From positions 113,576 to 177,575 of the forward strand of contig JBAZUF010000001.1 of the NCBI GenBank assembly GCA_041661505.1: 64,000 nucleotides of DNA. Direction: 5' to 3'. Made by a program: the position numbers and the translations under genes. Each line of letters begins with the position of its first letter. Within the stretch, counting starts at the first letter, position 1. The notes beneath the pieces are model-generated. The model searched no databases, was not told the DNA's origin, and saw nothing but the letters and a program-made list of their open reading frames with translations. The stretch is from Patescibacteria group bacterium (GTDB lineage: Bacteria > Patescibacteriota > Patescibacteriia > Patescibacteriales > JBAZCA01). This document shows, one piece after another, positions 1-64,000 of this stretch.

Positions 1-2
1 TT

Positions 3-1106
3 GATACCGGGTTTATGCGGAAAGACGAAACCGCGGAAGTGGTTAAAGGCTTTAAAAACGCGGGGATCCATAATCTCGAGACCGTCGACGCGTCTAGCAC
101 TTTTTATCCCCGGCTTAAAAACATCTTTGAGCCCGAAGAAAAACGGCGCATTATCGGCGAAACCTTTATTGACGTTAAAGACGAAATCGCCGCTAAACTA
201 AAAATTGATTCCGGCGACTGGCTACTAGGCCAGGGAACGATTTATCCGGATACGATCACTTCGGGCGGAACGAAAAACGCCGATAAAATCAAGACGCACC
301 ATAACCGGGTAGACCGGGTGAAAAAGATGGTTGAAATGGGATTGGTGGTCGAACCTTTGATTGAATTTTATAAAGACGAGGTGAGAAAAACCGGCGCGCT
401 CTTAGGCATGCCCGAAGACCAGTTGAAGCGCCATCCCTTCCCCGGCCCCGGGCTCGCCGTCCGGTGCTTATGCGCTAAAAAAGGCCTTAACCAGGCTGAT
501 GTTAATGAATTAAATGAAAAAGCCGGAGACTTGCTAAGCACCTTAGGCGCAGAGATAAAGCACAAAGTGCTCGCCATAAAATCCGTCGGCGTCCAGGGCG
601 ATCAAAGGTCTTACGCCCATCCTTTGGTTTTATGGGACGAAAGCGGCCTGCCCAGTAAAGAAATTGACTGGGAAAAATTGGACGAAATCGCTTCTACTAT
701 CACCAATAAAATCCGGGGGTTAAACCGGGTGATGATTTTACTTAATCCGGAAAAATTAAAAACGGACAACTTTTCCTATCCGGATAAAGATTTATATTTA
801 TCCAAAGACCGGATTGAAATCTTGCGCGAAATGGACGCCATAGCCAATAATATTCTCCGCGAAGAAAAAATTTACGACGATATCTGGCAATGCCCGATAG
901 TCTTGATTCCATTAGCAGGCCAGGACGGAAAAGAGTCTATCGTAATAAGGCCCCTTAATTCCCGCGATGTTATGACTTTAAGATTTTACCGCATGGAAAA
1001 ACGGATTTTGGAAAAAATCGCCAAAGCGATCCTGGCTACCAAAAAAATCTCTTACGTTTTTTACGATATAACCAATAAGCCGCCAGCGACCCTAGAATGG
1101 GAGTAG
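3..1106 (+). CDS. guaA: GMP synthase (glutamine-hydrolysing), ATP-pyrophosphatase and dimerisation domains; 5' end cut by window edge
   Basis: Frame is open from nt 3 (..DTGF precedes the listed Met at 15). Motifs KTHHN, HPFPGPGLAVR, GVQGDQRSY and the family-typical C-terminus KPPATLEWE. Confidence 0.93.
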   Translation, partial: DTGFMRKDETAEVVKGFKNAGIHNLETVDASSTFYPRLKNIFEPEEKRRIIGETFIDVKDEIAAKLKIDSGDWLLGQGTIYPDTITSGGTKNADKIKTHHNRVDRVKKMVEMGLVVEPLIEFYKDEVRKTGALLGMPEDQLKRHPFPGPGLAVRCLCAKKGLNQADVNELNEKAGDLLSTLGAEIKHKVLAIKSVGVQGDQRSYAHPLVLWDESGLPSKEIDWEKLDEIASTITNKIRGLNRVMILLNPEKLKTDNFSYPDKDLYLSKDRIEILREMDAIANNILREEKIYDDIWQCPIVLIPLAGQDGKESIVIRPLNSRDVMTLRFYRMEKRILEKIAKAILATKKISYVFYDITNKPPATLEWE

Positions 1107-2611
1107 CTAAACAGCCGGATTTTACGCGCATGAAAAAAATACTTTCTTATTTTAATTTCAAATTTTCCAATAAAACCATGGGCCAAAATAATTTTCAAAA
1201 AATAAAAGAAAAAATCGGCCGTGGCGGGATCAAGCTCGATAACGACGAACACAGCCGGATCAGGGTGGCAAAAAAAGACTACCGGCGCGTCTTAATACAT
1301 AACGCGCCCTATATTTTTACCTGCGACGAAAACGACAAGTTGCGGGCCAGGGAAAATTACTCGCTCATCATAGAAGACGGCATTATAAAAACTGTCGCGC
1401 CTTCGGCCGAAATTCAGCCCGATGAAAAGGACTTTGATTTAGTTTACGACGCCGGTCTGCGGGGCGGCATTGTTATAACTCCGGGATTAATAAACGCCCA
1501 CGCCCATCCGCCAATGTATCTTTTGCGCTCGGCTATGATGCTTGACGAAGGCGAGGCCGTAGACCAGACCATCGCCGCTATGCCGGCCTGGGAACGGGCC
1601 ATGACCGACGAAGACAACCTGGTTTCCGCGATCGGCGATTTAACCGAAGAGCAAAAATACGGGATTACGAGAACCTTAAGCCACCACGCGGTGTTTGAAG
1701 CTAATGAAGAAGCGGCTAAAATCACCGGCCATAATTTAATTAACGCCGTTAGCGCCGCCTCAAATACTCATCCGGAAAATTCCCCAGCTTTAATTGAAAA
1801 ATTAGTCAAAGACAAGGATGGGCACAGTTCGCAGATCGCTATTGCCGTCCACTATCTCCACAAAGCCAAGCCCGAAATTTTAAAAGAAATAAAAAAACTG
1901 GTTGACAAACACAACTTGTTATTCACTTGCCATCTGGCCGAATCGGAAAACGTTGCCCGGGAATGTAAAAAAATCCACGGCAAAAGCGAAGTTGATGTTT
2001 TAGAAAAATACGGGCTGTTAAATGACAAAACAATTGTCTCGCATGCCATCTATTTAAGTAAAAAGGAAATCCGGAAGCTGGCTGACGCCAAAGTCGGTAT
2101 TGTCCATCTCCCGACTTCTAATACAATCCACAAATCCGGAACATTTCCCTTATGGCAGTATTACGACGCCGGAGCGCAATACCGGATCGCTTTAGGGACT
2201 GACAGCGTAGTCAGTAAAAGCCAGCTGGATTTATTGTCCGAAGCTTACCAAACCCGGCTGACGCACCTTTATAGCCGGACTGTAAAATTCGGCTCGCTTT
2301 TTAAAATGATGACGATTAACGCCGCCCGGATAATGCATTTGCCAAACGCGGGAAAAATAATGCCCGGCTTTGAGGCGGATTTGGCTTTCTGGAAATTAAA
2401 AGACCGCGGCTGTATTCCTTATGACAAAGATAATCCCGTCTCATTAATCGGAAATATAATCACCCATAACTCCCGGACGGTGCGCGATTTGATGATCAAC
2501 GGCCGATTCGTAATTAAAGAACGCCGGCATCTCTTGGTTAATGAAAGTAAGCTCCTCGAACTCTTGCAGGAAAAGCATATGGAGATGCGGAAGCGGGTGA
2601 AGAACGGTTAA
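1097..2611 (+). CDS. amidohydrolase-superfamily protein (chlorohydrolase/aminohydrolase subgroup: guanine-, cytosine- or MTA/SAH-deaminase-like)
   Basis: HxH metal site INAHAHPPMY, then CHLAESE and ALGTDS motifs in family order. ATG 1097 overlaps the guaA stop by 10 nt; ATGs at 1130 and 1178 are alternative starts. Substrate not assignable by eye. Confidence 0.75.
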   Translation: MGVAKQPDFTRMKKILSYFNFKFSNKTMGQNNFQKIKEKIGRGGIKLDNDEHSRIRVAKKDYRRVLIHNAPYIFTCDENDKLRARENYSLIIEDGIIKTVAPSAEIQPDEKDFDLVYDAGLRGGIVITPGLINAHAHPPMYLLRSAMMLDEGEAVDQTIAAMPAWERAMTDEDNLVSAIGDLTEEQKYGITRTLSHHAVFEANEEAAKITGHNLINAVSAASNTHPENSPALIEKLVKDKDGHSSQIAIAVHYLHKAKPEILKEIKKLVDKHNLLFTCHLAESENVARECKKIHGKSEVDVLEKYGLLNDKTIVSHAIYLSKKEIRKLADAKVGIVHLPTSNTIHKSGTFPLWQYYDAGAQYRIALGTDSVVSKSQLDLLSEAYQTRLTHLYSRTVKFGSLFKMMTINAARIMHLPNAGKIMPGFEADLAFWKLKDRGCIPYDKDNPVSLIGNIITHNSRTVRDLMINGRFVIKERRHLLVNESKLLELLQEKHMEMRKRVKNG

Positions 2612-2696
2612 TATTTAACATCAATAATCGATCTTTTTAAATACAAAGAGGGATTTTTGTTTTTTCAACTGCAAACTCTATCTTAAAGGACGGAAA

Positions 2697-3614
2697 ATGA
2701 AGAAACGGCCGGAAGATGTCAAAGAAGCGATTATTGTAAGGTTTTGCCCGACTACCCCGACCGGGAAAAGGGCTTTGGAAATTCACAAACGCCTGGAGGC
2801 TATTAAAAGCTCTTTCCGCTGGCGACTTAAACTCGCCTTTGGGGGAGTATTCGTTATCTTATTGCCAGCCATATTGGCTAACCTGGAAAGCTTGGGAGAT
2901 ACGGAAAAAATCATGAACGACCGGCGACTTTACATGTACTTATTCACTTTCGAGATCGCCGTCCTGGTCGCTTTCAACATATGCTCTTGGTTTTTCAAAA
3001 CCCGGAAGCAGATGCTAAATGAGGCTGAAAAATTAAGTAAAATCGGCGGCGGAGAGGTAGTTGAACATGAAATTATCAACTTTCTTATTGAGCAGGACAG
3101 CCGGCTGATAAGGCCAGTTTTTTTCTTCCTTTCTTACATGTACAGAAGAAAGAATGGGAAATCAAACCGCGGCCGGAAAGCCGAAATCGTTCAAGCGATT
3201 AAGGAGATTATGGGCGGCCGCGGCGAAACGATGATTGAAGCATACAACCATCTTTTCTCGGCTGAAGGCCGCCTGCTTCGTCCGAATAAAATCGCCTGGA
3301 ACGTCTCGCCGATTCTTATAATAGCCTCTCCCTACATCAGCTATCTAGCTTATTGGTATTTCTTAAACCACGGCGCCTTGTTGGGATCGGCAACCCTCCT
3401 TATAATGATCGCACTGGTTTGCGCTATAGCCAGATGGATGAACGTGTTCAACATTACTTTGTTTTACGAGGAAATTAATCTCGTAAAAGAGATGCTTGAA
3501 AAAGGAAAAGTTACAAGAAAGGATCTCGCGCGTTTAGGCGAGATTGACCCGGATATAAAGCCGCTGGTCTGGATGCACGTGATAACCAACATCACTCCCG
3601 GCAATGAAGGCTGA
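2697..3614 (+). CDS. hypothetical membrane protein
   Basis: 305-aa ORF with AAGGA upstream of the ATG. Several hydrophobic spans (LAFGGVFVILLPAILA, LYMYLFTFEIAVLVAF, ILIIASPYISYLAYWYF, LLIMIALVCAIA). No family recognised. Confidence 0.6.
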   Translation: MKKRPEDVKEAIIVRFCPTTPTGKRALEIHKRLEAIKSSFRWRLKLAFGGVFVILLPAILANLESLGDTEKIMNDRRLYMYLFTFEIAVLVAFNICSWFFKTRKQMLNEAEKLSKIGGGEVVEHEIINFLIEQDSRLIRPVFFFLSYMYRRKNGKSNRGRKAEIVQAIKEIMGGRGETMIEAYNHLFSAEGRLLRPNKIAWNVSPILIIASPYISYLAYWYFLNHGALLGSATLLIMIALVCAIARWMNVFNITLFYEEINLVKEMLEKGKVTRKDLARLGEIDPDIKPLVWMHVITNITPGNEG

Positions 3615-3657
3615 AACGGATGTTGTCTAGCGGCGGACTTAAGCTGCGAACCCTTAC

Positions 3658-3703
3658 CGCGGGGATGGCATCGTTTAATACGTTGTCCCCCGCGCTTTTT
3701 TTT
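3658..3703 (+). terminator. rho-independent terminator after the 2697-3614 gene
   Basis: GC stem CGCGGGGA (3658-3665) pairs with TCCCCCGCG (3686-3694, one bulge), followed by T8 (3696-3703). Confidence 0.7.
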
Positions 3704-3776
3704 AGGAAAAATAAAAACCATCACTTTTTTTAAAATGACGGCTTCGGCATCTGAATAACATTTTATGCAACCTCAA

Positions 3777-5042
3777 TTACTTCGGCGTTGAAGTCGAATT
3801 ATTGCCGGGCATAAGCATAACCGGCGTCGAGGTGGCTTCGGCACTACTGGCATCCACCGGTTTTTTATAAACTTTGTAATACCATTCCAAAAATTCTTTG
3901 GCGATCGGGACGGCGATAACATCTCCGCCGCCTCCCTCTTCAACCAGAATCGTAATTACCAATTCCGGATTGTCGTAAGGCGCGAAACCGGTAAACCAGG
4001 CATGGGTCGGCTTGGTAGTAGAGAATTGAGCGGTTCCGGTTTTGCCGGCCACCGGGACCGGAACCGATTGCAGGCTCCGGGCCGATCCGCCCGTAACCGT
4101 TTGGCGCATGCCTTCGCGGACAATCTCAATATTTTTTTTCGAAACCAATTTTTCACTGACTAAATTCCGGACGGCGTCGCTTACGACATTCCCCACAATT
4201 TTATCTTCAGAAGTTAAAACCTGGCGGATAAGATGCGGGCGGTAAAGCTTTCCGCCGTTCGCGAAAACGGAAGTATATTGGGCAACCTGCAAAGGCGTAA
4301 CTAGCAAATCGCCCTGGCCGATGGAAACATGATAAGTGTCGCCAATATACCATTTTTCCCCTTTAGCTTTTTCCTTCCATTCTTTTGTCGGCAAGAAGCC
4401 GGCCGATTCGCCGGCTAAATCAATTCCGGTTTGCGCGTCCAAACCGAAAATTTTCCCGTATTTGTCGATCCGCTCCACTCCGAGCCCCTGGAAATTTTCA
4501 TAACCGCCGCCGATATAGTAAAAAAACGTGTTCACTGATTCGGCTAAAGCTTTTTTTACGCTGGTTACGCCATGTCCGCCCGCTTTCCAGTCGGGAAAGA
4601 ACCATTGGTTTATCCGGATGCCGCCATTTGATAAGACGGTGGTATTTTCATCAACCACCCCTTCTTCTAAAGCCGCCGCCGCGATCACCGGCTTGATAAC
4701 CGAGCCGGAAGGAAACTCGCCGGAAACAGCGCGGTTAAATAGCGGCCGGTTCGGATCTTCTAATAATTTTTTATACTCATCCGCCGAAATGCCCCGCGCG
4801 AAAAGGTTGTCGTCATAAGCCGGCAGGCTGATCATAGTTAGAACTTCGCCGTTTCGCGGATCCATGATAATGGCCGAGGCTTTTTTCAAATTAGTTTTCG
4901 CGAGCCGGTTAGCGATTATTTCTTCCAGCTTCTTTTGCATATTCAAATCGATGGCCAGGACCAAATTGTTCCCGTCCTCCCCTTTTTCTTCTCCCAGAAT
5001 CTTTTTTTCCTTTCCCAGGGCGTCGACTTCAATTTGTTTTTT
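3777..5042 (-). CDS. mrdA: penicillin-binding protein 2, transpeptidase half (C-terminal segment of a frame-interrupted mrdA)
   Basis: Class-B PBP active-site motifs in order: SxxK (PSGSVIKP), SxN (AESVNTF), KTG (AGKTGTAQ). Colinear with the upstream segment after a -1 frame change at 5036-5042. Confidence 0.85.
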   Translation of the reverse strand, partial: KKQIEVDALGKEKKILGEEKGEDGNNLVLAIDLNMQKKLEEIIANRLAKTNLKKASAIIMDPRNGEVLTMISLPAYDDNLFARGISADEYKKLLEDPNRPLFNRAVSGEFPSGSVIKPVIAAAALEEGVVDENTTVLSNGGIRINQWFFPDWKAGGHGVTSVKKALAESVNTFFYYIGGGYENFQGLGVERIDKYGKIFGLDAQTGIDLAGESAGFLPTKEWKEKAKGEKWYIGDTYHVSIGQGDLLVTPLQVAQYTSVFANGGKLYRPHLIRQVLTSEDKIVGNVVSDAVRNLVSEKLVSKKNIEIVREGMRQTVTGGSARSLQSVPVPVAGKTGTAQFSTTKPTHAWFTGFAPYDNPELVITILVEEGGGGDVIAVPIAKEFLEWYYKVYKKPVDASSAEATSTPVMLMPGNNSTSTPK

Positions 5043-5830
5043 CCGTCTTTTCCCCGAAGCTGGTTTTCCCAAAAATACTCCACTCCGTTTTTTCCGACGT
5101 AATCAATCGGCAGGTATTCAGGGCCGTATTTTTTCAATTCATCCGGGCTGATTTTTCCCGTATAGCCCAAAACATGAGACATTGAGTTGCAGTAAATATT
5201 ATATTCGCGCCGGGTTTTCGATGAAAGGAAGACGCCTTTTTCTCCGGAGGCCAAAAGGTCAAGCTTGATAGCCATTTCATAAGGGATGTTGTCGGCTATG
5301 AACAAGGGCTGGTAAGCCTCGTACGACCGGCGCTTAACTGAATTTATTATGTTTAAGACATCTTCTTTTTTTACGTTTAAAATTTCCCCGATCCGGGCGG
5401 CTAACCCTTCTGTTTCTTTGGCGTCAGCCGGTAAATCCGAAGGGATGACATAAAGCATGAAATTCGCCACATTCCGGACTAAAGGCAGGTAATTCCGGTC
5501 ATAAACAACTCCCCGGTTAGCAGGCAGGCGTTCAATCCGGACGCGGTTTCCCTCCGCCATCTGATAATAATAGCTTCCCTTGGCAATCTGCAGCCAGCCG
5601 GCCCGCCCCAGGATAATGGCGAGCGCCAAACCTAAAAATATATTAAAAAAACGCAAGCGCTTGAAATCAAAACTGCGGCCCAGGCTCCCTTTGGATTTGT
5701 CTTTGCCGATTAAAAAATCGTCCGACCAGGTCTCGCGGTAGCGGCCGTCCAATTTTTCAAATTTGCCTTCTTGGATTAAAAAAGGCTCATTTGAACGGGA
5801 GTTGAATTTTTTAAAACCGAAGAAATTCAT
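4943..5830 (-). CDS. mrdA: penicillin-binding protein 2, N-terminal membrane anchor and dimerisation half (0-frame segment; stops at 4943)
   Basis: ATG at 5830, 27 nt after the mreD stop. TM anchor FFNIFLGLALAIILG, then PBP-dimer motifs RGVVYDRNYLPLV and HVLGYTG. The listed longer start at 5974 overlaps mreD and is unlikely. Confidence 0.8.
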   Translation of the reverse strand: MNFFGFKKFNSRSNEPFLIQEGKFEKLDGRYRETWSDDFLIGKDKSKGSLGRSFDFKRLRFFNIFLGLALAIILGRAGWLQIAKGSYYYQMAEGNRVRIERLPANRGVVYDRNYLPLVRNVANFMLYVIPSDLPADAKETEGLAARIGEILNVKKEDVLNIINSVKRRSYEAYQPLFIADNIPYEMAIKLDLLASGEKGVFLSSKTRREYNIYCNSMSHVLGYTGKISPDELKKYGPEYLPIDYVGKNGVEYFWENQLRGKDGKNKLKSTPWERKKRFWEKKKGRTGTIWSWPSI

Positions 5831-5856
5831 TTTTTCCTTCCAGCAATTAATCCGCT

Positions 5857-6390
5857 TTATTTCCGCCGGACCAAAAACACCGGCTTGAAGCGATGGCTTA
5901 AATAATTGACGATATAAAAGATAACAGCGGTTAGAATAATATTTAATATTACGATGCTCGCGGCCTCCAGCCAAAAATTTACGCTAAAATCGGCTTTAAT
6001 CCCGGCTCCGCTAAAATAGTTGATTATCAGTTCGATAATTTTTTGCGTAAACAGGTAAGCTAAATTGGCCAGGGCGGTTAGAGCGGCAAAGGAATATAAA
6101 GACCGGTTGGTAAAAAAACTTTTATACAAAAAATTAACGGCTATAAGGGTTAAAAATAACGATCCCAGGTGCAGGCCGAAAGGAAGAAACGAGTAGATGT
6201 CTTCAATTAGCCCGGCGCCTAAAGCAAGATACGCGGCGGCCGGAAAATCGGCTAGCGCCAAGGTGAAAATAAGCGACGCGATTATCAAATTAATTCCGGG
6301 CAAAATTCCGGGCAAACCGCTTACTAAGCCAAACTGGGCGGTTAACAGCCCGAGAACCAAAAAAAAATTTATCGCGATTTTTTTTAGCAT
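5857..6390 (-). CDS. mreD: rod shape-determining protein MreD (polytopic membrane protein)
   Basis: 177-aa, about 5 hydrophobic helices, located between mreC and mrdA as in canonical mreBCD-mrdA operons. Assignment rests mostly on position and topology. Confidence 0.6.
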   Translation of the reverse strand: MLKKIAINFFLVLGLLTAQFGLVSGLPGILPGINLIIASLIFTLALADFPAAAYLALGAGLIEDIYSFLPFGLHLGSLFLTLIAVNFLYKSFFTNRSLYSFAALTALANLAYLFTQKIIELIINYFSGAGIKADFSVNFWLEAASIVILNIILTAVIFYIVNYLSHRFKPVFLVRRK

Positions 6391-6406
6391 ATTTTTTTTA
6401 CGCGGC

Positions 6407-7216
6407 CTAGGGCAAAAGCACCGATACTATCACCAGCTCATTTAAGTTAATAACCGGCTCAATCACCGCGGTTTGCCAAAGCTCGTTGGATTTTTGCTTG
6501 ACTTCGGAAATCCGGCCGATAACCAGCCCGCGCGGTATCCCTTTTTCCAGGCCCGAGGTTACTATAATATCGCCGGATTTTATGCTTTCAGTCTGGGGGA
6601 TATAATCCATCTTGATGGTAAGGCCCAAATCTCCCTGGGTTATGCCGACGGTTTTATTGGCGTTCTGGATCGCGGCCGCGAATTTACATTGGCCGTTGGT
6701 AGTTAAAACCAGCCGCGAAACGCGGTCTTTCACTTCCGCCACTTTACCGACGATAATTCCCTGCGAATTCATTACCGCCAGGCCGGCAGAGAGGCCGTCC
6801 ACGCTTCCCTTGTTTATCGTTATTCCCTGCCCCAGATCGGAAAGCTCTCCCTGGCCGATTATCGCCGCCATGACGTACTGATATTTATTATTTTCGAAAA
6901 AACTCAAATACTTGCGCAAAGACTCGTTTTCATCCTCCAAAGTCTTCAGTTTCGCGTTGTCGACCATAAGCTGGTTTCTCTCGATTTCCATCTGGCGCAT
7001 AAGCCTTACAAGGTCGCGCTTATCCATCTGCTCGTTATACTGCGTCCGGAGGCTGGTGGAAAAGGAATAAAAGCCGGAGAAAAACGGGTTGAAAATATAA
7101 GTTAAAACCGACTCGGCGGGCGAAGTTATTTTTAAAAAATGCAAAAAAATAAGCAGCCCGATAACTGCTACAAAAACGATTACTTTATTTTTTGCGATTT
7201 TAGTTTTATAGCTCAT
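6407..7216 (-). CDS. mreC: rod shape-determining protein MreC
   Basis: N-terminal TM, coiled-coil (MEIERNQLMVDNAKLKTLEDENESLRKYL), then MreC beta-barrel motifs (INKGSVDGLSAGLAVMNSQGIIVGKV, GDIIVTSGLEKGIPRGLVIGRISEV). ATG 7216 is preferred over 7243, which lies inside a repeat. Confidence 0.88.
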   Translation of the reverse strand: MSYKTKIAKNKVIVFVAVIGLLIFLHFLKITSPAESVLTYIFNPFFSGFYSFSTSLRTQYNEQMDKRDLVRLMRQMEIERNQLMVDNAKLKTLEDENESLRKYLSFFENNKYQYVMAAIIGQGELSDLGQGITINKGSVDGLSAGLAVMNSQGIIVGKVAEVKDRVSRLVLTTNGQCKFAAAIQNANKTVGITQGDLGLTIKMDYIPQTESIKSGDIIVTSGLEKGIPRGLVIGRISEVKQKSNELWQTAVIEPVINLNELVIVSVLLP

Positions 7217-7289
7217 ATCCAACTTACAATTATCAATCAACAATTATCAATCATTTGAAAATTGCAAATTGAATATTGATAATTGATTA
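7217..7289 (-). repeat. AT-only intercistronic repeat element (mreB|mreC spacer); homologous to 10950-11008
   Basis: Perfect tandem 14-mer ACAATTATCAATCA x2 (7226-7253) plus an inverted copy (7276-7288). Shares an exact 13-mer AACAATTATCAAT (7239-7251) and TTGAAAATT (7255-7263) with the secD|secF spacer. Confidence 0.75.
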
Positions 7290-8333
7290 TTACATTTCCG
7301 CGGTTCCCGGGGTGGCGAGCTTTAAAAGAAGCGGTTCGTTGGCGAGTAGTATTCCGGTTCCGCGCACCACGCAAGTCAAAGGGTCGTCCGCCACGCGCAC
7401 CGGAATTTTTATCGCCTGGGCGATTTCCTTATCAATCCCGCGAAGCATAGCGCCGCCGCCGGATAACACGATTCCGTGCTCGTAAATATCGGCGACCAGT
7501 TCGGGCGGGGTGGTTTCCAAAGTGATTTTAATATTCTCGATTATCAGGTGGATTGACCGGCCGATAGCTTCCCGAACCTGGGTGTCGTTTATTTCAATCG
7601 AGCGCGGCAGGCCATTCACTAAATCGCGGCCCCGGACGCTCATTTCGATCGGATCCTTTAGGGGCGCGGCTGACCCGACCCGGATTTTAATTTCTTCCGC
7701 CAGCTGTTCGCCGATTAAAATTCCGAATTCTTCCCGGACGTATTGGGTAATATTGTTGTCCAATTCATTGCCGGCCACATGCAGGGTTTTCCAGTTGACG
7801 ACTCCGCCCAAAGATATAACGGCAATTTCGGTTGTCCCTCCGCCGATATCGACGATCATAGTCGCGGTCGCTTCGGTTACCGGCAAGCGGGCGCCGACCG
7901 CGGCGGCCATAGATTCTTCAATCAGATAAACCGTGCGGGCGCCGGCGGATTTGGTCGCGTCTTCTACTGCTTTTTTTTCCACCTCGGTAATATCCAAAGG
8001 GATGCCGATGACTACCTTTGGCCGCGGCATCAGGACGAAACTTTCCTGATGGACTTTATCGATAAAATATTTAAGCATTTTTTCCGCCACTTCAAAATCG
8101 GAAATTACGCCGTCCACCAGAGGCTTTACCGCCGTAATATGGGCCGGGGTTTTTCCAAGCATCTTTTTGGCATCGCTTCCCACGGCTAAAATTTCGTCCG
8201 TCCGCATATTAACGGCGACTACCGAAGGTTCGTTGATGCAGATTCCTTTGTCCGGCGTGTAAACCAGAGTATTGCAGGTGCCTAAATCAATTCCGATATC
8301 CTTGCTGAATTTTCCCAAAAATTTTCCAAACAT
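7290..8333 (-). CDS. mreB: rod shape-determining actin homologue MreB
   Basis: GIDLGTCNTLVY phosphate-1 motif, DIGGGTTEIAV, LSGGGAMLRGID. ATG 8333 (MFGKFLGKFSKDIGIDLGT) is preferred over the listed 8375. Confidence 0.95.
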   Translation of the reverse strand: MFGKFLGKFSKDIGIDLGTCNTLVYTPDKGICINEPSVVAVNMRTDEILAVGSDAKKMLGKTPAHITAVKPLVDGVISDFEVAEKMLKYFIDKVHQESFVLMPRPKVVIGIPLDITEVEKKAVEDATKSAGARTVYLIEESMAAAVGARLPVTEATATMIVDIGGGTTEIAVISLGGVVNWKTLHVAGNELDNNITQYVREEFGILIGEQLAEEIKIRVGSAAPLKDPIEMSVRGRDLVNGLPRSIEINDTQVREAIGRSIHLIIENIKITLETTPPELVADIYEHGIVLSGGGAMLRGIDKEIAQAIKIPVRVADDPLTCVVRGTGILLANEPLLLKLATPGTAEM

Positions 8334-8538
8334 ACCTTTAAATAACGCGAAAATACACAACACAGAGCAGGCCAAAACCTGCTTTCCGTATAATCAGTTT
8401 ACAGGAAATACCTCGGGCTTGTCAAAAGACCCGGGTCACGTTCAAAAAACCCAGGTTTATCGCCTTTCCAACTCAAGACCATCATTTAATTTTAGGCCAA
8501 TATTAAATAAAACTCATCAATTGATACCCTAAAAATCC

Positions 8539-8567
8539 TTGACAAATATATTGAGATATGCTATATT
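8539..8567 (+). promoter_or_regulatory. near-consensus sigma70-type promoter with extended -10
   Basis: TTGACA (8539-8544), 17-nt spacer, TGc-TATATT (8559-8567). Predicted TSS about 8574. Confidence 0.7.
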
Positions 8568-8573
8568 AGTAGT

Positions 8574-8792
8574 TCAGTAAGACTACAAAAGCGCTTGCTG
8601 AAAAGCTTAAAAACATATCTAAAGTTCTTTAAAATTTAGGCGAGTACGCGGGTAGAAATAAGTTGGCCTTAAAGTTAGCAGACCAATTCATTCCTGCCCG
8701 CGTAATTGTGCGTCGGTAGTGCCGGTTCGCATAGCGCGAACTGCCCGATCCGTATGGACGGGATTGCAATAACTTCTAATGGAGGATCCGTG
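8574..8792 (+). promoter_or_regulatory. long (~219 nt) structured 5' leader of the orphan ORF
   Basis: Hairpins readable by eye: 8569-8586; a 9-bp clamp CGCGGGTAG/CTGCCCGCG (8647-8655/8694-8702); GTTCGC/GCGAAC (8725-8741); CCCG-TCC/GGA-CGGG (8744-8762). GGAGG at 8781-8785. Confidence 0.45.
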
Positions 8793-9659
8793 ATGGACCA
8801 ACAAAAGAAGGAAGGCAATGTACTTTCCGCATTGTCTTTTTCCGAGTTTTTAGGAAAGGTTTTCGCACTTGAGCAAGGCGAAGCCAACCAGTGCTTCACC
8901 GACCTTTTTAAGGTCATGAAGCGATTGGACGCTCACGAAACCAAGTCCGGAATGCCCGCTCGCTTTGAGAAGGCGCTCCGGAAAACCAAAAACGAAAGAA
9001 GAGAAGAAAAGGAAAATAAAATGAAGACTTTAGGTAAAGACATAATTTTAGGCAAGGGTCAGATATTTGCATTTACCCAGCCAGCTTGCTCGTCAAACAT
9101 CGCTCACAAGACCGATATTGTTTGGCGGCTTGAGGGCGAAACCGTCTCGGGAAAAGAGCAGGCCCAAGGCTGGCTCCTCTACGAGGGGCAAAGCGCGGAA
9201 ATGCTCACCAGCGTGAACACTCACGCAGGTGAATATGTTCAAGGCACCGCCACGGTAACAAACCGAGGAGGGAAGCCCGAAATTAGGAAAAATGCCGGTT
9301 CCATAATGGTTGTATGGGATCCGGAGGGGGAGATGGAATTCCCCTATCCCTTCTCTGCCGTTCTCTACGACCCTGTTACTCACGGGGAACCAAAATACGA
9401 GGACTTCTGTCCTCGCCACTGGTGGACAGAGTGGGAGGGGTTTTCAATTGCGGTCGCGGAATACATAAAGGCGACCGGGCGCGTAGACACCGGGATCAAC
9501 GCCATAAAGAAATACTCCTTTATTGGCGAATACCTGGCGGTCATCGCCGCCGAACTCCATCGGGAGGGTGTGGATGTTCGCCCCCTTCTGAAAGGGGTGG
9601 GACTAGAAAAGATTTTTTCAAAGGCACTGTGCTTGGGTCGAAGAGTCCCGGCAGAATAG
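8793..9659 (+). CDS. orphan hypothetical protein (288 aa)
   Basis: ATG 8793 lies 7 nt after GGAGG; the listed 8706 start lies inside leader hairpins. A 288-codon open frame is very unlikely by chance. Helical N-terminus, KE-rich linker, W/Y-rich C-terminal domain (PRHWWTEWEGF). No family recognised. Confidence 0.7.
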   Translation: MDQQKKEGNVLSALSFSEFLGKVFALEQGEANQCFTDLFKVMKRLDAHETKSGMPARFEKALRKTKNERREEKENKMKTLGKDIILGKGQIFAFTQPACSSNIAHKTDIVWRLEGETVSGKEQAQGWLLYEGQSAEMLTSVNTHAGEYVQGTATVTNRGGKPEIRKNAGSIMVVWDPEGEMEFPYPFSAVLYDPVTHGEPKYEDFCPRHWWTEWEGFSIAVAEYIKATGRVDTGINAIKKYSFIGEYLAVIAAELHREGVDVRPLLKGVGLEKIFSKALCLGRRVPAE

Positions 9660-9688
9660 CCGGGTATATGTTTCTTCCAAACGTCTTT

Positions 9689-9876
9689 CGGCGCCGCTTA
9701 AGCCGGAGACTAGCGGACTCATAATCCGCCGCCTGTTCGTTCAAGTCTTCCGGCGATAGCCAAGCCGGAATTCCATAGCGGATACAATCCGCTCATCCAA
9801 GTTCGGGGAAGAATAGTTGACTACTCTTTCTTCCCCACTCTCCTCAACATGCAATACGAATTGCATAGTGAGGAGA
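9689..9876 (+). other. structured 3' region: tandem ~55-nt RNA modules (one with a tRNA-Met-like anticodon arm) plus two long hairpins
   Basis: M1 9698-9757 and M2 9760-9810 share the ordered blocks AAGCCGGA/TAGCGGA/AATCCGC. Hairpins: GCGGA-CTCATAA-TCCGC (9714-9730), 9779-9793, a 9-bp stem 9806-9837, and a 14-bp two-tier rod 9841-9876. Confidence 0.5.
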
Positions 9877-9880
9877 AATA

Positions 9881-9916
9881 AAAAAACCGCTTAGCATTTT
9901 GCCGAGCGGTTTTTTG
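9881..9916. terminator. bidirectional rho-independent terminator (cassette on +, secF on -)
   Basis: A7 (9881-9887), stem CCGCTTAGCA/TGCCGAGCGG (9888-9910, one mismatch, one G-U), T6 (9911-9916). Confidence 0.75.
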
Positions 9917-9965
9917 TATCTTGAAAATTTTTTGCTAGCTGATTTTTGTTGCCTTAAAACTTATT

Positions 9966-10949
9966 CTAACTTTTCCCCCATTTTTCCCAGAGGACAAGCA
10001 TCGGCGAAGCGACAAAAATTGACGAATAAGTTCCGATAAATATTCCGATCGTTAAAGCTAGGGCAAAAGTTCTGATTGAAGCGCCGCCGAAAATTAAAAC
10101 GGCGAGCAAAGTAAGGATTACGGTTAAGGAGGTATTTAGCGAACGGACTAAGGTTTGGTTTAAGCTGGTGTTGACGGTTCCTTCAAAATCCTCGTCTGAA
10201 CGGGGCAAATTCTCGCGGATCCGGTCGAACACGACTATCGTATCATGGATTGAGTAGCCTAAAACGGTTAAGACGGCGGCAACGAACGGCGTATTTATTT
10301 CTATTCCGTAGAAATGGCCTAAAATCGCGAATACGCCGATGGTGATGATTACGTCATGGATCATGGCGATTAAAGCCGAAAGCCCGTATTTCCAGGATGC
10401 CACCGGCTTGGAAATCCGGCGGAAGGCTATGCTTATATAAACTACAATCGCCGCTAAAACCCAAAAGATGGCGTAAATGGCTTTTTGCTTCAGTTCTTTT
10501 CCGATAGACGGGCCGACTGAAGTGTAGCGGATTTGTTCTACCGTGTTCGCGCCCGAGGTTTCAATCTGGACGGCTCCCAAAGCCTTGTTTTCGGCCTGGA
10601 TCTGGACATTCGGCTTCGCGGCCTGGCTGCCGGCTCCGGCCAGCTCTTCCAGTTTTTTCATCACCGCGTCAGCTTTTTCCTTTTCGGGATTTTGGAACCT
10701 TAAAATTACTCCGTTTTCCCCGACCGGCTGGACTGTTAAACTGCCTAAGCCTTCAGCGCCGAGCTTTTCTTCAACCTGGGTAACCGTCGGCCGCTCGCCG
10801 GAAAACTTCACTTCTAAAAGGCTTCCGCCGGTAAAATCAATGCCGAATTTTAAGCTCCACATTATTAATCCGGCCGCCGCAACTACAAAAATTATTGCCG
10901 AGATGGTTAGCCAGATGTTTTTATGCTGGACAATCTTAAAGTTGGTCAT
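9966..10949 (-). CDS. secF: protein translocase subunit SecF
   Basis: GIDFTGGSLLEV motif and a C-terminal 6-TM SecD/SecF domain (IMIHDVIITIGVFAILG, FDRIRENL). ATG 10949 is preferred; the listed 10958 is a TTG. Confidence 0.92.
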   Translation of the reverse strand: MTNFKIVQHKNIWLTISAIIFVVAAAGLIMWSLKFGIDFTGGSLLEVKFSGERPTVTQVEEKLGAEGLGSLTVQPVGENGVILRFQNPEKEKADAVMKKLEELAGAGSQAAKPNVQIQAENKALGAVQIETSGANTVEQIRYTSVGPSIGKELKQKAIYAIFWVLAAIVVYISIAFRRISKPVASWKYGLSALIAMIHDVIITIGVFAILGHFYGIEINTPFVAAVLTVLGYSIHDTIVVFDRIRENLPRSDEDFEGTVNTSLNQTLVRSLNTSLTVILTLLAVLIFGGASIRTFALALTIGIFIGTYSSIFVASPMLVLWEKWGKS

Positions 10950-11008
10950 AGTAATCAATTATCAGTTAACAATTATCAATTGTAAATTTAACATTTATAA
11001 TTGAAAAT
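10950..11008 (-). repeat. AT-only intercistronic repeat element (secD|secF spacer); homologous to 7217-7289
   Basis: Contains AACAATTATCAAT (10968-10980), identical to 7239-7251; a second CAATTATCA core (10956-10964); and TTGAAAATT (11001-11009). Confidence 0.75.
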
Positions 11009-13078
11009 TTATTTGTGAACTCCGATTAACCAATTTTTCTTTTCAAGCCAGGAGGCGGGAATCAGCCTTAGGAAATTTTTGGTGATGATGATGGCTGAAA
11101 ACATCGAAACCGCCACGCCGATTATTAAAGTTACGGCAAAGCCCTTGACTACGCTGGTGGTGAAAAGTATTAATATAACGCAGGTAATAATAGTAAAGAA
11201 GTTTGAATCGCGGATACTCGGCCAGGCGCGCATAAATCCTTCTTCCAAAGCGACGTCTAAAGGCTTCCCTTTTCTTAACTCTTCGCGCAAACGGGCGAAA
11301 ATTAAGACGTTAGCGTCAACCGCCATTCCGATCGACATAATAAATCCGGCTAATCCGGCCAAAGTTAAAGTTACCGGCCAGAGCTTGAAAATGGCCATAA
11401 CGATTAACGAATAAATCGTCAAAGCAAAAACTGCCAATAGCCCCGGGAAGCGGTAAAAAATAATCATAAAGAAGGCGACAAGCAAGAAAGCGATTAATCC
11501 GGCGTCTAAACTGGCCCTGATTGATTCTTGCCCCAGGCTCGCGCCGACAGTTTCCTGCGAGATTAAATTAATCGGAACCGGAAGCGCGCCGGCGTTTAGG
11601 CGCTGGGCCAGGAGTTTAGCTTCGGTTATAGAAAATTTTCCCGAAATCTGGGCTTTGCCGCCGGTAATTTCCTCATTAACCGTCGGTACGCTAATCGGGT
11701 AGCCGTCCAAAAATATCGCTACCGGCTTGCCTACATTCCTCTTGGTAATTTCCGCGAACATCTTGCCGCCCTCATCGTCAAACTCCAAAGCCACCTGCGG
11801 CGTATTGTCGTTCGGGTCGAATTGGACTACGGCTTTGGATAAATTCTTTCCGGTTAATTCAGTATTTTTCCAGTCGGTTTGCCCGCCGGTGTAATCGGCT
11901 TCGGACTTGGTCCGGACTAAAATATTTTTGATATTATATTCGGTAATCGGCCGCTCGGCTTCTTTAAATATTATGTGATAACCGAACTCGGTTTCCACCG
12001 GATCGGAAATCGTCCCGACTTTTTGGTTCATGGCCGTATCTTCGAAAGCTTTGACCATCTGGCCGGAAGAAAACCATCCCAAAGATCCGCCTGAAGCCGA
12101 TGCCCCCGGTTCGGTTGAATTCTTTTTCGCGAGTTCCGAGAAATTTTTGGGGTTAGCCTGGGCTTTTAATTCTTTTATCTTTTTTAGGGCGTCCTCTTTT
12201 GATAAATCGCTGGTGCAGCTGGTCGCGCCCTTAAAACAAATCAAGATATGCGAAGCTTTTACTTCTTTTTCGGTTTGCTGTTCGTTAAACGGATTTTTCT
12301 TGTCGCGCTTTGCTTCCAGTTTTAATATTTCGAATCCGCCGGCAGTCTTGACTAAATCATTCGTAAATTTTCCCGGAGCTAAATTTTTTACGGCCCCGGC
12401 GATTTCCGGCTGGTCCTTTTCAGTAATCCAGCCCATGTCGCCGCCTTTATCCTTGGTGTCCGGATCTTCGGAATATTGCTTGGCTAAAGCCGAGAAATCG
12501 CCGCCGGACATAACTTTCCCTAAAGCTTCGGCTGCCTTGGCTTCGGCCTTTTTATTATAGTCGTCCATCTGTTTTTTCTGGTCAGCGGTAAGGGCCGAAC
12601 CGCCGGCTTTTTCTTCTTTAAATTCCAAAATCGGAGTTTCGCCAATCATCTTAATCGCTTCATTCACGTCTTTTACTCCGGCCAGCTCCACTACTACCTG
12701 GTATTCTCCGGCGCCGGTCCGGTTGGTTTGGACTACCGGCTCGGATACGCCGAATACGTTAATCCGGCGCTCAATTACGTCCCGGACGCCCGATAGGGCG
12801 TTGGCGCGGTCAGCTGAAGCGATATTATCTACATTAGCCTGGTAGACAAGATGGGTTCCGCCCTGCAAATCCAGTCCCAGCCGGAAAGGAAATTCCTTGA
12901 TTTTGGGCAGTCTTATACTATTATTGGTTTTTGCCGCCAGCCAGTCGGTTCCCTTGTTATAGTAGTTTCCGCCGGCAATTCGCCCGGCGCCGAGAGCGAG
13001 GATTAAGATTAAAACAAAAACCCAGCGGACTTTTCCGCGTTCGCCGGGCCGAATAATTGATTCGAGAATATTGGCCAT
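11009..13078 (-). CDS. secD: protein translocase subunit SecD with two parvulin-type PPIase domains inserted in the periplasmic P1 head
   Basis: SecD core: LGLDLQGGTHLVY, PVAIFLDGYPISVPTV, LNAGALPVP and the C-terminal 6-TM domain. Between LEFKEEK and WKNTELTG lies ~240 aa with the parvulin signatures ASHILI...GGSLGWFSSGQMVKAFED...EFGYHII, plus a degenerate copy GGDMGWI...GGFEILKL. Confidence 0.9.
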   Translation of the reverse strand: MANILESIIRPGERGKVRWVFVLILILALGAGRIAGGNYYNKGTDWLAAKTNNSIRLPKIKEFPFRLGLDLQGGTHLVYQANVDNIASADRANALSGVRDVIERRINVFGVSEPVVQTNRTGAGEYQVVVELAGVKDVNEAIKMIGETPILEFKEEKAGGSALTADQKKQMDDYNKKAEAKAAEALGKVMSGGDFSALAKQYSEDPDTKDKGGDMGWITEKDQPEIAGAVKNLAPGKFTNDLVKTAGGFEILKLEAKRDKKNPFNEQQTEKEVKASHILICFKGATSCTSDLSKEDALKKIKELKAQANPKNFSELAKKNSTEPGASASGGSLGWFSSGQMVKAFEDTAMNQKVGTISDPVETEFGYHIIFKEAERPITEYNIKNILVRTKSEADYTGGQTDWKNTELTGKNLSKAVVQFDPNDNTPQVALEFDDEGGKMFAEITKRNVGKPVAIFLDGYPISVPTVNEEITGGKAQISGKFSITEAKLLAQRLNAGALPVPINLISQETVGASLGQESIRASLDAGLIAFLLVAFFMIIFYRFPGLLAVFALTIYSLIVMAIFKLWPVTLTLAGLAGFIMSIGMAVDANVLIFARLREELRKGKPLDVALEEGFMRAWPSIRDSNFFTIITCVILILFTTSVVKGFAVTLIIGVAVSMFSAIIITKNFLRLIPASWLEKKNWLIGVHK

Positions 13079-13217
13079 ATTGATGAATAAGGGTTAGATT
13101 ATGCGCTTGAGCATAAATTCAGGCTCTTTTAGCGGCATTTAACAAAAAACAAAAACGCATAAAACGCATTTGTTAATATTTTATACAAGTTTTAAACAAA
13201 AATCAAGGGTCAGAATG

Positions 13218-15920
13218 TCATGCTCCGTGGCACTTCTTATATTTCTTTCCCGACCCGCAGGGGCATAAGTCGTTTCGGCCGATTTTTTCTCCTTCGGCGT
13301 TTAATTGCTTTCTTTGGACAAATTCCACCTTTTCGCTTCCCGCTTCTCCGGCTTTTGACATCTCTTTGGCCGGCGCCGAAAATCTTATTTGCCGGTTAGC
13401 GAGCAAGTTCTTTTGGGACTGCGCCACTTGCATGTCCCCCACTTTATATATGCTATAGACAACTTGCTTTTGGATTAGCGCGTTTAATTCATTAAACATC
13501 CGGAATGATTCTTTTTTGTATTCGATCAAAGGGTCGCGCTGGCCGTAACCCCGGAGGCCGATGCCCCGGCGCATGTAATCCATCGCTTCAAGATGCTCAA
13601 TCCAGTTTAAGTCGATCGACCGCAAAAGTATTTGTTTTTCCACCTCGCGCCATTCGATGCCGGCGCCGCCAGCCGCCTGTTCCAGTTTTTCGTAGAGCCC
13701 TTTAGCCAGGCCGGAAAGATGCTCGATTATTTTCGTCCGGCCGTTCGCCTTATTCAATTTATTATTTTCACCGGCGATTTGGGTTATGTCTTCCTTTAAT
13801 TTCTCCTCTACCGGAAAAATCGTTCCAGCCACCTGGTAAATTTCCTCCAAGTTCCAGACTTTCAGCAAATCCGAAGCAGTATGGAACGAAACCACCTGCT
13901 CGATTTCATTTTCAACCATTTCTAAAATCAGCTTCTTATAATCCGCGTCCGGCTCCAAAATTTCGTTTCTCCTCCGGTAAATAGATTCGCGGTGCTTGTT
14001 GATTACGTCGTCGTATTCAACCAAATGCTTTCTTGTATCAAAATTGTTAGCCTCGACTTTTTTTTGCGCCGATTCAATTGACTTTGAAATCAATTTATTT
14101 TCAATCGGCATGTCTTCAGGAACGCGCAAGGTCGTCATCATGCTTTTCATCCGATCGCCGCCGAAGATGCGCATTAAGTCGTCTTCCAAAGAAACAAAAA
14201 ACAAGCTCGAGCCCGGATCGCCTTGGCGGCCGGCCCGGCCCCGCAGCTGGTTGTCGATGCGGCGCGCTTCGTGGCGCTCGGTGCCGACTACGTGCAGTCC
14301 GCCCAGTTCTAAAACTTTTTTTTGCTCTTCGGGATTAGCCGGGTTCCCGCCTAAGATAATATCGACGCCGCGGCCGGCCATATTGGTAGCAATCGTTATC
14401 GCGCCCAGCCGCCCGGCTTGGGCGATGAACATAGCTTCTTTTTCGTGGTTTTTCGCGTTTAAAACGTTCGGCCGGAGCCCTTCCCGCTCCATCATCCCGG
14501 CTAAAACTTCGTTTTTTTCAATAGAAATCGTACCGACTAAAACCGGCTGGCCTTTTTCGCTCCGCTCTTTTACTTCGCGCACCACCGCCTGGTATTTTGC
14601 TTCTTCAGTCTTGAAAATTAAATCATTATTATCTTTTCTTATCATCGGCCGGTGGGTTGGAATGACGATGGTTTCCAGATTATAAATTTTATAAAACTCT
14701 TCCGCTTCGGTTAGGGCCGTACCGGTCATGCCGGCCAGTTTTATATACATGCGGAAATAATTTTGAAAAGTAATGGTCGCGAGAGTCTGTGATTCGCGCT
14801 GGACGTTTACGCCTTCCTTAGCTTCAATAGCCTGGTGCAAGCCTTCGGAATACCGGCGGCCGTGCATCATCCGCCCGGTAAATTCGTCGACGATTATCAC
14901 TTCCCCGTCTTTTACGACGTAATCTTTGTCGCGCTTAAATAAAACCCGGGCTTTCAGGGCCTGCTCGATATGGTGCACTTCCTTTACTCCGCCGGCAGTA
15001 TAAATATTCTGGACATTCAAAAACTTTTCCATTTTATGGATTCCTTCTTCGGTCAAAGTGGCCGCCCGCATTTTTTCGTCGACGTTATAATCTTCATTTT
15101 CCGCGAGCCGGCCGACCAGTTCGGAAAACTTGAAATATTTATCAGTCGATTCTTCGGCCGGAGCGGAAATTATCAAAGGCGTCCGGGCTTCGTCGATTAA
15201 AATCGAATCGACTTCATCGACGATGGCGTAATACAAGCCGCGCTGGACTTTGTCGTCCAGGCGCACGACCATGTTATCGCGCAAATAATCAAAACCGTAT
15301 TCGTTATTAGTACCGTAAGTAATGTCCGCCCGGTAAGCCTCGCCCCGCTCGACCGGCATAAGATGCATTAAGCGGTCGTCGAATTTTGATTCGTCTTTGT
15401 AACCCAGGCTGTAAACATATCCGGCCTCATGGGCGATTACGCCGGTGGCCATTCCGAGAGCATCGTAAAGCGGCGCCATCCAGCCGGCGCCGACTTTGGC
15501 CAAATAATCATTGACGGTAATTAAATGCGCCCCTTTGCCGGCTAAAGCGTTTAAATACAAGGGCAAGGTCGCCACCAAAGTTTTTCCTTCTCCGGTCCGC
15601 ATTTCCGCGATTTGTCCGCGGTGCAAAATTATCCCGCCGATTAATTGGACGTCGTAATGCCTTTGTCCGATTTTTCTTTTGGCCGCTTCGCGCACTGCCG
15701 CGAACGCTTCCGGCAGGATTTCGTCCAAAGCTGACTTTTCTTCCATCTTTTTCTTTAACTCTTCCAGCCGCGCGCGCAAAGCCGCGGTCGTCAGCCGCAA
15801 ATCTTCATCCGATAAGGCCTGGTATTTTTCTTCCAGGCTGTTAATCTGGCCGACGATCGGCCGCAAAGCTTTCATGGTCTTTTCGTTCGGGTCGCCCAAT
15901 AGTTTTGATAATATTCCCAT
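13218..15920 (-). CDS. secA: preprotein translocase ATPase SecA
   Basis: MRTGEGKTL Walker A, DEVDSILIDEARTPLIIS, TNMAGRGVDI, and the C-terminal zinc motif CPCGSGKKYKKCHG. ATG 15920 (MGILSKLLG) is preferred over 15932. Confidence 0.97.
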   Translation of the reverse strand: MGILSKLLGDPNEKTMKALRPIVGQINSLEEKYQALSDEDLRLTTAALRARLEELKKKMEEKSALDEILPEAFAAVREAAKRKIGQRHYDVQLIGGIILHRGQIAEMRTGEGKTLVATLPLYLNALAGKGAHLITVNDYLAKVGAGWMAPLYDALGMATGVIAHEAGYVYSLGYKDESKFDDRLMHLMPVERGEAYRADITYGTNNEYGFDYLRDNMVVRLDDKVQRGLYYAIVDEVDSILIDEARTPLIISAPAEESTDKYFKFSELVGRLAENEDYNVDEKMRAATLTEEGIHKMEKFLNVQNIYTAGGVKEVHHIEQALKARVLFKRDKDYVVKDGEVIIVDEFTGRMMHGRRYSEGLHQAIEAKEGVNVQRESQTLATITFQNYFRMYIKLAGMTGTALTEAEEFYKIYNLETIVIPTHRPMIRKDNNDLIFKTEEAKYQAVVREVKERSEKGQPVLVGTISIEKNEVLAGMMEREGLRPNVLNAKNHEKEAMFIAQAGRLGAITIATNMAGRGVDIILGGNPANPEEQKKVLELGGLHVVGTERHEARRIDNQLRGRAGRQGDPGSSLFFVSLEDDLMRIFGGDRMKSMMTTLRVPEDMPIENKLISKSIESAQKKVEANNFDTRKHLVEYDDVINKHRESIYRRRNEILEPDADYKKLILEMVENEIEQVVSFHTASDLLKVWNLEEIYQVAGTIFPVEEKLKEDITQIAGENNKLNKANGRTKIIEHLSGLAKGLYEKLEQAAGGAGIEWREVEKQILLRSIDLNWIEHLEAMDYMRRGIGLRGYGQRDPLIEYKKESFRMFNELNALIQKQVVYSIYKVGDMQVAQSQKNLLANRQIRFSAPAKEMSKAGEAGSEKVEFVQRKQLNAEGEKIGRNDLCPCGSGKKYKKCHGA

Positions 15921-16098
15921 ATAAAAATACAATAAGCTTTTGCCTATTATTGTTTACTTTCGTTAATCTTTTATTAAACCATTATAATCCCTTTGGGCTG
16001 AAAAATCAACCGCCAAAAAGCCTTAAAATGGCCGAGATTCTATTCCATTCCTCCGAACCGCGCCTAAAATTGGCTCTGCTGTATATAATACTTATTTA

Positions 16099-16107
16099 TG
16101 GTATAAT
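16099..16107 (+). promoter_or_regulatory. extended -10 promoter element (TGgTATAAT) 8 nt before ATG 16116; candidate leaderless transcript
   Basis: TG 16099-16100, TATAAT 16102-16107, ATG at 16116. No Shine-Dalgarno is possible in the 8-nt gap. A second TATAAT lies at 16084-16089. Confidence 0.45.
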
Positions 16108-16115
16108 ATATTTAT

Positions 16116-18221
16116 ATGCGTCGCCGGCGAAAACTCCGTATTTTCTTATCCAAATCAAGGATAATTTCCTCATTAGCAATTTTGGGCGCCCTTCTAATTG
16201 TCGCCAGCGTCCAGCCCAAAGAAGAAGCGCGAACCGCCGCGCCCTGCCCGGCAACGCCGATTAATTCCTCGACTCTTTTAAAAACCTACCATTTGCTCGA
16301 CTTAACCGACGGCTTTGGCGTTTCGCCCGCAAAAGACGGCGGTTTTTTTGTTGCCGGCGATACCATTCCGGCGGCGGGCATGGCGGCGCCCTACCCTTTT
16401 ATTTTTAGAACCAATTTAAAAGGCGATCTTTCCTGGAGCCGCTGGTTTTCGAGCCAAAGCCTGGCTCTTGGAGCTATGTCTTCCCGGCGGATAGGCCGGA
16501 TAACCGTGGAAACCTCTGACAATAATATTATCATGGCTAGCGATGTTTTGGATTTTGTTGATGAAAATAAAAAGGAGCTTTACGGCGATATTTTAGTTAC
16601 CAAGCTGAACTCCAAAGGCGGCTTAATATGGTCTCTAATGCTCGGCAACCATAGCCAGGATCGGCCGCGGAAAATGTGGGCCTTGCCGGACGGCGGAGTT
16701 ATGATTCTCGGACGCTTTTTAAAAACCGGCTATGGCAATGGCGACGGCGATACGGATACCATTCCCAGATACAGCGCGCTTATTAAAGTTGATAAAAACG
16801 GCAAGGTGCAGACAGCTAAAAAATTCGGTTGGGAGGCCGAAGATATGGAAAGGCTGGCGGACGGCAGTTATATCGCCCTGGCTAATATTGAGGTTCCTAA
16901 AACCGTCCAGCCGAAAAATATTTTAGGGCCGGAAGTGGTGCCGCACGCTTTGCCGACAATAGTTAGATTGGACAGCAAGCTGAATGTAGCCTGGGCGAAA
17001 AGCCTGGAGATGATTCCGTCGGAAATAAACGCGCCCACCAGCTACGCAAGCAGTACCTTAACCATAGGAAAGACTAAAATCCGCCTGGCGGGCGGGGATT
17101 TCCGCGCGGTTAAGCCGACCCCGGACGGTGGCTTTTTGGCTTTTGGCTATGAAAATTTAATTTTAACCACCGGGCTGAACGCCGGAGTTTCCAAAGAGGT
17201 AACGAGCTTCACTGTGCGCGCTTTTATCGCCGTAAAAGTCGACAAGGCGGGTAAGTACCAATGGGCGAAAAAATTAACCGTCAATCTGCCTTCCAGCGCC
17301 GCCTCAAACGATTTTCAGGTAGTAAAAACCGCGGACAATAAATTCGTTATCATGCAGGACGTGATTCATGATCTTGCCGCCGGTTTTACAAAAACTGCCC
17401 TGGCTTCAAATATAGAGCTTATAAAAATTGACCCGGACATTAATCCCGTCTGGGTAAAAAAAATCGAGGCTGAACGGGACTTGTCCGGCTACGGCATCGC
17501 GGCGACGGCCGACAAAGGCGTCGTGATTTCGGCGAGCATGTTAACAACCAAACAGCATATGGTTATGTTGAGCCTTGAGCCTTACAAGGAAGCGGCATTA
17601 ATCAAGGTGGACGTAAACGGCAAGGTCGAGGGCTATGTCGGCGCCCGCGATTTCCGCGGCGTAAGCTTGGAAGACCAAAGCCAGTATTTGGTGATGAACA
17701 GCATGGACGCCGGAAAAATCGCGGACTTAAAATTGAGCATCAATAAAAAAGTCAAGGAAAAACTTCCGGCCATAAAGAACACGGCCCGCAATATCAGCCC
17801 GTATAAAAAAAGTTTTGCAACGCCTGTTTGCTCTTTTTTAACGCAAAGCGCGTCCGGCCAGCCGGCGACCAACACGGCTAAAACCTGGGCGCTTATCAAT
17901 TACGAAAATACCAAAGCGGCCGCGGTAGAGGGGGATAAAAACCAAACCGTTAATGATGAACTTTTGCCAATGCTTAACCAGCTGTTCGCGAACCAGGTTA
18001 GGCTGAAAGACAATATGAAAAGCATGTGGCTTACCTATATTTTCCCGCGCCTTGTTACCCGCGCGGACGTAGAGGCGGTAGAGAATAAATACAAAGAGCT
18101 GGGCTATAAAATTGACGAGTCCGAAGGCGGCCGCCTATACGTTTCCCGGGTCGGCCTTACATTGCACATGACTTTTTCCATCGATAATTCCATGATGGGC
18201 AAATTAGAAGTGCTGTTTTAA
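16116..18221 (+). CDS. secreted or membrane-anchored repeat protein (beta-propeller-like), hypothetical
   Basis: N-terminal RRRRK plus hydrophobic anchor (ISSLAILGALLIVASV). Recurrent ...DGG(F/V)hhhG... strand motifs (KDGGFFVAGD, LPDGGVMILG, LADGSYIALA, TPDGGFLAFG, TADKGVVISA). No family named. Confidence 0.6.
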   Translation: MRRRRKLRIFLSKSRIISSLAILGALLIVASVQPKEEARTAAPCPATPINSSTLLKTYHLLDLTDGFGVSPAKDGGFFVAGDTIPAAGMAAPYPFIFRTNLKGDLSWSRWFSSQSLALGAMSSRRIGRITVETSDNNIIMASDVLDFVDENKKELYGDILVTKLNSKGGLIWSLMLGNHSQDRPRKMWALPDGGVMILGRFLKTGYGNGDGDTDTIPRYSALIKVDKNGKVQTAKKFGWEAEDMERLADGSYIALANIEVPKTVQPKNILGPEVVPHALPTIVRLDSKLNVAWAKSLEMIPSEINAPTSYASSTLTIGKTKIRLAGGDFRAVKPTPDGGFLAFGYENLILTTGLNAGVSKEVTSFTVRAFIAVKVDKAGKYQWAKKLTVNLPSSAASNDFQVVKTADNKFVIMQDVIHDLAAGFTKTALASNIELIKIDPDINPVWVKKIEAERDLSGYGIAATADKGVVISASMLTTKQHMVMLSLEPYKEAALIKVDVNGKVEGYVGARDFRGVSLEDQSQYLVMNSMDAGKIADLKLSINKKVKEKLPAIKNTARNISPYKKSFATPVCSFLTQSASGQPATNTAKTWALINYENTKAAAVEGDKNQTVNDELLPMLNQLFANQVRLKDNMKSMWLTYIFPRLVTRADVEAVENKYKELGYKIDESEGGRLYVSRVGLTLHMTFSIDNSMMGKLEVLF

Positions 18222-18295
18222 ATTTTATTTAACTGTCATAACCATAAAATATAAAGGTCGAAGAATTTACTCACTTAATTTAACAATAAACTTGT

Positions 18296-18940
18296 ATGGA
18301 TAAAAAAACCATCATTATCATCGCCATAACCGTCGTCGTGCTTGGCGGCGCGTATTACGGCTATAACCGCTGGCGCCAACAGCAATTAGCTAACCAGATT
18401 TTAAAGCAAATGTACGGAATAAATACCGGCGGAGGAATTTTAGATAAAATGACCGGCGCGGGCGGCAATATTTCCGGCCAGATGGCCCAGGAAATCGCCA
18501 AGATAGCGGCCAAGGAAGAAGCTAAGCAGAAAGAAGATGAAAAAAAGGAAGCGGCCAAGACGCCCCAAGACCGCTATAACGAAACCGAAGAAGTAGCGGC
18601 TTATGACGCCGCCTCCAAAGCCGCGGCCGGCGAAGCTAAAGAAATTATAGAAAAAGTTTTTGGCAGCGCGAAGTTAACCGGCGCCAATACTAATAATTAC
18701 ACCGACCAAAGCACGAGCTATAGCATTATGGAATTCAAAATCTCCCGATTGGCAACCGGAGCTGATTTGGGCGCGCTTTCTAAGGCCCTTGCCGATAAAG
18801 GCTTGCCGGTTATCCAAAGCGGCATCTCGGACAAAAGCGCTACGGTTTCGGCCGGCAGTAATGAAACCGCCGTATATACTTTTGCTTTTGAAATTGGCTC
18901 GCAGGACGTAAGCGCCAATATAATAAAAGTAAGCCAATAG
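18296..18940 (+). CDS. hypothetical membrane-anchored protein with A/K/E-rich low-complexity segment
   Basis: N-terminal TM (IIIIAITVVVLGGAYYGY), then AKEEAKQKEDEKKEAAK, then a ~90-aa C-terminal domain. Confidence 0.55.
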   Translation: MDKKTIIIIAITVVVLGGAYYGYNRWRQQQLANQILKQMYGINTGGGILDKMTGAGGNISGQMAQEIAKIAAKEEAKQKEDEKKEAAKTPQDRYNETEEVAAYDAASKAAAGEAKEIIEKVFGSAKLTGANTNNYTDQSTSYSIMEFKISRLATGADLGALSKALADKGLPVIQSGISDKSATVSAGSNETAVYTFAFEIGSQDVSANIIKVSQ

Positions 18941-18968
18941 TTTAATATTAATTTTTAATTCAATTGAT

Positions 18969-19301
18969 ATGGCCCAAAATCCTCCAGTCTTCGGCGGGAA
19001 AAAAAATACCGCGATGGCGGTCATCGCCTACATTTTATTTTTTATTCCGCTGTTAACCGGCGACGCGAAAAAAGATTCGTTCGTAAAATACCACACCAAG
19101 CAAGGCTTAGTCCTGTTTCTTCTCGTAGTTTTGTTAAATGTTATCGGCCGGATAATGCCGTTTTATTTCTGGTACACGATTAGCTGGATTTTAAGCTTAG
19201 GAACGCTGGTATTATTAATCATCGGCATCAGCAACGCGGTCGGCGGAAAAGAAGCTCCCTTGCCTTTAATCGGAAAATTTTCGGACGTCTTTAAGTTTTA
19301 A
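18969..19301 (+). CDS. small membrane protein, DUF4870-like
   Basis: 110 aa with AYILFFIPLLTGDAKKDSFVKYHTKQGLVLFLL, resembling the DUF4870 signature. 3 hydrophobic helices. Confidence 0.5.
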   Translation: MAQNPPVFGGKKNTAMAVIAYILFFIPLLTGDAKKDSFVKYHTKQGLVLFLLVVLLNVIGRIMPFYFWYTISWILSLGTLVLLIIGISNAVGGKEAPLPLIGKFSDVFKF

Positions 19302-19331
19302 GTTTTTTTCCGCAAGATAAAACAAATTTAT

Positions 19332-19366
19332 AAAAATCATCCCGCGTTTAGGCGGGATGATTTTTT
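19332..19366. terminator. bidirectional rho-independent terminator
   Basis: A5, stem ATCATCCCGC/GCGGGATGAT (19336-19345/19352-19361), then T6. Confidence 0.8.
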
Positions 19367-19393
19367 AGTTCTGGCGAAGCCGGAAAACCCTTT

Positions 19394-20887
19394 CTAAATA
19401 TTGATAATCGGCCGGCCAAAAAATTTCTTTCTTAATTCCGCCAGACTGCGGACATAAACCTTTTGGCCTTTTTCAATATGGTAAATTTTCTTGTCCTTGC
19501 CCCGGATTAAATCGCCTTCTGTATAGCCAAAAATAGGAGCACCGGCCGGATAAGCGTAAATAGTAAAATCAGTAACAATGTTTACTTTTTTTCCTTTGAA
19601 TTTTCTCAAAGCAATTAAATCAACGATCCAGCGGCGCTTTTGGTTTTCAATATAATATATTTTTCTATCCGAACCGCTGATTAAAGATCCGTCCTTGTAG
19701 ATTTTTTCCCCGAGCACAACTCCATTGTCTTTTTTCTCTTCCTCGTTTTTTTCTTCTTCTGATCCGTTTTTTTCCTCTTCTATAACACAGGCTCTTTCCA
19801 GCGAATTTTTTTCCGTTTGGCTCATTTCGCAATTGCCGGGCTGTTTCGAAACTGCAGTCCTTGCTTGCTTTCCATCCTTACATACTCCCCAATCGCTATA
19901 TTCAACGCTAGAACAGCTGGCGGTTGATTGGTAAGAACCTCCGGAAGAACCAGACGGCGGAGGCAAGGGATTTTGGGCAAAGGTGGTAAAAAAAGTAAAG
20001 TGCTTGGTCCAGATATACAAATCAACGCCGTTGTCAAACTTGCATTCGGTTACGCCGCCCACCAAGCTCGCGCCATTATTAGCCGGGCAGACATTGGTGA
20101 TTTCCGTAAAATCTCCGCCGTTTCTTGAATACCCGACCCGCCTTCCGGTTTGCCCGGGCAAAAGTATGCTTACCGGCTGATCAAAGATTAAATGCTCGCC
20201 CGAAAATCCGATTTCAATTGTTTCTAAAACTTCGGCTAACTTTCCCGGGTCGCTCGGGACTGTTACGGTTGTATTCGGCTTAATAGTCGGAGCGATAATC
20301 GAGCCGTCCCAGGTCGAACTCCCGGTAATAACGGTTCCGGCCGGAAAATTTATCTCAAACCGGTAATTCGGGTCAGTAGCTTCCCTTTTAATTAAAAATC
20401 CTCCGGCGCCGATTGTTACCTGTTTGTCGGTTCCGCTCGCGGTTGGAGTAAAACTAACTTTGGCCTCCGCGTCCGGCGCGAGAGTCGAGGGAAAAGTTGT
20501 ACTACTAGTCCATTGGTTAGCCATCCGTTCTTCAGGGCTTAAAATCAAATTCAAATTGACGCTCGCGGTTGAGGCAACGTCCGGACAAACCGTTTCACCG
20601 GCAATATTGCCGTTTATGGAAAAAAATAAATTTTCCCCAACCATTTCCGAGCAAGGCATTTCATAGTAATATTTCCCGGTTTGCCTTGGGCTGGTTGTCG
20701 CCCATTCGGAATTATCGGCTACTTTTTTTATCGTTATCAAGGTATCAAGCGCCGCCGGGGAGCCGTCGATAGTAACATTCCCATAATAAAATACCGGCAA
20801 GCTCGGCGGGTCGGGAATAACGGCCCAGGCCGCCAAAGGCAAGAAAAATAAGAAGGCAAAAAGAAATTTTATCGCCGTTTTGCGCAT
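19394..20887 (-). CDS. secreted protein, paralogous N-domain to 21002-22162, Cys-rich module, EEK linker, two C-terminal ~45-aa repeats
   Basis: Signal peptide MRKTAIKFLFAFLFFLPLAAWA. N-domain VFYYGNVTIDGSPAALDTLITI aligns to VVYGDLKIDSANAPIGTVVTVF of the neighbour. C-terminal repeats YKDGSLISGSDRKIYYIENQKRRWI and YTEGDLIRGKDKKIYHIEKGQKVYV. Confidence 0.65.
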   Translation of the reverse strand: MRKTAIKFLFAFLFFLPLAAWAVIPDPPSLPVFYYGNVTIDGSPAALDTLITIKKVADNSEWATTSPRQTGKYYYEMPCSEMVGENLFFSINGNIAGETVCPDVASTASVNLNLILSPEERMANQWTSSTTFPSTLAPDAEAKVSFTPTASGTDKQVTIGAGGFLIKREATDPNYRFEINFPAGTVITGSSTWDGSIIAPTIKPNTTVTVPSDPGKLAEVLETIEIGFSGEHLIFDQPVSILLPGQTGRRVGYSRNGGDFTEITNVCPANNGASLVGGVTECKFDNGVDLYIWTKHFTFFTTFAQNPLPPPSGSSGGSYQSTASCSSVEYSDWGVCKDGKQARTAVSKQPGNCEMSQTEKNSLERACVIEEEKNGSEEEKNEEEKKDNGVVLGEKIYKDGSLISGSDRKIYYIENQKRRWIVDLIALRKFKGKKVNIVTDFTIYAYPAGAPIFGYTEGDLIRGKDKKIYHIEKGQKVYVRSLAELRKKFFGRPIINI

Positions 20888-20925
20888 GAAATTAGCTTTA
20901 GAGAGTTAGAGAGCTCTTTTCCTAT

Positions 20926-20973
20926 CTTTTCGCCCCTGAATAATCCGCCGGCTGGCGGACCGAACAATATCCC
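20926..20973 (-). repeat. duplicated relic of the last ~45 nt of the 21002-22162 gene, carrying an inserted hairpin
   Basis: CTTTTCGCCCCTGAATAA (20926-20943) equals 21006-21023, and CCGAACAAT (20960-20968) equals 21032-21040. The 8 nt between them are replaced by the palindrome TCCGCC-ggct-GGCGGA (20944-20959). Confidence 0.7.
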
Positions 20974-21001
20974 GTTTTCGGACATCAGGAAGCAGTCGAA
21001 C

Positions 21002-22162
21002 TTACCTTTTCGCCCCTGAATAAGCGATAGCCCGAACAATGTCCCAGTCTGAAGCCAGGCTCGGATTCTTTTTGAAGATGAATTTGAAGGTTTTTATGGC
21101 CGCGGCTTCGTTTTTGGTATTCCTTTTCGCGGTCCTTAACCCGTAAGCCATTATCGTAATAGCGGCGTTATCGTTAGCGTTCGAGAGGTTCGCGTTACGG
21201 CCGTAGATTTTCTTAAAGGTTAATTTTGCCCGGTCTTCGGCCGCTTTGCTTTTTTCCGCCGGCCATCTTCCCAAAGAAATCTTTAAGGCGTCCCGCCATT
21301 CAGTTTCGGTTTTCGGAAGTTTTCCAAAGGCGGCCCTATAGGAATCTAAAACTCCGGCCCGCTCTCCTTCGCCTAAGCCTTGAGTCCGCCGGGTGCCGTA
21401 AACGATAAAGTTCAGGTAAGCATTCTGATTAGTAGCCGAATAATTTTTTAGTCCCTTGATTAGCTTATCAATATACTTCTTTTTCCCGCTTGTCTCGCGG
21501 CTTAACTCCCTTTTGTTTCCAAGATGGGCTAGCAAGCTGTCAACATTCCCGGTATTCAAAATTTTGGCTTCGCCTTCAATATCGTCTAAAATCTGGTCGC
21601 TGATTTTTTCACCCAATACCTGGCCCGGAGTTGAAGGGACGCTTGGGCCGGGACTAATTAGGTTTGCGCTTCCATTATTCGTATTGGAATCGCCTGAAGA
21701 ACTGCCAGACCCCGATCCACTACTGCTTCCCGAACCTCCTCCGGAAGCTCCACCGCCGCCGCCAGAGCCCGAACCACCTCCGCCGCCACTACCACCCGAT
21801 CCGCCGGAACCGCCTGAAGTCGTTGTTGTTATGCTTAAGTCAATTTTGTCCGAAGCCTGCGAAACCGGATTGACGCAAACTTTTTCCGTTGCGTACGTTC
21901 CATTGACTTTGTAAACTAAATTCGCACCGGCATTAGCGGCTGGCACTTCGATAAAATATTTTCCGGCCTGGGTCGAAGAAACCCGCGCGGTTTCAGTCGC
22001 GCCGTTAAAGACCGTAACAACTGTTCCGATCGGGGCGTTGGCGGAATCAATTTTCAAATCCCCGTAAACCACTAAGGGAATTGCCGGAACTGAATCAGCG
22101 CCAAAAACCGCAGCCGGAGCTAAGAATGCGACAAGCATGAATAGGGATAGGATTTTTTTCAT
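21002..22162 (-). CDS. secreted protein with Gly/Ser-rich linker; paralogue of 19394-20887 in its N-domain
   Basis: Signal peptide MKKILSLFMLVAFLAPAAVFG, a ~50-aa G/S tract (nt ~21690-21830) and a helical C-terminal domain ending WDIVRAIAYSGAKR. Confidence 0.65.
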   Translation of the reverse strand: MKKILSLFMLVAFLAPAAVFGADSVPAIPLVVYGDLKIDSANAPIGTVVTVFNGATETARVSSTQAGKYFIEVPAANAGANLVYKVNGTYATEKVCVNPVSQASDKIDLSITTTTSGGSGGSGGSGGGGGSGSGGGGGASGGGSGSSSGSGSGSSSGDSNTNNGSANLISPGPSVPSTPGQVLGEKISDQILDDIEGEAKILNTGNVDSLLAHLGNKRELSRETSGKKKYIDKLIKGLKNYSATNQNAYLNFIVYGTRRTQGLGEGERAGVLDSYRAAFGKLPKTETEWRDALKISLGRWPAEKSKAAEDRAKLTFKKIYGRNANLSNANDNAAITIMAYGLRTAKRNTKNEAAAIKTFKFIFKKNPSLASDWDIVRAIAYSGAKR

Positions 22163-22195
22163 AATGATATCTTAATATAATGTCTCACCACTTTA

Positions 22196-22235
22196 GGGGA
22201 GCCCGGCCATTTTAGCAAGGCTCCCCCTTTTTTTG
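22196..22235 (+). terminator. intrinsic-terminator-like hairpin whose U-tract is on the plus strand
   Basis: GGGGAGCC (22196-22203) pairs with GGCTCCCC (22219-22226), followed by C-T7. On the minus strand the stem is preceded by A7, not followed by U. Confidence 0.5.
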
Positions 22236-22242
22236 TTAGTCA

Positions 22243-25200
22243 TTAGTCAGTAGGCACGATATTTCCGGCGCCGGTCGACCAGAGCCAGTAGCCTTTTCCG
22301 CCTTGCATGTAAGAGCCGGTTTTATCAGCGTTCGATTGGTCAAAGACGATATATCCGGAAGGCAAAGTCGAAAGATAGGTAGTCGTAGTCTTGTAAGCCG
22401 AAATTGATTTAAGGCCGATCAAATTCCAGCCGGAGATTACCGGATAGCTGGTAGGCGGATTTGGCGCTTCCGGGGCGATAGTTCCGGCAATTGTTAAAGT
22501 ATCGCTGCCATTCATATTCACCCAATAGCCGTTGCCATCTTTCATAATTCCTAAATCGCCTACTCCCGGCAATTCAGGATGGCCTTCCTGGACCGTGAAG
22601 GTCTGCCAGTCGCCATTATAATAGTATTGGACGGTATCAAGATTTGTTTTTATTCCGGCAATTACGTCTTCAATCGCCGTACTCCCCGGAATCACCGGCA
22701 AAGACATTAAATTCCAGCCCGAGCTCAAAGAAATAGTGCAGGTATAAACTCCGGCTACCGGACCGGTACAAATCGGATCAGGGTAAGCGACCGGTACGGC
22801 GATATTAAAGGCTGTGTTGCTCATATCAGAACCGGTATTACCCGCGGCGTCAGTAGCAGTAGCCCGGATAAAGACATTCGTAGAATTGGCACCGGCCGGA
22901 ATAGTCCATGGGTGACCTCCGCTATTTGAAGTATTTGTTACGATGTTATGCCAAGTAGCGCTGCCGTCAGTTGAATAGTCCAGGGTAACCAGGATGTTCG
23001 CTGACGAGGTAACATTGTCAGTCGCGGTCCAAGTAAGCGTATGGGTTGACCCTTCATCCCAAGTCTCTCCGCCGTTCGGGCTGTTGACCGCGATAACCGG
23101 ATCCGTCGTATCAACAACGGTCGAATGAGTAATCGTAAAGGTACTGCTTAAGTCAAAATCCGCGTTAGTCGCCAAATCGGTCACCGTAACTCTTATCTGG
23201 CAATCAGAGCTATTAATAGCCGGCACGGTCCACGAATAAGCGCCGTCATTTTCCGTCGCCCCGACGACCGAAGACCAAGTCAATCCCCCGTCCGAAGTAA
23301 ATTCGATTTTAATCGGCGTTCCGGCCGGCGGCCCGATATTCAAGTCCGTCGCCGTCCAGTTTATCGTATAAATATTTCCGCCAGTCAAAGTCTGCCCCGT
23401 AAACATGCTCGACAAGCTCATGACCGGATTGGTGTTATCCGTATTCAGCTGGCCGACGAGTTGGTAGGTAAAATTACTATAGCTATCTCTAGCTCTTACG
23501 CAGAGATAATCGGTATGGTCGCCGGAGATTGTGAAATCAGCCCCGCTCACATATGTGTTTAGTGGTGCGCTGAAGTCAGTACTATTACAAACTGCGTCGG
23601 AGCTAAAGCTATAATTATTGTAAGTAGCGCTCAAATGAGGATCGCTGGAAGTGATATTAATAACATCATCTTTTACCGGACCTGCTTCAACCCCGTTATT
23701 AATAGTAATCGACGGTGGAGTTGTATCTTTAGTTCGAGTGGCAGTAGCCGGAAGGCCTGAATTACCGGCGGCGTCAGTCATAACAACCGTAAGCGTAACT
23801 ACTCCGTCAGACAGGGTCGAAGTGTTAATCGAGCCGACGTGGTAAGTGGTTGAGGTGGCGATTCCGCTTCCTTCAACTGCCGCGGTCATCGGATCGGTAT
23901 CGTCCAGGCTATAAGTAAAGTTCGCGCCAACTTCGGCTCCGGTAAAGTTGAAATTAGCCGAAGTTTTTAGGCTGCTCGGGTATAAAGTTACCGCGTAGCC
24001 GGCTGGCGCGGCCGTATCTACTGTCCAAGTATGAGTAGTCGCGCTCAATTCAGCTTGCCAGTTGCCATATTTATCCCGGCCGATTACGTAAACTGTATGC
24101 GAACCGTCTGACAAGCCGGCCAAGGTAATTAGATCCGCAACTGCAGTTTCAGCCCCGAATGCTCCGCCGTCCAGTTTATATTTATAATAAACAATATTCG
24201 CGTCGCCTACGGTTATACTGGCCGAGGTTAAACTGGTCGGATCGGCTGGTGTCCCGGAAAGCGTTGCAGTCGGAAGCACTAAACTTATGTCAGTCCGTTC
24301 CGCATCAAAATACCATGGAGTAAAAGCGACATTGTCACTAACGGCGTTGCCGGTTCCATGAGGATTTGAAGTCAGATTATATGGGCCGCTCGGATCTCCC
24401 CACCAGTTTTGCGCGGCGTTCAAGGTGCCGGTTCCGGCGTTTAATATGCCGGTAGTGTTTCCGGTGAATGAGTTGTTGCTGACGCTAAACTCGGCTCCGG
24501 AAATATCGCTTCCAGCGCGCACGGATATTCCTAGATATGAATTGCTGAATGTGTTTCCCGTAACAGTTATCGGACCGGCATAAACTAAGCCTAAATCGTG
24601 ATAGGTGCGGATACCCGCGCCCCAGGTTGCGCTAGTACCCGGATCAGGGTTGGTAATGTTGTTAAATGTATTATTAGAGATATTAAGATTCCCCGAAGTA
24701 TTTGCAATCAGCATACCGTAATACTGGACTCCGTTAAAAGTGTTTCCGGTTATGTTGCCGGTAACGCTGCTTAGATTCAGTGCGCCGGAACTTGTTATGC
24801 CGGTCCACGTATTATTAGTAATGGTGATAGTATTGGCGCTCGCCGAGTAATGTCCTCCAACCTGAACTGTATCCGCGTTGGGCGTGTCAATGCTCGTAAA
24901 CAAGTTATCGTCTAGAGTGAGGATAGGATCCTCGAAGTACAAGCCATCGGTCATAGCTCCGCTGAATATATTTTTACGGAGCGAGATAGTTGCCCCGGAA
25001 GCATCGCTTCGCATTTCTGCCCCGGTGGTCGCGAACGTAAGTCCTTCAAAAGTTACAACCGCGGTCCCTGAAGTTATATTAAAAGTTGCAGGTCCTCCGC
25101 CAGCAGAACCTTCAATAATTGCCTCTGCAACACGCGACCCGCCGTTAGGGCTTATGCTGACGTTCGGGCCGGCTATAGTAAGAGATTTATTTATTGTTAT

Positions 25201-28200
25201 CTCGCTGGCACCCTGGTCGTACGTCCCGGCAGCAATATCAATTGTATCTCCGGCAGTTGATTTAGTAACAGCTTCCTGAATGGTGTCAAAATCAGGATTA
25301 TTAAGAGCCGTATCATCAACGGTCAAAGTATCGTCTGTATCTAATACAAACGAAGCGGATGTTTCGGAAACGGTGTTTCCGGCCGCGTCAGTAACAGTAA
25401 CCGTTAGGGTGTGGCGCCCATCAGAGGCTCCTGAAATAGTTGTACTTATCGGCACGCCGGTGGTACAAGGAATTGTTCCTTCAAGCACTGGGCTGTCAAC
25501 TGTATAGCTACAAATTAAAGCCGTGCCAGGCCCCGGGTCGTTAGGCGTAAAAGCCACTGCGATATTATCCTTATATACTGTATCAAGCGCGGGAGCGGTG
25601 AAGCCAGTGATAGTCGGGGTGCCCGTATCAACAGTCATAGTATAAGTGTCCAATGCAACATTATCAACCTCATTTCCAGCCCGGTCAATCATATGCACCT
25701 CCATTGTGTAAACACCATCAGGAGCAGTGCCACCTGCACTTAATGACCCATCCCAAGCTTCATTCAAAATAGCGGTTCCATCATCAGTTGCAGGGATATA
25801 ACTTTTCTTAGTTACACCTCCCTGCACCACCTGCAGTGAAACCCAATTGTCGATAATTTCACTGGCATTAATTACGATGGATACGCTTGCGGGATTGGTT
25901 GGGTCAAAAGTAACGTTAGCTCCGCTTCCATTTAGAGTGTAGCTTGTGATTGTCGGTGCAACTGTATCGGTATATGCAGCTTTAGTAGCTTCATTGGTAG
26001 GATTAATATTTGTAGCAGTATTGCCAACTGCGTCTGTTCCGGTAATGGCAATATTTTCTAAAACTTCGCCGACAGCGGCAACATCACTGGCGATCACTCG
26101 GTCATATTTATAATCATTTCCCGCGACTAAAGTAGCATCGACGCTGCTTACGTCATTAGCTGTACCTTCCGCGTCAATCGAAATTCTTGGCGCTTCGCTT
26201 AAAGCTTCGTTAGCGGTAATCTTTATATAATAGGTCCCGACTTTTAATCTCTTATTGTCAGTTAATTCAGTTGTAAGGCCGGCATCTGAATAATATTGAA
26301 TAGCGAAGGTTGGCCTAGTAGTGTCTTGGGTATAAGAAACTGAATTTGATGGAGCGCTTTCTAAGTCTGCGGCGTCAGTAGAGGTTACAGTTACAACCTT
26401 AGCGGCGTCATAATCTAATTCGCTAACTATTCCGGCGGTTTCCAACTGTAAATTACTAAAGCTGAAATTGCCTCCGGTTGCGGTAGTAGTAACTCCGCTT
26501 GGTACTATTCCAATATATATCTCCACTATTGAATCAGCTTCTGCTGTCCCGGAAATCACTTGAGTCGGCTTTGTGGTTTCGTTAATAACAACTGTTGCCG
26601 CGGCCGGGTTCGTAATTACAGGGGCTTCCGGCGGAGTAACATCTATAAAATCAACTGAAGCATCTATAATGATCAGGCCAGCAGAAGTGGCACTAAGCGT
26701 AGCAGTCCCGGCCGTTCGGTCGGCTCCCGAGGTTAGGGTTGCAACAACAATTCCGTCAGCGTCAGTGGTTTGCATTCCAGCCGGATCAAGAGTTCCCTTG
26801 GTTCTTGTTAAGGTAATGGAAACTCCGGCTTGAGGCCTATTGTTGTCATACTGATCTTTTAGTTGGCCGGTAATTCCAGCACTATCAACACCATCGGCGT
26901 TAACAGAAGCTTTGCTGCTGGTTACGACCACTTTATTTGCCACGTCCGAGTTAACAGTAATTGCTGCGGTATCGTCAGCTGCCAATCCTGCGGCGCCATG
27001 CAAAACCGTACTCACTGCGTTAAACAAAGTGCTTTCCGCGCTTCCCGTTCCGTCAGTAACTGTGATTGGATTATATTCAGGGTGTGCGCCGCTTGGAGAA
27101 TCGCCACCGCCAGAGCTAGCAGAAACAGTAACGGTTCCGGAAGCAGGATTGCCAAATTGGTCAACTGCTCCGGCGACGCTAACCGTAAATGCGGTTCCAG
27201 CCGTAACTGGAGTCGGGGCGGTTAGCGTGAAAGCGGTGATTACACCGGCTTTAAGCGGACCGATGTCGCCGCTTGTAGCTGAAACGGTTCCAGCGGTCGC
27301 AGTGATTTTAAAGATATCCACCTGGCTGTAAGCAACATTAGTAAAGGTCGCTAAACCGTTTGTAGTTGCCAAACTAAGAGCTCCCCGCAAATCGCCCGCA
27401 CCACTAGCCTTAGTAAGAAGAACATCAGTTCCGTTGGCCACGTTATTTTCATAAGCGTCTTTGACCAGCACTATTGGTTGGGTGGAGATTGGATTGTCTA
27501 CGGTGTCGGTTATGACCGCCGCTGGCGCCGTAGAGAAAGTTACAACTGATGGTACATTTGGAGCTACAGCGATTGAATTGGAAGTAACAGGAGTGAGGCT
27601 GTCCGAGCTAAAATTCAAAGCTATAGTTACCGCTTCGGTATAAACTATGTTAGTAAAGGTAGCGATGCCTCCAGAAACAGTCGCTGTCAAAGTTCCTCCG
27701 AGGTCCCTACTACCGCTGGCGCTGTTCCTCGTTGCGGTTATTACTGATAAATCATCTTCACTGATCAAGTTGCCAAATTGGTCAACAATTTTTACAACTG
27801 GTTGAGTGGCAAAAGCTTCGCCCGCCGTTGCAGTTGCCGAAGGTTGTGTTGCCATTTCTAATCGGCTGGCAACATCGTGATTAAATGTAACTTCCTGGGT
27901 CAGCACAATTAAAGTACCATCAGCGGTCGCAGTAATAGTTTTTTCTTCAGCTTTAGTGGAAGAGAAGGTAACCGTTGCTACTCCTAAAGCATTTGTTGTC
28001 GCTGGTACAGGATTAAGTTCATTTTCTGTTCCGGTTGAGTCGACTGTCACGCTAGAGTTAGGTATTACGTTTCCGGCCGCGTCTTTTACCGTTACCGTAA
28101 TGGTAATAATATTATCTCCGCCACTTACAGTTTCTCTGTCCTTGTCTACCGCAACAATAGAATTATCGGCGCTAACCGGACCGGGTACAACTGTTAAAGT

Positions 28201-29070
28201 GCCAGTATCGTCCGTAAAAGAGCCATCAACCGCATGGATTACTCCGCTTCCCACTAAAACCCCGGTAAAAGTCGCGCTTTTGCTATCTCCGGCCGGTACT
28301 AAATTAGCATCGACAACGTCAGGGGTCTTATCGATTAATGACCAAGTAGCCGCGACATTATTTACGAAATTATTGAATTGATCCCTCTCAATGGTATATG
28401 CAGTTAAGGTATTTCCGGAAATCACATCCTGCGGCGAAATTACAGTTCCGCTCCCATTAGCCGCGGTTTCAATCTTAACTTGTGTTGGCGCTCCGGCAAT
28501 AGTAGATAAAGTGCCAAAACTGGTACCTCCAACCCCATCTGTAACCCCTGCAATAGCGGCACCATCTACACTTGAATGGGTTATGTTGCCGGTAGAGGGA
28601 GCAATACCCGTCGGCCGGACCTTCATACTACTGATAATAAAAGCGAGGCCGCTATTTGCCGTGGAAGCTCCTGTGATCGAAAAAGTAAAAGAATTCGGGC
28701 CGGGCGTTATCACTTGGCTCTCCGGTTCAATATCGCCGACAGTCCTTACCACGGTTACAGTTGATCCCGTATTAAATTCCCATCCATCCGGAAGATTAAA
28801 AGTATGCGTTCCAACCTCTATGCTTCCGGGCGCGGTTTCATTAATAGTCGGTCCGCTTAGAGTTCTCCAGGTTCCCGATCCGCCAGGAGCCGAAGTTGTA
28901 TCAATAGACACATTAGTTCCATTGCTGGCAGGGGCAATGGTCGCGTCTCCAACGGCAAAAACATAATTAACCGCGAAGATTGTTCCAAAAATTAAAAACG
29001 CGCCGAGTAAGCCGAAGACCGGCCATTTCACAGCGCGTTTCTTTAGAGATGTTTTAATAAACTTGCTCAT
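22243..29070 (-). CDS. giant (2275 aa) cell-surface protein: signal-anchor, many bacterial Ig-like (Big/invasin-type) domains, a right-handed parallel beta-helix region, C-terminal beta-rich domains
   Basis: N-terminal anchor VFGLLGAFLIFGTIFAV. Repeated Big-like units (e.g. ITITVTVKDAAGNVIPNSSVTVDSTG...ATVTFSS). PbH1-type repeats (ITITNNTWTGI, NITGNTFNGV, NISNNTFNNI, ITVTGNTFSNS, FSVSNNSFTGN). Confidence 0.85.
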   Translation of the reverse strand: MSKFIKTSLKKRAVKWPVFGLLGAFLIFGTIFAVNYVFAVGDATIAPASNGTNVSIDTTSAPGGSGTWRTLSGPTINETAPGSIEVGTHTFNLPDGWEFNTGSTVTVVRTVGDIEPESQVITPGPNSFTFSITGASTANSGLAFIISSMKVRPTGIAPSTGNITHSSVDGAAIAGVTDGVGGTSFGTLSTIAGAPTQVKIETAANGSGTVISPQDVISGNTLTAYTIERDQFNNFVNNVAATWSLIDKTPDVVDANLVPAGDSKSATFTGVLVGSGVIHAVDGSFTDDTGTLTVVPGPVSADNSIVAVDKDRETVSGGDNIITITVTVKDAAGNVIPNSSVTVDSTGTENELNPVPATTNALGVATVTFSSTKAEEKTITATADGTLIVLTQEVTFNHDVASRLEMATQPSATATAGEAFATQPVVKIVDQFGNLISEDDLSVITATRNSASGSRDLGGTLTATVSGGIATFTNIVYTEAVTIALNFSSDSLTPVTSNSIAVAPNVPSVVTFSTAPAAVITDTVDNPISTQPIVLVKDAYENNVANGTDVLLTKASGAGDLRGALSLATTNGLATFTNVAYSQVDIFKITATAGTVSATSGDIGPLKAGVITAFTLTAPTPVTAGTAFTVSVAGAVDQFGNPASGTVTVSASSGGGDSPSGAHPEYNPITVTDGTGSAESTLFNAVSTVLHGAAGLAADDTAAITVNSDVANKVVVTSSKASVNADGVDSAGITGQLKDQYDNNRPQAGVSITLTRTKGTLDPAGMQTTDADGIVVATLTSGADRTAGTATLSATSAGLIIIDASVDFIDVTPPEAPVITNPAAATVVINETTKPTQVISGTAEADSIVEIYIGIVPSGVTTTATGGNFSFSNLQLETAGIVSELDYDAAKVVTVTSTDAADLESAPSNSVSYTQDTTRPTFAIQYYSDAGLTTELTDNKRLKVGTYYIKITANEALSEAPRISIDAEGTANDVSSVDATLVAGNDYKYDRVIASDVAAVGEVLENIAITGTDAVGNTATNINPTNEATKAAYTDTVAPTITSYTLNGSGANVTFDPTNPASVSIVINASEIIDNWVSLQVVQGGVTKKSYIPATDDGTAILNEAWDGSLSAGGTAPDGVYTMEVHMIDRAGNEVDNVALDTYTMTVDTGTPTITGFTAPALDTVYKDNIAVAFTPNDPGPGTALICSYTVDSPVLEGTIPCTTGVPISTTISGASDGRHTLTVTVTDAAGNTVSETSASFVLDTDDTLTVDDTALNNPDFDTIQEAVTKSTAGDTIDIAAGTYDQGASEITINKSLTIAGPNVSISPNGGSRVAEAIIEGSAGGGPATFNITSGTAVVTFEGLTFATTGAEMRSDASGATISLRKNIFSGAMTDGLYFEDPILTLDDNLFTSIDTPNADTVQVGGHYSASANTITITNNTWTGITSSGALNLSSVTGNITGNTFNGVQYYGMLIANTSGNLNISNNTFNNITNPDPGTSATWGAGIRTYHDLGLVYAGPITVTGNTFSNSYLGISVRAGSDISGAEFSVSNNSFTGNTTGILNAGTGTLNAAQNWWGDPSGPYNLTSNPHGTGNAVSDNVAFTPWYFDAERTDISLVLPTATLSGTPADPTSLTSASITVGDANIVYYKYKLDGGAFGAETAVADLITLAGLSDGSHTVYVIGRDKYGNWQAELSATTHTWTVDTAAPAGYAVTLYPSSLKTSANFNFTGAEVGANFTYSLDDTDPMTAAVEGSGIATSTTYHVGSINTSTLSDGVVTLTVVMTDAAGNSGLPATATRTKDTTPPSITINNGVEAGPVKDDVINITSSDPHLSATYNNYSFSSDAVCNSTDFSAPLNTYVSGADFTISGDHTDYLCVRARDSYSNFTYQLVGQLNTDNTNPVMSLSSMFTGQTLTGGNIYTINWTATDLNIGPPAGTPIKIEFTSDGGLTWSSVVGATENDGAYSWTVPAINSSDCQIRVTVTDLATNADFDLSSTFTITHSTVVDTTDPVIAVNSPNGGETWDEGSTHTLTWTATDNVTSSANILVTLDYSTDGSATWHNIVTNTSNSGGHPWTIPAGANSTNVFIRATATDAAGNTGSDMSNTAFNIAVPVAYPDPICTGPVAGVYTCTISLSSGWNLMSLPVIPGSTAIEDVIAGIKTNLDTVQYYYNGDWQTFTVQEGHPELPGVGDLGIMKDGNGYWVNMNGSDTLTIAGTIAPEAPNPPTSYPVISGWNLIGLKSISAYKTTTTYLSTLPSGYIVFDQSNADKTGSYMQGGKGYWLWSTGAGNIVPTD

Positions 29071-29131
29071 ACGTTTATTCTTAAAAGATAATTAATTTTG
29101 TTTTAAGAAAATATCTAAAAAATTTATCCCG

Positions 29132-29159
29132 AAAAAACAAAAAACCGCGTTCAGCGGTT
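29132..29159 (-). terminator. rho-independent terminator ~62 nt upstream of the giant ORF start
   Basis: Minus sense: AACCGC-tgaac-GCGGTT followed by TTTTTTGTTTTTT (plus 29132-29144). Confidence 0.7.
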
Positions 29160-29403
29160 CATAAAATTAGGCTCAATGAGCTTACCGGTTTTTGCAAGTT
29201 GGCATGGTGGAAAAACTTGCCGCATAGGATCCGGTTAGGTTATTATTTAACATTTTAAAAGTAGCACAGCCCTTCTAACTGGTCAATAGACCTTTATAGG
29301 CCACAATAATAAAATCCTGCTGTCAAATTAACCAAAAAACGAACGCCGATATTATATTAAATCAACATTAAGATTGGATTAAGATTTGATGAAAAAATTG
29401 GCT

Positions 29404-29802
29404 TTATTTTGAAACTTGTTTTTTTACCAATAAGACTATTTGTGCCAAAAGCCAACCCATAATTGATAAGCTCAACGCGACCAATAGATATTTACCTCCG
29501 CCAAGTAATGCGAAGACTAGAGGGATTGATGCCCCCATAATCCAAGCTTGAAAAGTATTTTTTTGAATAAACGAAAATACTAGAAGTGGTATAAAAAAGT
29601 ATAGAGCAAAAATTGTACCTACGATCACGTTACCAAGCCACTCAGGGATTATATTAAACATACTGTATCCGGTCATTATTGGCTTAAATATCCATAGATA
29701 TAATTCATAAAATAGCCAATAAAAAATAAATGATAAAAATAGACTCAGCATGTAAATATTCATTTTCTGCTGTCTTTTATAATACTCTCTAAAATCAATC
29801 AT
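29404..29802 (-). CDS. small polytopic membrane protein, hypothetical
   Basis: 132 aa with 4 hydrophobic helices. Lies 4 nt downstream of the LamG-lipase gene. Confidence 0.55.
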   Translation of the reverse strand: MIDFREYYKRQQKMNIYMLSLFLSFIFYWLFYELYLWIFKPIMTGYSMFNIIPEWLGNVIVGTIFALYFFIPLLVFSFIQKNTFQAWIMGASIPLVFALLGGGKYLLVALSLSIMGWLLAQIVLLVKKQVSK

Positions 29803-29806
29803 ACAT

Positions 29807-32800
29807 TTATAAATTATTTTTTAAATAGTTAAAGTCATCTTTAATTATATCATAAGCTTTTTGATTAATTAAATGCCTAGTCAAATATTTCCAAAGCGAT
29901 TTTTCCATCCGGTCGAAAACTACTTTCAACTTTTTATCATTTTCCTTGTCCAACCTTTCCAGCTCTTCATTGTATCTTTGGAACATTTTAACCTTAGTTT
30001 TAGCTGGGATTGAATTGTTGGCTTCTATTTTTCCTCTGGTCCTAATAATTATATTTTTTGCTTCATTTAACAGCTTCAATCTCCATTTAATTTCTTCAAT
30101 CTCGGTTATCAGTAATTTACTGGTTATCCGGTCGTATATCCACCTAAGATTATATAACCTTTGGATATCTGAAATTACGCTGTCCGGAGTAGCGGTTATA
30201 TTAAATTTGACTGTTGAAGTAGCCATATTTCCCGCTTTATCAAGAGCCCTAAATTCTAATAAATGTTCTCCGGTTTTTAGGAAAAATAAGTCAGCTTTTT
30301 CATTATCTACGCTTTGGCCGTCTAGGAGAGTTGAAGTTGCGGAAATACCTGAAAAATCGTCGGTGGCGCTATATTCAATTTGCATAGTTGCATTATGCAA
30401 ATAATTACTTCCTTCAGCTGGAGAAGTAATATTAATAGTTGGCGCTACTAAATCAATGGGCTCGGGGTCGCTTAACGGATTATCCGACGTACTGGAATAG
30501 TTAATTCTAAATTCCTGAACCTGATTTTCGGCAATATTGCCTTGGTAGTTTTTCTCGATTTCCGATTCGTTATCGGTATTAATCAAACTGGTACCTAATT
30601 GATATTGTCCTCCTCGGCTAACTCCTTGAATTTCTATTTTGTATTCGCCGTCCATTGGCTCTAAAATTGTCGCAAATTCTTCTTCTGCCCCAAAACCTGA
30701 ATAAAAAGCGCCGTCAATCTCGTTTAAATCTGTATTTGAAAAAAAATCTTTGCCCAGTCTCTTACCGTCCGGCGCAATAATAGTAAAATCAACTGGAGAA
30801 TAAACTCTTATGAAAAAAATTCTTTTGATAGCTGACCACAAGCTATCGATATACTTGTCCGGCGTTTTTCCCGTTAGTTCTTTAATAACTTCTTTTTGCG
30901 CGGCGGTTACCATCTGGCGATGATCATATCCGGAAAGCTCAATAGTCTTAACACCGGCTAAGCTGTTAGAGCTTTCGTTGGGGACCGTACGGTCGCCGTC
31001 ACCTAGAATCAAACAATCAGCATTGCCATCATCTAGATTCTCCGGATAGCCGTCCATCCATTTGCTGTCATATATATCCGGATCACTAATTACCCTTATT
31101 TTCGAGACCGTTGTGTTAGCTTTTAGCGAATGGCTGAATATGTTAATAATATTAGCCCTTCCTTTAAGCGCGGAAATCCCGGCTTGCGTATTAAGGTTTT
31201 CTAAAAATTCATTCCTCGGGTATTGTACCGGGTAAATTCTGTCTATCCAACTATCGCCAAGTTTATTTTGCAGATAATTATAAGTCGGTAAGAGCTGCTC
31301 CACGCTGGGCGCTTGTTCATGGATATACTTAATAATATTTAAGTATTTATGCTCAGCCGCTTCAAGTCCTAGCACACTATTTAATAGCCAATTATTGGCC
31401 AAAAAATATGAACCTTCCCAAGCTAAATAATCTTCCGGCGCGCCTTTATGCGGGGTTCCTAAGAATATTAATTGATCAACGTCATTTTGATATTCACTGC
31501 TTTGAACATAATACCGGGCCACTAATCCGCCCATGCTATGGGCTACAATATCCACTTTTGTTTTACCGGTTATTTCTTTTATCTCTTGAATTTTATCTTT
31601 TAGCTGGCCGGCGGTCGTCACATTATTTTGCCGCCAATTATAAGGAAAAACGAATAAATTCTTATCCAATTCGTATCCGCTCTGGATTAAAGCCTCTATT
31701 AAATTATCATAGGTATGCAGGATGGGATCAATCAGCTTTATATTCAAGCTTTGCCAACTCCCCAAAATCCCCGGCACTATAATCACTGGATCTTTTTCTT
31801 TTACTAATGGCCAGGCAAAGGGTTGGCCGCTTTCGTAAATTTGCTTTACTTCTTCGGGAGATAAAATTGAAGAAAGGATGAATAAATCGTCAACGTCTCC
31901 CATGAAATTGCAGAAACGTCCGCAAGAATTATCTTCCCGGTAGCCGACTTTAACTTGCCCGAAAGAAGGCGGATTACCCGGAATAAATTCGCTCCCCTCT
32001 TCTTCGCCGTCTATATAGAGTTTTAGCGTGTGATTATGGGCGCGCGGATCAAAGGTGAAGGAGATAAAATGCCAGTTATTGTCGTTAATGGATTGGCTGG
32101 AGGTTATATTATATGTCCGGTAAAAGCAGGCCGGGCCGTTAGTTGTCGCGGTACAGCCATCGGAAAAATTGACTGTCAAAAACGCTTGGCCGAGTTTTTC
32201 GGAAAGGACAATATTGTTTTCTTTATTATTTCCGCCTAAGACTAAAAAACGGGCTCCCGGATCGCTTTGGGCGCCGGTCTTAATCCAGGCGCCGGCCGAA
32301 ATCCCATTTTCAAAATTTACCGGCGGGTCAACGTTCCGGCTGAATAAATCTTCAACCTTATTAAAATTTATTGCCTTATCAAACCGCCCGGAAACCCGTC
32401 TTGGCGACGGCTCTCCGCCGCCCCAAGGGTTAGCGCCCCAGCTTAAGTTATAGCCGTTTCCCGAACTGTCGGAGGCCGTATCTCCGGTATCATCAAAATG
32501 ATAAATAGCTTTTACCGCGATTGGCGCTAATGCGGTTTCAGTTATTTCAGACTTATAGGGCTTAGCGGACTGAAAAATTTCCAGGATTTTACTGTCATCC
32601 AGGCTTTCCGACCGGATCCAAACGTCATCAATTACTCCTTTAAAATTATTTAAGGCGTAAGGCGCGTAATAATCTTCGCGCCGGCCGATTACGATATTTT
32701 CGGCCGCTGGAATAGTTTGGGCAAAACTTAATTCCCCGTCTTTTATTCCGTCAATATAGAGCTTAGCCTGGCCGGACGCAGTCAGGCTGACAGCGATAAA

Positions 32801-33352
32801 ATGCCAGTTTGAATCGTTAACCAGAGCCTCTGAAACCAATTCCTCTTGCCACTCGTTTTCTTTTTTAAATTTTATGACGGCATGGCCATCCTTTATTGCC
32901 AGCATAAAATGATTAGCCGGCGAGCCGCTTGAATCAAAAGTATTTCCCAGCCAAAAAAACCGGGTATACTGTGGCGTGTCAACATCCGTTTTTATCCAAA
33001 TTCCGACTGTTAATCCGTCGGGCCATGAAACAGCAGGAGAAAATTGCCGGGAATACAATTCTTCGGTTTGGCTAAAGTTTATTCCTAAATCCCATTGGCC
33101 TCGAACTCTTTCCGGCGCGATTTTTCCCCCGCCCCAGGGGTTATGGCCCCACTCTAAATTATTTCCGTTCGGCCCGGAGTCGTAGGCAACGGTTCCGCTA
33201 TTTTCATCGAAATGCCAAACACCAAAATCAGCCGCGTCAGTTGGGTCGGCGGCTTTAACCGCGGGCGCGCTCCCCAAAGCCCCAAAAACAAAAATACCCG
33301 CCAAAAAAATGACCGGCAATATGCAAATAGTCCTCGCGAATTTAATTTTCAT
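29807..33352 (-). CDS. secreted multidomain protein: 2x LamG/concanavalin-A-like, alpha/beta-hydrolase lipase (LCAT/PGAP1-like), Ig-like domain, helical tail
   Basis: ATG 33352 with GGAGG 5 nt upstream (the listed 33364 is a TTG). Signal ILPVIFLAGIFVFGALGSAPAVKA. Duplicated HFDENSG..GNNLEWGHNPWGGG and HFDDTGD..GYNLSWGANPWGGG. Lipase motifs PGILGSW and VAHSMGGLVARYY (GxSxG). Confidence 0.8.
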   Translation of the reverse strand: MKIKFARTICILPVIFLAGIFVFGALGSAPAVKAADPTDAADFGVWHFDENSGTVAYDSGPNGNNLEWGHNPWGGGKIAPERVRGQWDLGINFSQTEELYSRQFSPAVSWPDGLTVGIWIKTDVDTPQYTRFFWLGNTFDSSGSPANHFMLAIKDGHAVIKFKKENEWQEELVSEALVNDSNWHFIAVSLTASGQAKLYIDGIKDGELSFAQTIPAAENIVIGRREDYYAPYALNNFKGVIDDVWIRSESLDDSKILEIFQSAKPYKSEITETALAPIAVKAIYHFDDTGDTASDSSGNGYNLSWGANPWGGGEPSPRRVSGRFDKAINFNKVEDLFSRNVDPPVNFENGISAGAWIKTGAQSDPGARFLVLGGNNKENNIVLSEKLGQAFLTVNFSDGCTATTNGPACFYRTYNITSSQSINDNNWHFISFTFDPRAHNHTLKLYIDGEEEGSEFIPGNPPSFGQVKVGYREDNSCGRFCNFMGDVDDLFILSSILSPEEVKQIYESGQPFAWPLVKEKDPVIIVPGILGSWQSLNIKLIDPILHTYDNLIEALIQSGYELDKNLFVFPYNWRQNNVTTAGQLKDKIQEIKEITGKTKVDIVAHSMGGLVARYYVQSSEYQNDVDQLIFLGTPHKGAPEDYLAWEGSYFLANNWLLNSVLGLEAAEHKYLNIIKYIHEQAPSVEQLLPTYNYLQNKLGDSWIDRIYPVQYPRNEFLENLNTQAGISALKGRANIINIFSHSLKANTTVSKIRVISDPDIYDSKWMDGYPENLDDGNADCLILGDGDRTVPNESSNSLAGVKTIELSGYDHRQMVTAAQKEVIKELTGKTPDKYIDSLWSAIKRIFFIRVYSPVDFTIIAPDGKRLGKDFFSNTDLNEIDGAFYSGFGAEEEFATILEPMDGEYKIEIQGVSRGGQYQLGTSLINTDNESEIEKNYQGNIAENQVQEFRINYSSTSDNPLSDPEPIDLVAPTINITSPAEGSNYLHNATMQIEYSATDDFSGISATSTLLDGQSVDNEKADLFFLKTGEHLLEFRALDKAGNMATSTVKFNITATPDSVISDIQRLYNLRWIYDRITSKLLITEIEEIKWRLKLLNEAKNIIIRTRGKIEANNSIPAKTKVKMFQRYNEELERLDKENDKKLKVVFDRMEKSLWKYLTRHLINQKAYDIIKDDFNYLKNNL

Positions 33353-33427
33353 ATAACCCTCCAATTATATGAATTAAGCTATTCTATTATATTAGCACTT
33401 ATTTATTAGCTCAACAATACAAATACT

Positions 33428-33456
33428 TTGACAACCCAGTTGAGAGTTTATATACT
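33428..33456 (+). promoter_or_regulatory. near-consensus sigma70-type promoter
   Basis: TTGACA (33428-33433), 17-nt spacer, TATACT (33451-33456). Confidence 0.6.
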
Positions 33457-33574
33457 CGCTAAAAAGGAATCATTAGCCCTTGACAGGAGATTGTTATCTT
33501 AACCCGGGAAAATCCCAACGAGTAATTTTGCCCTTTCAAATACTTTTAACAAAAACCAAACGCTTGGAGCGGCT

Positions 33575-33835
33575 ATGAAAAATTTTAATCTTGATGATCT
33601 TAATGAGTTGTCGCCTCAAGCGGGCGACAAAGTACGTTGCTTACTGGACGGTGTCCGCAACTGGTCTTCGCTTTTGGACGCCGAGAAAAGAATAAAGGAG
33701 CTTTTGTCAAAAATCAGGGTAAAAGCCGAGGAGGTTTTTATAAACAAAGGCATGGCCGAAGGGCTTCATCTTAACGAAGCCTTGAAACAGGCAAGGCGAA
33801 GCTGTAAGCACCTCGGTCGGTTCCACAACGAGTAA
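33575..33835 (+). CDS. small (86 aa) all-helical hypothetical protein
   Basis: GGAG 5 nt before the ATG. Own promoter and terminator. The only plus-strand gene within ~20 kb. No family recognised. Confidence 0.55.
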   Translation: MKNFNLDDLNELSPQAGDKVRCLLDGVRNWSSLLDAEKRIKELLSKIRVKAEEVFINKGMAEGLHLNEALKQARRSCKHLGRFHNE

Positions 33836-33871
33836 CCGAGTTGCGGAGTCATGCCAAATTTTAACTTTATG

Positions 33872-33898
33872 ACCCATTACCGGACGTAATGGGTTTTT
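33872..33898 (+). terminator. rho-independent terminator
   Basis: 9-bp stem ACCCATTAC/GTAATGGGT with a 5-nt loop, then T5. Confidence 0.8.
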
Positions 33899-33905
33899 GC
33901 TATTT

Positions 33906-33926
33906 AAAAAAACGGGTATTACCCGC
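33906..33926 (-). terminator. rho-independent terminator for the 33955-36036 minus-strand genes (convergent with the previous one)
   Basis: Minus sense: CGGGT-aat-ACCCG followed by T7 (plus A 33906-33912). Confidence 0.6.
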
Positions 33927-33954
33927 TATTGGCCAGGGGAAAATGTTAGCCTTA

Positions 33955-34278
33955 TTACTTCTCCCGGAGCGCCACTTCCCTGACAATCCGGGTGATGTTG
34001 CGCTCCATTTTTTCAATCCGCAGGCGCAGGCGGAAGATAATATAAAAGAGCAAGACAACGGCGACGTAAAAGAGGACGTTAATGCCGGTGGCGGAAAAGC
34101 CTAAATCGGCGACAAAGCGGTCAATTGATTTTATAAAGACAATAGCGGCGGCGGCCAAAGCCCAAAAGACGAGCCAAAAAACGAATTCGGCGTTTTCTAA
34201 CTCGTCTTTCTTTTTTTGCCAAAAAAGCCGGGAAAGGAAAAAAATTATGACTATAAGCGCTAAAATTTGCTGAATCAT
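33955..34278 (-). CDS. DUF2304-family small membrane protein
   Basis: 107 aa with 3 TM and a C-terminal RLRLRIEKMERNITRIVREVAL helix. Typical partner of GT2 genes. Confidence 0.65.
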   Translation of the reverse strand: MIQQILALIVIIFFLSRLFWQKKKDELENAEFVFWLVFWALAAAAIVFIKSIDRFVADLGFSATGINVLFYVAVVLLFYIIFRLRLRIEKMERNITRIVREVALREK

Positions 34279-34342
34279 ATACTTATGCCCATGACCGCGG
34301 TTATGAATGGCTTAATATTCCGCGCGTTATCCATATTATTTT

Positions 34343-35005
34343 TTAGCCGAGCAGTTTTGAAATAATTAAATCCTTAATAATCTTCAGTCCGCCTCCCGGC
34401 CCCTGGCCGAAGGTGCGGTAAACTACGGTAATCGGCGTTTCCTTAACCCTTAATTCGTTTTGAAAAACTTTGCCGATAATTTCCGAACAATGGGCCATGC
34501 CGTCATTGGTGATTTTTACCTGCCTCGCGGCTTTGGCATTCATCGCCCTAAACCCGGATTGCGGGTCGCTTAACTTAACGCTGAAAAAAACCCGGTTCAT
34601 AAGGCGCGCCAAAGGCATCATCACGCGCCTTTTTAGCCAGGGCATGTTGTTTTTCTTCCCTAAAAACCTTGAGCCGAATACGACGTCAGCTTGCCCGGCT
34701 TCAATCGGCGCGGTTAGCTCTTTTATTTCTTCGGCTAAAAATTGGCCGTCAGCGTCAAAATGGACGATTATATCGGCGCCGCGGCGGAGAGCGTATTCAT
34801 TTCCGGTTTCAAGCGCCGCGCCTTGGCCGCGGTTAAATATGTGCTTTAACGCGGCAACCCCTTGGGCTTTGGAAAGCTCAAAAGTCTTGTCAGCTGATCC
34901 GTCGTCAACGACAACAACCTGATCCACGGCCGGTTTGACGGATTTTAGCACTTCAACGATTGTATCTTCTTCGTTATAAGCTGGGATAACGCAGTATATT
35001 CTCAT
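34343..35005 (-). CDS. family 2 glycosyltransferase (dolichyl/polyprenyl-phosphate sugar transferase-like)
   Basis: VIPAYNEE, VVVDDGSADKT and HFDADGQF (DxD) motifs. Confidence 0.85.
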   Translation of the reverse strand: MRIYCVIPAYNEEDTIVEVLKSVKPAVDQVVVVDDGSADKTFELSKAQGVAALKHIFNRGQGAALETGNEYALRRGADIIVHFDADGQFLAEEIKELTAPIEAGQADVVFGSRFLGKKNNMPWLKRRVMMPLARLMNRVFFSVKLSDPQSGFRAMNAKAARQVKITNDGMAHCSEIIGKVFQNELRVKETPITVVYRTFGQGPGGGLKIIKDLIISKLLG

Positions 35006-35022
35006 AACACATCTATTAAGCT

Positions 35023-36036
35023 TTACTTTACCCTCATAAGCCGCTGGCTCGCCCTTAAATCGTCGATGGTTTTTTCCAGGCCTTTTTGCAAGGTAACGAC
35101 CGGCAGCCAGCCGAGCTCTTGGCGGGCTTTTGACGTATCCGGCAAGCAGAGCGGAGTCATAATAAGAATTTCCTTATCGTACTTGATTTTTGATTTTGAA
35201 TCAAGAATCTTAATAATCTTCCCGGCCACCTCGGCAAATCTTACCTCGATTTCCGAGCCTAAATTAATCGGCCCCGAGACATCGGATTCGGCTACTTTTA
35301 TCGCCCCGTCAATCATATCGCTTATGTAGCAAATCGAAGAAGAAAAATCTTCGCCGCCATGGATTATCAGCTCGGCGTTATCCAGGGCGTTTATTACAAA
35401 ATCCGGAAACATATGCCCTTCATTCAGCTTCATCCTCGGGCCGTAAGCCCGGAAAACGCGGAGTATTTTAGTATCCAGTTTATAGACCTGGCGGTAGTTC
35501 GCGACCAGGGTTTCGGAAAATCTCTTCCCTTCGTCGTAGGAGCTGCGCTCGGAAACCGGGTCCGCCTGTCCAGCGTCGCTTTCGTTTATTTTTTCATTTG
35601 ACTGGCGACCGGGGCCATAAACGGCCGAAGAAGAAAAATGGACGAACTTGGCGCTGTATTTAACCGCGATATCCAGCATGTTTTTTGTCCCGGTGGAATT
35701 AGCGAGCAGGGTGGCGATTTTGTTCTCATCGAATTTTTTCGGCGAAGCCGGGCAGGCTAGATTGTAGATTTCCTGGATGCCCTGGAATTTTATTTTGAAT
35801 TTTTCCAATTCGGGCATAGCTTCTAAATCAAGCGGTTCGGCGATGTCGTGCCGGATGAATTCGAAATTAGGATTGGAGAGAAGATGGTCGATATTCCTTT
35901 CGTCGCCGGTAATAAAATTGTCGATGCAGATGACTTTGGAATTTTTCAAAAGCTCGTCGCATAAATGCGAGCCGATAAATCCCGCGCCGCCGGTAACCAG
36001 TATGTTTTTTTTATCAAAAATTGCGTGCTTAGACAT
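35023..36036 (-). CDS. NAD-dependent sugar-nucleotide epimerase/dehydratase, UDP-glucuronate decarboxylase-like
   Basis: VTGGAGFIGSHLCDELL Rossmann motif, catalytic YDEGKR (YxxxK), RVFRAYGPRM. Confidence 0.8.
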   Translation of the reverse strand: MSKHAIFDKKNILVTGGAGFIGSHLCDELLKNSKVICIDNFITGDERNIDHLLSNPNFEFIRHDIAEPLDLEAMPELEKFKIKFQGIQEIYNLACPASPKKFDENKIATLLANSTGTKNMLDIAVKYSAKFVHFSSSAVYGPGRQSNEKINESDAGQADPVSERSSYDEGKRFSETLVANYRQVYKLDTKILRVFRAYGPRMKLNEGHMFPDFVINALDNAELIIHGGEDFSSSICYISDMIDGAIKVAESDVSGPINLGSEIEVRFAEVAGKIIKILDSKSKIKYDKEILIMTPLCLPDTSKARQELGWLPVVTLQKGLEKTIDDLRASQRLMRVK

Positions 36037-36064
36037 ATAATTTGTTAGTTAATGAAAATATCTT

Positions 36065-38311
36065 TTACTTAGCTATCTTAATATACCCCACATTAACCCC
36101 CTGGTTAAAATCCGCCGCGAGGGCGTAATAGGATCCCAAAAGCACTCCTCCGGAAGTGAAGGAACGCACGTGCGGCGCGCCGCCCGGGCCGGCGCCGGTT
36201 ATAATTTCCGAAAGTCCGTCGTTATTTATATCGCCTGAAGCTAAACTCACTCCGCCGCGGAAACTTTGGGTATAGGCGAAGAAAAAGGAAAGCATCTTGG
36301 TGTTGTCAAAAATTTTTATTTGCGAAGGCATGCCCGGCCCCGGAGCGGTAATAATTTGGGGATAGCCTTTGCGGGATAAATTGTAGGCGTTGCCAACGGC
36401 GATTCGGACTCCGCCCCGGAATTTTTGGTCATAGGCGAAAAACTGGCCTTTTAATCTTCCGGCCCGGTCGAAAATCCGAACGTGCGGGCCGCCGCCGGCG
36501 CCGGGCCCGGTAATAATCTCCGTGGCATTGTCGCCGTCAATGTCGCCCGCCGCGACGTTCACTCCGCCGGTGAATTTTTTGTCATAAGAAAAAAACTGGA
36601 GGCGGACTTTTCCCGAGCCGTCAAAAATCCGGACGTGCGGGCCGCCGCCCTTTCCCGGCCCGGTGATGATTTCTTTTATGCCGTCGCCGTCAATGTCGCC
36701 CGCCGCGACGTTCACTCCGCCGCGGAAGCCCGGGGCGTAAGCGAAAAATTGCCTTTTTAATTTTCCATCGGCGGAAAAAATTTGGACGTGCGGGCCGCCG
36801 CCGGCGCCCGCGCCGGCTATTATTTCGTCTTTTCCGTCGCCGTCAATGTCGCCCGAAGCTAAACTCACTCCGCCGCGGAAACTTTGGTTAAAAACCGGAA
36901 ACTCGCTGATTTTTTCGCCGTCTCTGTTGGAAATTTTCAAATTAGCCGGCAAGCCCGCCAAAGGCGCGGTAACAATATCGCCGGAAAAAGAGTTAAGCTG
37001 GGCGAGCGCCAAATCAAGCGGATTCAAGACGTTTAACCTCCCCCGGCCGAGCTGGCCCAAGAAAGCCGGATTCACCCGGCTGATGTTATCGGTATTGTCC
37101 AGCAAAAGATTAACCGCGTCTTTCCGCGACAAGCCGTAATTAACTTCCAAAAGAAGGGCCAGCGCGCCGGAAACCTGGGGCGCGGCTACCGAAGTTCCGG
37201 ACCAGTAGCCTTCATAATAGCTGTTGAAAAATTTTTCGCCGATAGAGGCGGACGGGTTATAAACCACGGTCGAAAAAACGCTCTCGCCCGGAGCGGACAA
37301 GTCGATGCACTTAAAGCCAAAGCTGGAAAATTTAGATTTTTGGTCGATGGAATCAACAGCCGCCACGCCGATTACCCAATTTTCTCCGTTCGGGCCGTCG
37401 TGGCAAACCGGGTACATGGGAGTCTGATCCAAAAAAAATCCCTGGCCGTCTTCAGACTCGTTTCCGGCGGCGGCCACTACCAATACGCCGGCATCATGGG
37501 CCCGCTTTATCGCCTCATTCAAAGCTTCTGAATACCCGAAGCCGACAAAGCTGAAATTTAAAATATTGGCGCCCTTGGAAATGGCATAATCTATGGCCTT
37601 AATTACGCTTAAGGTGTTTCCCTGCCCGGCATCGTCCAATACTTTTAAAGGCATAATCTTCGCCCGCCAGGTTACGCCGGCGATTCCGGTCGCGTTATTG
37701 CCCGCGCTGGCCGCGATCCCGGCCACGATCGTTCCGTGGTTTACCCCGCCCTCGGTAAAGCCCGGCTTAAATTTAGGCGACGGGTCAGAAACATTGTTTA
37801 CAAAATCCCAGCCGTTCACGTCGTCAATATAGCCGTTATGGTCGTCGTCAATTTTATTGCCCGCGATTTCGTCCGGGTTGGCGTAAATATTTTCCGCCAA
37901 ATCCGGATGGGTGATTTGGACGCCGGAATCGATTATCGCTATGGTTACGTTCGGGCTTTCGCGCTTTCTATCCCAGGCTTCTTGGGCCTTTATTTTTTTT
38001 AAATACCATTGTTCGCCGTAAAAAGGGTCGGACGGGATAATCACCGCCCGGTATGTGTAATTCGGCTCGGCGCTCTCCACTTCCGGATTCTTTTTATATT
38101 GGCGGACAGCCTCTTCCACGCTTTCCGAAGGGGCCAAAAATACTTTCACTGCTTCTTTGGCGGATTTAAATTTTACCAGTATCTGCCCCGGTTCGTATTC
38201 GGCCAATCCGGCTCCCTGGGCGGCTTTATCATTTCCTGAATCGGCATTAAAAAACCAAACGCTAAAAACGCCGGCCACGATAAAAAAACTGATGAAAATC
38301 TTCACCTTCAT
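36065..38311 (-). CDS. secreted S8 subtilisin-like serine protease with C-terminal FG-GAP/VCBS beta-propeller repeats
   Basis: Catalytic D (IAIIDSGV), H (HGTIVAGIAAS) and S (GTSVAAPQVSG). At least 5 repeats of GGVxxAxGDIDGDGxxEIITGxGxGGGPHVxIF. ATG 38311 is preferred (38320 is a TTG). Confidence 0.88.
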   Translation of the reverse strand: MKVKIFISFFIVAGVFSVWFFNADSGNDKAAQGAGLAEYEPGQILVKFKSAKEAVKVFLAPSESVEEAVRQYKKNPEVESAEPNYTYRAVIIPSDPFYGEQWYLKKIKAQEAWDRKRESPNVTIAIIDSGVQITHPDLAENIYANPDEIAGNKIDDDHNGYIDDVNGWDFVNNVSDPSPKFKPGFTEGGVNHGTIVAGIAASAGNNATGIAGVTWRAKIMPLKVLDDAGQGNTLSVIKAIDYAISKGANILNFSFVGFGYSEALNEAIKRAHDAGVLVVAAAGNESEDGQGFFLDQTPMYPVCHDGPNGENWVIGVAAVDSIDQKSKFSSFGFKCIDLSAPGESVFSTVVYNPSASIGEKFFNSYYEGYWSGTSVAAPQVSGALALLLEVNYGLSRKDAVNLLLDNTDNISRVNPAFLGQLGRGRLNVLNPLDLALAQLNSFSGDIVTAPLAGLPANLKISNRDGEKISEFPVFNQSFRGGVSLASGDIDGDGKDEIIAGAGAGGGPHVQIFSADGKLKRQFFAYAPGFRGGVNVAAGDIDGDGIKEIITGPGKGGGPHVRIFDGSGKVRLQFFSYDKKFTGGVNVAAGDIDGDNATEIITGPGAGGGPHVRIFDRAGRLKGQFFAYDQKFRGGVRIAVGNAYNLSRKGYPQIITAPGPGMPSQIKIFDNTKMLSFFFAYTQSFRGGVSLASGDINNDGLSEIITGAGPGGAPHVRSFTSGGVLLGSYYALAADFNQGVNVGYIKIAK

Positions 38312-38351
38312 ATAATCCAATTATATCATAGCCGCTAATTTTAATACAAAT

Positions 38352-38384
38352 AAAAACTGCCCCGAAAAATGAGGCGGTTTTTTC
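38352..38384. terminator. weak bidirectional terminator-like hairpin
   Basis: A5, CTGCC...GGCGG (one G-U), then T7. Confidence 0.45.
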
Positions 38385-38403
38385 TTATCGCGCCAATTTT
38401 CTA

Positions 38404-39432
38404 TTACTTCAAATAAATTCCCTTGTTCCGCACGTGTTCGTCAAAAGTTTTTGAATAAATTACCTTATCTTCGCCATTAACCTCGGCCGTCAAAAAATAA
38501 TTATAATCGGTAGCCGTCGGGTAAATCGCGGCTTTAATCGCGTTTAAGCCCGGATTGGCAATCGGCCCGGGCGGAAGGCCTTTATTTCTATAGGTGTTAT
38601 ACGGCGAATCGATTTGGGTATCGGCTTGGGAATACTGGTCTTTGTTGACCCCTAAAATATAGGCAAGCGTCGCGCAGGACTGGAGCGGCTGGCCGATTTT
38701 TATCCGGTCCCAAAAAATCCCGGAAACAATTTTCATGTCTTCGGGGGTGCGGACTTCCTTTTCGATTAAAGACGCCATGGTAATAATTTGGGGCAAAGTT
38801 TTTCCCTGGCTTTTTATTTCCGCGCGCATTTCCGGCGTTAATTTTTTCTCGAAATTGGAAAGCATTTTTACCGCGATATCTTCCAGGCCCGAATCCTTAA
38901 AAATCCGGTAAGTGTCCGGGAAAAGATAGCCTTCCAGCCCGGCTTCGCTCGGAACGTCTTTTAAAAATAACAATTTTTCCGCCGGCCCGCTGGCCCAGTA
39001 GCCGGCTTTTTTCGCGGCAAATTCTTCAAATCCGGTTTCCGCCGCCAAGCCGTTCTTAATCAGGTATTTTCCGATTTCTTTTAAATTCCAGCCTTCGATT
39101 ATCCGGATATCGGTTTCGCGGCTGATTGTCGTTCCCTTGACTAAAGTATTGGCGATCTCCCTGATATTTAATTTAGGGCTTAAGCGGTGATCGCCGGCTT
39201 TGAATTTACTCCCCCATTTTTTCAGCCAAATGTAAGTTTCAAAATCAAACTTGGACTTAATTAATTTTTGGCCAAGAAGGTTTTGGCTGATTTGGTGCAC
39301 GCCCTCGCCTTCTTTAATGGTAAAAGCCTGGTCCGCGCCGTTAGGGTCAGCCGGGCGGTTAAACTTTTGCCAGCCAAAGCCTAACCCGGCGGCGGCTAAT
39401 ATAAAAATAACTAGAATAATTTTTTTTGCCAT
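38404..39432 (-). CDS. mltG: endolytic murein transglycosylase MltG (YceG-like)
   Basis: N-terminal anchor, [14 protein letters not shown] catalytic region, [20 protein letters not shown]. Confidence 0.9.
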
Positions 39433-39464
39433 ATTTGAAAATAAAAATTTTTAATCTTCATGCT

Positions 39465-39581
39465 TACCATCCGTCCGCCCGCCTTTAATTGCTTAAGCAG
39501 GTTTGCGGGCGCTTTTTCGGCCGCCGCGGATACCAGTATTTTATCAAAAGGCGCGAAATCCGGCAAACCGATATAACCGCC
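39465..39581 (-). pseudogene. pcm: relic of protein-L-isoaspartate O-methyltransferase (internal 39-aa fragment only)
   Basis: The minus frame reads [39 protein letters not shown], colinear with the E. coli Pcm segment [30 protein letters not shown]. There is no SAM-binding N-half and no C-terminal strands. Confidence 0.65.
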
Positions 39582-39646
39582 GGGCTTTTGGCGGCTTTTG
39601 ATTTTATTAAGTCATCGGCTAAAGACATGGCGTTTTTATCCTGCTA

Positions 39647-39655
39647 TGGTATAAT
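39647..39655 (+). promoter_or_regulatory. extended -10 element TGgTATAAT upstream of the 39737 gene
   Basis: TG 39647-39648, TATAAT 39650-39655, ~80 nt before the ATG. Confidence 0.45.
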
Positions 39656-39736
39656 AATAATAGTTTATTACTTCTAGCGCAATTGGATTATATTTGTAAT
39701 TTTTGAAGCAAGGGCTGTCTGGCAAATATAATCCGA

Positions 39737-40189
39737 ATGTTAACAAACATGTACGATGTTTTACTGCTCCCGATTCTGGCCGGCCTTATGGCCCAATTTA
39801 TCAAATTTTTTATCCGCACCAATAATTACCGGCTTACCTGGCACAACCTTTTTGCCTATTCGGGCATGCCTTCCATGCACACGGCCATCGTTTCTTCGCT
39901 AGCGACAATTGTCGCCTTGAAAGAAGGCCTTGGTTCGCCGATTTTTGCCGTCAGTTTCGTCCTGGCCGCTTTTATCATAAGAGACGCCTTCGGCCTCCGG
40001 CAGTATCTTGGCGCCCAGGGAAAAGTCCTAAACGTCCTGGTCAATGACTTAAAAGAAGACGATTTGCTTGACCGGAATTATCCCCGGCTTTTGGAAAAAA
40101 TCGGACATACGCCGGCGCAAGTGGCGGCCGGAGCGATTTTAGGGTTAAGCGTAAGCCTCTTGGGATTTTATTTCCTTTCCTACGTTTAA
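39737..40189 (+). CDS. divergent PAP2-family membrane protein (DUF212)
   Basis: SGMPSMHTAIVSSLA and IRDAFGLRQ motifs with 4 TM, as in the acid-phosphatase/vanadium-haloperoxidase-related family. Confidence 0.75.
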   Translation: MLTNMYDVLLLPILAGLMAQFIKFFIRTNNYRLTWHNLFAYSGMPSMHTAIVSSLATIVALKEGLGSPIFAVSFVLAAFIIRDAFGLRQYLGAQGKVLNVLVNDLKEDDLLDRNYPRLLEKIGHTPAQVAAGAILGLSVSLLGFYFLSYV

Positions 40190-40219
40190 GAGATCTTCAT
40201 TATATAAAAACAAAATTTA

Positions 40220-41809
40220 CTAAATCAAAGACCTTCCGGTCATCTCTTTGGGCTTAGCCAAGCCCATTATTTTTATTATGGTTGGGGCGACATCGGACAA
40301 AATTCCCTGCGGCTTCATTAAGGTCAAGTCGCCGCCTATCGTATCCTGGCCGCCGATAGTTTTCCCTTCAAATTCCTTTCCTACTAAAATAAAAGGGACC
40401 GGATTGGTTGAATGCTCTTTTTCCATCGTTCCGGTTTGCATGTTAAACATCGATTCGGCATTGCCGTGATCGGCGGTAATTACCATGACTCCCCCGCTTT
40501 TCAAAACCGCCCGGGTAAGGGATTTTAGGCACTTATCAACGGCCAAGACGGCTTTTTCCGCCGCTTTCAGGTTGCCGGTGTGGCCGACCATATCGGCATT
40601 GGCGTAATTTATCAGAATAAAGTCATAAGCGCCGCCCTCAATAGCTTCTTCAACTTTTTTGGTTAACGCAAAAGCCGACATTTCCGGCTTCAGATCATAA
40701 GAGTCGATCCGCGGCGAAGGGACTAATACATGATCCTCACCCTCTCCCTTTTCCTCGCGGCCGCCGTTAAAAAAATAAGTGACGTGGGCGTATTTTTCCG
40801 TCTCGGCGATCCGCAGCTGTTTTAAGCCCGCCTTGGAAATCACCTCGCCCAAAGTGTTCTTTACCGGCTCTTCGCTAAAAGCCACGCCGGCCGGCAGTTC
40901 CTTTTCGTATTCGGTAAAGCCGGCGAAATACAAATCATTTATCGCTGGCCGGCTGAATTTATTGAAAGCGGGCAAAGTAAGGGCTTTGGTAATTTCCCGG
41001 GCCCGATCCGGGCGGAAATTGAAAAATATGACCGCGTCATGGTCTTCAATTTTTCCTTCCGGCTTTCCTTCGGCATCGGTAATTACCGTCGGGACGAATT
41101 CCTCGTCGTAAATTTTTTTATCATAGCTTTCGGCAATGGCTTTAACCGGATCGGCGGCGGTTTTTCCTTTCCCTAAAGCCATAGCCCGGTAGGCTTTTTC
41201 GACCCGGTCCCAATGGTTGTCGCGGTCCATGGCGTAAAACCGGCCGGAAAGCGAAGCGATTTTTCCCCGGCCGTATTCGGCAATGGTTTTTTGCAGTTCC
41301 TCTATAAAAGCCAGGCCCGAATTAAAAGCCGTATCGCGCCCGTCCAAAAAGGCGTGGATATAAACCCGGTCGATTTTTTTTTCTTTGGCTAAAGCCAGGA
41401 GAGCGGTTAAGTGGTCGATTGAGGCATGGACTCCGCCGTTTGACAAAAGCCCCATGAGATGGAGTTTGGAATTATTTTTTTTCGCGTGTTCAATTGCTTC
41501 GTTCAATGCTTTATTTTCGAAAAAACTATTGTTGTTGATGGCTTTGTTAATCCGCGGCAAGTCCTGATAGACAACTCTCCCCAGGCCTAAATTAAGATGC
41601 CCGACTTCCGAATTTCCCGCTTCGCCCCAAGGCAACCCGACCGCCTCGCCCGACGCCATTAAAGTCGCGGAAGGATAGTGGGCGATAAGCTCGTTAAAAT
41701 TTTCAGTTTTTGCCTGGCTGATGGCGTTGCCTGAATATGGCTGGCTTACTCCCCAGCCGTCCAAAACAACAAGCACTACCGGCTTTGGCCGGCTATTTTG
41801 TTTGGCCAT
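40220..41809 (-). CDS. gpmI: 2,3-bisphosphoglycerate-independent phosphoglycerate mutase, copy 1
   Basis: VLDGWG, GNSEVGHLNLGLGR, ETEKYAHVTYFFNGG, ITADHGNAE. Confidence 0.95.
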   Translation of the reverse strand: MAKQNSRPKPVVLVVLDGWGVSQPYSGNAISQAKTENFNELIAHYPSATLMASGEAVGLPWGEAGNSEVGHLNLGLGRVVYQDLPRINKAINNNSFFENKALNEAIEHAKKNNSKLHLMGLLSNGGVHASIDHLTALLALAKEKKIDRVYIHAFLDGRDTAFNSGLAFIEELQKTIAEYGRGKIASLSGRFYAMDRDNHWDRVEKAYRAMALGKGKTAADPVKAIAESYDKKIYDEEFVPTVITDAEGKPEGKIEDHDAVIFFNFRPDRAREITKALTLPAFNKFSRPAINDLYFAGFTEYEKELPAGVAFSEEPVKNTLGEVISKAGLKQLRIAETEKYAHVTYFFNGGREEKGEGEDHVLVPSPRIDSYDLKPEMSAFALTKKVEEAIEGGAYDFILINYANADMVGHTGNLKAAEKAVLAVDKCLKSLTRAVLKSGGVMVITADHGNAESMFNMQTGTMEKEHSTNPVPFILVGKEFEGKTIGGQDTIGGDLTLMKPQGILSDVAPTIIKIMGLAKPKEMTGRSLI

Positions 41810-41914
41810 AATAAATAAAATTTCTTTCGTTAATTCCTCTTTAAAACCAGTTCCTGGTTCCAGTTAGAATAATAGCCGATTGCAAAAATTTTTACAACCA
41901 ATTTATATTACGAG

Positions 41915-43489
41915 TTATATTATTAGCGATTTTCCCTTCATTTGCGCCGGTTTTCTTATATCCAATAATTGAAGTATGGTCGGCGCGACGTCTCCCAGGA
42001 TTCCATTGTCTTTCAAGCGGGTTTTTAGATGGCTGTCGCTCACTAAAATAAAAGGCGCTGGGCTCGTGCTGTGCTCGGTATCGATTTCTCCGGTTTTTAA
42101 ATTAATCATTGATTCTACGTTGCCGTGGTCCGCGGTTACCAAAACCGTTCCTTTAACTTTTAAATAGGCTTCAACAATCTTCCCGAGAAAGCCGTCAACC
42201 GCGCTTACGCATTCGATCCCGGCTTTTAAGTTTCCGGTGTGGCCGATCATGTCTGGCGCGGCAAAATTCAGAACCGTAAAATCGTATTTTCCAGCCTTGA
42301 GATTATTTAATACCAGCTCGGTAAGGGCCGCCGAGCTCATCGCCGGGGTAGCGTCATAGGATTTAACGTCCGGCGAAGGGATCATAATCTGGTCTTCCCC
42401 GTTCACTTTGCCCGAATATCCGCCGTTAAAAAAATAAGTGACGTGGGCGTATTTTTCCGTCTCGGCGATATAGGCCTGGCTTATATTTTTTAAAACCATC
42501 GGCAGGGTCTCTTTTACGTCAATGCTTGGGAAAGCGGAAAGAATATTTCCCAAATCCGGGCCAAAATCGGTCATGGCGATAAAAACCAAATTTTTTGGCG
42601 CCTTTTTCGGGATAAAGCATTTCGCGTTCATCTGGCAAAAATGCTTTTGGACAAAAACTTTTGAAAGCTGGCGCGCCCGGTCAGACCGCAGGTTGAAAAA
42701 AATAATGCTGTCATTGTCTCTAATCCGGGGAGTTGGCTTGCCCTTGTCCGTAATGACATAGGGTTCTATAAATTCATCCGAGTCGCCGCGGTTGTAGCTT
42801 TCGGTTATGGCTTGTTCGGCGCTTTCGGCTTTCCTTCCTTCCCCTAAAACCAAAGCGTTATAAGCTTTTTCGGTATTGGACCATTTTTTCTTGCGGTCCA
42901 TGGCATAATACCGGCCGATTATAGTCGCGATTACTTCGCCGTTTTTGAAGCATTTCCTTAAATCCTGGATTAGTTTCAGGCCGGCGTATTTAGGAGAGTC
43001 GCGGCCGTCGGTAAATAAGTGAAGGCAGACGTTTTTTACTTTTTGGAGCCGGCAGAAAGTTATCAGGGCTAAAAGATGGTCCGGATCGCTGTGGGCGCTC
43101 ATGCCGTTTGAAAGCATGCCCATAAGATGCAGATTGGAATTTTTTTCCTTGGCATTTTTTATGGCTTCGAGAAATGCCGGGTTTTTAAAGAAAGTCCCCT
43201 GATTAATGCTTTTGGAAATGGCTACCGCGTCCTGCTCGACAAGCCGCCCGGCGCCTAAATTTAAGTGCCCGGCTTCTGAATTTCCCGCTTGCTGGGGCGG
43301 CAGACCGACCGCTTTTCCCGATGCTTTTAGAAGCGTGTATGGATATTTTTTTTGGAGGCCGGTCATAACCGGGGTTTTGGCAAGGGTGATGGCATTGCCT
43401 CTTGAAGGCTTATTAATTCCCCAGCCGTCCAATATTACCAAGATCATGGGCGGATTATTTTTGTTTTTCGGTTTTTCCGGATTTATCAT
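41915..43489 (-). CDS. gpmI: 2,3-bisphosphoglycerate-independent phosphoglycerate mutase, copy 2 (diverged paralogue)
   Basis: ILDGWG, GNSEAGHLNLGAGR, ETEKYAHVTYFFNGG, VTADHGNVE. Start overlaps the eno stop (ATGA). Confidence 0.93.
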   Translation of the reverse strand: MINPEKPKNKNNPPMILVILDGWGINKPSRGNAITLAKTPVMTGLQKKYPYTLLKASGKAVGLPPQQAGNSEAGHLNLGAGRLVEQDAVAISKSINQGTFFKNPAFLEAIKNAKEKNSNLHLMGMLSNGMSAHSDPDHLLALITFCRLQKVKNVCLHLFTDGRDSPKYAGLKLIQDLRKCFKNGEVIATIIGRYYAMDRKKKWSNTEKAYNALVLGEGRKAESAEQAITESYNRGDSDEFIEPYVITDKGKPTPRIRDNDSIIFFNLRSDRARQLSKVFVQKHFCQMNAKCFIPKKAPKNLVFIAMTDFGPDLGNILSAFPSIDVKETLPMVLKNISQAYIAETEKYAHVTYFFNGGYSGKVNGEDQIMIPSPDVKSYDATPAMSSAALTELVLNNLKAGKYDFTVLNFAAPDMIGHTGNLKAGIECVSAVDGFLGKIVEAYLKVKGTVLVTADHGNVESMINLKTGEIDTEHSTSPAPFILVSDSHLKTRLKDNGILGDVAPTILQLLDIRKPAQMKGKSLII

Positions 43490-44739
43490 AGTTTGTTTTC
43501 GATTTCCATCAGCCGGTTATATTTGGCAACCCTTTCGCCGCGCGAGAGCGATCCGGCTTTGATATAATCAGCGCCGGCCGCGGCCGCCAGATCCGATATA
43601 AAATCATCGGTCGTTTCGCCCGAACGGTGAGATATGATAATTTTTAAGGCGTGGCTTTGCGCCAATTTTATGCAATCAATAGTTTCGGTTAAGGTGCCGG
43701 CCTGGTTGGGCTTAATTATTATCGCGTTGGCCGCTTTTTCTTTTAAGCCCTGTCTTAGGCGGTGGATGCTGGTGGCGAATAAATCATCGCCAACCACCAT
43801 CATCTCGCGCCCCAGCTCCCGGTTCAATTCCTTCCAGCCGGAAAAGTCGTCTTCCGATAATCCGTCTTCCAAATAGACGAGCGGATATTTTCTAAACCAT
43901 TCATAATAAAGCCCGGTCAAAGTCGCGCCGGTAAAATTTGACTGGTCCAGCTTAAAAATATATTTTCCGGTTTTTTTGTTGTAGATGGCCGAAGAGCCGA
44001 CGTCAATCCCAAGGCCAAAATCCTTTCCCGGGTTATAGCCGGCCCTTACTCCGGCGGCTAAAATCAATTCAATGGCCTGGATAGAAGAGTGCATGTCCGG
44101 CGCGTATCCGCCCTCGGCTCCGACGTCGGTATCAAACCCGGCTTCGCGCAAAACTTTGCCCAGCATATGGAAAATTTCCGCTCCCATCCGAACCATTTCC
44201 CGGAAGCTTTTTTTTGTTTGCCCGGGAATAACTAAAAATTCCTGAAAATCCAGGTTAGTGTCGGCGTGCCGGCCGCCGTTAAAAATATTAAAGCAGGGGA
44301 TCGGCAATTTGGGCCGGCTAAAATTAAAATGCTTTTGGATATACTGGAATAATGGAAGTCCTTTTGATTTTGCACCGGCGCGGCAGACGGCAAGCGATAC
44401 CGAAAGGATGGCGTTCGCGCCCAGCCGGCATTTATTTTCGGTCCCGTCCAAATCAATCATCCGTTTGTCGATTATTTCCTGGACGCCGGCGTCCATGCCG
44501 ATAAGTTCCGGGCCGATAATATCATTCACATTCTCTATCGCTTTTAAAACTCCCATTCCGCCGTAGCGCTTCCGGTCATTATCCCGCAATTCAAAAGCTT
44601 CGTATTTGCCGACTGAAGCGCCGGACGGGACGCTTGACTTAGCCGTGACTCCATTATCTAAAACGACCTCGGTTTCCACGGTCGGATTTCCCCGCGAATC
44701 TAAAATTTCCCGGGCAACAATTTTTTTAATTCTACTCAT
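43486..44739 (-). CDS. eno: enolase
   Basis: SRGNPTVE, IKPNQAGTLTET, SHRSGETTDDFISDLA. Confidence 0.96.
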   Translation of the reverse strand: MSRIKKIVAREILDSRGNPTVETEVVLDNGVTAKSSVPSGASVGKYEAFELRDNDRKRYGGMGVLKAIENVNDIIGPELIGMDAGVQEIIDKRMIDLDGTENKCRLGANAILSVSLAVCRAGAKSKGLPLFQYIQKHFNFSRPKLPIPCFNIFNGGRHADTNLDFQEFLVIPGQTKKSFREMVRMGAEIFHMLGKVLREAGFDTDVGAEGGYAPDMHSSIQAIELILAAGVRAGYNPGKDFGLGIDVGSSAIYNKKTGKYIFKLDQSNFTGATLTGLYYEWFRKYPLVYLEDGLSEDDFSGWKELNRELGREMMVVGDDLFATSIHRLRQGLKEKAANAIIIKPNQAGTLTETIDCIKLAQSHALKIIISHRSGETTDDFISDLAAAAGADYIKAGSLSRGERVAKYNRLMEIENKL

Positions 44740-44748
44740 ACTGATTTT

Positions 44749-45300
44749 TTATTGATAGCTTACGCAATAATTCATGCGCCGGTTAACGGGAAACGGATTA
44801 GGATTATCGGACTTAAAGTTGTTATAGTCTGAATAGTAGCAGGTGTTTTGAGTGGCAGTATCAATAGCCGAAGGGTTTTCAAGGGAAGTCCATAAGGTAA
44901 AACCTGTAACAGTGGCTCTAATCATATAAGCACTGCCGATACTGTTATAGCCAGAAACATTCCCCGACGGATCAATAATAACACTCCCGACATAACCTAA
45001 ATCCTTTAGTTCCTTGGCAACTGAATCATAGGGGCCGCTTACTCCGTCATAGTCATAACTAAACCAGCCTTGTCCGTTTCCGTTGCTACCGCTATTATCG
45101 ACCGTGTAATGGCCATTATTTTCATAATACATATGAAGCGCTTTGGCAATAAGCGTCAGATCGCTTTTTCTTCTCGCGTCCCGAGCCCTTTCCCTGGCGC
45201 TTTTTAAGGCAACTACGGCCAGAGTGGAAAGAAATCCGATTATGGATATAACAACCAATAATTCAATTAGGGTAAAGCCCGAGCTTTTTTTGCTTCGCAT
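44749..45300 (-). CDS. type IV pilin / pseudopilin (prepilin-type N-terminal cleavage/methylation domain)
   Basis: MRSKKSSG|FTLIELLVVISIIGFLSTLAVVAL class-III signal, followed by a ~140-aa globular domain. Confidence 0.85.
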   Translation of the reverse strand: MRSKKSSGFTLIELLVVISIIGFLSTLAVVALKSARERARDARRKSDLTLIAKALHMYYENNGHYTVDNSGSNGNGQGWFSYDYDGVSGPYDSVAKELKDLGYVGSVIIDPSGNVSGYNSIGSAYMIRATVTGFTLWTSLENPSAIDTATQNTCYYSDYNNFKSDNPNPFPVNRRMNYCVSYQ

Positions 45301-45345
45301 ATTGGTTAAATGGTTATTTTGATTAATTTTAGGTATTTAAATAAA

Positions 45346-46605
45346 TTATTTCCCGGTTAATCCCTCCAGGCCCGGCATTCTTTCCCCGCCCAGATAAGAA
45401 AGCATTGCCCCGCCGCCGGATGAGGCCCAGTCGATGTATTCTTTCATTTTGCTTCTTTCCAAGACCTCCATGGTTTCCCCGCCGCCTACGGCCGCGAAAG
45501 CTTTTCCCGATGCCCGGCTGGCAACCAGCCTGGCGATTGATAAGCTCCCTTGGGAAAAATGGGGGTTTTCAAAAAGCCCCATCGGCCCGTTCCACATTAG
45601 GGTTTTAGCCCCTTTGATAATTTTCGCGTAAGCCCTTATCGTTTCCGGGCCGATATCGAATATGTATTCATTTTTTTTCACTTTATCGATCTGGCAATGC
45701 CTAATTTCCCCTTTTTCCTTTCCGGCCGAAACAATGACGTCGGCCGGCAAAATTATCTTTTTCCCGGCCGGCTGGCGGATTAGTTTCCTGGCCAGCTCGA
45801 CGTCTTCGGCGCTAACCAGGGACTTTCCCACTTCCAGCCCTTGGGCGGCAAAAAAATTATTGGCCATGGCCCCGCCGATTAAAATTGATTCGTATTTAGG
45901 CAATAGGCTGTTTATCAAAGCGATTTTGGTAGAAATTTTCGCGCCGCCGATTATGGCCGTTGCCGGTTTTTCCGGCCGGACGATTTTTTCTAAATTTTCG
46001 ATTTCTTTTTCAACCAAAAGCCCGGCGTAAGCGGGAAGGAATTTTTTTATGGCGCTTACCGAAGCATGGTTCCGGTGATCTACGGCAAAAGAATCATTAA
46101 CATAAATACCGCGCGCCTCTGGTTCGCCGTCTGCGGAAGCTTGACCCGCCGGCCGGCTAGAAACTTTTTTTGTTTTGGGGCCGGCCGATTTTAGAACCAG
46201 CCGCGCGAGAGCCAGAGCGAATTCCGGATCATTCCCTTTCTCGCCTTTATGCATCCTTAAATTTTCAAGGAGGATTATTTCGCCGGGTTTAAGTTTTTCC
46301 GCTTCTTTTTCCGCTTTTTCGCCAATGCAATCCGGTACGAATTTTACTTTCCCGCCGAGCAGTTCACCGAGCCTTTTCGCGACTCCTTTAAGGCTCGCGT
46401 TTTTTTCGCCGCCGATTGGTTCCAGATGGCTTGCGGCTATTATCCGGCAGTTATGTTTGAGAAGATATTCTATGGTTGGCAGGCTGGCCGCAATCTTAAA
46501 ATCATCAAGCACTTTGCCTTTTTTCACCGGCACATTCAGGTCAGACCGGAGAAAAACCAGCCGGCCGCTTAAATTTTTAACATCTTGAATTGACTTGATT
46601 GTCAT
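45346..46605 (-). CDS. pgk: phosphoglycerate kinase (with a ~30-aa insertion in the N-domain)
   Basis: RSDLNVP, YVNDSFAVDHRNHAS, IIGGAKISTKI, WNGPMGLFE. Confidence 0.93.
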   Translation of the reverse strand: MTIKSIQDVKNLSGRLVFLRSDLNVPVKKGKVLDDFKIAASLPTIEYLLKHNCRIIAASHLEPIGGEKNASLKGVAKRLGELLGGKVKFVPDCIGEKAEKEAEKLKPGEIILLENLRMHKGEKGNDPEFALALARLVLKSAGPKTKKVSSRPAGQASADGEPEARGIYVNDSFAVDHRNHASVSAIKKFLPAYAGLLVEKEIENLEKIVRPEKPATAIIGGAKISTKIALINSLLPKYESILIGGAMANNFFAAQGLEVGKSLVSAEDVELARKLIRQPAGKKIILPADVIVSAGKEKGEIRHCQIDKVKKNEYIFDIGPETIRAYAKIIKGAKTLMWNGPMGLFENPHFSQGSLSIARLVASRASGKAFAAVGGGETMEVLERSKMKEYIDWASSGGGAMLSYLGGERMPGLEGLTGK

Positions 46606-46708
46606 AGTTCCCTGAAAAAAACCCGCCTGCCTGACTCTGCCGCGGCGCGCAGGCCAATGCGCTAAAAATCCGCGGGTTCAGGCCCGCCATACCGCTAGAT
46701 TATTTATT
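46606..46708 (-). promoter_or_regulatory. ~100-nt leader of the pgk operon with two terminator-like hairpins (candidate attenuator or riboswitch)
   Basis: Minus sense: GCGGG-ccugaa-CCCGC GGA UUUUU (plus 46664-46687), then GCCUGC-18 nt-GCAGGC GGG U8 (plus 46614-46654). CCGCGG occurs in both. Confidence 0.4.
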
Positions 46709-46714
46709 AACCCC

Positions 46715-46723
46715 ATTATAGCA
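46715..46723 (-). promoter_or_regulatory. extended -10 element (TGcTATAAT) for the pgk operon
   Basis: Plus ATTATAGCA 46715-46723 is TGCTATAAT on the minus strand, just downstream of the preceding terminator. Confidence 0.5.
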
Positions 46724-46734
46724 CAGATTAAGGC

Positions 46735-46770
46735 AAAAAAAAATCGGCCCCGGGCCGGAAAGCCGATTTT
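46735..46770 (-). terminator. rho-independent terminator after the HtrA-like gene
   Basis: Minus sense: ATCGGC...GCCGAT stem followed by T9. Confidence 0.75.
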
Positions 46771-46789
46771 AAAGCGCGCCAGCCGGATA

Positions 46790-47908
46790 TTACTTAAATT
46801 CTCCCAGCTTTACTTCCACCTCCCGGGTTTTTCCTTTATCTAAAACCTTAACTTTTATTTTATCGCCAATCTTATAACTCCCTAAAATCGCTTCCAGGTC
46901 GTTATTTTTATCGATTTCCAGTCCGTTTACGGAAAGTATGAGGCTGCCCTCGGCCAATCCCGCGGCGCCGGCCGGGCTGTCTTTTTTAACCGCCGTGCCG
47001 TCCGAACTTTTTACTATAAGGGCGCCTTTTTCTTCCGGATAGCCGACCAGGTCTTTTAAATTGATATAATTAACTCCCAGGCCGAGGCGCTTAACCGCGT
47101 GCACGGATAAAAGGCTTTGGATCGCCGGAAGAAAATTATTTATATGCTCAATCCGGCCGTCGCGGTTAATATATCCGGCCAAATCCCCGCCCATGGAAAA
47201 AATAAACGTCCCTTTAAATTCATCCCTGGGGGTTATGTTTAGGACAATTTCCCTGGGATTATAATCGCTTGATTTTATCTGCCCTCCCGGATTTTTGACC
47301 TCGGCAACGTTTCCCGAAGAAAGTATGCCGTCCCAGCTTACCGCTAAAACCGTCAGGCCGGGATAAATGGCGGAAACCGAAGAAAAGCTCGGCGCTGAAA
47401 GCCCGTTGGCCTGGATCTTTAAAAACGCGTAGCCGCTTAATTTGTCGAAAACCGCCTGGCTGATATCATAAACTTTTTTATCGCGGGTAACGACCTGGTA
47501 ATTTTCGATAACATTTTTTTCAGCCGTTTCGAAATTTTTGGCCAATATCCACCCGTCGCTCGTTATGACGATGCCCTGGGCCTGTTCCTGGCTTATAATA
47601 TAATATTTATTCAATTCCCCTCCGTTTTTCGTTTTGGCGCTTTTTTTAAATATGCCTGCCAGGCTGTCAGAAACCGATCCGGCGGTTTCGTTTATCTTTA
47701 CGCTTTCCTGGACAATTACGTTTTTCGGCTCGCGGATTATCACATTCCCGTTATTTAATGAAGAAGAAACGTCAACCGGCCCGTAAAAATAATCCGAGCC
47801 AAAATAATTTTTGGCCGCGGCCAAAGAGACTATTCCGCCCAGCACGCTAAAGGCCAGGGCCAGCGCGCCGATTTGAAAAAATCTATTTTTTATGATTTTT
47901 TTATACAT
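46790..47908 (-). CDS. HtrA/DegP-like trypsin-fold protein with C-terminal PDZ domain; catalytic triad not conserved
   Basis: N-terminal TM. The trypsin-fold region aligns to DegP but reads AKNFE where TNNHV is expected, SGYAFL for SDIALI, and FSMGGDLAG for GNSGGAL. PDZ: LAEGSLILSVNGLEIDKNNDLEAILGSYKIGDKIKVKV. Confidence 0.7.
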   Translation of the reverse strand: MYKKIIKNRFFQIGALALAFSVLGGIVSLAAAKNYFGSDYFYGPVDVSSSLNNGNVIIREPKNVIVQESVKINETAGSVSDSLAGIFKKSAKTKNGGELNKYYIISQEQAQGIVITSDGWILAKNFETAEKNVIENYQVVTRDKKVYDISQAVFDKLSGYAFLKIQANGLSAPSFSSVSAIYPGLTVLAVSWDGILSSGNVAEVKNPGGQIKSSDYNPREIVLNITPRDEFKGTFIFSMGGDLAGYINRDGRIEHINNFLPAIQSLLSVHAVKRLGLGVNYINLKDLVGYPEEKGALIVKSSDGTAVKKDSPAGAAGLAEGSLILSVNGLEIDKNNDLEAILGSYKIGDKIKVKVLDKGKTREVEVKLGEFK

Positions 47909-47949
47909 ATTAAAGCCTGTATTTAATTAAGAACCGGCGCGAGGCCCCG

Positions 47950-48714
47950 CTATATCCAGCGGGCCGAAAGAAGGATGGCAACCAGGCAGACGGCCGCCAC
48001 CCCAAGGTAGGTTTTAATAATTTTTCCTTCTAAAGTACCTTGCAGATGATGCTTGGAAATGCCGATTAATACATAATATCCGGCCGAAAGCATCATCCCT
48101 AAAATACTGTAGCTTAAAGGCAGAAATGAAAGCGTCCAGGCGATTTCGACAAGGATTAAAGTCAAGACGAAAATATAAACGCTTGAATCGGAAATCGCCG
48201 CTTTGTTGGCCCAGTTGACTTGATATATAACAAGCAAAAAGAAAATTGTCAAAATAATCATAACCAGCCAAACCGGCCAGCCGATAAAAGACTGGATCCC
48301 GTAGAGGGCTGAAGATAGGAAAAAGACGGCCAAAAAATTCCCATAAGAAGAAATGCTTTCGATCTGGAAGCTTTTATAGCGGGCGGGAAAAAAATGATAA
48401 AAGAATATAGCGTTAATGTAGAAGTAAATTATTACTATCGCGAGAAAAATAAGCCCCTGAATCAGCGCGGGATTAGCCAGTACCAGGGCGTACGCGATAA
48501 CGCTGTTTATGAGGCAAAACGGCAAAATGGCGAAATTCTGCCACCCTCCGGCGGCCGAGCCGCTTTTTTTCGCGATCCGGTAAACCGAGTAAAAAACAAC
48601 TAAATTGATTGCCGCCCAAAACACCCAATAATTTTTCGGATAAAAAATCAAGAGCTCGGTAAAAGCGTAAATTAAAATTGGCGCGAAATATGTTATGTAT
48701 TGGGGCGCTTTCAT
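47950..48714 (-). CDS. polytopic membrane protein, hypothetical
   Basis: About 8 hydrophobic helices. ATG 48714 (MKAPQYITYF) avoids a 95-nt overlap with the upstream gene that the listed 48855 start would create. Confidence 0.55.
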   Translation of the reverse strand: MKAPQYITYFAPILIYAFTELLIFYPKNYWVFWAAINLVVFYSVYRIAKKSGSAAGGWQNFAILPFCLINSVIAYALVLANPALIQGLIFLAIVIIYFYINAIFFYHFFPARYKSFQIESISSYGNFLAVFFLSSALYGIQSFIGWPVWLVMIILTIFFLLVIYQVNWANKAAISDSSVYIFVLTLILVEIAWTLSFLPLSYSILGMMLSAGYYVLIGISKHHLQGTLEGKIIKTYLGVAAVCLVAILLSARWI

Positions 48715-48760
48715 TTTTTTTATCGTCTGATTAAGCCGGCGGATTAAGCGTGCCGTCCGC

Positions 48761-49177
48761 CTACTCAAGCCAGCTATAAGAGGCTTTGGCTTGTTCGATT
48801 TTATTCTGCCCTTCCTCGCTTGCCGCGGAGCCGCCGGAACCCAGAGAATCTTCAATCTTAGTCAAAGCCAGAACTAATTGGACGTGCAGTTCTTTAAACT
48901 CGGCGGGAACCTTCAGGGCCAAGAGCTCCTTTTTCACTTTTTCAATTTCATCGAAAGTAAAATCCCCTCTCACTTTTAAGCCGGCATATTCGGCGATTGC
49001 CGCCTGGGCGCCTCTTTTGTAGTCTCGAACCAGCTTTTCATGATCAACCGGAGCCAGGGCCTGATTAAAAGAGCCGGAGTTCGGATTTTGGCCCCTTGAA
49101 GTGATAATAACCGCCGAAACCGCGGCCAGCAAGCCCACGAGGACTACGTACATTACGAATTTTGATCTCCTTGTCAT
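48761..49177 (-). CDS. membrane-anchored hypothetical protein
   Basis: 138 aa with an N-terminal anchor FVMYVVLVGLLAAVSAVII, followed by a helical domain. Confidence 0.5.
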   Translation of the reverse strand: MTRRSKFVMYVVLVGLLAAVSAVIITSRGQNPNSGSFNQALAPVDHEKLVRDYKRGAQAAIAEYAGLKVRGDFTFDEIEKVKKELLALKVPAEFKELHVQLVLALTKIEDSLGSGGSAASEEGQNKIEQAKASYSWLE

Positions 49178-49272
49178 AATATGGATTTAAGATGTTAGCG
49201 TTTTTTTGATAAATCAGTCTGCGTCCGGAGGCTGAAAGTTTCGGGCGGCTAGATTATAAATACAAAGTCGGC

Positions 49273-49632
49273 TTAGCCCAAGTTAAAATTTTTAGCATCC
49301 ACTTCGACCCAATCGTCCTGCCCCTCGTCCCATTTGGAAATCATCAATTTATGCGACTTTTCATCTTCGCTATAGATGTATTTAACCTCGCTTTGGGATC
49401 CGATTCGGTTAGAAAAACTTACTTTCTTGTCCAATACCACCGGCTTGGAAATAAATTCAAGCCTCATTTTTCCCAGCGGGCCGTTAAAAACAATAAACTC
49501 AACGTCAATGCCGCCTTCCTCATCGACCCGGTAAGCGCCTTCCTCCTCAACTTTAAAATTGTCCTTGATATTTCCTAAAATATCCTTCCATCTGTCCGGC
49601 AGCATAAGTTTAAATAAATTTAATTCAATCAA
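49273..49632 (-). CDS. hypothetical protein (119 aa, acidic)
   Basis: ORF immediately downstream of pilT. No family recognised. Confidence 0.45.
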   Translation of the reverse strand: MIELNLFKLMLPDRWKDILGNIKDNFKVEEEGAYRVDEEGGIDVEFIVFNGPLGKMRLEFISKPVVLDKKVSFSNRIGSQSEVKYIYSEDEKSHKLMISKWDEGQDDWVEVDAKNFNLG

Positions 49633-49672
49633 CAGCCTGTCCGTTTTAAAGGCGCGGCAGTAAACTCAAAAA

Positions 49673-50716
49673 TTAGTAGTACACGGCTTGGGTCTCAAGG
49701 TTCCTTTTCCGGTTTTTGGCGACTTCATCGGTAATCAGCCCCCGGTCAAGGAGCCGGTCAATGGCTTTGTTCATAGTTACCATTCCTTCCTTGTGGCTGG
49801 TCTGGATAACATTGGAAATCTGCCCGATTTGGTTTCTGCGGATGAGGCTCGCCACCGCCTGGTTATTTAATAATATTTCCCGGCAGACTGTTCGTCCGCC
49901 GCCGACTTTAGGGAGAAGCTGCTGGGCGATAATCGCCCGAAGCACGGTTGAAAACATGTTAAGGACTTCTTGCTGCTGGTGGGAGGGGAAAACGTCGATA
50001 ATTCTTGAGATTGTTTCCGCCGCCGTCGAGGTGTGCAGGGTCGACAAAACTAGATGTCCGGTTTCCGCCGCCGTAAGGCAGGCGGTAATCGTTTCCAAGT
50101 CGCGCAACTCGCCTACCATGATAACGTTCGGATCTTCCCGCAAGGCGTATTTCAAGGCCGAGGCGAAGCTTTTCGTATCGGCTCCGACCTCGCGCTGTTC
50201 GATGATACTTTGCTTTTCCTCAAACAAATATTCGATCGGGTCTTCAATAGTAATGATGTGCGATCTTCTTTCCTGGTTAATTACGTCGATCATAGTGGCG
50301 AGCGTCGTCGATTTTCCATTGCCTGAAGGGCCGGTAACGAGAATCAAGCCGTCCTGCAAGTGGGTCAATTTATAAAGCACTTCGCTAAAATCGATTTCTT
50401 CGGGTTTGGGAACGTATTTTGGAACCAGCCTTCCTGATAAGGCGATCTTGCCTTCCTGGTAATGCAAATTAACCCTGAAGCGCGCCCCGAGAATTTCCTT
50501 GGATAAATCAAGCTCCTTTTTCTTTTCAAATTTCTCAATCGTTTCCGGCTCAAGCAAAGAAAAAATCGCCTTTTTCAGGACTTCACCGTCTAAAGGCTTG
50601 TGGTTTAATTTCAATAACTCGCCGTTTAAGCGCAGGGCCGGAATGCTCCCGGAAACCAAGTGAATGTCCGAGGCTTTTTTTTCGATCGCCTCCTTAAAAT
50701 ATTGCGAAATATCCAT
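49673..50716 (-). CDS. pilT: type IV pilus retraction ATPase PilT
   Basis: Walker A GPSGNGKSTT, Asp box ITIEDPIEY, Walker B PNVIMVGELRD, His box LVLSTLHT. Confidence 0.92.
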   Translation of the reverse strand: MDISQYFKEAIEKKASDIHLVSGSIPALRLNGELLKLNHKPLDGEVLKKAIFSLLEPETIEKFEKKKELDLSKEILGARFRVNLHYQEGKIALSGRLVPKYVPKPEEIDFSEVLYKLTHLQDGLILVTGPSGNGKSTTLATMIDVINQERRSHIITIEDPIEYLFEEKQSIIEQREVGADTKSFASALKYALREDPNVIMVGELRDLETITACLTAAETGHLVLSTLHTSTAAETISRIIDVFPSHQQQEVLNMFSTVLRAIIAQQLLPKVGGGRTVCREILLNNQAVASLIRRNQIGQISNVIQTSHKEGMVTMNKAIDRLLDRGLITDEVAKNRKRNLETQAVYY

Positions 50717-50775
50717 AATTTGGTACTAGATATAAGCTCTTAGAGTATACCCCAAAACCCTTGATTTTTACAATA

Positions 50776-51402
50776 TCAAATCTTTTTTGCGATGGCTTCT
50801 ATATAATTAGATTTGTAGTGCTTATAGACCGAAGAGCTTTTTCTTATTCTGATAATTTTGAATCTCGACAGCGTCGATTCCATATAATCCTTATCAAAAA
50901 AATGCCGCAGGTGCTTTTTCCTGTAATATAAATTAGCGCCGATCTTTTTTCCTTTACCGCAGAGCTCGTCGCCGGTCGATTTGCATTTGATAAAAATCAA
51001 CCCGTTCTTTTTTAATATGGCGTAAAGCCGGCCGAATATTTTTGCCGTGGTTTTGCCGTCAAAGTAATGCAGGCTCAAGTGGGCGTAAATTATATCAAAG
51101 GAGTTATTTTTGAAATTAAGATTATCAAGACTCATGCAAACCGGTTTGAGATTCTTTATATTCTTGGGAATTTTTGAAAGGCAGGCGTCGGAAAAATCCA
51201 AAGCCGTAACCCGAAAACCTTTTTTGGCAAAATAAACCGAATCCTGCCCCAGCCCGCAGCCCAAATCAAGAAGCGTTTTATGCCGGCTGTTTTTCTTTGA
51301 GTATAAAAAACACCGCTTGGCAAAACCGTTGGCCGCCCTGAGCGCAGCCGCCTCCCACTTCCCTTTCCACAATTTTTTTTGGTCAAATATCTTATGGGAC
51401 AT
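50776..51402 (-). CDS. class I SAM-dependent methyltransferase
   Basis: Motif I LLDLGCGLGQDSVYFA, motif II VTALDFS, post-I and III spacing typical of Methyltransf_11/12. Confidence 0.8.
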   Translation of the reverse strand: MSHKIFDQKKLWKGKWEAAALRAANGFAKRCFLYSKKNSRHKTLLDLGCGLGQDSVYFAKKGFRVTALDFSDACLSKIPKNIKNLKPVCMSLDNLNFKNNSFDIIYAHLSLHYFDGKTTAKIFGRLYAILKKNGLIFIKCKSTGDELCGKGKKIGANLYYRKKHLRHFFDKDYMESTLSRFKIIRIRKSSSVYKHYKSNYIEAIAKKI

Positions 51403-51666
51403 TTATTTAGGCTGTTTGTTATAAATCAATTTTTGGATAAATAAAGTCAGCCACAGTGCTCCGGTAATAAAACTGATTACTCCCGAAAAAACCAGACCCA
51501 AAGTAAAATACGTGTAGGTTATGGCGAACAAGCCGATAAAGGTCGGAACGGAAGTGGCGTAGGCGATGTGCCCCTTCTTTTCTTTGAAGCCCTGATAAAT
51601 CTGCGGGATAAGCGACACTGAAAAAATTATACAGGCGATTGCTATTACGATGTCTTGCCAAAGCAT
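51403..51666 (-). CDS. SemiSWEET-like PQ-loop membrane protein (3 TM, 87 aa)
   Basis: TM1 ends in LIPQIYQGFKEKKG (PQ motif followed by basic residues). Three helices and ~88 aa, as in bacterial SemiSWEETs. ATG 51666 is preferred over 51708. Confidence 0.5.
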   Translation of the reverse strand: MLWQDIVIAIACIIFSVSLIPQIYQGFKEKKGHIAYATSVPTFIGLFAITYTYFTLGLVFSGVISFITGALWLTLFIQKLIYNKQPK

Positions 51667-51725
51667 GTTGTTAATATAAAAAATTAAATTTTCCGGCCAA
51701 TACCTCACAGCCAGTTATTATTATT

Positions 51726-52265
51726 TTAGATAAGTTCCAATAATAAAGGAAACTCTTTATACGGCTGATTATAGGTAGTCGAACCCATGTGCCCGTCATG
51801 CCGGATAATAAGCCGCCCGCCAAGATGTTCCTGCATAATCTTCCCCTGCTTATCATCGCATCCCCAAGGATCGTTGTCGGAATTAATAAATATAAATTCT
51901 CCGGCTTTTTCTTTTATCTTCTCCCAATTAAATTCTTCGGAATCTTTAGAGGCATTCACATCCTTTCGCAAAGCCTTGGCATAGCCGGACACCAAAATGG
52001 CTTTTTTTATCTTAACATTAATGTATTCCAAAACACTCAAGATGATTTGCGCTCCGGCCGAATGGCCGATCAAAATAGTTCCGCCGTTTATTTCTCCGTT
52101 CTCCAGGATATATGGCAGCCATTCTTTTAAATTCGGATATTCGGCATTTGGTAAAGCCGGAAGCCAGACTTCAAATCCCCGGGCTTCCAATTCTTTTTCG
52201 AGCCAAGGAAACCAATATTTGTCCGGTGAATCTCCGGTGCCATGTAATATTATCGCATTTTTCAT
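51726..52265 (-). CDS. YdeN/RBBP9-type alpha/beta serine hydrolase
   Basis: ILHGTGDSPDKYWFPWL, nucleophile elbow LIGHSAGA, NSDNDPW and a C-terminal His region. Confidence 0.75.
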   Translation of the reverse strand: MKNAIILHGTGDSPDKYWFPWLEKELEARGFEVWLPALPNAEYPNLKEWLPYILENGEINGGTILIGHSAGAQIILSVLEYINVKIKKAILVSGYAKALRKDVNASKDSEEFNWEKIKEKAGEFIFINSDNDPWGCDDKQGKIMQEHLGGRLIIRHDGHMGSTTYNQPYKEFPLLLELI

Positions 52266-52597
52266 GGCTTTTTAATTCTCTTTAGTACCGCGTCCTGGTA
52301 AAGACGAAACGCTTTTCGTTTTTCTTTCGGATAAATATATGGCGATCCTAAAATCTCTCCGCATTTTTTGCATTTTAGCGCTGAAACATCTTTTATATTC
52401 AAAGCTTGCAAACCGGTTAGATGGCCGGGAGAAAAAATCCGGTCAAAATATAAACGCTTCAAATTTCCCGGCCCGTCTTTTTGATAAACTAGAATCTGGC
52501 TCTCGCACTTCCGGCAGAGGACATCTAAAAGCCGCGAATGTCCGCCGCGGGCCGATTTATATTTATCCTTTTTAAGCGCTAAGCTTGGCTTTTTCAT
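52262..52597 (-). CDS. zinc-ribbon hypothetical protein
   Basis: 111 aa, basic, with CRKC...CKKC pairs ~60 residues apart. 4-nt overlap with the downstream hydrolase gene. Confidence 0.5.
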   Translation of the reverse strand: MKKPSLALKKDKYKSARGGHSRLLDVLCRKCESQILVYQKDGPGNLKRLYFDRIFSPGHLTGLQALNIKDVSALKCKKCGEILGSPYIYPKEKRKAFRLYQDAVLKRIKKP

Positions 52598-52606
52598 ATA
52601 TCTAAA

Positions 52607-53014
52607 TTAATCCCTAACTACATACCTAAACTCCTTAACCTCTTCCTCAAATTCTACTTCCTCAAATGGAACCGGAATAATTTCTTTTGATTTTTCAATT
52701 TTAAAATATCTGATCGGCTTGCTAAGCTCTTTGGCGATTTTTATTTCGGCAAGGACTCCGTTAGAGATCGGACCGAATACCCAAATTTCATCAGCTCTTT
52801 TCACCAGGTTATTATTTCCTTCGCGCACTAAGTCCCGGTCAACCGTGTCTAATAAAAAATATTCGGATATCATGAACGGATTTAACGGCACGCCATGCTG
52901 TTCAAAAACATATTTAGAAATATGCATCCTAAAATAAAATAAATGCTTTGACATGGCCGTGAAAATCAAATTCTTGTCATTCGTCAATTTTAGAGCGTTA
53001 TGCGTGAAAGACAT
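52607..53014 (-). CDS. hypothetical protein, possibly nucleoside 2-deoxyribosyltransferase-like fold (DUF4406-like)
   Basis: The C-terminal half ADEIWVFGPISNGVLAEIKIAKELSKPIRYF resembles that family's conserved strand-helix. The assignment is tentative. Confidence 0.35.
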   Translation of the reverse strand: MSFTHNALKLTNDKNLIFTAMSKHLFYFRMHISKYVFEQHGVPLNPFMISEYFLLDTVDRDLVREGNNNLVKRADEIWVFGPISNGVLAEIKIAKELSKPIRYFKIEKSKEIIPVPFEEVEFEEEVKEFRYVVRD

Positions 53015-53192
53015 ATTGAGATATTATATTTTTATTATTCCATTATATTGGCAGTGCCTTTTGCGCCAAATTCCTTAAACGCCTCGTAATACATTTTTCT
53101 GCTTTTTTCACTCTTTTGTCAATATAATCGTAAAAAATTGTAAAAAATTAGCTAGTTTCACGATTACAGGGAGCCGTGTATATTTTGTTCCA

Positions 53193-53762
53193 TCATTTTT
53201 TAACCAAATATATTACTACAAAATAACCCTTATTACTGGGAAGATCTTTTAAGTAGGTGTCCAGCCCGTACAATTCGGCGCAGACGATCGAAGAAATGGC
53301 CAAAGAATTATTCGGATATTTTCCTTCGCTTAAATTTTTTGCCGCCAGGCCGGTATCGGCTTCTTTAACCAAATTTAATTTAGGAAATTCTTTTTTTAAA
53401 AAGGCGGCATGCTCTTTTAAAGCCTGGGGATGGGAGTAAATATTGACGGTCTTATTTTTGTCAATTTCCGATACTGACAAAAGCGCATGGTCCAGTTGAA
53501 GTTTTTCTTCGCCGACTTTTTCATAATTATATTTTTTTATGGCCGCCTGCGTTTCATCAACCAGCCCGGCCCGGGATTCCCAGGCAAAAGTCCCAAAGTC
53601 GACTTCCCCGCCATCCAAAGCTTTTAAGACATTTTCTGTTGAAATCAAATATTTGATTTCGTAATTTTTCCAGCCATGCTTCTCGGCAAAAATTTTGGCC
53701 GCCCGTTCATTGGTACTACCGCTTTCACCTTGTATTCCGATTACTATTTTTCTGTTTGTCAT
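53193..53762 (-). CDS. prephenate-dehydratase-fold (PDT domain) protein without ACT domain and without the TRF catalytic motif
   Basis: GIQGESGSTNERAA, VDFGTFAWESRAGLVDET, IYSHPQALKEHAAFL and ELYGL follow PDT order, but NKGYF replaces NxTRF and the protein ends there. ATG 53762 is preferred. Confidence 0.65.
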   Translation of the reverse strand: MTNRKIVIGIQGESGSTNERAAKIFAEKHGWKNYEIKYLISTENVLKALDGGEVDFGTFAWESRAGLVDETQAAIKKYNYEKVGEEKLQLDHALLSVSEIDKNKTVNIYSHPQALKEHAAFLKKEFPKLNLVKEADTGLAAKNLSEGKYPNNSLAISSIVCAELYGLDTYLKDLPSNKGYFVVIYLVKK

Positions 53763-53775
53763 TTTTTTTACTCTT

Positions 53776-54834
53776 CTAGGAGTTAGCGATATAGGAAGTG
53801 GCTTTGCCTTTCCCAACCGCCTTAATCATTTTTATTTTTTTCAATTTTTGCAGATGCAACTGGGCCGTCCGCCGCGGGCAGGAAAAAATATCTTCTATGT
53901 CTTTTACGGTGATTCGTCCGACTTGATCCAAAAAATCTATGATTTTTAGCTGTTCGGGCGTAAGATATATTTGCCCATTAACTTTTCCCTCGGCCTTACG
54001 GGTGGATAACGCCAATATTTTATCCCTTACCTCATAAATTTCTTTTTTAAACCCTTTGACGAAGTACTCCAGCCAAGAAGTAATATCCGTGCGCCGCTCG
54101 TCATAAGTTTTTCCTACATTGATGGCCTTGTAATACGCCTTCCTATCAGTATTGTAATAATCTTCTAAAGCGAACAAGCGCCGAAAATCATATCCCCGTT
54201 CGTAAAGTATTAAGGTGGCCAAAGCGCGGGCCGTCCGGCCGTTGCCGTCGTTAAACGGGTGGATAGCCGCGATTTCCAGATGGGCGATCGCGGCAACGAC
54301 CACCGGATTTATTTCTTTCTCTTCGCTGTCTTTTAACCAAACGGCGAAATCAGCCATAAGTTTTGGCACTTGCCCGGCTTCCGGGCCGGTATAAAGAGTT
54401 TCCAGCGGCACGCCGAACCGCCGGCGCACTACATAAATCGGACCGGGCCGATAGCGGCCGGAAAATTCAGAATCCAGGGTTTTATCCGTTACTAATTTAT
54501 GGATTTTTAAAATTACTTTTTCGTTAATCGGCTTTTTTAAGGCCACGACTTTTTCAATATATTTTAAGGCGTTCAAATAATTTTTTACTTCATAAACATC
54601 CCGATCAGGCGCGTCTATTTTTTTCTTGGCGTATAAAGCTTCAACCTGGCCCATGTTCAGGCGGTTGCCTTCTATTTCCGTAGAATGGTAGGTCATACGG
54701 ATTATGGCCTGGCGACGCAAACGTAGTTCTTGTTGGGGGAGTATTTTCGCGCGATCAATTATGCCCTTGGCTTCGGCGATAGCCGTAAGGTCGGACAAAA
54801 TCCTGTTAGTTAGCTTATATTTAGGATTAAACAT
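53776..54834 (-). CDS. Fic-family (AMPylase-type) protein with intramolecular inhibitory helix and C-terminal winged-helix domain
   Basis: Fic motif HPFNDGNGRTARAL. Upstream inhibitory motif STEIEGN, matching (S/T)xxxE(G/N). C-terminal wHTH RITVKDIEDIFSCPRRTAQLHLQKL. Confidence 0.9.
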   Translation of the reverse strand: MFNPKYKLTNRILSDLTAIAEAKGIIDRAKILPQQELRLRRQAIIRMTYHSTEIEGNRLNMGQVEALYAKKKIDAPDRDVYEVKNYLNALKYIEKVVALKKPINEKVILKIHKLVTDKTLDSEFSGRYRPGPIYVVRRRFGVPLETLYTGPEAGQVPKLMADFAVWLKDSEEKEINPVVVAAIAHLEIAAIHPFNDGNGRTARALATLILYERGYDFRRLFALEDYYNTDRKAYYKAINVGKTYDERRTDITSWLEYFVKGFKKEIYEVRDKILALSTRKAEGKVNGQIYLTPEQLKIIDFLDQVGRITVKDIEDIFSCPRRTAQLHLQKLKKIKMIKAVGKGKATSYIANS

Positions 54835-54873
54835 ATTTTTTAGCTTCTATTAACATCATGTCACAAAATAGTG

Positions 54874-54906
54874 ATTCGCGCAAGAATCGCGCAACAATCG
54901 CGCAAT
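54874..54906 (-). repeat. three tandem 11-mers (A/T)ATCGCGCAAN, 40-72 nt upstream of fic; candidate operator
   Basis: ATTCGCGCAAG (54874-84), AATCGCGCAAC (54885-95), AATCGCGCAAT (54896-906). Exact 11-bp periodicity. Confidence 0.6.
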
Positions 54907-54924
54907 AAATAATATGGCAACCGG

Positions 54925-55917
54925 CTAACCCTTTTTACCGGGCCTTATCGAAAACTCACAGCCGCAATAATTCTGGCGGTAAAGTTTTAATTCTTTTGAT
55001 AAAACGCACGATTTCCTAAAGCCGTCATTCTCTTTAAAATCCCGGGCGAGAAACTTTACTTTATGCTTTTTCTCCAGTTCGGCGCCGATGGACATGATGG
55101 CTTTCGCGTCTTTATGAGGACTTATTGTCAGCGTGGAAGTAAAATATTCAAAGCCTAGTTTTTTCGCCGCTCGGGCGGTTTCTTTCAGGCGGGCCTTATA
55201 GCAGACCAGGCACCTTTTTCCGCGTTCTTTTTCTTTTTCCAAACCGCGAACTTTTTTCAGCCAGGCTTTATGCCTATAGGGACTCGTGATTAATTTTAAT
55301 TTCAATTTTTTGGCGATTTTTTTCGCTTCTTCCAGCCTTTTATCATGTTCTTCTTTGGGTGAAATATTGGAATTGGAAAAATACAGGACAACCTGAAATT
55401 CTTTTCCCAGCTCCCGGCTCGTAAAAGCGCCGCAGCCGACACAGCAGATATGCAAAAGCAGTTTAGGCTTTTTCGGCGCGTTTATTTTCCAAAACAGCCA
55501 GACGAAAAAGACAATTCCGATTACGCCCGCGGCCGTATCGAGTAAAGATGAAGTCCGGCCCGGGATATAGATTTGCAGGTATTCGGTAAAAAATGAAAAG
55601 AAAACACTGAAAAAAAACGCCGGATAAACCGCCCACCGCCAGCCTGCCCGCCGAAGAGGCGGGCTTGCCTGCCGACTTGTCTGCCGAAGAGGCGGGTTTA
55701 TTTGCCGCTCGGGCGCCTTGGAAAAATCTTTTTTTATAAAAGCATTAGCAATAAAATAAAAAAGCAGTCCAAACAGCAAAAAATGCACCACCTTATCGCC
55801 GTAGGTGATTTTTTCCACCGCTTCCGGGTAATGCGGCATCGGAAGCGTAACCAACTGGAACACCAATAAAAACCAAGCGAGCGCAATTAAAGATTTTGTT
55901 AATTTATTAATTATCAT
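54925..55917 (-). CDS. queH: fusion protein: N-terminal VanZ-like membrane domain plus C-terminal epoxyqueuosine reductase QueH (DUF208)
   Basis: VanZ: DKVVHFLLFGLLFY and TEYLQIYIPGRTSSLLDTAAGVIG. QueH: LLLHICCVGCG, YFSNSNISP, RCLVCY, YCGCEFS. One continuous 330-codon frame. Confidence 0.8.
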   Translation of the reverse strand: MIINKLTKSLIALAWFLLVFQLVTLPMPHYPEAVEKITYGDKVVHFLLFGLLFYFIANAFIKKDFSKAPERQINPPLRQTSRQASPPLRRAGWRWAVYPAFFFSVFFSFFTEYLQIYIPGRTSSLLDTAAGVIGIVFFVWLFWKINAPKKPKLLLHICCVGCGAFTSRELGKEFQVVLYFSNSNISPKEEHDKRLEEAKKIAKKLKLKLITSPYRHKAWLKKVRGLEKEKERGKRCLVCYKARLKETARAAKKLGFEYFTSTLTISPHKDAKAIMSIGAELEKKHKVKFLARDFKENDGFRKSCVLSKELKLYRQNYCGCEFSIRPGKKG

Positions 55918-55933
55918 TTTTAAATTTATGGCT

Positions 55934-56118
55934 GGGGATATTCAATTTTTATGAGCGAGCTTTTGAAAAATTCAGAATAGAATGGGCAAAAAATTGAGGA
56001 AACAAAATTTCACTGTCTGATACGCCCCCTCGGGGCGGTGAGTTTGAAATTTTGTCCGTAAATTTTTTGTCATTCCTGAATTTTTCAGCTAGCGAGCGAG
56101 TAAGAAATTGAATACCCC
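55934..56118. repeat. 185-nt imperfect palindrome (long hairpin) filling the GT2|vanZ-queH intergenic gap
   Basis: Paired blocks: GGGG(A)TATTCAATTT/AAATTGAATACCCC (ends); TGAAAAATTCAG/CTGAATTTTTCA; CAAAAAATT/AATTTTTTG; ACAAAATTTCA/TGAAATTTTGT; apical CGCCCC-ctc-GGGGCG. Both arms carry a same-sense GAGCGAGC block. Confidence 0.75.
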
Positions 56119-56124
56119 TCCTGC

Positions 56125-57657
56125 CTACCTCTCCTTCGGCGTAACAAAAAACCCCATGTATTTCCCGAGCGCCAAACGCGTTTGAGCTTCCAGGCCCGGA
56201 ATTGAGCCAAAAACAATAATGCTTACCGGCAAGATTATCCATTGAAGGAACATAGTTAAGCTTTTTCCGATGCCGTAATTTTTCGGCCGGCTCGGCAAAA
56301 GCATGGTGGAAACCACGGCTGAAAAAACCAATCCTATCATAGCGACAGTCATCAAGCTTCTGGTAACAAACGGCAAATTGGACGAAATCACCATAGCGTT
56401 AAAACTCTTGCCGCCGAAGAATACCGGCAGCCAGCCGATGACGCCGATGATTAGGGCGTTAGTCGCCCAGGAATGGAAGCCGTAAAGCTGGACAAAAATG
56501 CGGCTTAAATATTTGCCTTTGGGCGCCTTTTTATAATTTTTGATGAAATTGAAAAAAAGATAAGGGACATTCTCTACGCCCCAGCCCCAGCGCCTTTGCT
56601 GGCGGTAAAGCGATTTCATGGTTTGCCAGGGAGTTATGTCCATGGTTACATCCATCGAAAGCGGAAAGTAAAGCGGTTCAACGCGGTAATCGCCGTTGTA
56701 GTAGCAAAACCCGTGCCAAAAAATCCGCGAGTCTTCCGAAACCATGGTCGTTGACCAAAAGCCCATTTCTACCAAAGCCCGCCAGGTCATCGAATGAGAA
56801 GAATAGGTGGCTAATTTTTCCTGCCGCACCTGTTGCATCATCTGCCAAAAAGTATTAGAAGAGGCGGCGACGCGGGCAAAAAAAGGCGCCCGCCAGACAT
56901 TATTATGGTATAAGGGAATCGGCTGATAAGAAGCCCGGTAAGGATCCGGGACGGTTAGAAAAGTCTTGGCCAAACAATAAAAATAACCCGGATGGATTAT
57001 TGTATCAACGTCAAAAACACTCACTAATATTTTATCGTAATTAATTTTCTTCGGGTCAATTATTGCTTCCTTAACTTTTTTCGCCGCGAAAGCCTGATTG
57101 GCGCCTTTGCCTTTTAATTCGCCCGGAGTGTCCGGATGATAAGTAATTAAAAAATCGCCGAAATATTTTGAAAATTCCTCTTGGATGATGCCGGCTTTTA
57201 AAACTCCGGCTTCTCCCTCCCTTTCTTCAACCGCCAAAACTACTATCATCTTCTCGGCCGGATAGCCTTCGTCCTTTATCGCTTGTATAGTTGGCCGGAT
57301 AACTTCCGCCGACTCCATATAAGTCGGCAAAATTACCAGATGGTAAATCTCTTCCCAGCCCGGAAGTTTTCGGCAGGCTTCTTTCCAGTCTACTTTTAGA
57401 TTGGCTTTCATTTTTTTATAAGAGGCAAAAAGATGAATGCCGAGATAAACAACGAGCAATAACCAATAGACGTCAAAAGCGATAATGAAATAGGCGACCC
57501 AAATCGGCTTTATGAACGAAAAAACCACTAGAATCACCAAAGTTCCCCAAGAAAAAATCCCCGGCACCATTTCAAGCGCCCGGTATAACTTTTTGTCAGA
57601 TCCGGACAAGTCCGTTGCCTTGCCCACTTTTAGATAATCAATTTTTTTCACTGGCAT
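56125..57657 (-). CDS. membrane-embedded processive family 2 glycosyltransferase (cellulose/chitin/hyaluronan-synthase-like)
   Basis: N- and C-terminal TM bundles. VLAVEERE, VFDVDT (DxD) and QQRRWGWG (the Q(Q/R)xRW processivity motif). Confidence 0.82.
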   Translation of the reverse strand: MPVKKIDYLKVGKATDLSGSDKKLYRALEMVPGIFSWGTLVILVVFSFIKPIWVAYFIIAFDVYWLLLVVYLGIHLFASYKKMKANLKVDWKEACRKLPGWEEIYHLVILPTYMESAEVIRPTIQAIKDEGYPAEKMIVVLAVEEREGEAGVLKAGIIQEEFSKYFGDFLITYHPDTPGELKGKGANQAFAAKKVKEAIIDPKKINYDKILVSVFDVDTIIHPGYFYCLAKTFLTVPDPYRASYQPIPLYHNNVWRAPFFARVAASSNTFWQMMQQVRQEKLATYSSHSMTWRALVEMGFWSTTMVSEDSRIFWHGFCYYNGDYRVEPLYFPLSMDVTMDITPWQTMKSLYRQQRRWGWGVENVPYLFFNFIKNYKKAPKGKYLSRIFVQLYGFHSWATNALIIGVIGWLPVFFGGKSFNAMVISSNLPFVTRSLMTVAMIGLVFSAVVSTMLLPSRPKNYGIGKSLTMFLQWIILPVSIIVFGSIPGLEAQTRLALGKYMGFFVTPKER

Positions 57658-57752
57658 GTTTAATGGCCATCCAGCGGCTTTCAGATAACGCTCATGCCGA
57701 TATTATCGCGATGGCTAAAATTAGTCAATAAAATGCCCTTTTTATGGAGAAA

Positions 57753-58499
57753 TTATTCACGAACGGCTACTTTTGCCTGGCGCAGGCGGTAAAGCTTTAA
57801 GGGATACTTTAAGAGGTATTTTAAATAAAAAAAACTGAAAGTCCGGACCAGGCTCCGTAAACGCTTAGGCCGGGTGCAATTAATATAATTTCCATTCCGG
57901 ATGGCGCAAAGGACCGCGGCCGAATTTTTTTCTTCGGCGTCGATCATTAAGTAATCAGTGTCAAAATATTTTAAATAATGCATATCGGCCGTCGCGATGA
58001 AGGGCAGGTCGTGGTCGCGGGCGATTTTTTCCACCTTCTTGTTGCGGTTCATTCCAACCGTATAAAACCAGCTGTGCTCAATGGCATCAAACATATTAAT
58101 GAATTTCCTAAGCCGCTTCCGGCCCATTGAGGCAAGAAAGTTAAAGTTTGGGTGGGGCGCGATAATAAAAATTTCCGGGTTCTCTTTTTTATACCGGGCC
58201 AGTTCGGTAAAGCTTTTTACGTTCTCGACTGACGGGCCGCAGTTTAAAACTAAGACGTGGTTTTGGCGGAAAAAAAATTTCATCGCCAGCTCAATCCCCG
58301 GAATTAAAACTATCCCTTTTGACCGGGCATACTGGCCGTGTTCTTCCCGGTAAACGAACTTGCGGTGGCCGGTTAAAGCCAGCACCTCAAATCCGAGCTC
58401 TGACGCGCGGTCTATCAGCTCGAAAATATCATAGCTTATAGCGTGACCGTCGGAAAAATCTTCTTTGGTATGGATATGGAGGCTCGATTTTAACTGCAT
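57753..58499 (-). CDS. PHP-domain metal-dependent phosphoesterase
   Basis: LHIHTKEDFSDGH N-terminal His cluster, LTGHRKF and later His/Asp residues in PHP order. Confidence 0.7.
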   Translation of the reverse strand: MQLKSSLHIHTKEDFSDGHAISYDIFELIDRASELGFEVLALTGHRKFVYREEHGQYARSKGIVLIPGIELAMKFFFRQNHVLVLNCGPSVENVKSFTELARYKKENPEIFIIAPHPNFNFLASMGRKRLRKFINMFDAIEHSWFYTVGMNRNKKVEKIARDHDLPFIATADMHYLKYFDTDYLMIDAEEKNSAAVLCAIRNGNYINCTRPKRLRSLVRTFSFFYLKYLLKYPLKLYRLRQAKVAVRE

Positions 58500-58507
58500 A
58501 GTTTGTT

Positions 58508-60502
58508 TTAGTCGAATTTAATCGTTTCACCGGCTTTTATTTTCTTTTCTTCTTTCGGATTATTTCCTTCCCTGGGTTTAGAGCTTGCGGCGGCTTCGGG
58601 TTCGGCTTTTTTCAGGTGACCAAACTTTATGGGCGCGATATTCTTTAAATCGCTTAAGGTAATTTCTTTCCAACTCTCGCCTTCGGTTCCGGCAAACCTC
58701 AAGCCGCTAACCGGCGGTTTTTCTTTTGGCGCAGGGGCTTCAGTCCCGCTAACCTCTTCCAGCCGGGCAAGTTCCAGAAGTTTTTTCTTCCTTCGCTCCT
58801 CGACTTCTTCATTTTTCTCCTTCTTTATCACTGTAAGGCATTCTTTGCAAAATACCGGCCGGATCCCGTCAGGAGGAAATGAAATTTTAGTATCTTTGCC
58901 GCAACGGGAACAAGCCGCGTTGTATTTGTAAATCTCTTTATTATCCTCCCTAAATCCCGCCGAAGACTCTTGGCGGCTGTTTTGCTCATCCTTCTTAGGC
59001 AATAAAGCAATTTCTTTCGCCCGGATGCCGTTTGATTCCCTTGCTTCTCTTATCGGGGTCTTGGCCTTTTTTTCATCGCGCCCGTTCCTTGGGCTATTTG
59101 AGCCGGCCGAATTTTTTTGTCCCCGGGCGGAAGAAAACCCTTTCGGCTTTGAAGAGGATCTTGGCGCCGGCCCTTCTTCTTTTTTTTCGTCAAACGCGTG
59201 CCAGCGGAAAATCTTCTCTTCAACTTCGTTTTTTTTCTTGGAATACCGCTCCCGGGAAACCTTGATTACCTTCCCGGTGCTTTGGGTGCGCAGTATTTCC
59301 TTTAAGGGAGGCAGTCCGCGGGCCGAAAACGGGTCTGAAGAAACCCCGTCAATCATCAACTTAAGATACATTTCATATTTTGGCAAATTAACCAGATCTT
59401 CTTCAGTAAAAGTCGGAGTAAATTCTTTAACCAGCTCTTCAGCGTCCGTGGCCCCGACCCGGAATACGGCTAATGTGCCGACGTTGCCGAAAACCGCCGC
59501 CTTAACCATATCTCCCAGCTGTTCGATATATTGGTGGCCCATGATCAGATTTAAATGATATTTCCGGGCTTCGGACAAAATGTTGGCAAAGCTGTCAGTG
59601 GCAAAATTTTGGAACTCATCGACATAAAGGTAAAAATCCTTCCGATCGGCCTCGGGAACGTCAACCCGGCTCATGGCCGCGAGCTGGATTTTGGTAATCA
59701 TCATGCTCCCTAAAAGCGCCGAATTATCTTCGCCAATCCTGCCTTTTGACAAATTAAGGATTAAAATTTTTCCTTCATCCATAACTTTGCGGACATCAAT
59801 CGAGGACTTAACCTGGCCGATAATATTTCTTATTAGCGAGCTCGACAAAAATTGACCGACTTTGTTTTGGATCGGCGATACGGCCTCTGAAGCGAACTTG
59901 TCGGCGTAACCGGCAAATTCCTTGACCCAAAAAGTTTTTACCACCGGATCCTGGATTTTGTCGATGACTTTTTTCCTAAAATCTTTATCCGAAAGCATCC
60001 GGGTTACGGCGAGTAGCGTCGACCCGGGATAATCCAAAACCGCGAGTATGGTATTCCTTAAAATGTATTCCAATCTCGGCCCCCAGGAATCGGCCCAAAG
60101 TTTTTGAAAAACGCCGATCAACCCCGAGGCGACCAAGTGCCGAAGGTGCGGCTCTACCCGCTCCAAAACGTTAAACGCGATCGGGAATTCCATGTCCGCC
60201 GGATTAAAATAAATGACGTCATTAATCCGTTCAGCCGGCACAAAGTCAATAACCTTTTCCGCCAAATCGCCGTGCGGATCAACAACCGCCACTCCCCGCC
60301 CGGCCAGGATGTCGCCGATAATCATATTTTCCAAAAGCGTCGATTTTCCCATGCCGGTTTTTCCGATGACGTACATGTGCCGCCGCCGGTCGTCCAGCTT
60401 AATCCCAAAAGTCTGGTTTTTGTTCCGGAAAGTGGTAATGCCAAAAAGAGTGATATCGCTATCCTTGGCGGATTTTTCATTGTTAAATTTATCCATGTCC
60501 AT
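58508..60502 (-). CDS. VirD4/TraD/TraG-like (T4SS coupling-protein-type) P-loop ATPase lacking TM segments, with a long K/E/R-rich tail that contains a CxxC...CxxC zinc ribbon
   Basis: Walker A IGKTGMGKST. AAA_10/TraG-D_C-type Walker B and sensor FYLYVDEFQNFAT...NLIMGHQY. Tail zinc ribbon CSRCGKDTKISFPPDGIRPVFCKEC (nt 58835-58912). Confidence 0.75.
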   Translation of the reverse strand: MDMDKFNNEKSAKDSDITLFGITTFRNKNQTFGIKLDDRRRHMYVIGKTGMGKSTLLENMIIGDILAGRGVAVVDPHGDLAEKVIDFVPAERINDVIYFNPADMEFPIAFNVLERVEPHLRHLVASGLIGVFQKLWADSWGPRLEYILRNTILAVLDYPGSTLLAVTRMLSDKDFRKKVIDKIQDPVVKTFWVKEFAGYADKFASEAVSPIQNKVGQFLSSSLIRNIIGQVKSSIDVRKVMDEGKILILNLSKGRIGEDNSALLGSMMITKIQLAAMSRVDVPEADRKDFYLYVDEFQNFATDSFANILSEARKYHLNLIMGHQYIEQLGDMVKAAVFGNVGTLAVFRVGATDAEELVKEFTPTFTEEDLVNLPKYEMYLKLMIDGVSSDPFSARGLPPLKEILRTQSTGKVIKVSRERYSKKKNEVEEKIFRWHAFDEKKEEGPAPRSSSKPKGFSSARGQKNSAGSNSPRNGRDEKKAKTPIREARESNGIRAKEIALLPKKDEQNSRQESSAGFREDNKEIYKYNAACSRCGKDTKISFPPDGIRPVFCKECLTVIKKEKNEEVEERRKKKLLELARLEEVSGTEAPAPKEKPPVSGLRFAGTEGESWKEITLSDLKNIAPIKFGHLKKAEPEAAASSKPREGNNPKEEKKIKAGETIKFD

Positions 60503-60617
60503 ATCAAGTGCCGTATTTATAGAACTATTATTGAAGCCTTTTTTACTCGCGTATTAATTTTACGCTTTACTTTACAATATTATTCATTATAATCACTTTT
60601 AATTAAAGAAAACAAAG

Positions 60618-62108
60618 TCAGGCAAAAGGCAAATTTTCCGGCGCTTCGCCCTTATGTTTCGCTTTATCCTCCTTTTCATTTCTCCTTTCTTCCTCATCAG
60701 CCCAAGGCTTTTCCTCCTGGAAAGAAATTCCCGGCTCGGGCCGGATATCTTCGAAGAATTCGATCTTTTCCTGCACTTCGCCTTCAGAGTGGATTGGCAG
60801 GCCCATCGGCGCCTCGGCTTTGCGGCCCGGCGCTTTTTGCAAAAGCGGAGCGTTGACCGCCGATTCCAGCGGGAAATGCCAAAGAGTGGCCAGCTCCTCG
60901 ACATTCATGATTATCGGCAATTTTCCGATCGCTCCGTCGCGGCCTTTATAGCCTTTCATAATTTTATATTTTTTAAGATTTCTCCTTTCATCGACAAAAA
61001 AATAATGAGCCCGGGTCATAGTAAGCTCCATGTCCGGCCTTAAGCTATTTAAATCATTATCGACAAATTGCTTCATATATCCGACAAAGCCGCCGAAAGA
61101 TTTGCCTTTATGGAAAAGTTCCTTTTTGGCCAGATAAATAAACCTGATTTTAGTATTATAAGCGACTTTGGAAACCTTTTCCTGGATGGCTTCGACTCTT
61201 TTCTTTTCCGCCGGATTAAGCTCAATCATGGTCTTCACTTTTTTCTCTTCCTTTTTCTTTTCGTCTTCTATGTCCCCCCAGAGCTTATATATCGCTTCGC
61301 TTAAATCATGCAGAGCCTGAAGAAAGAGGGCAATTAGGGTTTCGCCAATGCCTTTTTTTCCCACTTCCTCCCCGAAAATTTTCTTGACTTCATCGTCGGC
61401 TATACCCATCCAGTCAAACCCGATGGGCTGGAGCAATATCTGGTACCACATCTGCTCTCCGGGGCCTAAAGATGACATGAGCGCCATTAGCGTGCCGTTG
61501 GGGTCTTTGAAAGACGATTTTTCGTCAATGCCGGGCTTGGCAACTTCAAATTTTTTGTAAGTCTTAATCGGATAAGCCGCCGGCTTGGTATAAGTGAATT
61601 CAGTTCCAACCAGATCCCAGGCTTCATCCGGAAATCTATCCGGCGTATCGCGGGTATAGTCGTCAATCTCGGTGATTTCCGCGTCAGGATATTGGGAATA
61701 GATCGCCGATTCAACCAGATCCCGGTACCGGAGCGGACTGCGGATGACGTACTGGATATATCCGTCGATAGACACGATTTCCATCGAAAAACGAAGCTGC
61801 CATTCACCCATCCACCAGCGCTCAAAAACATTTATGGTCATGTGGGCGCCTGCCAGATAATTAAAAATATTTTCTACCGCCAAAGGCGACTGCTCATTGC
61901 CGCGCGGAACATCAATCGCCAAAAAGACGTATTTCTGGGCTCTGGCGTATTGCAACTGGATATAATACAGCCAGACAGTCCGCGCCCCGAAAAGGTAAAG
62001 GATGAAAAGCGGCAGCCAGCCGGCGCCAAAAAAAATCTTCAGCAATATCTCATGCACCGGCAAACTGAAAAATTGTACGACCGTACTTAAATCAATTACA
62101 AAATCCAT
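60618..62108 (-). CDS. membrane protein (2 N-terminal TM plus ~400-aa soluble domain), conserved-looking partner of the ATPase; hypothetical
   Basis: TMs ILLKIFFGAGWLPLFILYLFG region, then FLAIDVPRGNEQSPLAVENIFNYLAG... and an acidic/basic tail. Directly upstream of, and co-oriented with, the ATPase. Confidence 0.6.
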   Translation of the reverse strand: MDFVIDLSTVVQFFSLPVHEILLKIFFGAGWLPLFILYLFGARTVWLYYIQLQYARAQKYVFLAIDVPRGNEQSPLAVENIFNYLAGAHMTINVFERWWMGEWQLRFSMEIVSIDGYIQYVIRSPLRYRDLVESAIYSQYPDAEITEIDDYTRDTPDRFPDEAWDLVGTEFTYTKPAAYPIKTYKKFEVAKPGIDEKSSFKDPNGTLMALMSSLGPGEQMWYQILLQPIGFDWMGIADDEVKKIFGEEVGKKGIGETLIALFLQALHDLSEAIYKLWGDIEDEKKKEEKKVKTMIELNPAEKKRVEAIQEKVSKVAYNTKIRFIYLAKKELFHKGKSFGGFVGYMKQFVDNDLNSLRPDMELTMTRAHYFFVDERRNLKKYKIMKGYKGRDGAIGKLPIIMNVEELATLWHFPLESAVNAPLLQKAPGRKAEAPMGLPIHSEGEVQEKIEFFEDIRPEPGISFQEEKPWADEEERRNEKEDKAKHKGEAPENLPFA

Positions 62109-62151
62109 ATAATCTCTTTAATTTATTTTACCATAATTCGGCCGATATAAC

Positions 62152-62183
62152 AAAAACCGCCCCAGAGCTTGGAGCGGTTTTTT
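62152..62183. terminator. bidirectional rho-independent terminator
   Basis: A5, ACCGC-C-CCA gagct TGG-A-GCGGT, then T6. Confidence 0.75.
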
Positions 62184-62199
62184 GCTGGTATAAGGAAGC

Positions 62200-63390
62200 T
62201 TAATTTTCTTTGGTTATATTAGCCGGTTCTTTGGTCCGGTAGCTGTTCCCGTCTCTCATAAACCGCTCTTTGTTGGCTAGAGCCAGGGCGATAGTGGTCT
62301 TTTTTACCATTCTTTCTTTTAATACCTGGTCAATGATTTCTTCCCGAGTAAGGGCGGCGCCGGCTTTATCGATGATTTCCGATATAATTTCAGCCACCGT
62401 CCCCTGCTTTAACCCCCATTCGGCTAAGCCATACATCCCCCGGCCGACTAAAATAAATTTGTCGTCTAAAATCAGCTCGTTGTGGGCCGAAGCGATATTG
62501 GTAGTTTTTTTGTCAAAACCAACCCCGTCTATTTTTTTAGCGATTTCGGCAAAATGCATCGGCCGGGTTTCGTTTTTTAACACCAGATAAATTTTTTCGT
62601 TTAAATTCCTCGGCTTGATTTCCGGCCAATGGGAAAGCCCCCAATGCCCGAAAACATTGCGGTCAATCGCTTTGGCCGCTTTGAATATCGAGTATAAAAT
62701 ATTTTTCTCTTTGCCTGGTTCGGTTTCAATTTTATCCTGGTAGTAAGGCGAGAGGTCGATTTCAACTTTAACATTATCAAGGCTTTCTTCCAGTCCGGCC
62801 GCGGCGGCGGCTTCGCGGGCCAAGGAGAAAAGTTCTTTAGTCAAAAGGATGCTTCCCTTTTCCCCGATCTTTTTTTTCAATTCGCCGATTAGCTTTACCC
62901 AGTGGCTTAAATCCTCTCCGGTAAGCTTGATGTGGGTTGAAAATGAGTCTGATTTATTGACCTCTTCAAAACCGTCAAGGATTTTTAAAATAATAAAATT
63001 ATAAAAATTTCTGAAAGCGCTTTCCTCGCCGGCCGGCTTTCCTTTTAATCCGTAATAGGCCAGGACTTCAAACAAATGGTCTTTTTCCATCATCCCGCCG
63101 TGGGCGGCAATCAATTCTTTAATTAAATTTTCCAGGGCGATCAGATTAACTTTGTCCCTTGATTCCCGGATCTTCCGCAGTCCGGCTGATTCGATTTGCC
63201 TTACTCTTTCGCGGGTAAGGTTGTGGATTTTCCCGATGCCTTCCAAAATTTCTTTTTCCCCTCCCTTTAGGCCGTGGCGCCGGATGATGATGTCTTTTTC
63301 CCGTTCTTTTAGACGCGAAAGCAGCTCCTCGGTAATTTCCGAAGGATTCAAGTTTGATAAATCCTCAATTTTGATTTTTACTGCGTCCAT
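62200..63390 (-). CDS. sigma-70 region-4-like HTH fused to HARE-HTH (RNA polymerase delta-subunit-type) domains
   Basis: N-terminus: LEGIGKIHNLTRERVRQIESAGLRKIR (sigma region 4.2 signature). C-half: MHFAEIAKKI...LILDDKFILVGRGMYGLAEWG (HARE-HTH signature) plus a second weaker copy. Confidence 0.7.
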   Translation of the reverse strand: MDAVKIKIEDLSNLNPSEITEELLSRLKEREKDIIIRRHGLKGGEKEILEGIGKIHNLTRERVRQIESAGLRKIRESRDKVNLIALENLIKELIAAHGGMMEKDHLFEVLAYYGLKGKPAGEESAFRNFYNFIILKILDGFEEVNKSDSFSTHIKLTGEDLSHWVKLIGELKKKIGEKGSILLTKELFSLAREAAAAAGLEESLDNVKVEIDLSPYYQDKIETEPGKEKNILYSIFKAAKAIDRNVFGHWGLSHWPEIKPRNLNEKIYLVLKNETRPMHFAEIAKKIDGVGFDKKTTNIASAHNELILDDKFILVGRGMYGLAEWGLKQGTVAEIISEIIDKAGAALTREEIIDQVLKERMVKKTTIALALANKERFMRDGNSYRTKEPANITKEN

Positions 63391-63504
63391 AAAAATTGCA
63401 AACGCCCCCTAAACACCTGCCTGTTCGGCCGGCATAACATTTTTTTCGATTAGCTTAATTAAAAGGCTTGGGGATAATCAAGTCTAGCTAATATAACACG
63501 AAAA

Positions 63505-63999
63505 TCATCCAAAGTCAATAGAAATTTCGGCTTTATTCCTCTTTATTATAAAAAAAGCTAATATTAAATAATATATTGCAAAATAAGGCCAATAATTGAG
63601 TTGTATTTGCGGATGGGAAAACGGAACAAGAGAAAGAATTTTTGTTGCTCCAATTAAATATTTTATCATGAGCCAAACCGGGAAAAAGGCAATCTTTGCC
63701 ATTAAAGGAATAAATAAGCCGAATATTATGCCGAGGACGGTAAAAATCATTATCGGCAAAATCGTCCACAAGGCGATTAAGTTCGCAACCGGAGCGATTA
63801 AAGATATAAAATGGAAATTATAAATCAAAATCGGCAGAGTAAGGACTTGGGCGGCCAAAGTTACAAGAATTGATTCGGTAAAAATCTTTGGGATAAAATT
63901 TAGAAGCTTGACTCGCCCGTACCACGTTTTTAAAGGGGGATAGAAGTAGACCAGGCTCATGGTTGCCATAAACGACAGCTGAAAGCCGACGTCATCCCT
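63505..63999 (-). CDS. comEC: competence protein ComEC/Rec2, C-terminal part of the membrane channel domain; 5' end beyond window
   Basis: Frame is open to the window edge (..RDDVGFQLSFMATMSLVYF). LTLPILIYNFHFISLIAPVANLIA is typical of the Competence domain. The protein ends without a metallo-beta-lactamase domain. Confidence 0.8.
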   Translation of the reverse strand, partial: RDDVGFQLSFMATMSLVYFYPPLKTWYGRVKLLNFIPKIFTESILVTLAAQVLTLPILIYNFHFISLIAPVANLIALWTILPIMIFTVLGIIFGLFIPLMAKIAFFPVWLMIKYLIGATKILSLVPFSHPQIQLNYWPYFAIYYLILAFFIIKRNKAEISIDFG

Positions 64000-64000
64000 T

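Follow-up and report, generated by a model that had tools for sequence, protein, structure and literature searches.

Class B PBP2/MrdA proteins of solved structure (7kis, 6tii, 6g9p and 5lp4) are full-length chains that share one architecture, in which a membrane anchor is followed by a pedestal and a transpeptidase domain. A gene of this kind that appears in two reading frames at a run of A residues calls for comparison with bacterial genes in which ribosomes change frame at such runs. The insA-insB' pair of IS1 uses the heptamer A_AAA_AAC and has no recognised downstream stimulator; conservation in IS1 extends to the heptamer as well as to the arrangement of two ORFs, and the fusion is the functional transposase. 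We take IS1 to be the insertion sequence (IS) cluster for which frameshifting on A_AAA_AAC has been proven. In dnaX of E. coli, an essential chromosomal gene, the slippery run of Lys codons is A_AAA_AAG; it lies downstream of a G-rich stretch with a Shine-Dalgarno-like element and upstream of a strong hairpin, and the arrangement is conserved. A different type of frame break is known from draft genomes and metagenome-assembled genomes (MAGs), where a single-base change in an A-run leaves two adjacent ORFs that are colinear with one orthologue, while other assemblies of the same strain keep the in-frame length. Such loci appear in annotations as 'frameshifted' pseudogenes or as a pair of neighbouring CDSs, and in noisy long-read assemblies the breaks are frequent.

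Here we analysed a split mrdA gene in a stretch of 64,000 nucleotides from a Patescibacteria MAG, referred to as the window. This copy differs from the class B PBP2/MrdA proteins named above solely by a one-base frame break. It shares the heptamer with IS1, but neither its split nor its heptamer is conserved even within the strain. Like dnaX, it has a Lys-codon slippery run in an essential chromosomal gene with a G-rich stretch upstream; in contrast to dnaX, the site ends in AAC, has no hairpin and shows no conservation. With the homopolymer indels of draft genomes and MAGs it has in common the single-base change in an A-run, the two adjacent ORFs colinear with one orthologue and the in-frame length in other assemblies of the same strain. 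Whereas such breaks are frequent in noisy long-read assemblies, the present one is isolated, with 0 of 113 other long runs differing. The features of the locus are as follows.

3777..5035, minus strand: 3' portion of PBP2, read in the -1 frame; linker plus transpeptidase domain, the latter with the motifs S-V-I-K, S-V-N and K-T-G; stop codon at 3779-3777
4943..5035, minus strand: out-of-frame tail of the 0 frame, KLKSTPWERKKRFWEKKKGRTGTIWSWPSI, 30 unrelated codons ending in TGA at 4945-4943
5036..5042, minus strand: A6C run, which frame 0 reads as A_AAA_AAC; one A is missing here; sibling assemblies have A7, GGA AAA AAA CAA, encoding G-K-K-Q
5036..5830, minus strand: 5' part of PBP2 (mrdA) in frame 0, with the N-terminal membrane anchor and the PBP_dimer domain (pedestal); a separate 295-aa CDS in the public record
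5857..6390, minus strand: membrane protein of 177 aa that occupies the mreD position directly 5' of PBP2; an exact match to it led to the sibling assemblies
6407..7216, minus strand: mreC, 269 aa, PF04085; coordinates mapped via the sibling contig
7290..8333, minus strand: mreB, 347 aa, PF06723; coordinates mapped via the sibling contig

In the sense direction, the minus strand reads CTT CGG GGA AAA GAC GG[A AAA AAC] AAA TTG, with six A residues at 5042-5037 and the C at 5036. The 0-frame ORF begins with the ATG at 5830, continues through ...LRGKDGKNKLKSTPWERKK... and stops at 4945-4943. From 5072 onwards the -1 frame meets no stop codon until 3779-3777, and its translation is ...KKQIEVDALGKEKKILGEEKGEDGNNLVLAIDL.... 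Addition of one A restores a single ORF of 684 aa. The first-pass annotation had placed the break on A_AAA_AAC, had given these frames and the 0-frame stop, and had pointed out that A7 would restore the frame; we found each of these as described. The tail KLKSTPWERKKRFWEKKKGRTGTIWSWPSI of the 0 frame has no counterpart in any homologue. Another heptamer, A_AAA_AAG (GAA AAA AAG), follows about 30 nt downstream of the break, at 5007-5001 of the minus strand. Its register is that of the -1 (transpeptidase) frame, its codons specify the conserved E-K-K within GKEKKI, and it looks incidental.

The repaired 684-aa protein contains a PBP_dimer domain (PF03717, residues 102-275, E = 8e-35) and a Transpeptidase domain (PF00905, residues 319-649, E = 1.5e-63), and it is colinear across the junction with the MrdA structures 7kis (E = 6e-84), 6tii and 6g9p. 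The identification of the gene as mrdA, proposed from the letters alone, is thereby borne out. The catalytic residues S377/K380 (SxxK), S432/N434 (SxN) and K597-T598-G599 (KTG) are invariant in an alignment of 22 sequences. All of the catalytic motifs are encoded 3' of the break, and the membrane anchor and the pedestal 5' of it. Thus, the repaired chain has the N-terminal anchor, the pedestal and the transpeptidase domain that define MrdA, and in the window as written this chain is interrupted. The gene neighbourhood is that of the elongasome, since the same strand encodes MreB, MreC and the protein in the mreD position directly upstream. Overall, this is an ordinary class B MrdA gene with a single ORF, in an mreB-mreC-mreD-mrdA cluster of a Patescibacteria (CPR) bacterium. 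We also considered a functional PBP2 made of two polypeptides and rejected it, since the downstream part has neither anchor nor signal and all relatives are single-chain proteins.

A homologue search in a collection of 5.8 billion proteins returned 4,185 matches. Each of the best 120 of these has both domains in one protein of 648-687 aa, and where the source is named it is a Patescibacteria or Falkowbacteria MAG. The best match in this search was 78% identical, and the identical 684-aa protein (P0121/MFA6389616.1) was missed although it is part of the collection; a missing match in the search is therefore no evidence of absence. Similarly, the contig index lacks the 295-aa and 387-aa split products, though both exist in NCBI and JGI/IMG. 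The consensus at the junction is G-K-K-Q-I/V-E-V-D-A-L-G-K. Among the 22 aligned sequences K265 and Q266 are invariant, and the residue preceding K265 is K in 18. The homology boundaries at this conserved junction place the missing base inside the A-run. The junction codons of four other species are listed below.

P0001, 78% identity to the query: GGC AAG AAG CAG, in frame
P0002, 74% identity to the query: GGA AAA AAA CAG (A7), in frame
P0005, 62% identity to the query: GGT AAA AAG CAA, in frame
P0035, 61% identity to the query: GGC GAA AAA CAG, in frame

In all four the junction is in frame, synonymous positions vary freely, and the slippery motif is not conserved. The orthologues of mrdA are therefore unbroken, and their codons at this point are non-slippery or vary, which is the outcome that the first-pass annotation had itself set against recoding.

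The same strain is present in other public assemblies, which were reached by an exact look-up of the 177-aa neighbour protein; further look-ups tiled the whole window. In BLASTN, contig k141_1664978 of ENA ERZ27249449 (335,486 nt) matches the window over 64,000 bases with 0 mismatches and one gap. This sole gap is the A-run at 5036-5042, where k141_1664978 has A7 and a called 684-aa PBP2. Two Logan assemblies, SRR6484324 (3.9 kb compared) and SRR18595301 (12.3 kb compared), are likewise identical to the window apart from A7. Over 64,000 bases, the difference from a near-identical sequence is thus confined to the length of one run, and for the window's other A/T runs of at least 7 bases, 113 of 113 have the length found in the sibling assembly. 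The deletion is private to one deposited assembly. The junction pattern (A6-A8 allowed) had no match in the genome and metagenome contig collections, nor had a junction-adjacent pattern in the metagenome contigs or a pattern from just outside the window in the genome contigs; the strain is absent from these two collections.

In NCBI the upstream fragment of PBP2 is MFA6170961.1 (295 aa, 'hypothetical protein WC715_00660') and the downstream fragment is MFA6170960.1 (387 aa, starting at the ATG at 4940, 'penicillin-binding transpeptidase domain-containing protein'). Both split CDSs are on a 463,362-nt contig of a MAG named 'Patescibacteria group bacterium', and the intact 684-aa PBP2, MFA6389616.1, comes from a sibling MAG. 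The deletion belongs to the submitted sequence and is no artefact of extracting the window; the loss of a base during preparation of the window was discarded because both split proteins have NCBI records. As a separate observation, one Patescibacteria strain recurs in four separate public datasets with zero substitutions (64 kb in ENA; about 12 and 3-4 kb in Logan). Either one site has been sampled repeatedly, or the population is remarkably clonal and widespread.

The first-pass annotation had regarded it as notable that the heptamer sits in the correct register. A_AAA_AAC at 5042-5036 is indeed in the 0-frame register of a programmed -1 site, but this is uninformative, because it is the inevitable product when GG A AAA AAA C loses an A. 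Such motifs are also common by chance. In the coding sequence of the window, which comprises about 19,400 codons, we counted 264 in-frame X_XXY_YYZ heptamers; 69 of them are A_AAA_AAN, including 9 other A_AAA_AAC within intact genes. Given this abundance and the arithmetic origin of the motif, an in-register A_AAA_AAC is not independent evidence of recoding, and its register is no more than chance gives. We agree with the earlier remark that there is no convincing hairpin downstream: the 81 nt that follow fold with a minimum free energy of -14.2 kcal/mol compared with a shuffle mean of -15.2 (z = +0.40), and 121 of 200 shuffled sequences fold as well. A GGGGA stretch is seen by eye 8 nt upstream of the heptamer, where it encodes a conserved Arg-Gly. 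At the PBP2 break we thus found no stimulator, and neither the two-frame layout nor the heptamer is conserved.

Three explanations had been offered for the break, namely an assembly error, a recent inactivating deletion and programmed -1 frameshifting. Both of the mundane ones stand, whereas programmed frameshifting is unsupported, as the same strain has A7 in three assemblies and the orthologues are uninterrupted. The change from A7 to A6 is a private homopolymer deletion and not a recoding signal. Recoding, either as a -1 ribosomal frameshift on A_AAA_AAC or as transcriptional slippage on A6, would be programmed if it supplied a truncated anchor/pedestal product next to full-length PBP2, or adventitious if it rescued a real indel at a low level. 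Six A residues are short for appreciable transcriptional slippage, which counts against that route. Sharma et al. 2014 (PMC4066793) and Atkins et al. 2016 (PMC5009743) report that in E. coli frameshifting is far less efficient on A_AAA_AAC than on A_AAA_AAG, and that the re-pairing of the A-site tRNA from AAC to AAA is poorly tolerated by bacterial ribosomes. Recoding can nevertheless point to the heptamer in its correct register and to the G-rich GGGGA noted by inspection. Moreover, the former source describes A_AAA_AAC as a proven, low-efficiency shift site in one bacterial IS cluster without a known stimulator (PMC4066793), and low-level compensatory frameshifting over 'savior' indels has been documented elsewhere (PMC5009743). 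Against it stand the automatic origin of that register, the frequency of the motif, the weakness of this heptamer in bacteria, the absence of downstream structure and a two-ORF layout that is not conserved, the same strain having in-frame A7 and the nearest orthologues GGC AAG AAG or GGT AAA AAG. Taken together, we regard recoding in any of these forms as very improbable. Just as improbable is its adventitious variant, in which A6 would be real in the sampled population and the cell viable through low-level -1 frameshifting or mRNA slippage, with trace amounts of full-length PBP2 beside an abundant truncated anchor/pedestal fragment. If this were true, the homopolymer would serve as a 'leaky' switch for an enzyme of the elongasome in a CPR bacterium. 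The junction peptides to look for, if A6 is real, are GKDGKNQIEVDALGK or GKDGKKQIEVDALGK.

The choice then lies between an error and a true allele. The privacy of the deletion, the A7 of the same strain elsewhere and the uninterrupted orthologues are observations; a consensus or assembly error, rather than a true allele, is what we infer as the most likely cause. GGA AAA AAA CAA (G-K-K-Q) lacks one A of its lysine-codon run in this assembly, and the frame is broken as a result. If the A6 was produced at the homopolymer by the consensus or the assembly of the deposited MAG, the organism would make a normal full-length PBP2 of 684 aa by standard translation. A noisy long-read assembly as the source was discarded, as all of the other A/T runs of at least 7 bases match the sibling. 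The same agreement weakens the error reading itself, since the source is not generally homopolymer-noisy, and it argues in favour of the alternative that the deletion is real. The alternative is that replication slippage in A7 removed one base very recently in the population sampled, which would inactivate PBP2; it is possible, though we would expect it less. Homopolymer indels are the commonest spontaneous frameshifts, and one of them is a plausible first difference between genomes that have no SNP in 64 kb. A6 is present in the deposited MAG, and the sibling contig comes from a k141 short-read assembly, a type that normally reports majority-supported paths. The k141_ names are MEGAHIT-style; should the window's MAG likewise have been built from short reads by de Bruijn assembly with good depth, an erroneous consensus at A7 would be unusual, and A6 could then be a true allele in that sample. 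However, A7 is found in three other assemblies of the same strain, and the gene shows strong conservation and is unbroken in all relatives examined. Furthermore, because the anchor lies upstream and the catalytic motifs downstream of the break, the split gene would give no exported transpeptidase, and A6 would be null for a core enzyme of the elongasome. That a null allele should reach consensus frequency while nothing else differs in 64 kb is unlikely a priori. If real, the deletion would mark a pseudogene in the making, or else an allele that is harmful or tolerated under certain conditions, and non-programmed slippage would yield traces of full-length protein at most.

Long ORFs cover about 91% of the window, and a tRNA scan and an Rfam search (gathering score) gave zero matches across its 64 kb. 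Close to the mreB end of the cluster, a 301-aa protein with no Pfam match is encoded at 8754-9659 (plus strand) between secF and mreB, on the opposite strand. In the relative with 78% identity, this spot holds an MlaC-like gene together with a RelB/ParE toxin-antitoxin pair (L001 2571-3146, L002 1351-1926). The secF-mreB interval is a variable spot beside a conserved cluster. Two genes for cofactor-independent phosphoglycerate mutase lie in tandem on the minus strand at 40220-41809 and 41915-43489 (529 and about 510 aa). Both products have the Metalloenzyme and iPGM_N domains, and the genes adjoin those for enolase and phosphoglycerate kinase. They are a full-length tandem pair of paralogues and no split gene. 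A giant protein of 2,275 aa with Big_1, Invasin_D3 and Beta_helix domains is encoded at 22243-29070 on the minus strand, adjoining a gene for a protein of about 1,181 aa (29807-33364, minus strand) with Laminin_G_3 and lipase/alpha-beta-hydrolase domains. These two genes adjoin the segment of lowest GC content (0.394 at 28-32 kb, compared with about 0.46 elsewhere in the window). The two proteins may have a role at the cell surface or in host interaction.

The break in mrdA is a case of the familiar one-base length changes in homopolymers that break genes apart in draft assemblies, and it brings no new biology. In the public annotation of this MAG, the two PBP2 CDSs, one of them named 'hypothetical', are to be read as one gene. 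The locus also carries a caution, as an in-register slippery heptamer at a frame break mimics programmed recoding: any loss of one base from a Lys-Lys A-run that starts at the third position of a codon gives exactly such a pattern. If A6 is real, the locus would be a small example of the nascent loss of a rod-shape transpeptidase in a population of Patescibacteria, with no new mechanism.

Follow-up and report, generated by a model that had tools for sequence, protein, structure and literature searches.

A TM-less T4CP-class ATPase and its DUF8128 membrane partner as probable halves of one split coupling protein in Patescibacteria

Coupling proteins of the VirD4/TrwB type (T4CPs) carry an N-terminal transmembrane (TM) domain in the same chain as the ATPase and end in a variable C-terminal extension that recognises substrates or adaptors. 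Reviews of T4CPs also recognise TM-less members with a separate membrane partner, such as TraJ/TraI of pIP501; in this pair and in the TraG/TraJ pairs of R27-like plasmids, all from conjugative plasmids, a soluble coupling ATPase is combined with a second protein that recruits it to the membrane. One polypeptide holds a DUF8128 (Pfam PF26449) module and a T4CP-type module in Saccharibacteria, on plasmids of Firmicutes and actinomycetes, and in Bacillus phages. The monoderm plasmid proteins (885 aa in B. licheniformis NZ_CP035190, 913 aa in B. subtilis NRS6116_2, 812 aa on an Embleya plasmid) have PF26449 followed by a DUF87/TrwB-type ATPase, and adjoin genes for a replication-relaxation family protein, PrgI, TcpD/E, a VirB4-like protein and NlpC/P60. 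Lytic Bacillus phages (SPO1 gp27.4, phage G gp156, CP-51, JL) encode fused DUF8128-like and T4CP-like modules in the proteins of phrog_5156.

The ATPase family studied here was catalogued earlier as orphan T4CP homologues, found in 2,918 of 3,035 Patescibacteria genomes (96%), whereas VirB4 or a T4SS was found in 80%; only 148 of 5,713 such homologues were near virB4. In Tn-seq of S. epibionticum, the fused orthologue SEML1_0293 (921 aa) and the com genes were non-essential, while the T4SS cluster and the sigma4/HARE-HTH gene were essential. An earlier note on the DNA analysed here had called the module uncharacterised, which is partly wrong given the catalogue, the Tn-seq result and the recognised category of TM-less T4CPs.

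We analysed a 64,000-nt stretch of a Patescibacteria genome (the window) that contains ORFs of 664 and 496 codons, in which all motifs quoted in the earlier note were present as described. Both are real genes rather than chance ORFs, since homologues of each number in the thousands, with E-values as low as 0. The features of the ATPase gene are as follows (A2 is the ATPase alignment).
58508–60502, minus strand: ATPase gene, 664-aa T4CP-class ATPase, TM-less, with zinc-ribbon tail
59198–60445, minus strand: conserved ATPase core, aa 20–435, near-invariant in A2
60338–60364, minus strand: Walker A, GKTGMGKST, aa 47–55
59777–60151, minus strand: all-helical insert, aa 118–242, where T4CPs have their all-alpha domain
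59603–59635, minus strand: Walker B, FYLYVDEFQNF, aa 290–300
58511–59197, minus strand: C-terminal tail, aa 436–664, low-complexity linker with conserved islands
58832–58927, minus strand: CxxC-x17-CxxC treble-clef zinc finger, aa 527–557
58751–58846, minus strand: K/E/R-rich helix after the zinc finger, aa 553–584
58607–58666, minus strand: tail motif E-I-(S/T)-L...P-(V/I)-x-F, aa 613–632, conserved in A2
58511–58546, minus strand: extreme C-terminal acidic motif KKIKAGETIKFD, A2 consensus L-K-E-G-E-E-V-x-F

The ATPase has a VirD4/TrwB-class nucleotide-binding domain with intact Walker A and B motifs and no TM segment; a Kyte-Doolittle hydropathy scan for hydrophobic segments found none. It matched Pfam TrwB_AAD_bind (2e-9, spanning aa 37–351) and DUF87 (8.8e-7), its TraG-D_C match was sub-threshold, and TrwB was its sole sequence match in the PDB. 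Scores against curated NCBIfam T4CP equivalogs were far under every cut-off (e.g. 47.6 vs 366 bits). The AlphaFold model was only moderate (mean pLDDT 59.8), and its top Foldseek matches were DotL (3.9e-6), TrwB (~5e-6) and Cagbeta (1.1e-5), all with probability 1.0, with VirB4 far weaker (1.1e-2). Like TrwB of R388, DotL and Cagbeta, the protein has a P-loop domain, Walker A and B, and an all-helical insert, modelled at moderate pLDDT as eight helices between core strands; MGHQY is present at aa 321. Unlike VirD4/TrwB-type T4CPs, its own chain has no N-terminal TM domain, and it is chromosomal, phylum-wide and unlinked to relaxase or VirB genes. Its core is far more conserved than that of usual T4CPs, with 75–91% identity across related species loci, compared to 40–67% for neighbouring genes.

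The variable extension typical of T4CPs is also present here, as a tail with a zinc finger. The ribbon CSRCGKDTKISFPPDGIRPVFCKEC (aa 531–555) matched PF23477 zf_Tbcl_2 (40.8 bits, cut-off 27) and TIGR04272 CxxC-x17-CxxC (40.5 bits, cut-off 36), its cysteines C531, C534, C552 and C555 were invariant in A2, and the finger was modelled with pLDDT of 76–89. The tail had pLDDT below 50 over aa 434–521, and its sequence outside the islands was variable in A2. [quoted passage not shown] The TM-less VirD4/TraD-like ATPase with a zinc-ribbon tail that the earlier note had described is supported, although the tail extends ~229 aa beyond the conserved core and not ~260 aa.

The partner gene lies directly upstream (A1 is the partner alignment, 25 sequences).
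60503–60617, minus strand: AT-rich intergenic spacer of 115 nt between the partner and ATPase genes
60618–62108, minus strand: partner gene, 496-aa DUF8128 (PF26449) protein
61980–62051, minus strand: single N-terminal TM helix, aa 20–43, EILLKIFFGAGWLPLFILYLFGAR, from the Kyte-Doolittle scan
60855–61937, minus strand: cytoplasmic alpha/beta domain, aa 58–418 (~360 aa)
60870–60899, minus strand: invariant EELAxxWHFP block within this domain, aa 404–413
60657–60854, minus strand: disordered variable linker, aa 419–484, pLDDT <50, gappy in A1
60798–60839, minus strand: internal PPxLP-like copy KAPGRKAEAPMGLP, aa 424–437, opening the linker
60621–60653, minus strand: C-terminal peptide KGEAPENLPFA, consensus K-G-x-P-P-x-N-L-P, the upstream flank of the fission point

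The large domain of the partner, taken at first to be of unknown family, is DUF8128: the PF26449 assignment is precomputed on exactly this sequence, and 2,449 family representatives (50% identity) were found with E ≤ 1e-3. Two TM helices had been proposed; hydropathy and the AlphaFold model show one clear helix (~aa 20–43), lying inside a continuous helix of residues 18–57. The alpha/beta domain was modelled with pLDDT mostly of 75–90, and P490, N492, L493 and P494 of the terminal peptide were invariant in A1. Among PDB structures, TrwK chains were the best Foldseek matches (probability 0.94–0.99, ~445 aligned columns), a weak match that gives the partner some resemblance in fold to the VirB4 N-terminal domain (TrwK of R388). 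No minus-strand terminator was called in the 115-nt spacer.

Five independent lines from comparison with the fused proteins connected the two genes. The phrog_5156 profile matched the partner at positions 76–289 (6.7e-12) and the ATPase at positions 386–807. With hhalign, the DUF8128 profile matched the N-termini of a Bacillus plasmid T4CP (93%, E 2.4e-7) and phage G gp156 (81%, E 1.2e-5), and among viral proteins those of phrog_5156 matched the partner model best in structure (Foldseek, gp156 1.5e-15, phage JL 2.8e-12). Precomputed PF26449+PF01935 and PF26449+PF10412 architectures occur on proteins of 765–1,124 aa, including one from Saccharibacteria. In BLASTP, the fused Saccharibacteria protein P0477 (937 aa) matched the partner over residues 13–368 (4e-34) and the ATPase core over residues 376–792 (51% identity, 2e-149), and this colinearity marks it as orthologous to the split pair. 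P0477 has one N-terminal TM helix, while the scanned Bacillus plasmid fused protein had none at the hydropathy threshold used.

At the fused junction, ...EPPxNLP is followed by 10–20 aa and then by LxxxGxTNFRG..FGIKxxDRRRH..GKTGxGKS. This is colinear with the extreme C-terminus of the partner and the N-terminal block of the ATPase (ITLFGITTFRN...FGIKLDDRRRH), which forms the downstream flank of the fission point. The partner corresponds to the N-terminal half of an undivided DUF8128-T4CP; it is the detached half of the same ancestral protein, a point in which it may differ from the second proteins of other TM-less T4CPs. The fused forms differ from the split pair in being single chains without the ribbon; identity to the window proteins is only ~25–31% in the ATPase core for the plasmid proteins and ~24–31% for the phage-encoded ones, and the fused Patescibacteria orthologues also lack the GT2 gene downstream. 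The split, ribbon-bearing ATPases form one clade within the fused radiation and have the shortest branches in the tree. Fission is the derived state, and the split clade evolves very slowly.

We read the two genes as the halves of one T4CP machine after gene fission, with a probability of roughly 0.72 that they form a split, membrane-tethered T4CP-type motor; cargo and specific channel lie outside this figure. Because the fused orthologues join TM helix, DUF8128 and T4CP with a colinear junction, the proposal that the partner supplies the membrane anchor in trans is strongly backed.

The surroundings of the module in the window are as follows.
56125–57657, minus strand: membrane GT2 glycosyltransferase, 510 aa (Pfam Glyco_trans_2_3), conserved downstream neighbour
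57753–58499, minus strand: PHP-domain phosphoesterase (Pfam) in a variable slot, 8-nt gap after the ATPase
62200–63390, minus strand: upstream neighbour, Sigma70_r4 and HARE-HTH protein, 396 aa (Pfam)
63505–63969 and beyond: comEC, 3' end, two genes upstream of the module

The DUF8128 and ATPase genes were adjacent in 36 of the 76 related species loci (determinable GTDB loci), with gaps of 14–612 nt, and in most lineages they are neighbours. Nearly all non-adjacent loci (39/40) fall in one clade, whose DUF8128 proteins have an intact PPxNLP motif and no ATPase gene within 10 kb. When further ATPase homologues were looked up, DUF8128 was directly upstream in 4/7, in varied contexts; the other three (P0224, P0510, P0507), without DUF8128 upstream, form one ATPase subclade. 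Co-location is thus not obligatory, since each gene occurs without the other nearby in some genomes. The sigma4/HARE-HTH gene was immediately upstream of DUF8128 in 64/69 loci, and in Saccharibacteria L096 and S. epibionticum it precedes the fused form, a synteny common to fused and split versions. Between it and the partner gene in the window lie a promoter-like site and a terminator-like hairpin, and it is probably transcribed on its own.

A T4SS-independent nucleic-acid translocase is an unlikely alternative; it would be either a ComFA stand-in acting with ComEC, ComFC and DprA, or a DNA/RNA export or transfer pump acting with the sigma4/HARE-HTH protein. The com genes given by Wang et al. 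are ComEC, DprA and ComFC, and 'ComFA' is absent from their supplementary tables. This reading would fit the position of comEC two genes upstream in the window, the zinc finger in the ATPase tail, the conserved DNA-binding neighbour, the nuclease-like genes (PHP, RNase_T) often found directly after the ATPase, the narrower spread of VirB4 than of T4CP homologues, and the dispensability of the T4CP orthologue and com genes beside an essential T4SS. Pfam confirmed the sigma4/HARE-HTH gene and comEC as neighbours in the window, but the "competence/pilus neighbourhood" of the earlier note is not conserved across loci: comEC was near the module in 2/80 loci and a PilT-like gene likewise in 2/80, and the few pilus-related genes of the window (one PilT-like ATPase ~8 kb away, one prepilin-like gene ~13 kb away) lie among glycolysis genes. 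We know of no T4CP-family protein that drives ComEC-dependent uptake. In S. epibionticum, the sigma4/HARE-HTH gene is essential and the T4CP orthologue is not, therefore the two have no single indispensable function in common, and the hairpin between the sigma4/HARE-HTH and partner genes also speaks against a joint device.

Downstream synteny raises an envelope-biogenesis machine, in which the ATPase and the membrane GT2 synthase (in class B loci, DUF8128 together with GT4 and a DUF4012-like protein) would export or organise a surface polymer. In almost every class A locus that reaches far enough, GT2 follows the ATPase at a distance of 1–3 kb, and it likewise lies downstream of ATPases without adjacent DUF8128; GT4 and the DUF4012-like gene follow DUF8128 in 39/40 class B loci, and MurB is often upstream. 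The window GT2 has weak PgaC/CelA similarity. However, the slot between ATPase and GT2 is variable (DUF1361, an RNase_T exonuclease or nothing in other loci), GT2 does not adjoin the fused orthologue in Saccharibacteria, and a conserved gene order may reflect history and not function in CPR genomes, which are small and syntenic. To our knowledge, no T4CP-family ATPase acts in polysaccharide export, and we regard this reading as improbable.

Still less probable is an anti-phage defence module of the HerA/FtsK-like type (MADS mad8 or HerA-associated systems). The ATPase had weak PADLOC matches (mad8 2.6e-16, HerA models 1e-9 to 1e-4) and HerA structures appear in its Foldseek list, but they rank below T4CPs, which are the best matches by both HMM and fold; the partner had no PADLOC match, no nuclease, Sir2 or methylase effector gene was consistently linked, and a near-universal single-locus core gene with conserved housekeeping synteny is unlike patchy defence islands. 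A functionless remnant of a decaying integrated conjugative element, with an orphan T4CP split by mutation, is suggested by the plasmid T4CPs beside relaxase and T4SS genes that are the closest non-CPR relatives, and by the "broken" gene, but the pattern of conservation effectively rules it out: hundreds of species keep the two ORFs intact, core identity exceeds that of the neighbours, branches in the tree are shortest in the split clade, the synteny with housekeeping genes persists, and no integrase, relaxase or repeat boundary was found nearby in DNA of unremarkable composition.

For the split motor, we propose that the partner, oriented N-out/C-in, would anchor the ATPase, as a hexameric ring, at the cytoplasmic membrane, and that its terminal PPxNLP peptide may grip the ATPase non-covalently where the chain was once continuous. 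The flexible tail (zinc finger, charged helix and two short conserved peptides) could recruit a substrate or adaptor, which would resemble the binding of relaxosome accessory proteins by T4CP C-terminal tails, and ATP hydrolysis would drive or gate hand-over of a macromolecule to a membrane channel. The cargo would most likely be DNA or a nucleoprotein, and possibly a protein. The channel may be the MPF-FATA-like T4SS encoded elsewhere in most Patescibacteria, at a little under even odds, with a T4SS-independent role a tentative second candidate. Against canonical T4SS coupling stand the few homologues near virB4, the 96% versus 80% occurrence, and the dispensability of SEML1_0293 beside an essential T4SS cluster. 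The window itself, with no VirB4, VirB6, PrgI or relaxase gene among the 37 ORFs scanned with Pfam, also disfavours such a role. The claim of no other T4SS genes holds locally only, because a T4SS is encoded elsewhere in 80% of Patescibacteria genomes.

The contrast drawn by the earlier note with a conjugation remnant is misleading, as the fused members of the family lie beside relaxase and VirB4-like genes. The ancestry of the module lies in the coupling-protein architecture that monoderm conjugation systems use, and its split, zinc-finger-tailed form is kept across a large group of Patescibacteria, away from secretion-system genes.

Both open reading frames were recovered on the minus strand at the positions proposed in the earlier note, and the genes relevant here are as follows:

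58508-60502, minus strand: ATPase gene (664 aa, ORF call); Walker A motif GKTGMGKST at aa 47-55 and Walker B motif FYLYVDEFQNF at aa 290-300
60618-62108, minus strand: partner gene (496 aa, ORF call)
62200-63390, minus strand: sigma4/HARE-HTH gene (Sigma70_r4 and HARE-HTH domains), upstream of the partner
57753-58499, minus strand: PHP phosphoesterase gene in the slot between ATPase and GT2, 8-nt gap
56125-57657, minus strand: GT2 gene (Glyco_trans_2_3 membrane glycosyltransferase, 510 aa), downstream of the ATPase

Since the ATPase and the partner each had thousands of homologues, with E-values down to 0, both are real genes. The plus-strand ORFs across the region are short antisense shadows. 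The motifs quoted earlier were also found, including MGHQY at aa 321 and the zinc ribbon CSRCGKDTKISFPPDGIRPVFCKEC at aa 531-555.

The ATPase matched the Pfam family TrwB_AAD_bind (37.3 bits vs a cut-off of 20.5, E = 2e-9, aa 37-351) and also DUF87, with TraG-D_C below threshold. NCBIfam gave weak, partial TraD- and VirD4-type matches far under their cut-offs, and the scores of curated coupling-protein (T4CP) equivalogs were not reached (SXT_TraD, 47.6 vs 366 bits; conju_CD1115, 34.6 vs 250 bits). The only sequence match in the PDB was TrwB. The AlphaFold model, built from 24 homologues, was of moderate confidence (mean pLDDT 59.8, core 50-88) and predicted eight helices inserted between core strands at aa 118-242 (pLDDT 56-85); this insert would occupy the position of the T4CP all-alpha domain, and the TrwB_AAD_bind match covers the same region. 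Foldseek ranked DotL (3.9e-6), TrwB (~5e-6) and Cagbeta (1.1e-5) ahead of HerA (5e-5) and VirB4 (1.1e-2). A hydropathy scan detected no hydrophobic segment, so an N-terminal transmembrane (TM) domain on the same chain is absent. Taken together, the HMM, PDB and Foldseek matches and the helical insert identify the protein as a T4CP-class ATPase without a TM domain, as had been suggested from the sequence. TM-less T4CPs that pair with a membrane protein are a recognised category, exemplified by TraJ/TraI of pIP501 (PMC7431656), and the ATPase with its separate TM partner fits this subclass of "T4CP without TMD plus partner".

The partner had been described as a two-TM protein of unknown family, and neither description held. 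The Pfam annotation PF26449 (DUF8128) is precomputed on the exact protein and on nearly all of the 120 homologues listed; hydropathy revealed one clear TM segment (aa 20-43), and AlphaFold modelled one continuous helix (aa 18-57) with no two-helix hairpin. DUF8128 is a large family, with 2,449 representatives at 50% identity at E ≤ 1e-3 and 910 at E ≤ 1e-30, and the best 150 are, without exception, stand-alone and 285-691 aa long. A search of the available paper library for "DUF8128" found no paper. In the AlphaFold model (pLDDT 70, pTM 0.65), the N-terminal TM helix is followed by an alpha/beta region to ~aa 418, a disordered linker and a terminal peptide, K-G-x-P-P-x-N-L-P, which is strictly conserved. 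Because the positive residues come after the TM helix, we infer an N-out/C-in topology that would place the large domain in the cytoplasm. The motif K-x-x-(E/A)-P-P-x-(N/M/G)-L-P occurs twice in the partner, right after the WHFP block (60798-60839, minus strand) and at the extreme C-terminus (60621-60653, minus strand), the two copies being parted by the variable disordered linker; the fused proteins described below carry one copy. The best PDB folds for the model were R388 TrwK/VirB4 chains (probability 0.94-0.99 over ~445 columns, with TM-scores of just ~0.3). No sequence link between partner and VirB4 emerged from the DUF8128 profile against PDB sequences, from all 25 DUF8128 alignment members against Pfam at E ≤ 1, or from hhalign against an Embleya VirB4-like protein and phage G gp155. 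A "VirB4-N-domain-like" partner is thus a lead only, drawn from the predicted fold.

Five independent lines show that partner and ATPase are one protein elsewhere. Within phrog_5156 (824 positions), the partner matched positions 76-289 (6.7e-12) and the ATPase positions 386-807 (1.5e-68). Searches with the ATPase core found long proteins (~810-915 aa) encoded by Bacillus phages (G gp156, SPO1 gp27.4) and by plasmids of Bacillus and Embleya, as well as a 1,193-aa match on a Haladaptatus plasmid, and the ATPase begins 300-380 residues into the long phage and plasmid proteins. On their N-termini, the DUF8128 profile aligned with 93% probability to the Bacillus plasmid protein and 81% to gp156 (hhalign); the alignment with SPO1 gp27.4 was insignificant. 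The best viral folds for the partner model were gp156 (1.5e-15) and a phage JL protein (2.8e-12, Foldseek). The phage link is visible only by profiles or structure, and tblastn of the partner against phage genomes returned no match. Precomputed PF26449 annotations are present on fused Bacillus proteins, and PF26449 together with TrwB_AAD_bind is annotated on proteins of 765-1,124 aa, one of them named from Candidatus Saccharibacteria. In a fused Saccharibacteria orthologue (P0477, 937 aa), BLASTP assigned residues 13-368 to the partner (4e-34) and 376-792 to the ATPase core (51% identity, 2e-149); this protein has a single N-terminal TM helix and lacks the ribbon.

The junction in the fused proteins reads ...EELAxxxHxP...SKxxEPPxNLP-(10-20 aa)-LxxxGxTNFRG..FGIKxxDRRRHxYxIGKTGxGKS, and the window partner ends ...KGEAPENLPFA with the ATPase starting ...DITLFGITTFRNKNQTFGIKLDDRRRHMYVIGKTGMGKS. 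Because the fused junction is colinear with the partner end and the ATPase start, the split point lies a few residues past PPxNLP. In a rough neighbour-joining tree of ATPase cores, all split, ribbon-bearing ATPases formed one tight, short-branched clade inside the fused radiation, from which it follows that fission and ribbon gain are derived. On Bacillus and actinomycete plasmids, the fused protein adjoins genes for a replication-relaxation family protein, PrgI, TcpD/E, a VirB4-like protein and NlpC/P60; given this setting beside relaxation and T4SS genes, it evidently serves there as coupling protein in monoderm conjugation. The split pair represents a gene-fission form of the monoderm DUF8128-T4CP, chromosomal and phylum-scale, with a zinc-finger tail gained. 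The fused TM-DUF8128-T4CP orthologues and their colinear junction bear out the earlier suggestion that the partner supplies the membrane anchor in trans. The accompanying statement that the pair is no conjugation remnant is not supported in the sense of an origin outside conjugation, since the fused relatives sit beside relaxation and VirB4-like genes on plasmids.

Two further observations concern mobile elements. Lytic Bacillus phages (G gp155 and gp156, SPO1 gp27.4, CP-51, JL) encode fused DUF8128-like/T4CP-like proteins of phrog_5156 (L086:1223-5365, L087:2747-5467), and phage G has two such proteins in tandem. The alphaproteobacterial Sulfitobacter plasmid NZ_CP081110 (L088:5998-7185) encodes an ATPase core alone (395 aa), which shares 42% identity with the window ATPase, lacks N-domain and tail, and is located between recombinase and transposase genes.

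In an alignment of 24 ATPase sequences, the core (aa 20-435) is almost invariant, with Walker A GKTGMGKST and the hhhhDE motif unchanged throughout, and is followed by a variable low-complexity linker and a tail with four conserved islands. These are a CxxC-x17-CxxC finger whose four Cys are invariant in all 24 sequences, a helix rich in K/E/R, an E-I-S-L...P-V-x-F motif, and L-K-E-G-E-E-V-x-F at the extreme C-terminus. The finger scored above the cut-offs of PF23477 (zf_Tbcl_2, 40.8 vs 27 bits) and TIGR04272 (40.5 vs 36 bits), which together with the invariant Cys substantiates the zinc-ribbon tail noticed earlier. Zinc binding by fingers of this type has been demonstrated only in archaeal (Methanosarcina) small proteins (PMC12704099). 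One Falkowbacteria ATPase (P0224, L098:963-3116) has two tandem CxxC-x17-CxxC ribbons in its tail.

We scanned GTDB species representatives with the DUF8128 alignment, which yielded at least 585 loci, and analysed the best 80. The ATPase followed DUF8128 on the same strand, with gaps of 14-612 nt, in 36 of the 76 determinable loci among these 80, and no ATPase lay inside the locus in the other 40. In a rough neighbour-joining tree of partners, 39 of these 40 fell into a single clade and the adjacent state was paraphyletic and diverse, indicating that the genes were separated in one lineage. Seven further ATPase homologues were looked up: four had DUF8128 directly upstream, in varied contexts, and the other three, from one subclade, had none within the ~1-7 kb upstream flank. 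The adjacency on which the earlier note made its claim depend stands for the 36 loci and the four homologues, and does not extend to the other 40 loci or to the three ATPases; in these three the ATPase persists with DUF8128 not adjacent. The gene order common to the three is nrdRDG, small TM ORF, ATPase, (RNase_T), GT2, which looks like the window arrangement minus the sigma4/HARE-HTH and DUF8128 segment. The small ORF was considered as a partner remnant, and this was rejected: it encodes a small TM protein that belongs to the nrd cluster and is not related to the partner. It belongs to a conserved 90-110-aa protein with a coiled N-terminus and one TM helix encoded after nrdG (L001:3852-4184, L101:6665-6991, L102:3716-3988, L098:632-937), which directly precedes the ATPase in the ATPase-only contexts (gaps 10-25 nt) and has no DUF8128 homology.

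Across species with the adjacent pair, identity to the window proteins was 75-91% for the ATPase core, 42-68% for the partner, 37-61% for the sigma4/HARE-HTH protein and 59-80% for GT2. For a coupling protein, such constraint on the ATPase core is unusually strong. In the clade without a nearby ATPase (L014-L084; e.g. L014:5295-12253), DUF8128 is followed by genes for GT4, an ~850-aa protein whose YLLVFQNNAEMRASGG motif resembles DUF4012 by eye, a 660-aa TM/repeat protein and a tgt-like gene. Many GTDB records with the Patescibacteria-type module (L007, L014-L016, L018, L020 and others) are titled "uncultured Gammaproteobacteria bacterium" and come from binchicken co-assembly MAGs; these titles are probably mislabels.

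DUF8128 had the sigma4/HARE-HTH gene as its immediate upstream neighbour in 64 of the 69 testable loci. The gene likewise precedes the fused protein in a Saccharibacteria MAG (L096:6922-7953, 47-nt gap) and in S. epibionticum; a further copy is located at L100:4079-5299. Between this gene and the partner, the window has a terminator-like hairpin and a promoter-like site. As the earlier note had stated, conjugation genes are missing nearby: no T4SS gene or relaxase was found among the 37 window ORFs scanned, nor in the related loci inspected. The 37 ORFs encode mostly housekeeping or surface proteins, and four had no Pfam match. Other features of the window are:

54925-55917, minus strand: one 330-aa ORF joining a VanZ-like membrane domain and epoxyqueuosine reductase QueH
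3777-5974, minus strand: PBP2 as two overlapping ORFs, PBP_dimer (4943-5974) and Transpeptidase (3777-5072); a frameshift, an error in sequencing or an artefact of start-codon choice could explain the split
40220-46605, minus strand: two tandem iPGM paralogues
44749-45300: prepilin-like gene (N_methyl motif) wedged between enolase and PGK genes
22243-33364, minus strand: genes for two presumed surface proteins, one Ig-like/beta-helix (2,275 aa) and one LamG/lipase-like (1,185 aa)
28-32 kb: low GC (0.39 vs ~0.46 elsewhere), holding the LamG/lipase-like gene and the 5' end of the Ig-like/beta-helix gene

The C-terminal tail of the F-plasmid coupling protein TraD binds TraM. By analogy, cargo or an adaptor may be recruited by the flexible ATPase tail, which combines a zinc finger and a charged helix with an acidic C-terminal peptide whose last residue is hydrophobic; the sigma4/HARE-HTH protein is a candidate adaptor. 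The ATPase would form a hexameric ring that the partner tethers to the cytoplasmic side of the membrane, and the DUF8128 domain and the PPxNLP peptide at the partner's end would hold the ATPase where the chain was formerly continuous. ATP hydrolysis would then hand over a macromolecule to a channel, for which the most economical candidate is the MPF-FATA-like T4SS encoded elsewhere in most Patescibacteria, a cluster without its own T4CP.

A previous survey counted 5,713 VirD4-type T4CP homologues across 2,918 of 3,035 Patescibacteria genomes, with virB4 close by for only 148 of the homologues, and VirB4 in fewer genomes (2,417). It raised exaptation of the T4CPs as a possibility (Quinonero-Coronel et al. 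2025, PMC12102498); partner, fission and ribbon do not feature in it. In S. epibionticum, the essential T4SS cluster has no recognisable coupling or relaxase proteins, the fused orthologue SEML1_0293 (921 aa, TrwB domain 402-719) is non-essential in Tn-seq, and SEML1_0294 immediately upstream (sigma4/HARE-HTH, annotated "RpoS") is essential (Wang et al. 2023, PMC10633639). Also essential are another long T4CP-like paralogue, SEML1_0142 (1,019 aa, "TraM recognition domain-containing"), and SEML1_0141, the 139-aa gene that precedes it (PMC10633639, Table S1); SEML1_0142 may be the T4CP serving the essential T4SS. Given the mismatch in essentiality between SEML1_0293 and the T4SS, the wider occurrence of T4CPs than of VirB4 and the housekeeping-grade conservation, a T4SS-independent role is nearly as likely as T4SS coupling. 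One specific form of it is a nucleic-acid translocase core to much of Patescibacteria and acting with the sigma4/HARE-HTH protein, either as the missing cytoplasmic DNA-uptake motor, the phylum having no reported ComFA, or as a DNA/RNA pump between epibiont and host. We regard this form as tentative; if true, the near-invariant ATPase core would reflect a housekeeping-grade function unrelated to conjugation.

A DNA-uptake or transfer motor is a doubtful reading. The pair had been placed in a competence/pilus neighbourhood, but comEC lay near the module in just 2 of 80 related loci and a PilT-like gene likewise in 2 of 80, so linkage to the Com machinery was rejected as a conserved feature, and the setting is particular to the window genome and its closest relatives. 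ComEC, ComF and DprA are non-essential in S. epibionticum, and "ComFA" is absent from the supplementary tables (PMC10633639).

GT2 was the most persistent downstream neighbour of the ATPase, present in nearly all adjacent-pair loci reaching far enough and in the ATPase-only contexts L098, L101 and L102. It has weak, far sub-threshold similarity to PgaC/IcaA and CelA, and an envelope-polymer machine acting with GT2 is improbable. The slot between ATPase and GT2 varies, holding PHP (window), a DUF1361 membrane protein (14 loci) or an RNase_T-type exonuclease (L101:8930-9502, L102:5984-6556), or being empty; two of the occupants are nuclease-like. A HerA-type defence ATPase, prompted by PADLOC mad8/HerA matches, is very improbable and was discarded on its distribution and the lack of partner matches: the PADLOC matches are weak and confined to the ATPase, the partner and the PHP gene having none, the sigma4/HARE-HTH gene resembles only MzaA, weakly and in the sigma region, and the module shows core-gene synteny, not an island-like distribution. 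Least probable of all is a decaying conjugative remnant, which the conservation pattern contradicts.

Patescibacteria are host-dependent and account for much of bacterial diversity. Nearly all retain one or two orphan T4CP homologues, reported from more genomes than VirB4, and part of this family is a two-gene, membrane-tethered machine from a monoderm conjugative T4CP, whose lineage-specific zinc-finger tail likely defines its cargo or adaptor. DUF8128 thereby gains a concrete role as anchor and N-domain of a coupling protein. The analysis also provides handles, namely the fission point with its mutable short putative docking peptides and two conserved genomic partners, the sigma4/HARE-HTH protein and the membrane GT2. 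S. epibionticum is genetically tractable and can do without the fused orthologue, so the role of the orphan T4CP, whether in uptake, in DNA or protein delivery to the host, or in another process, is directly testable.
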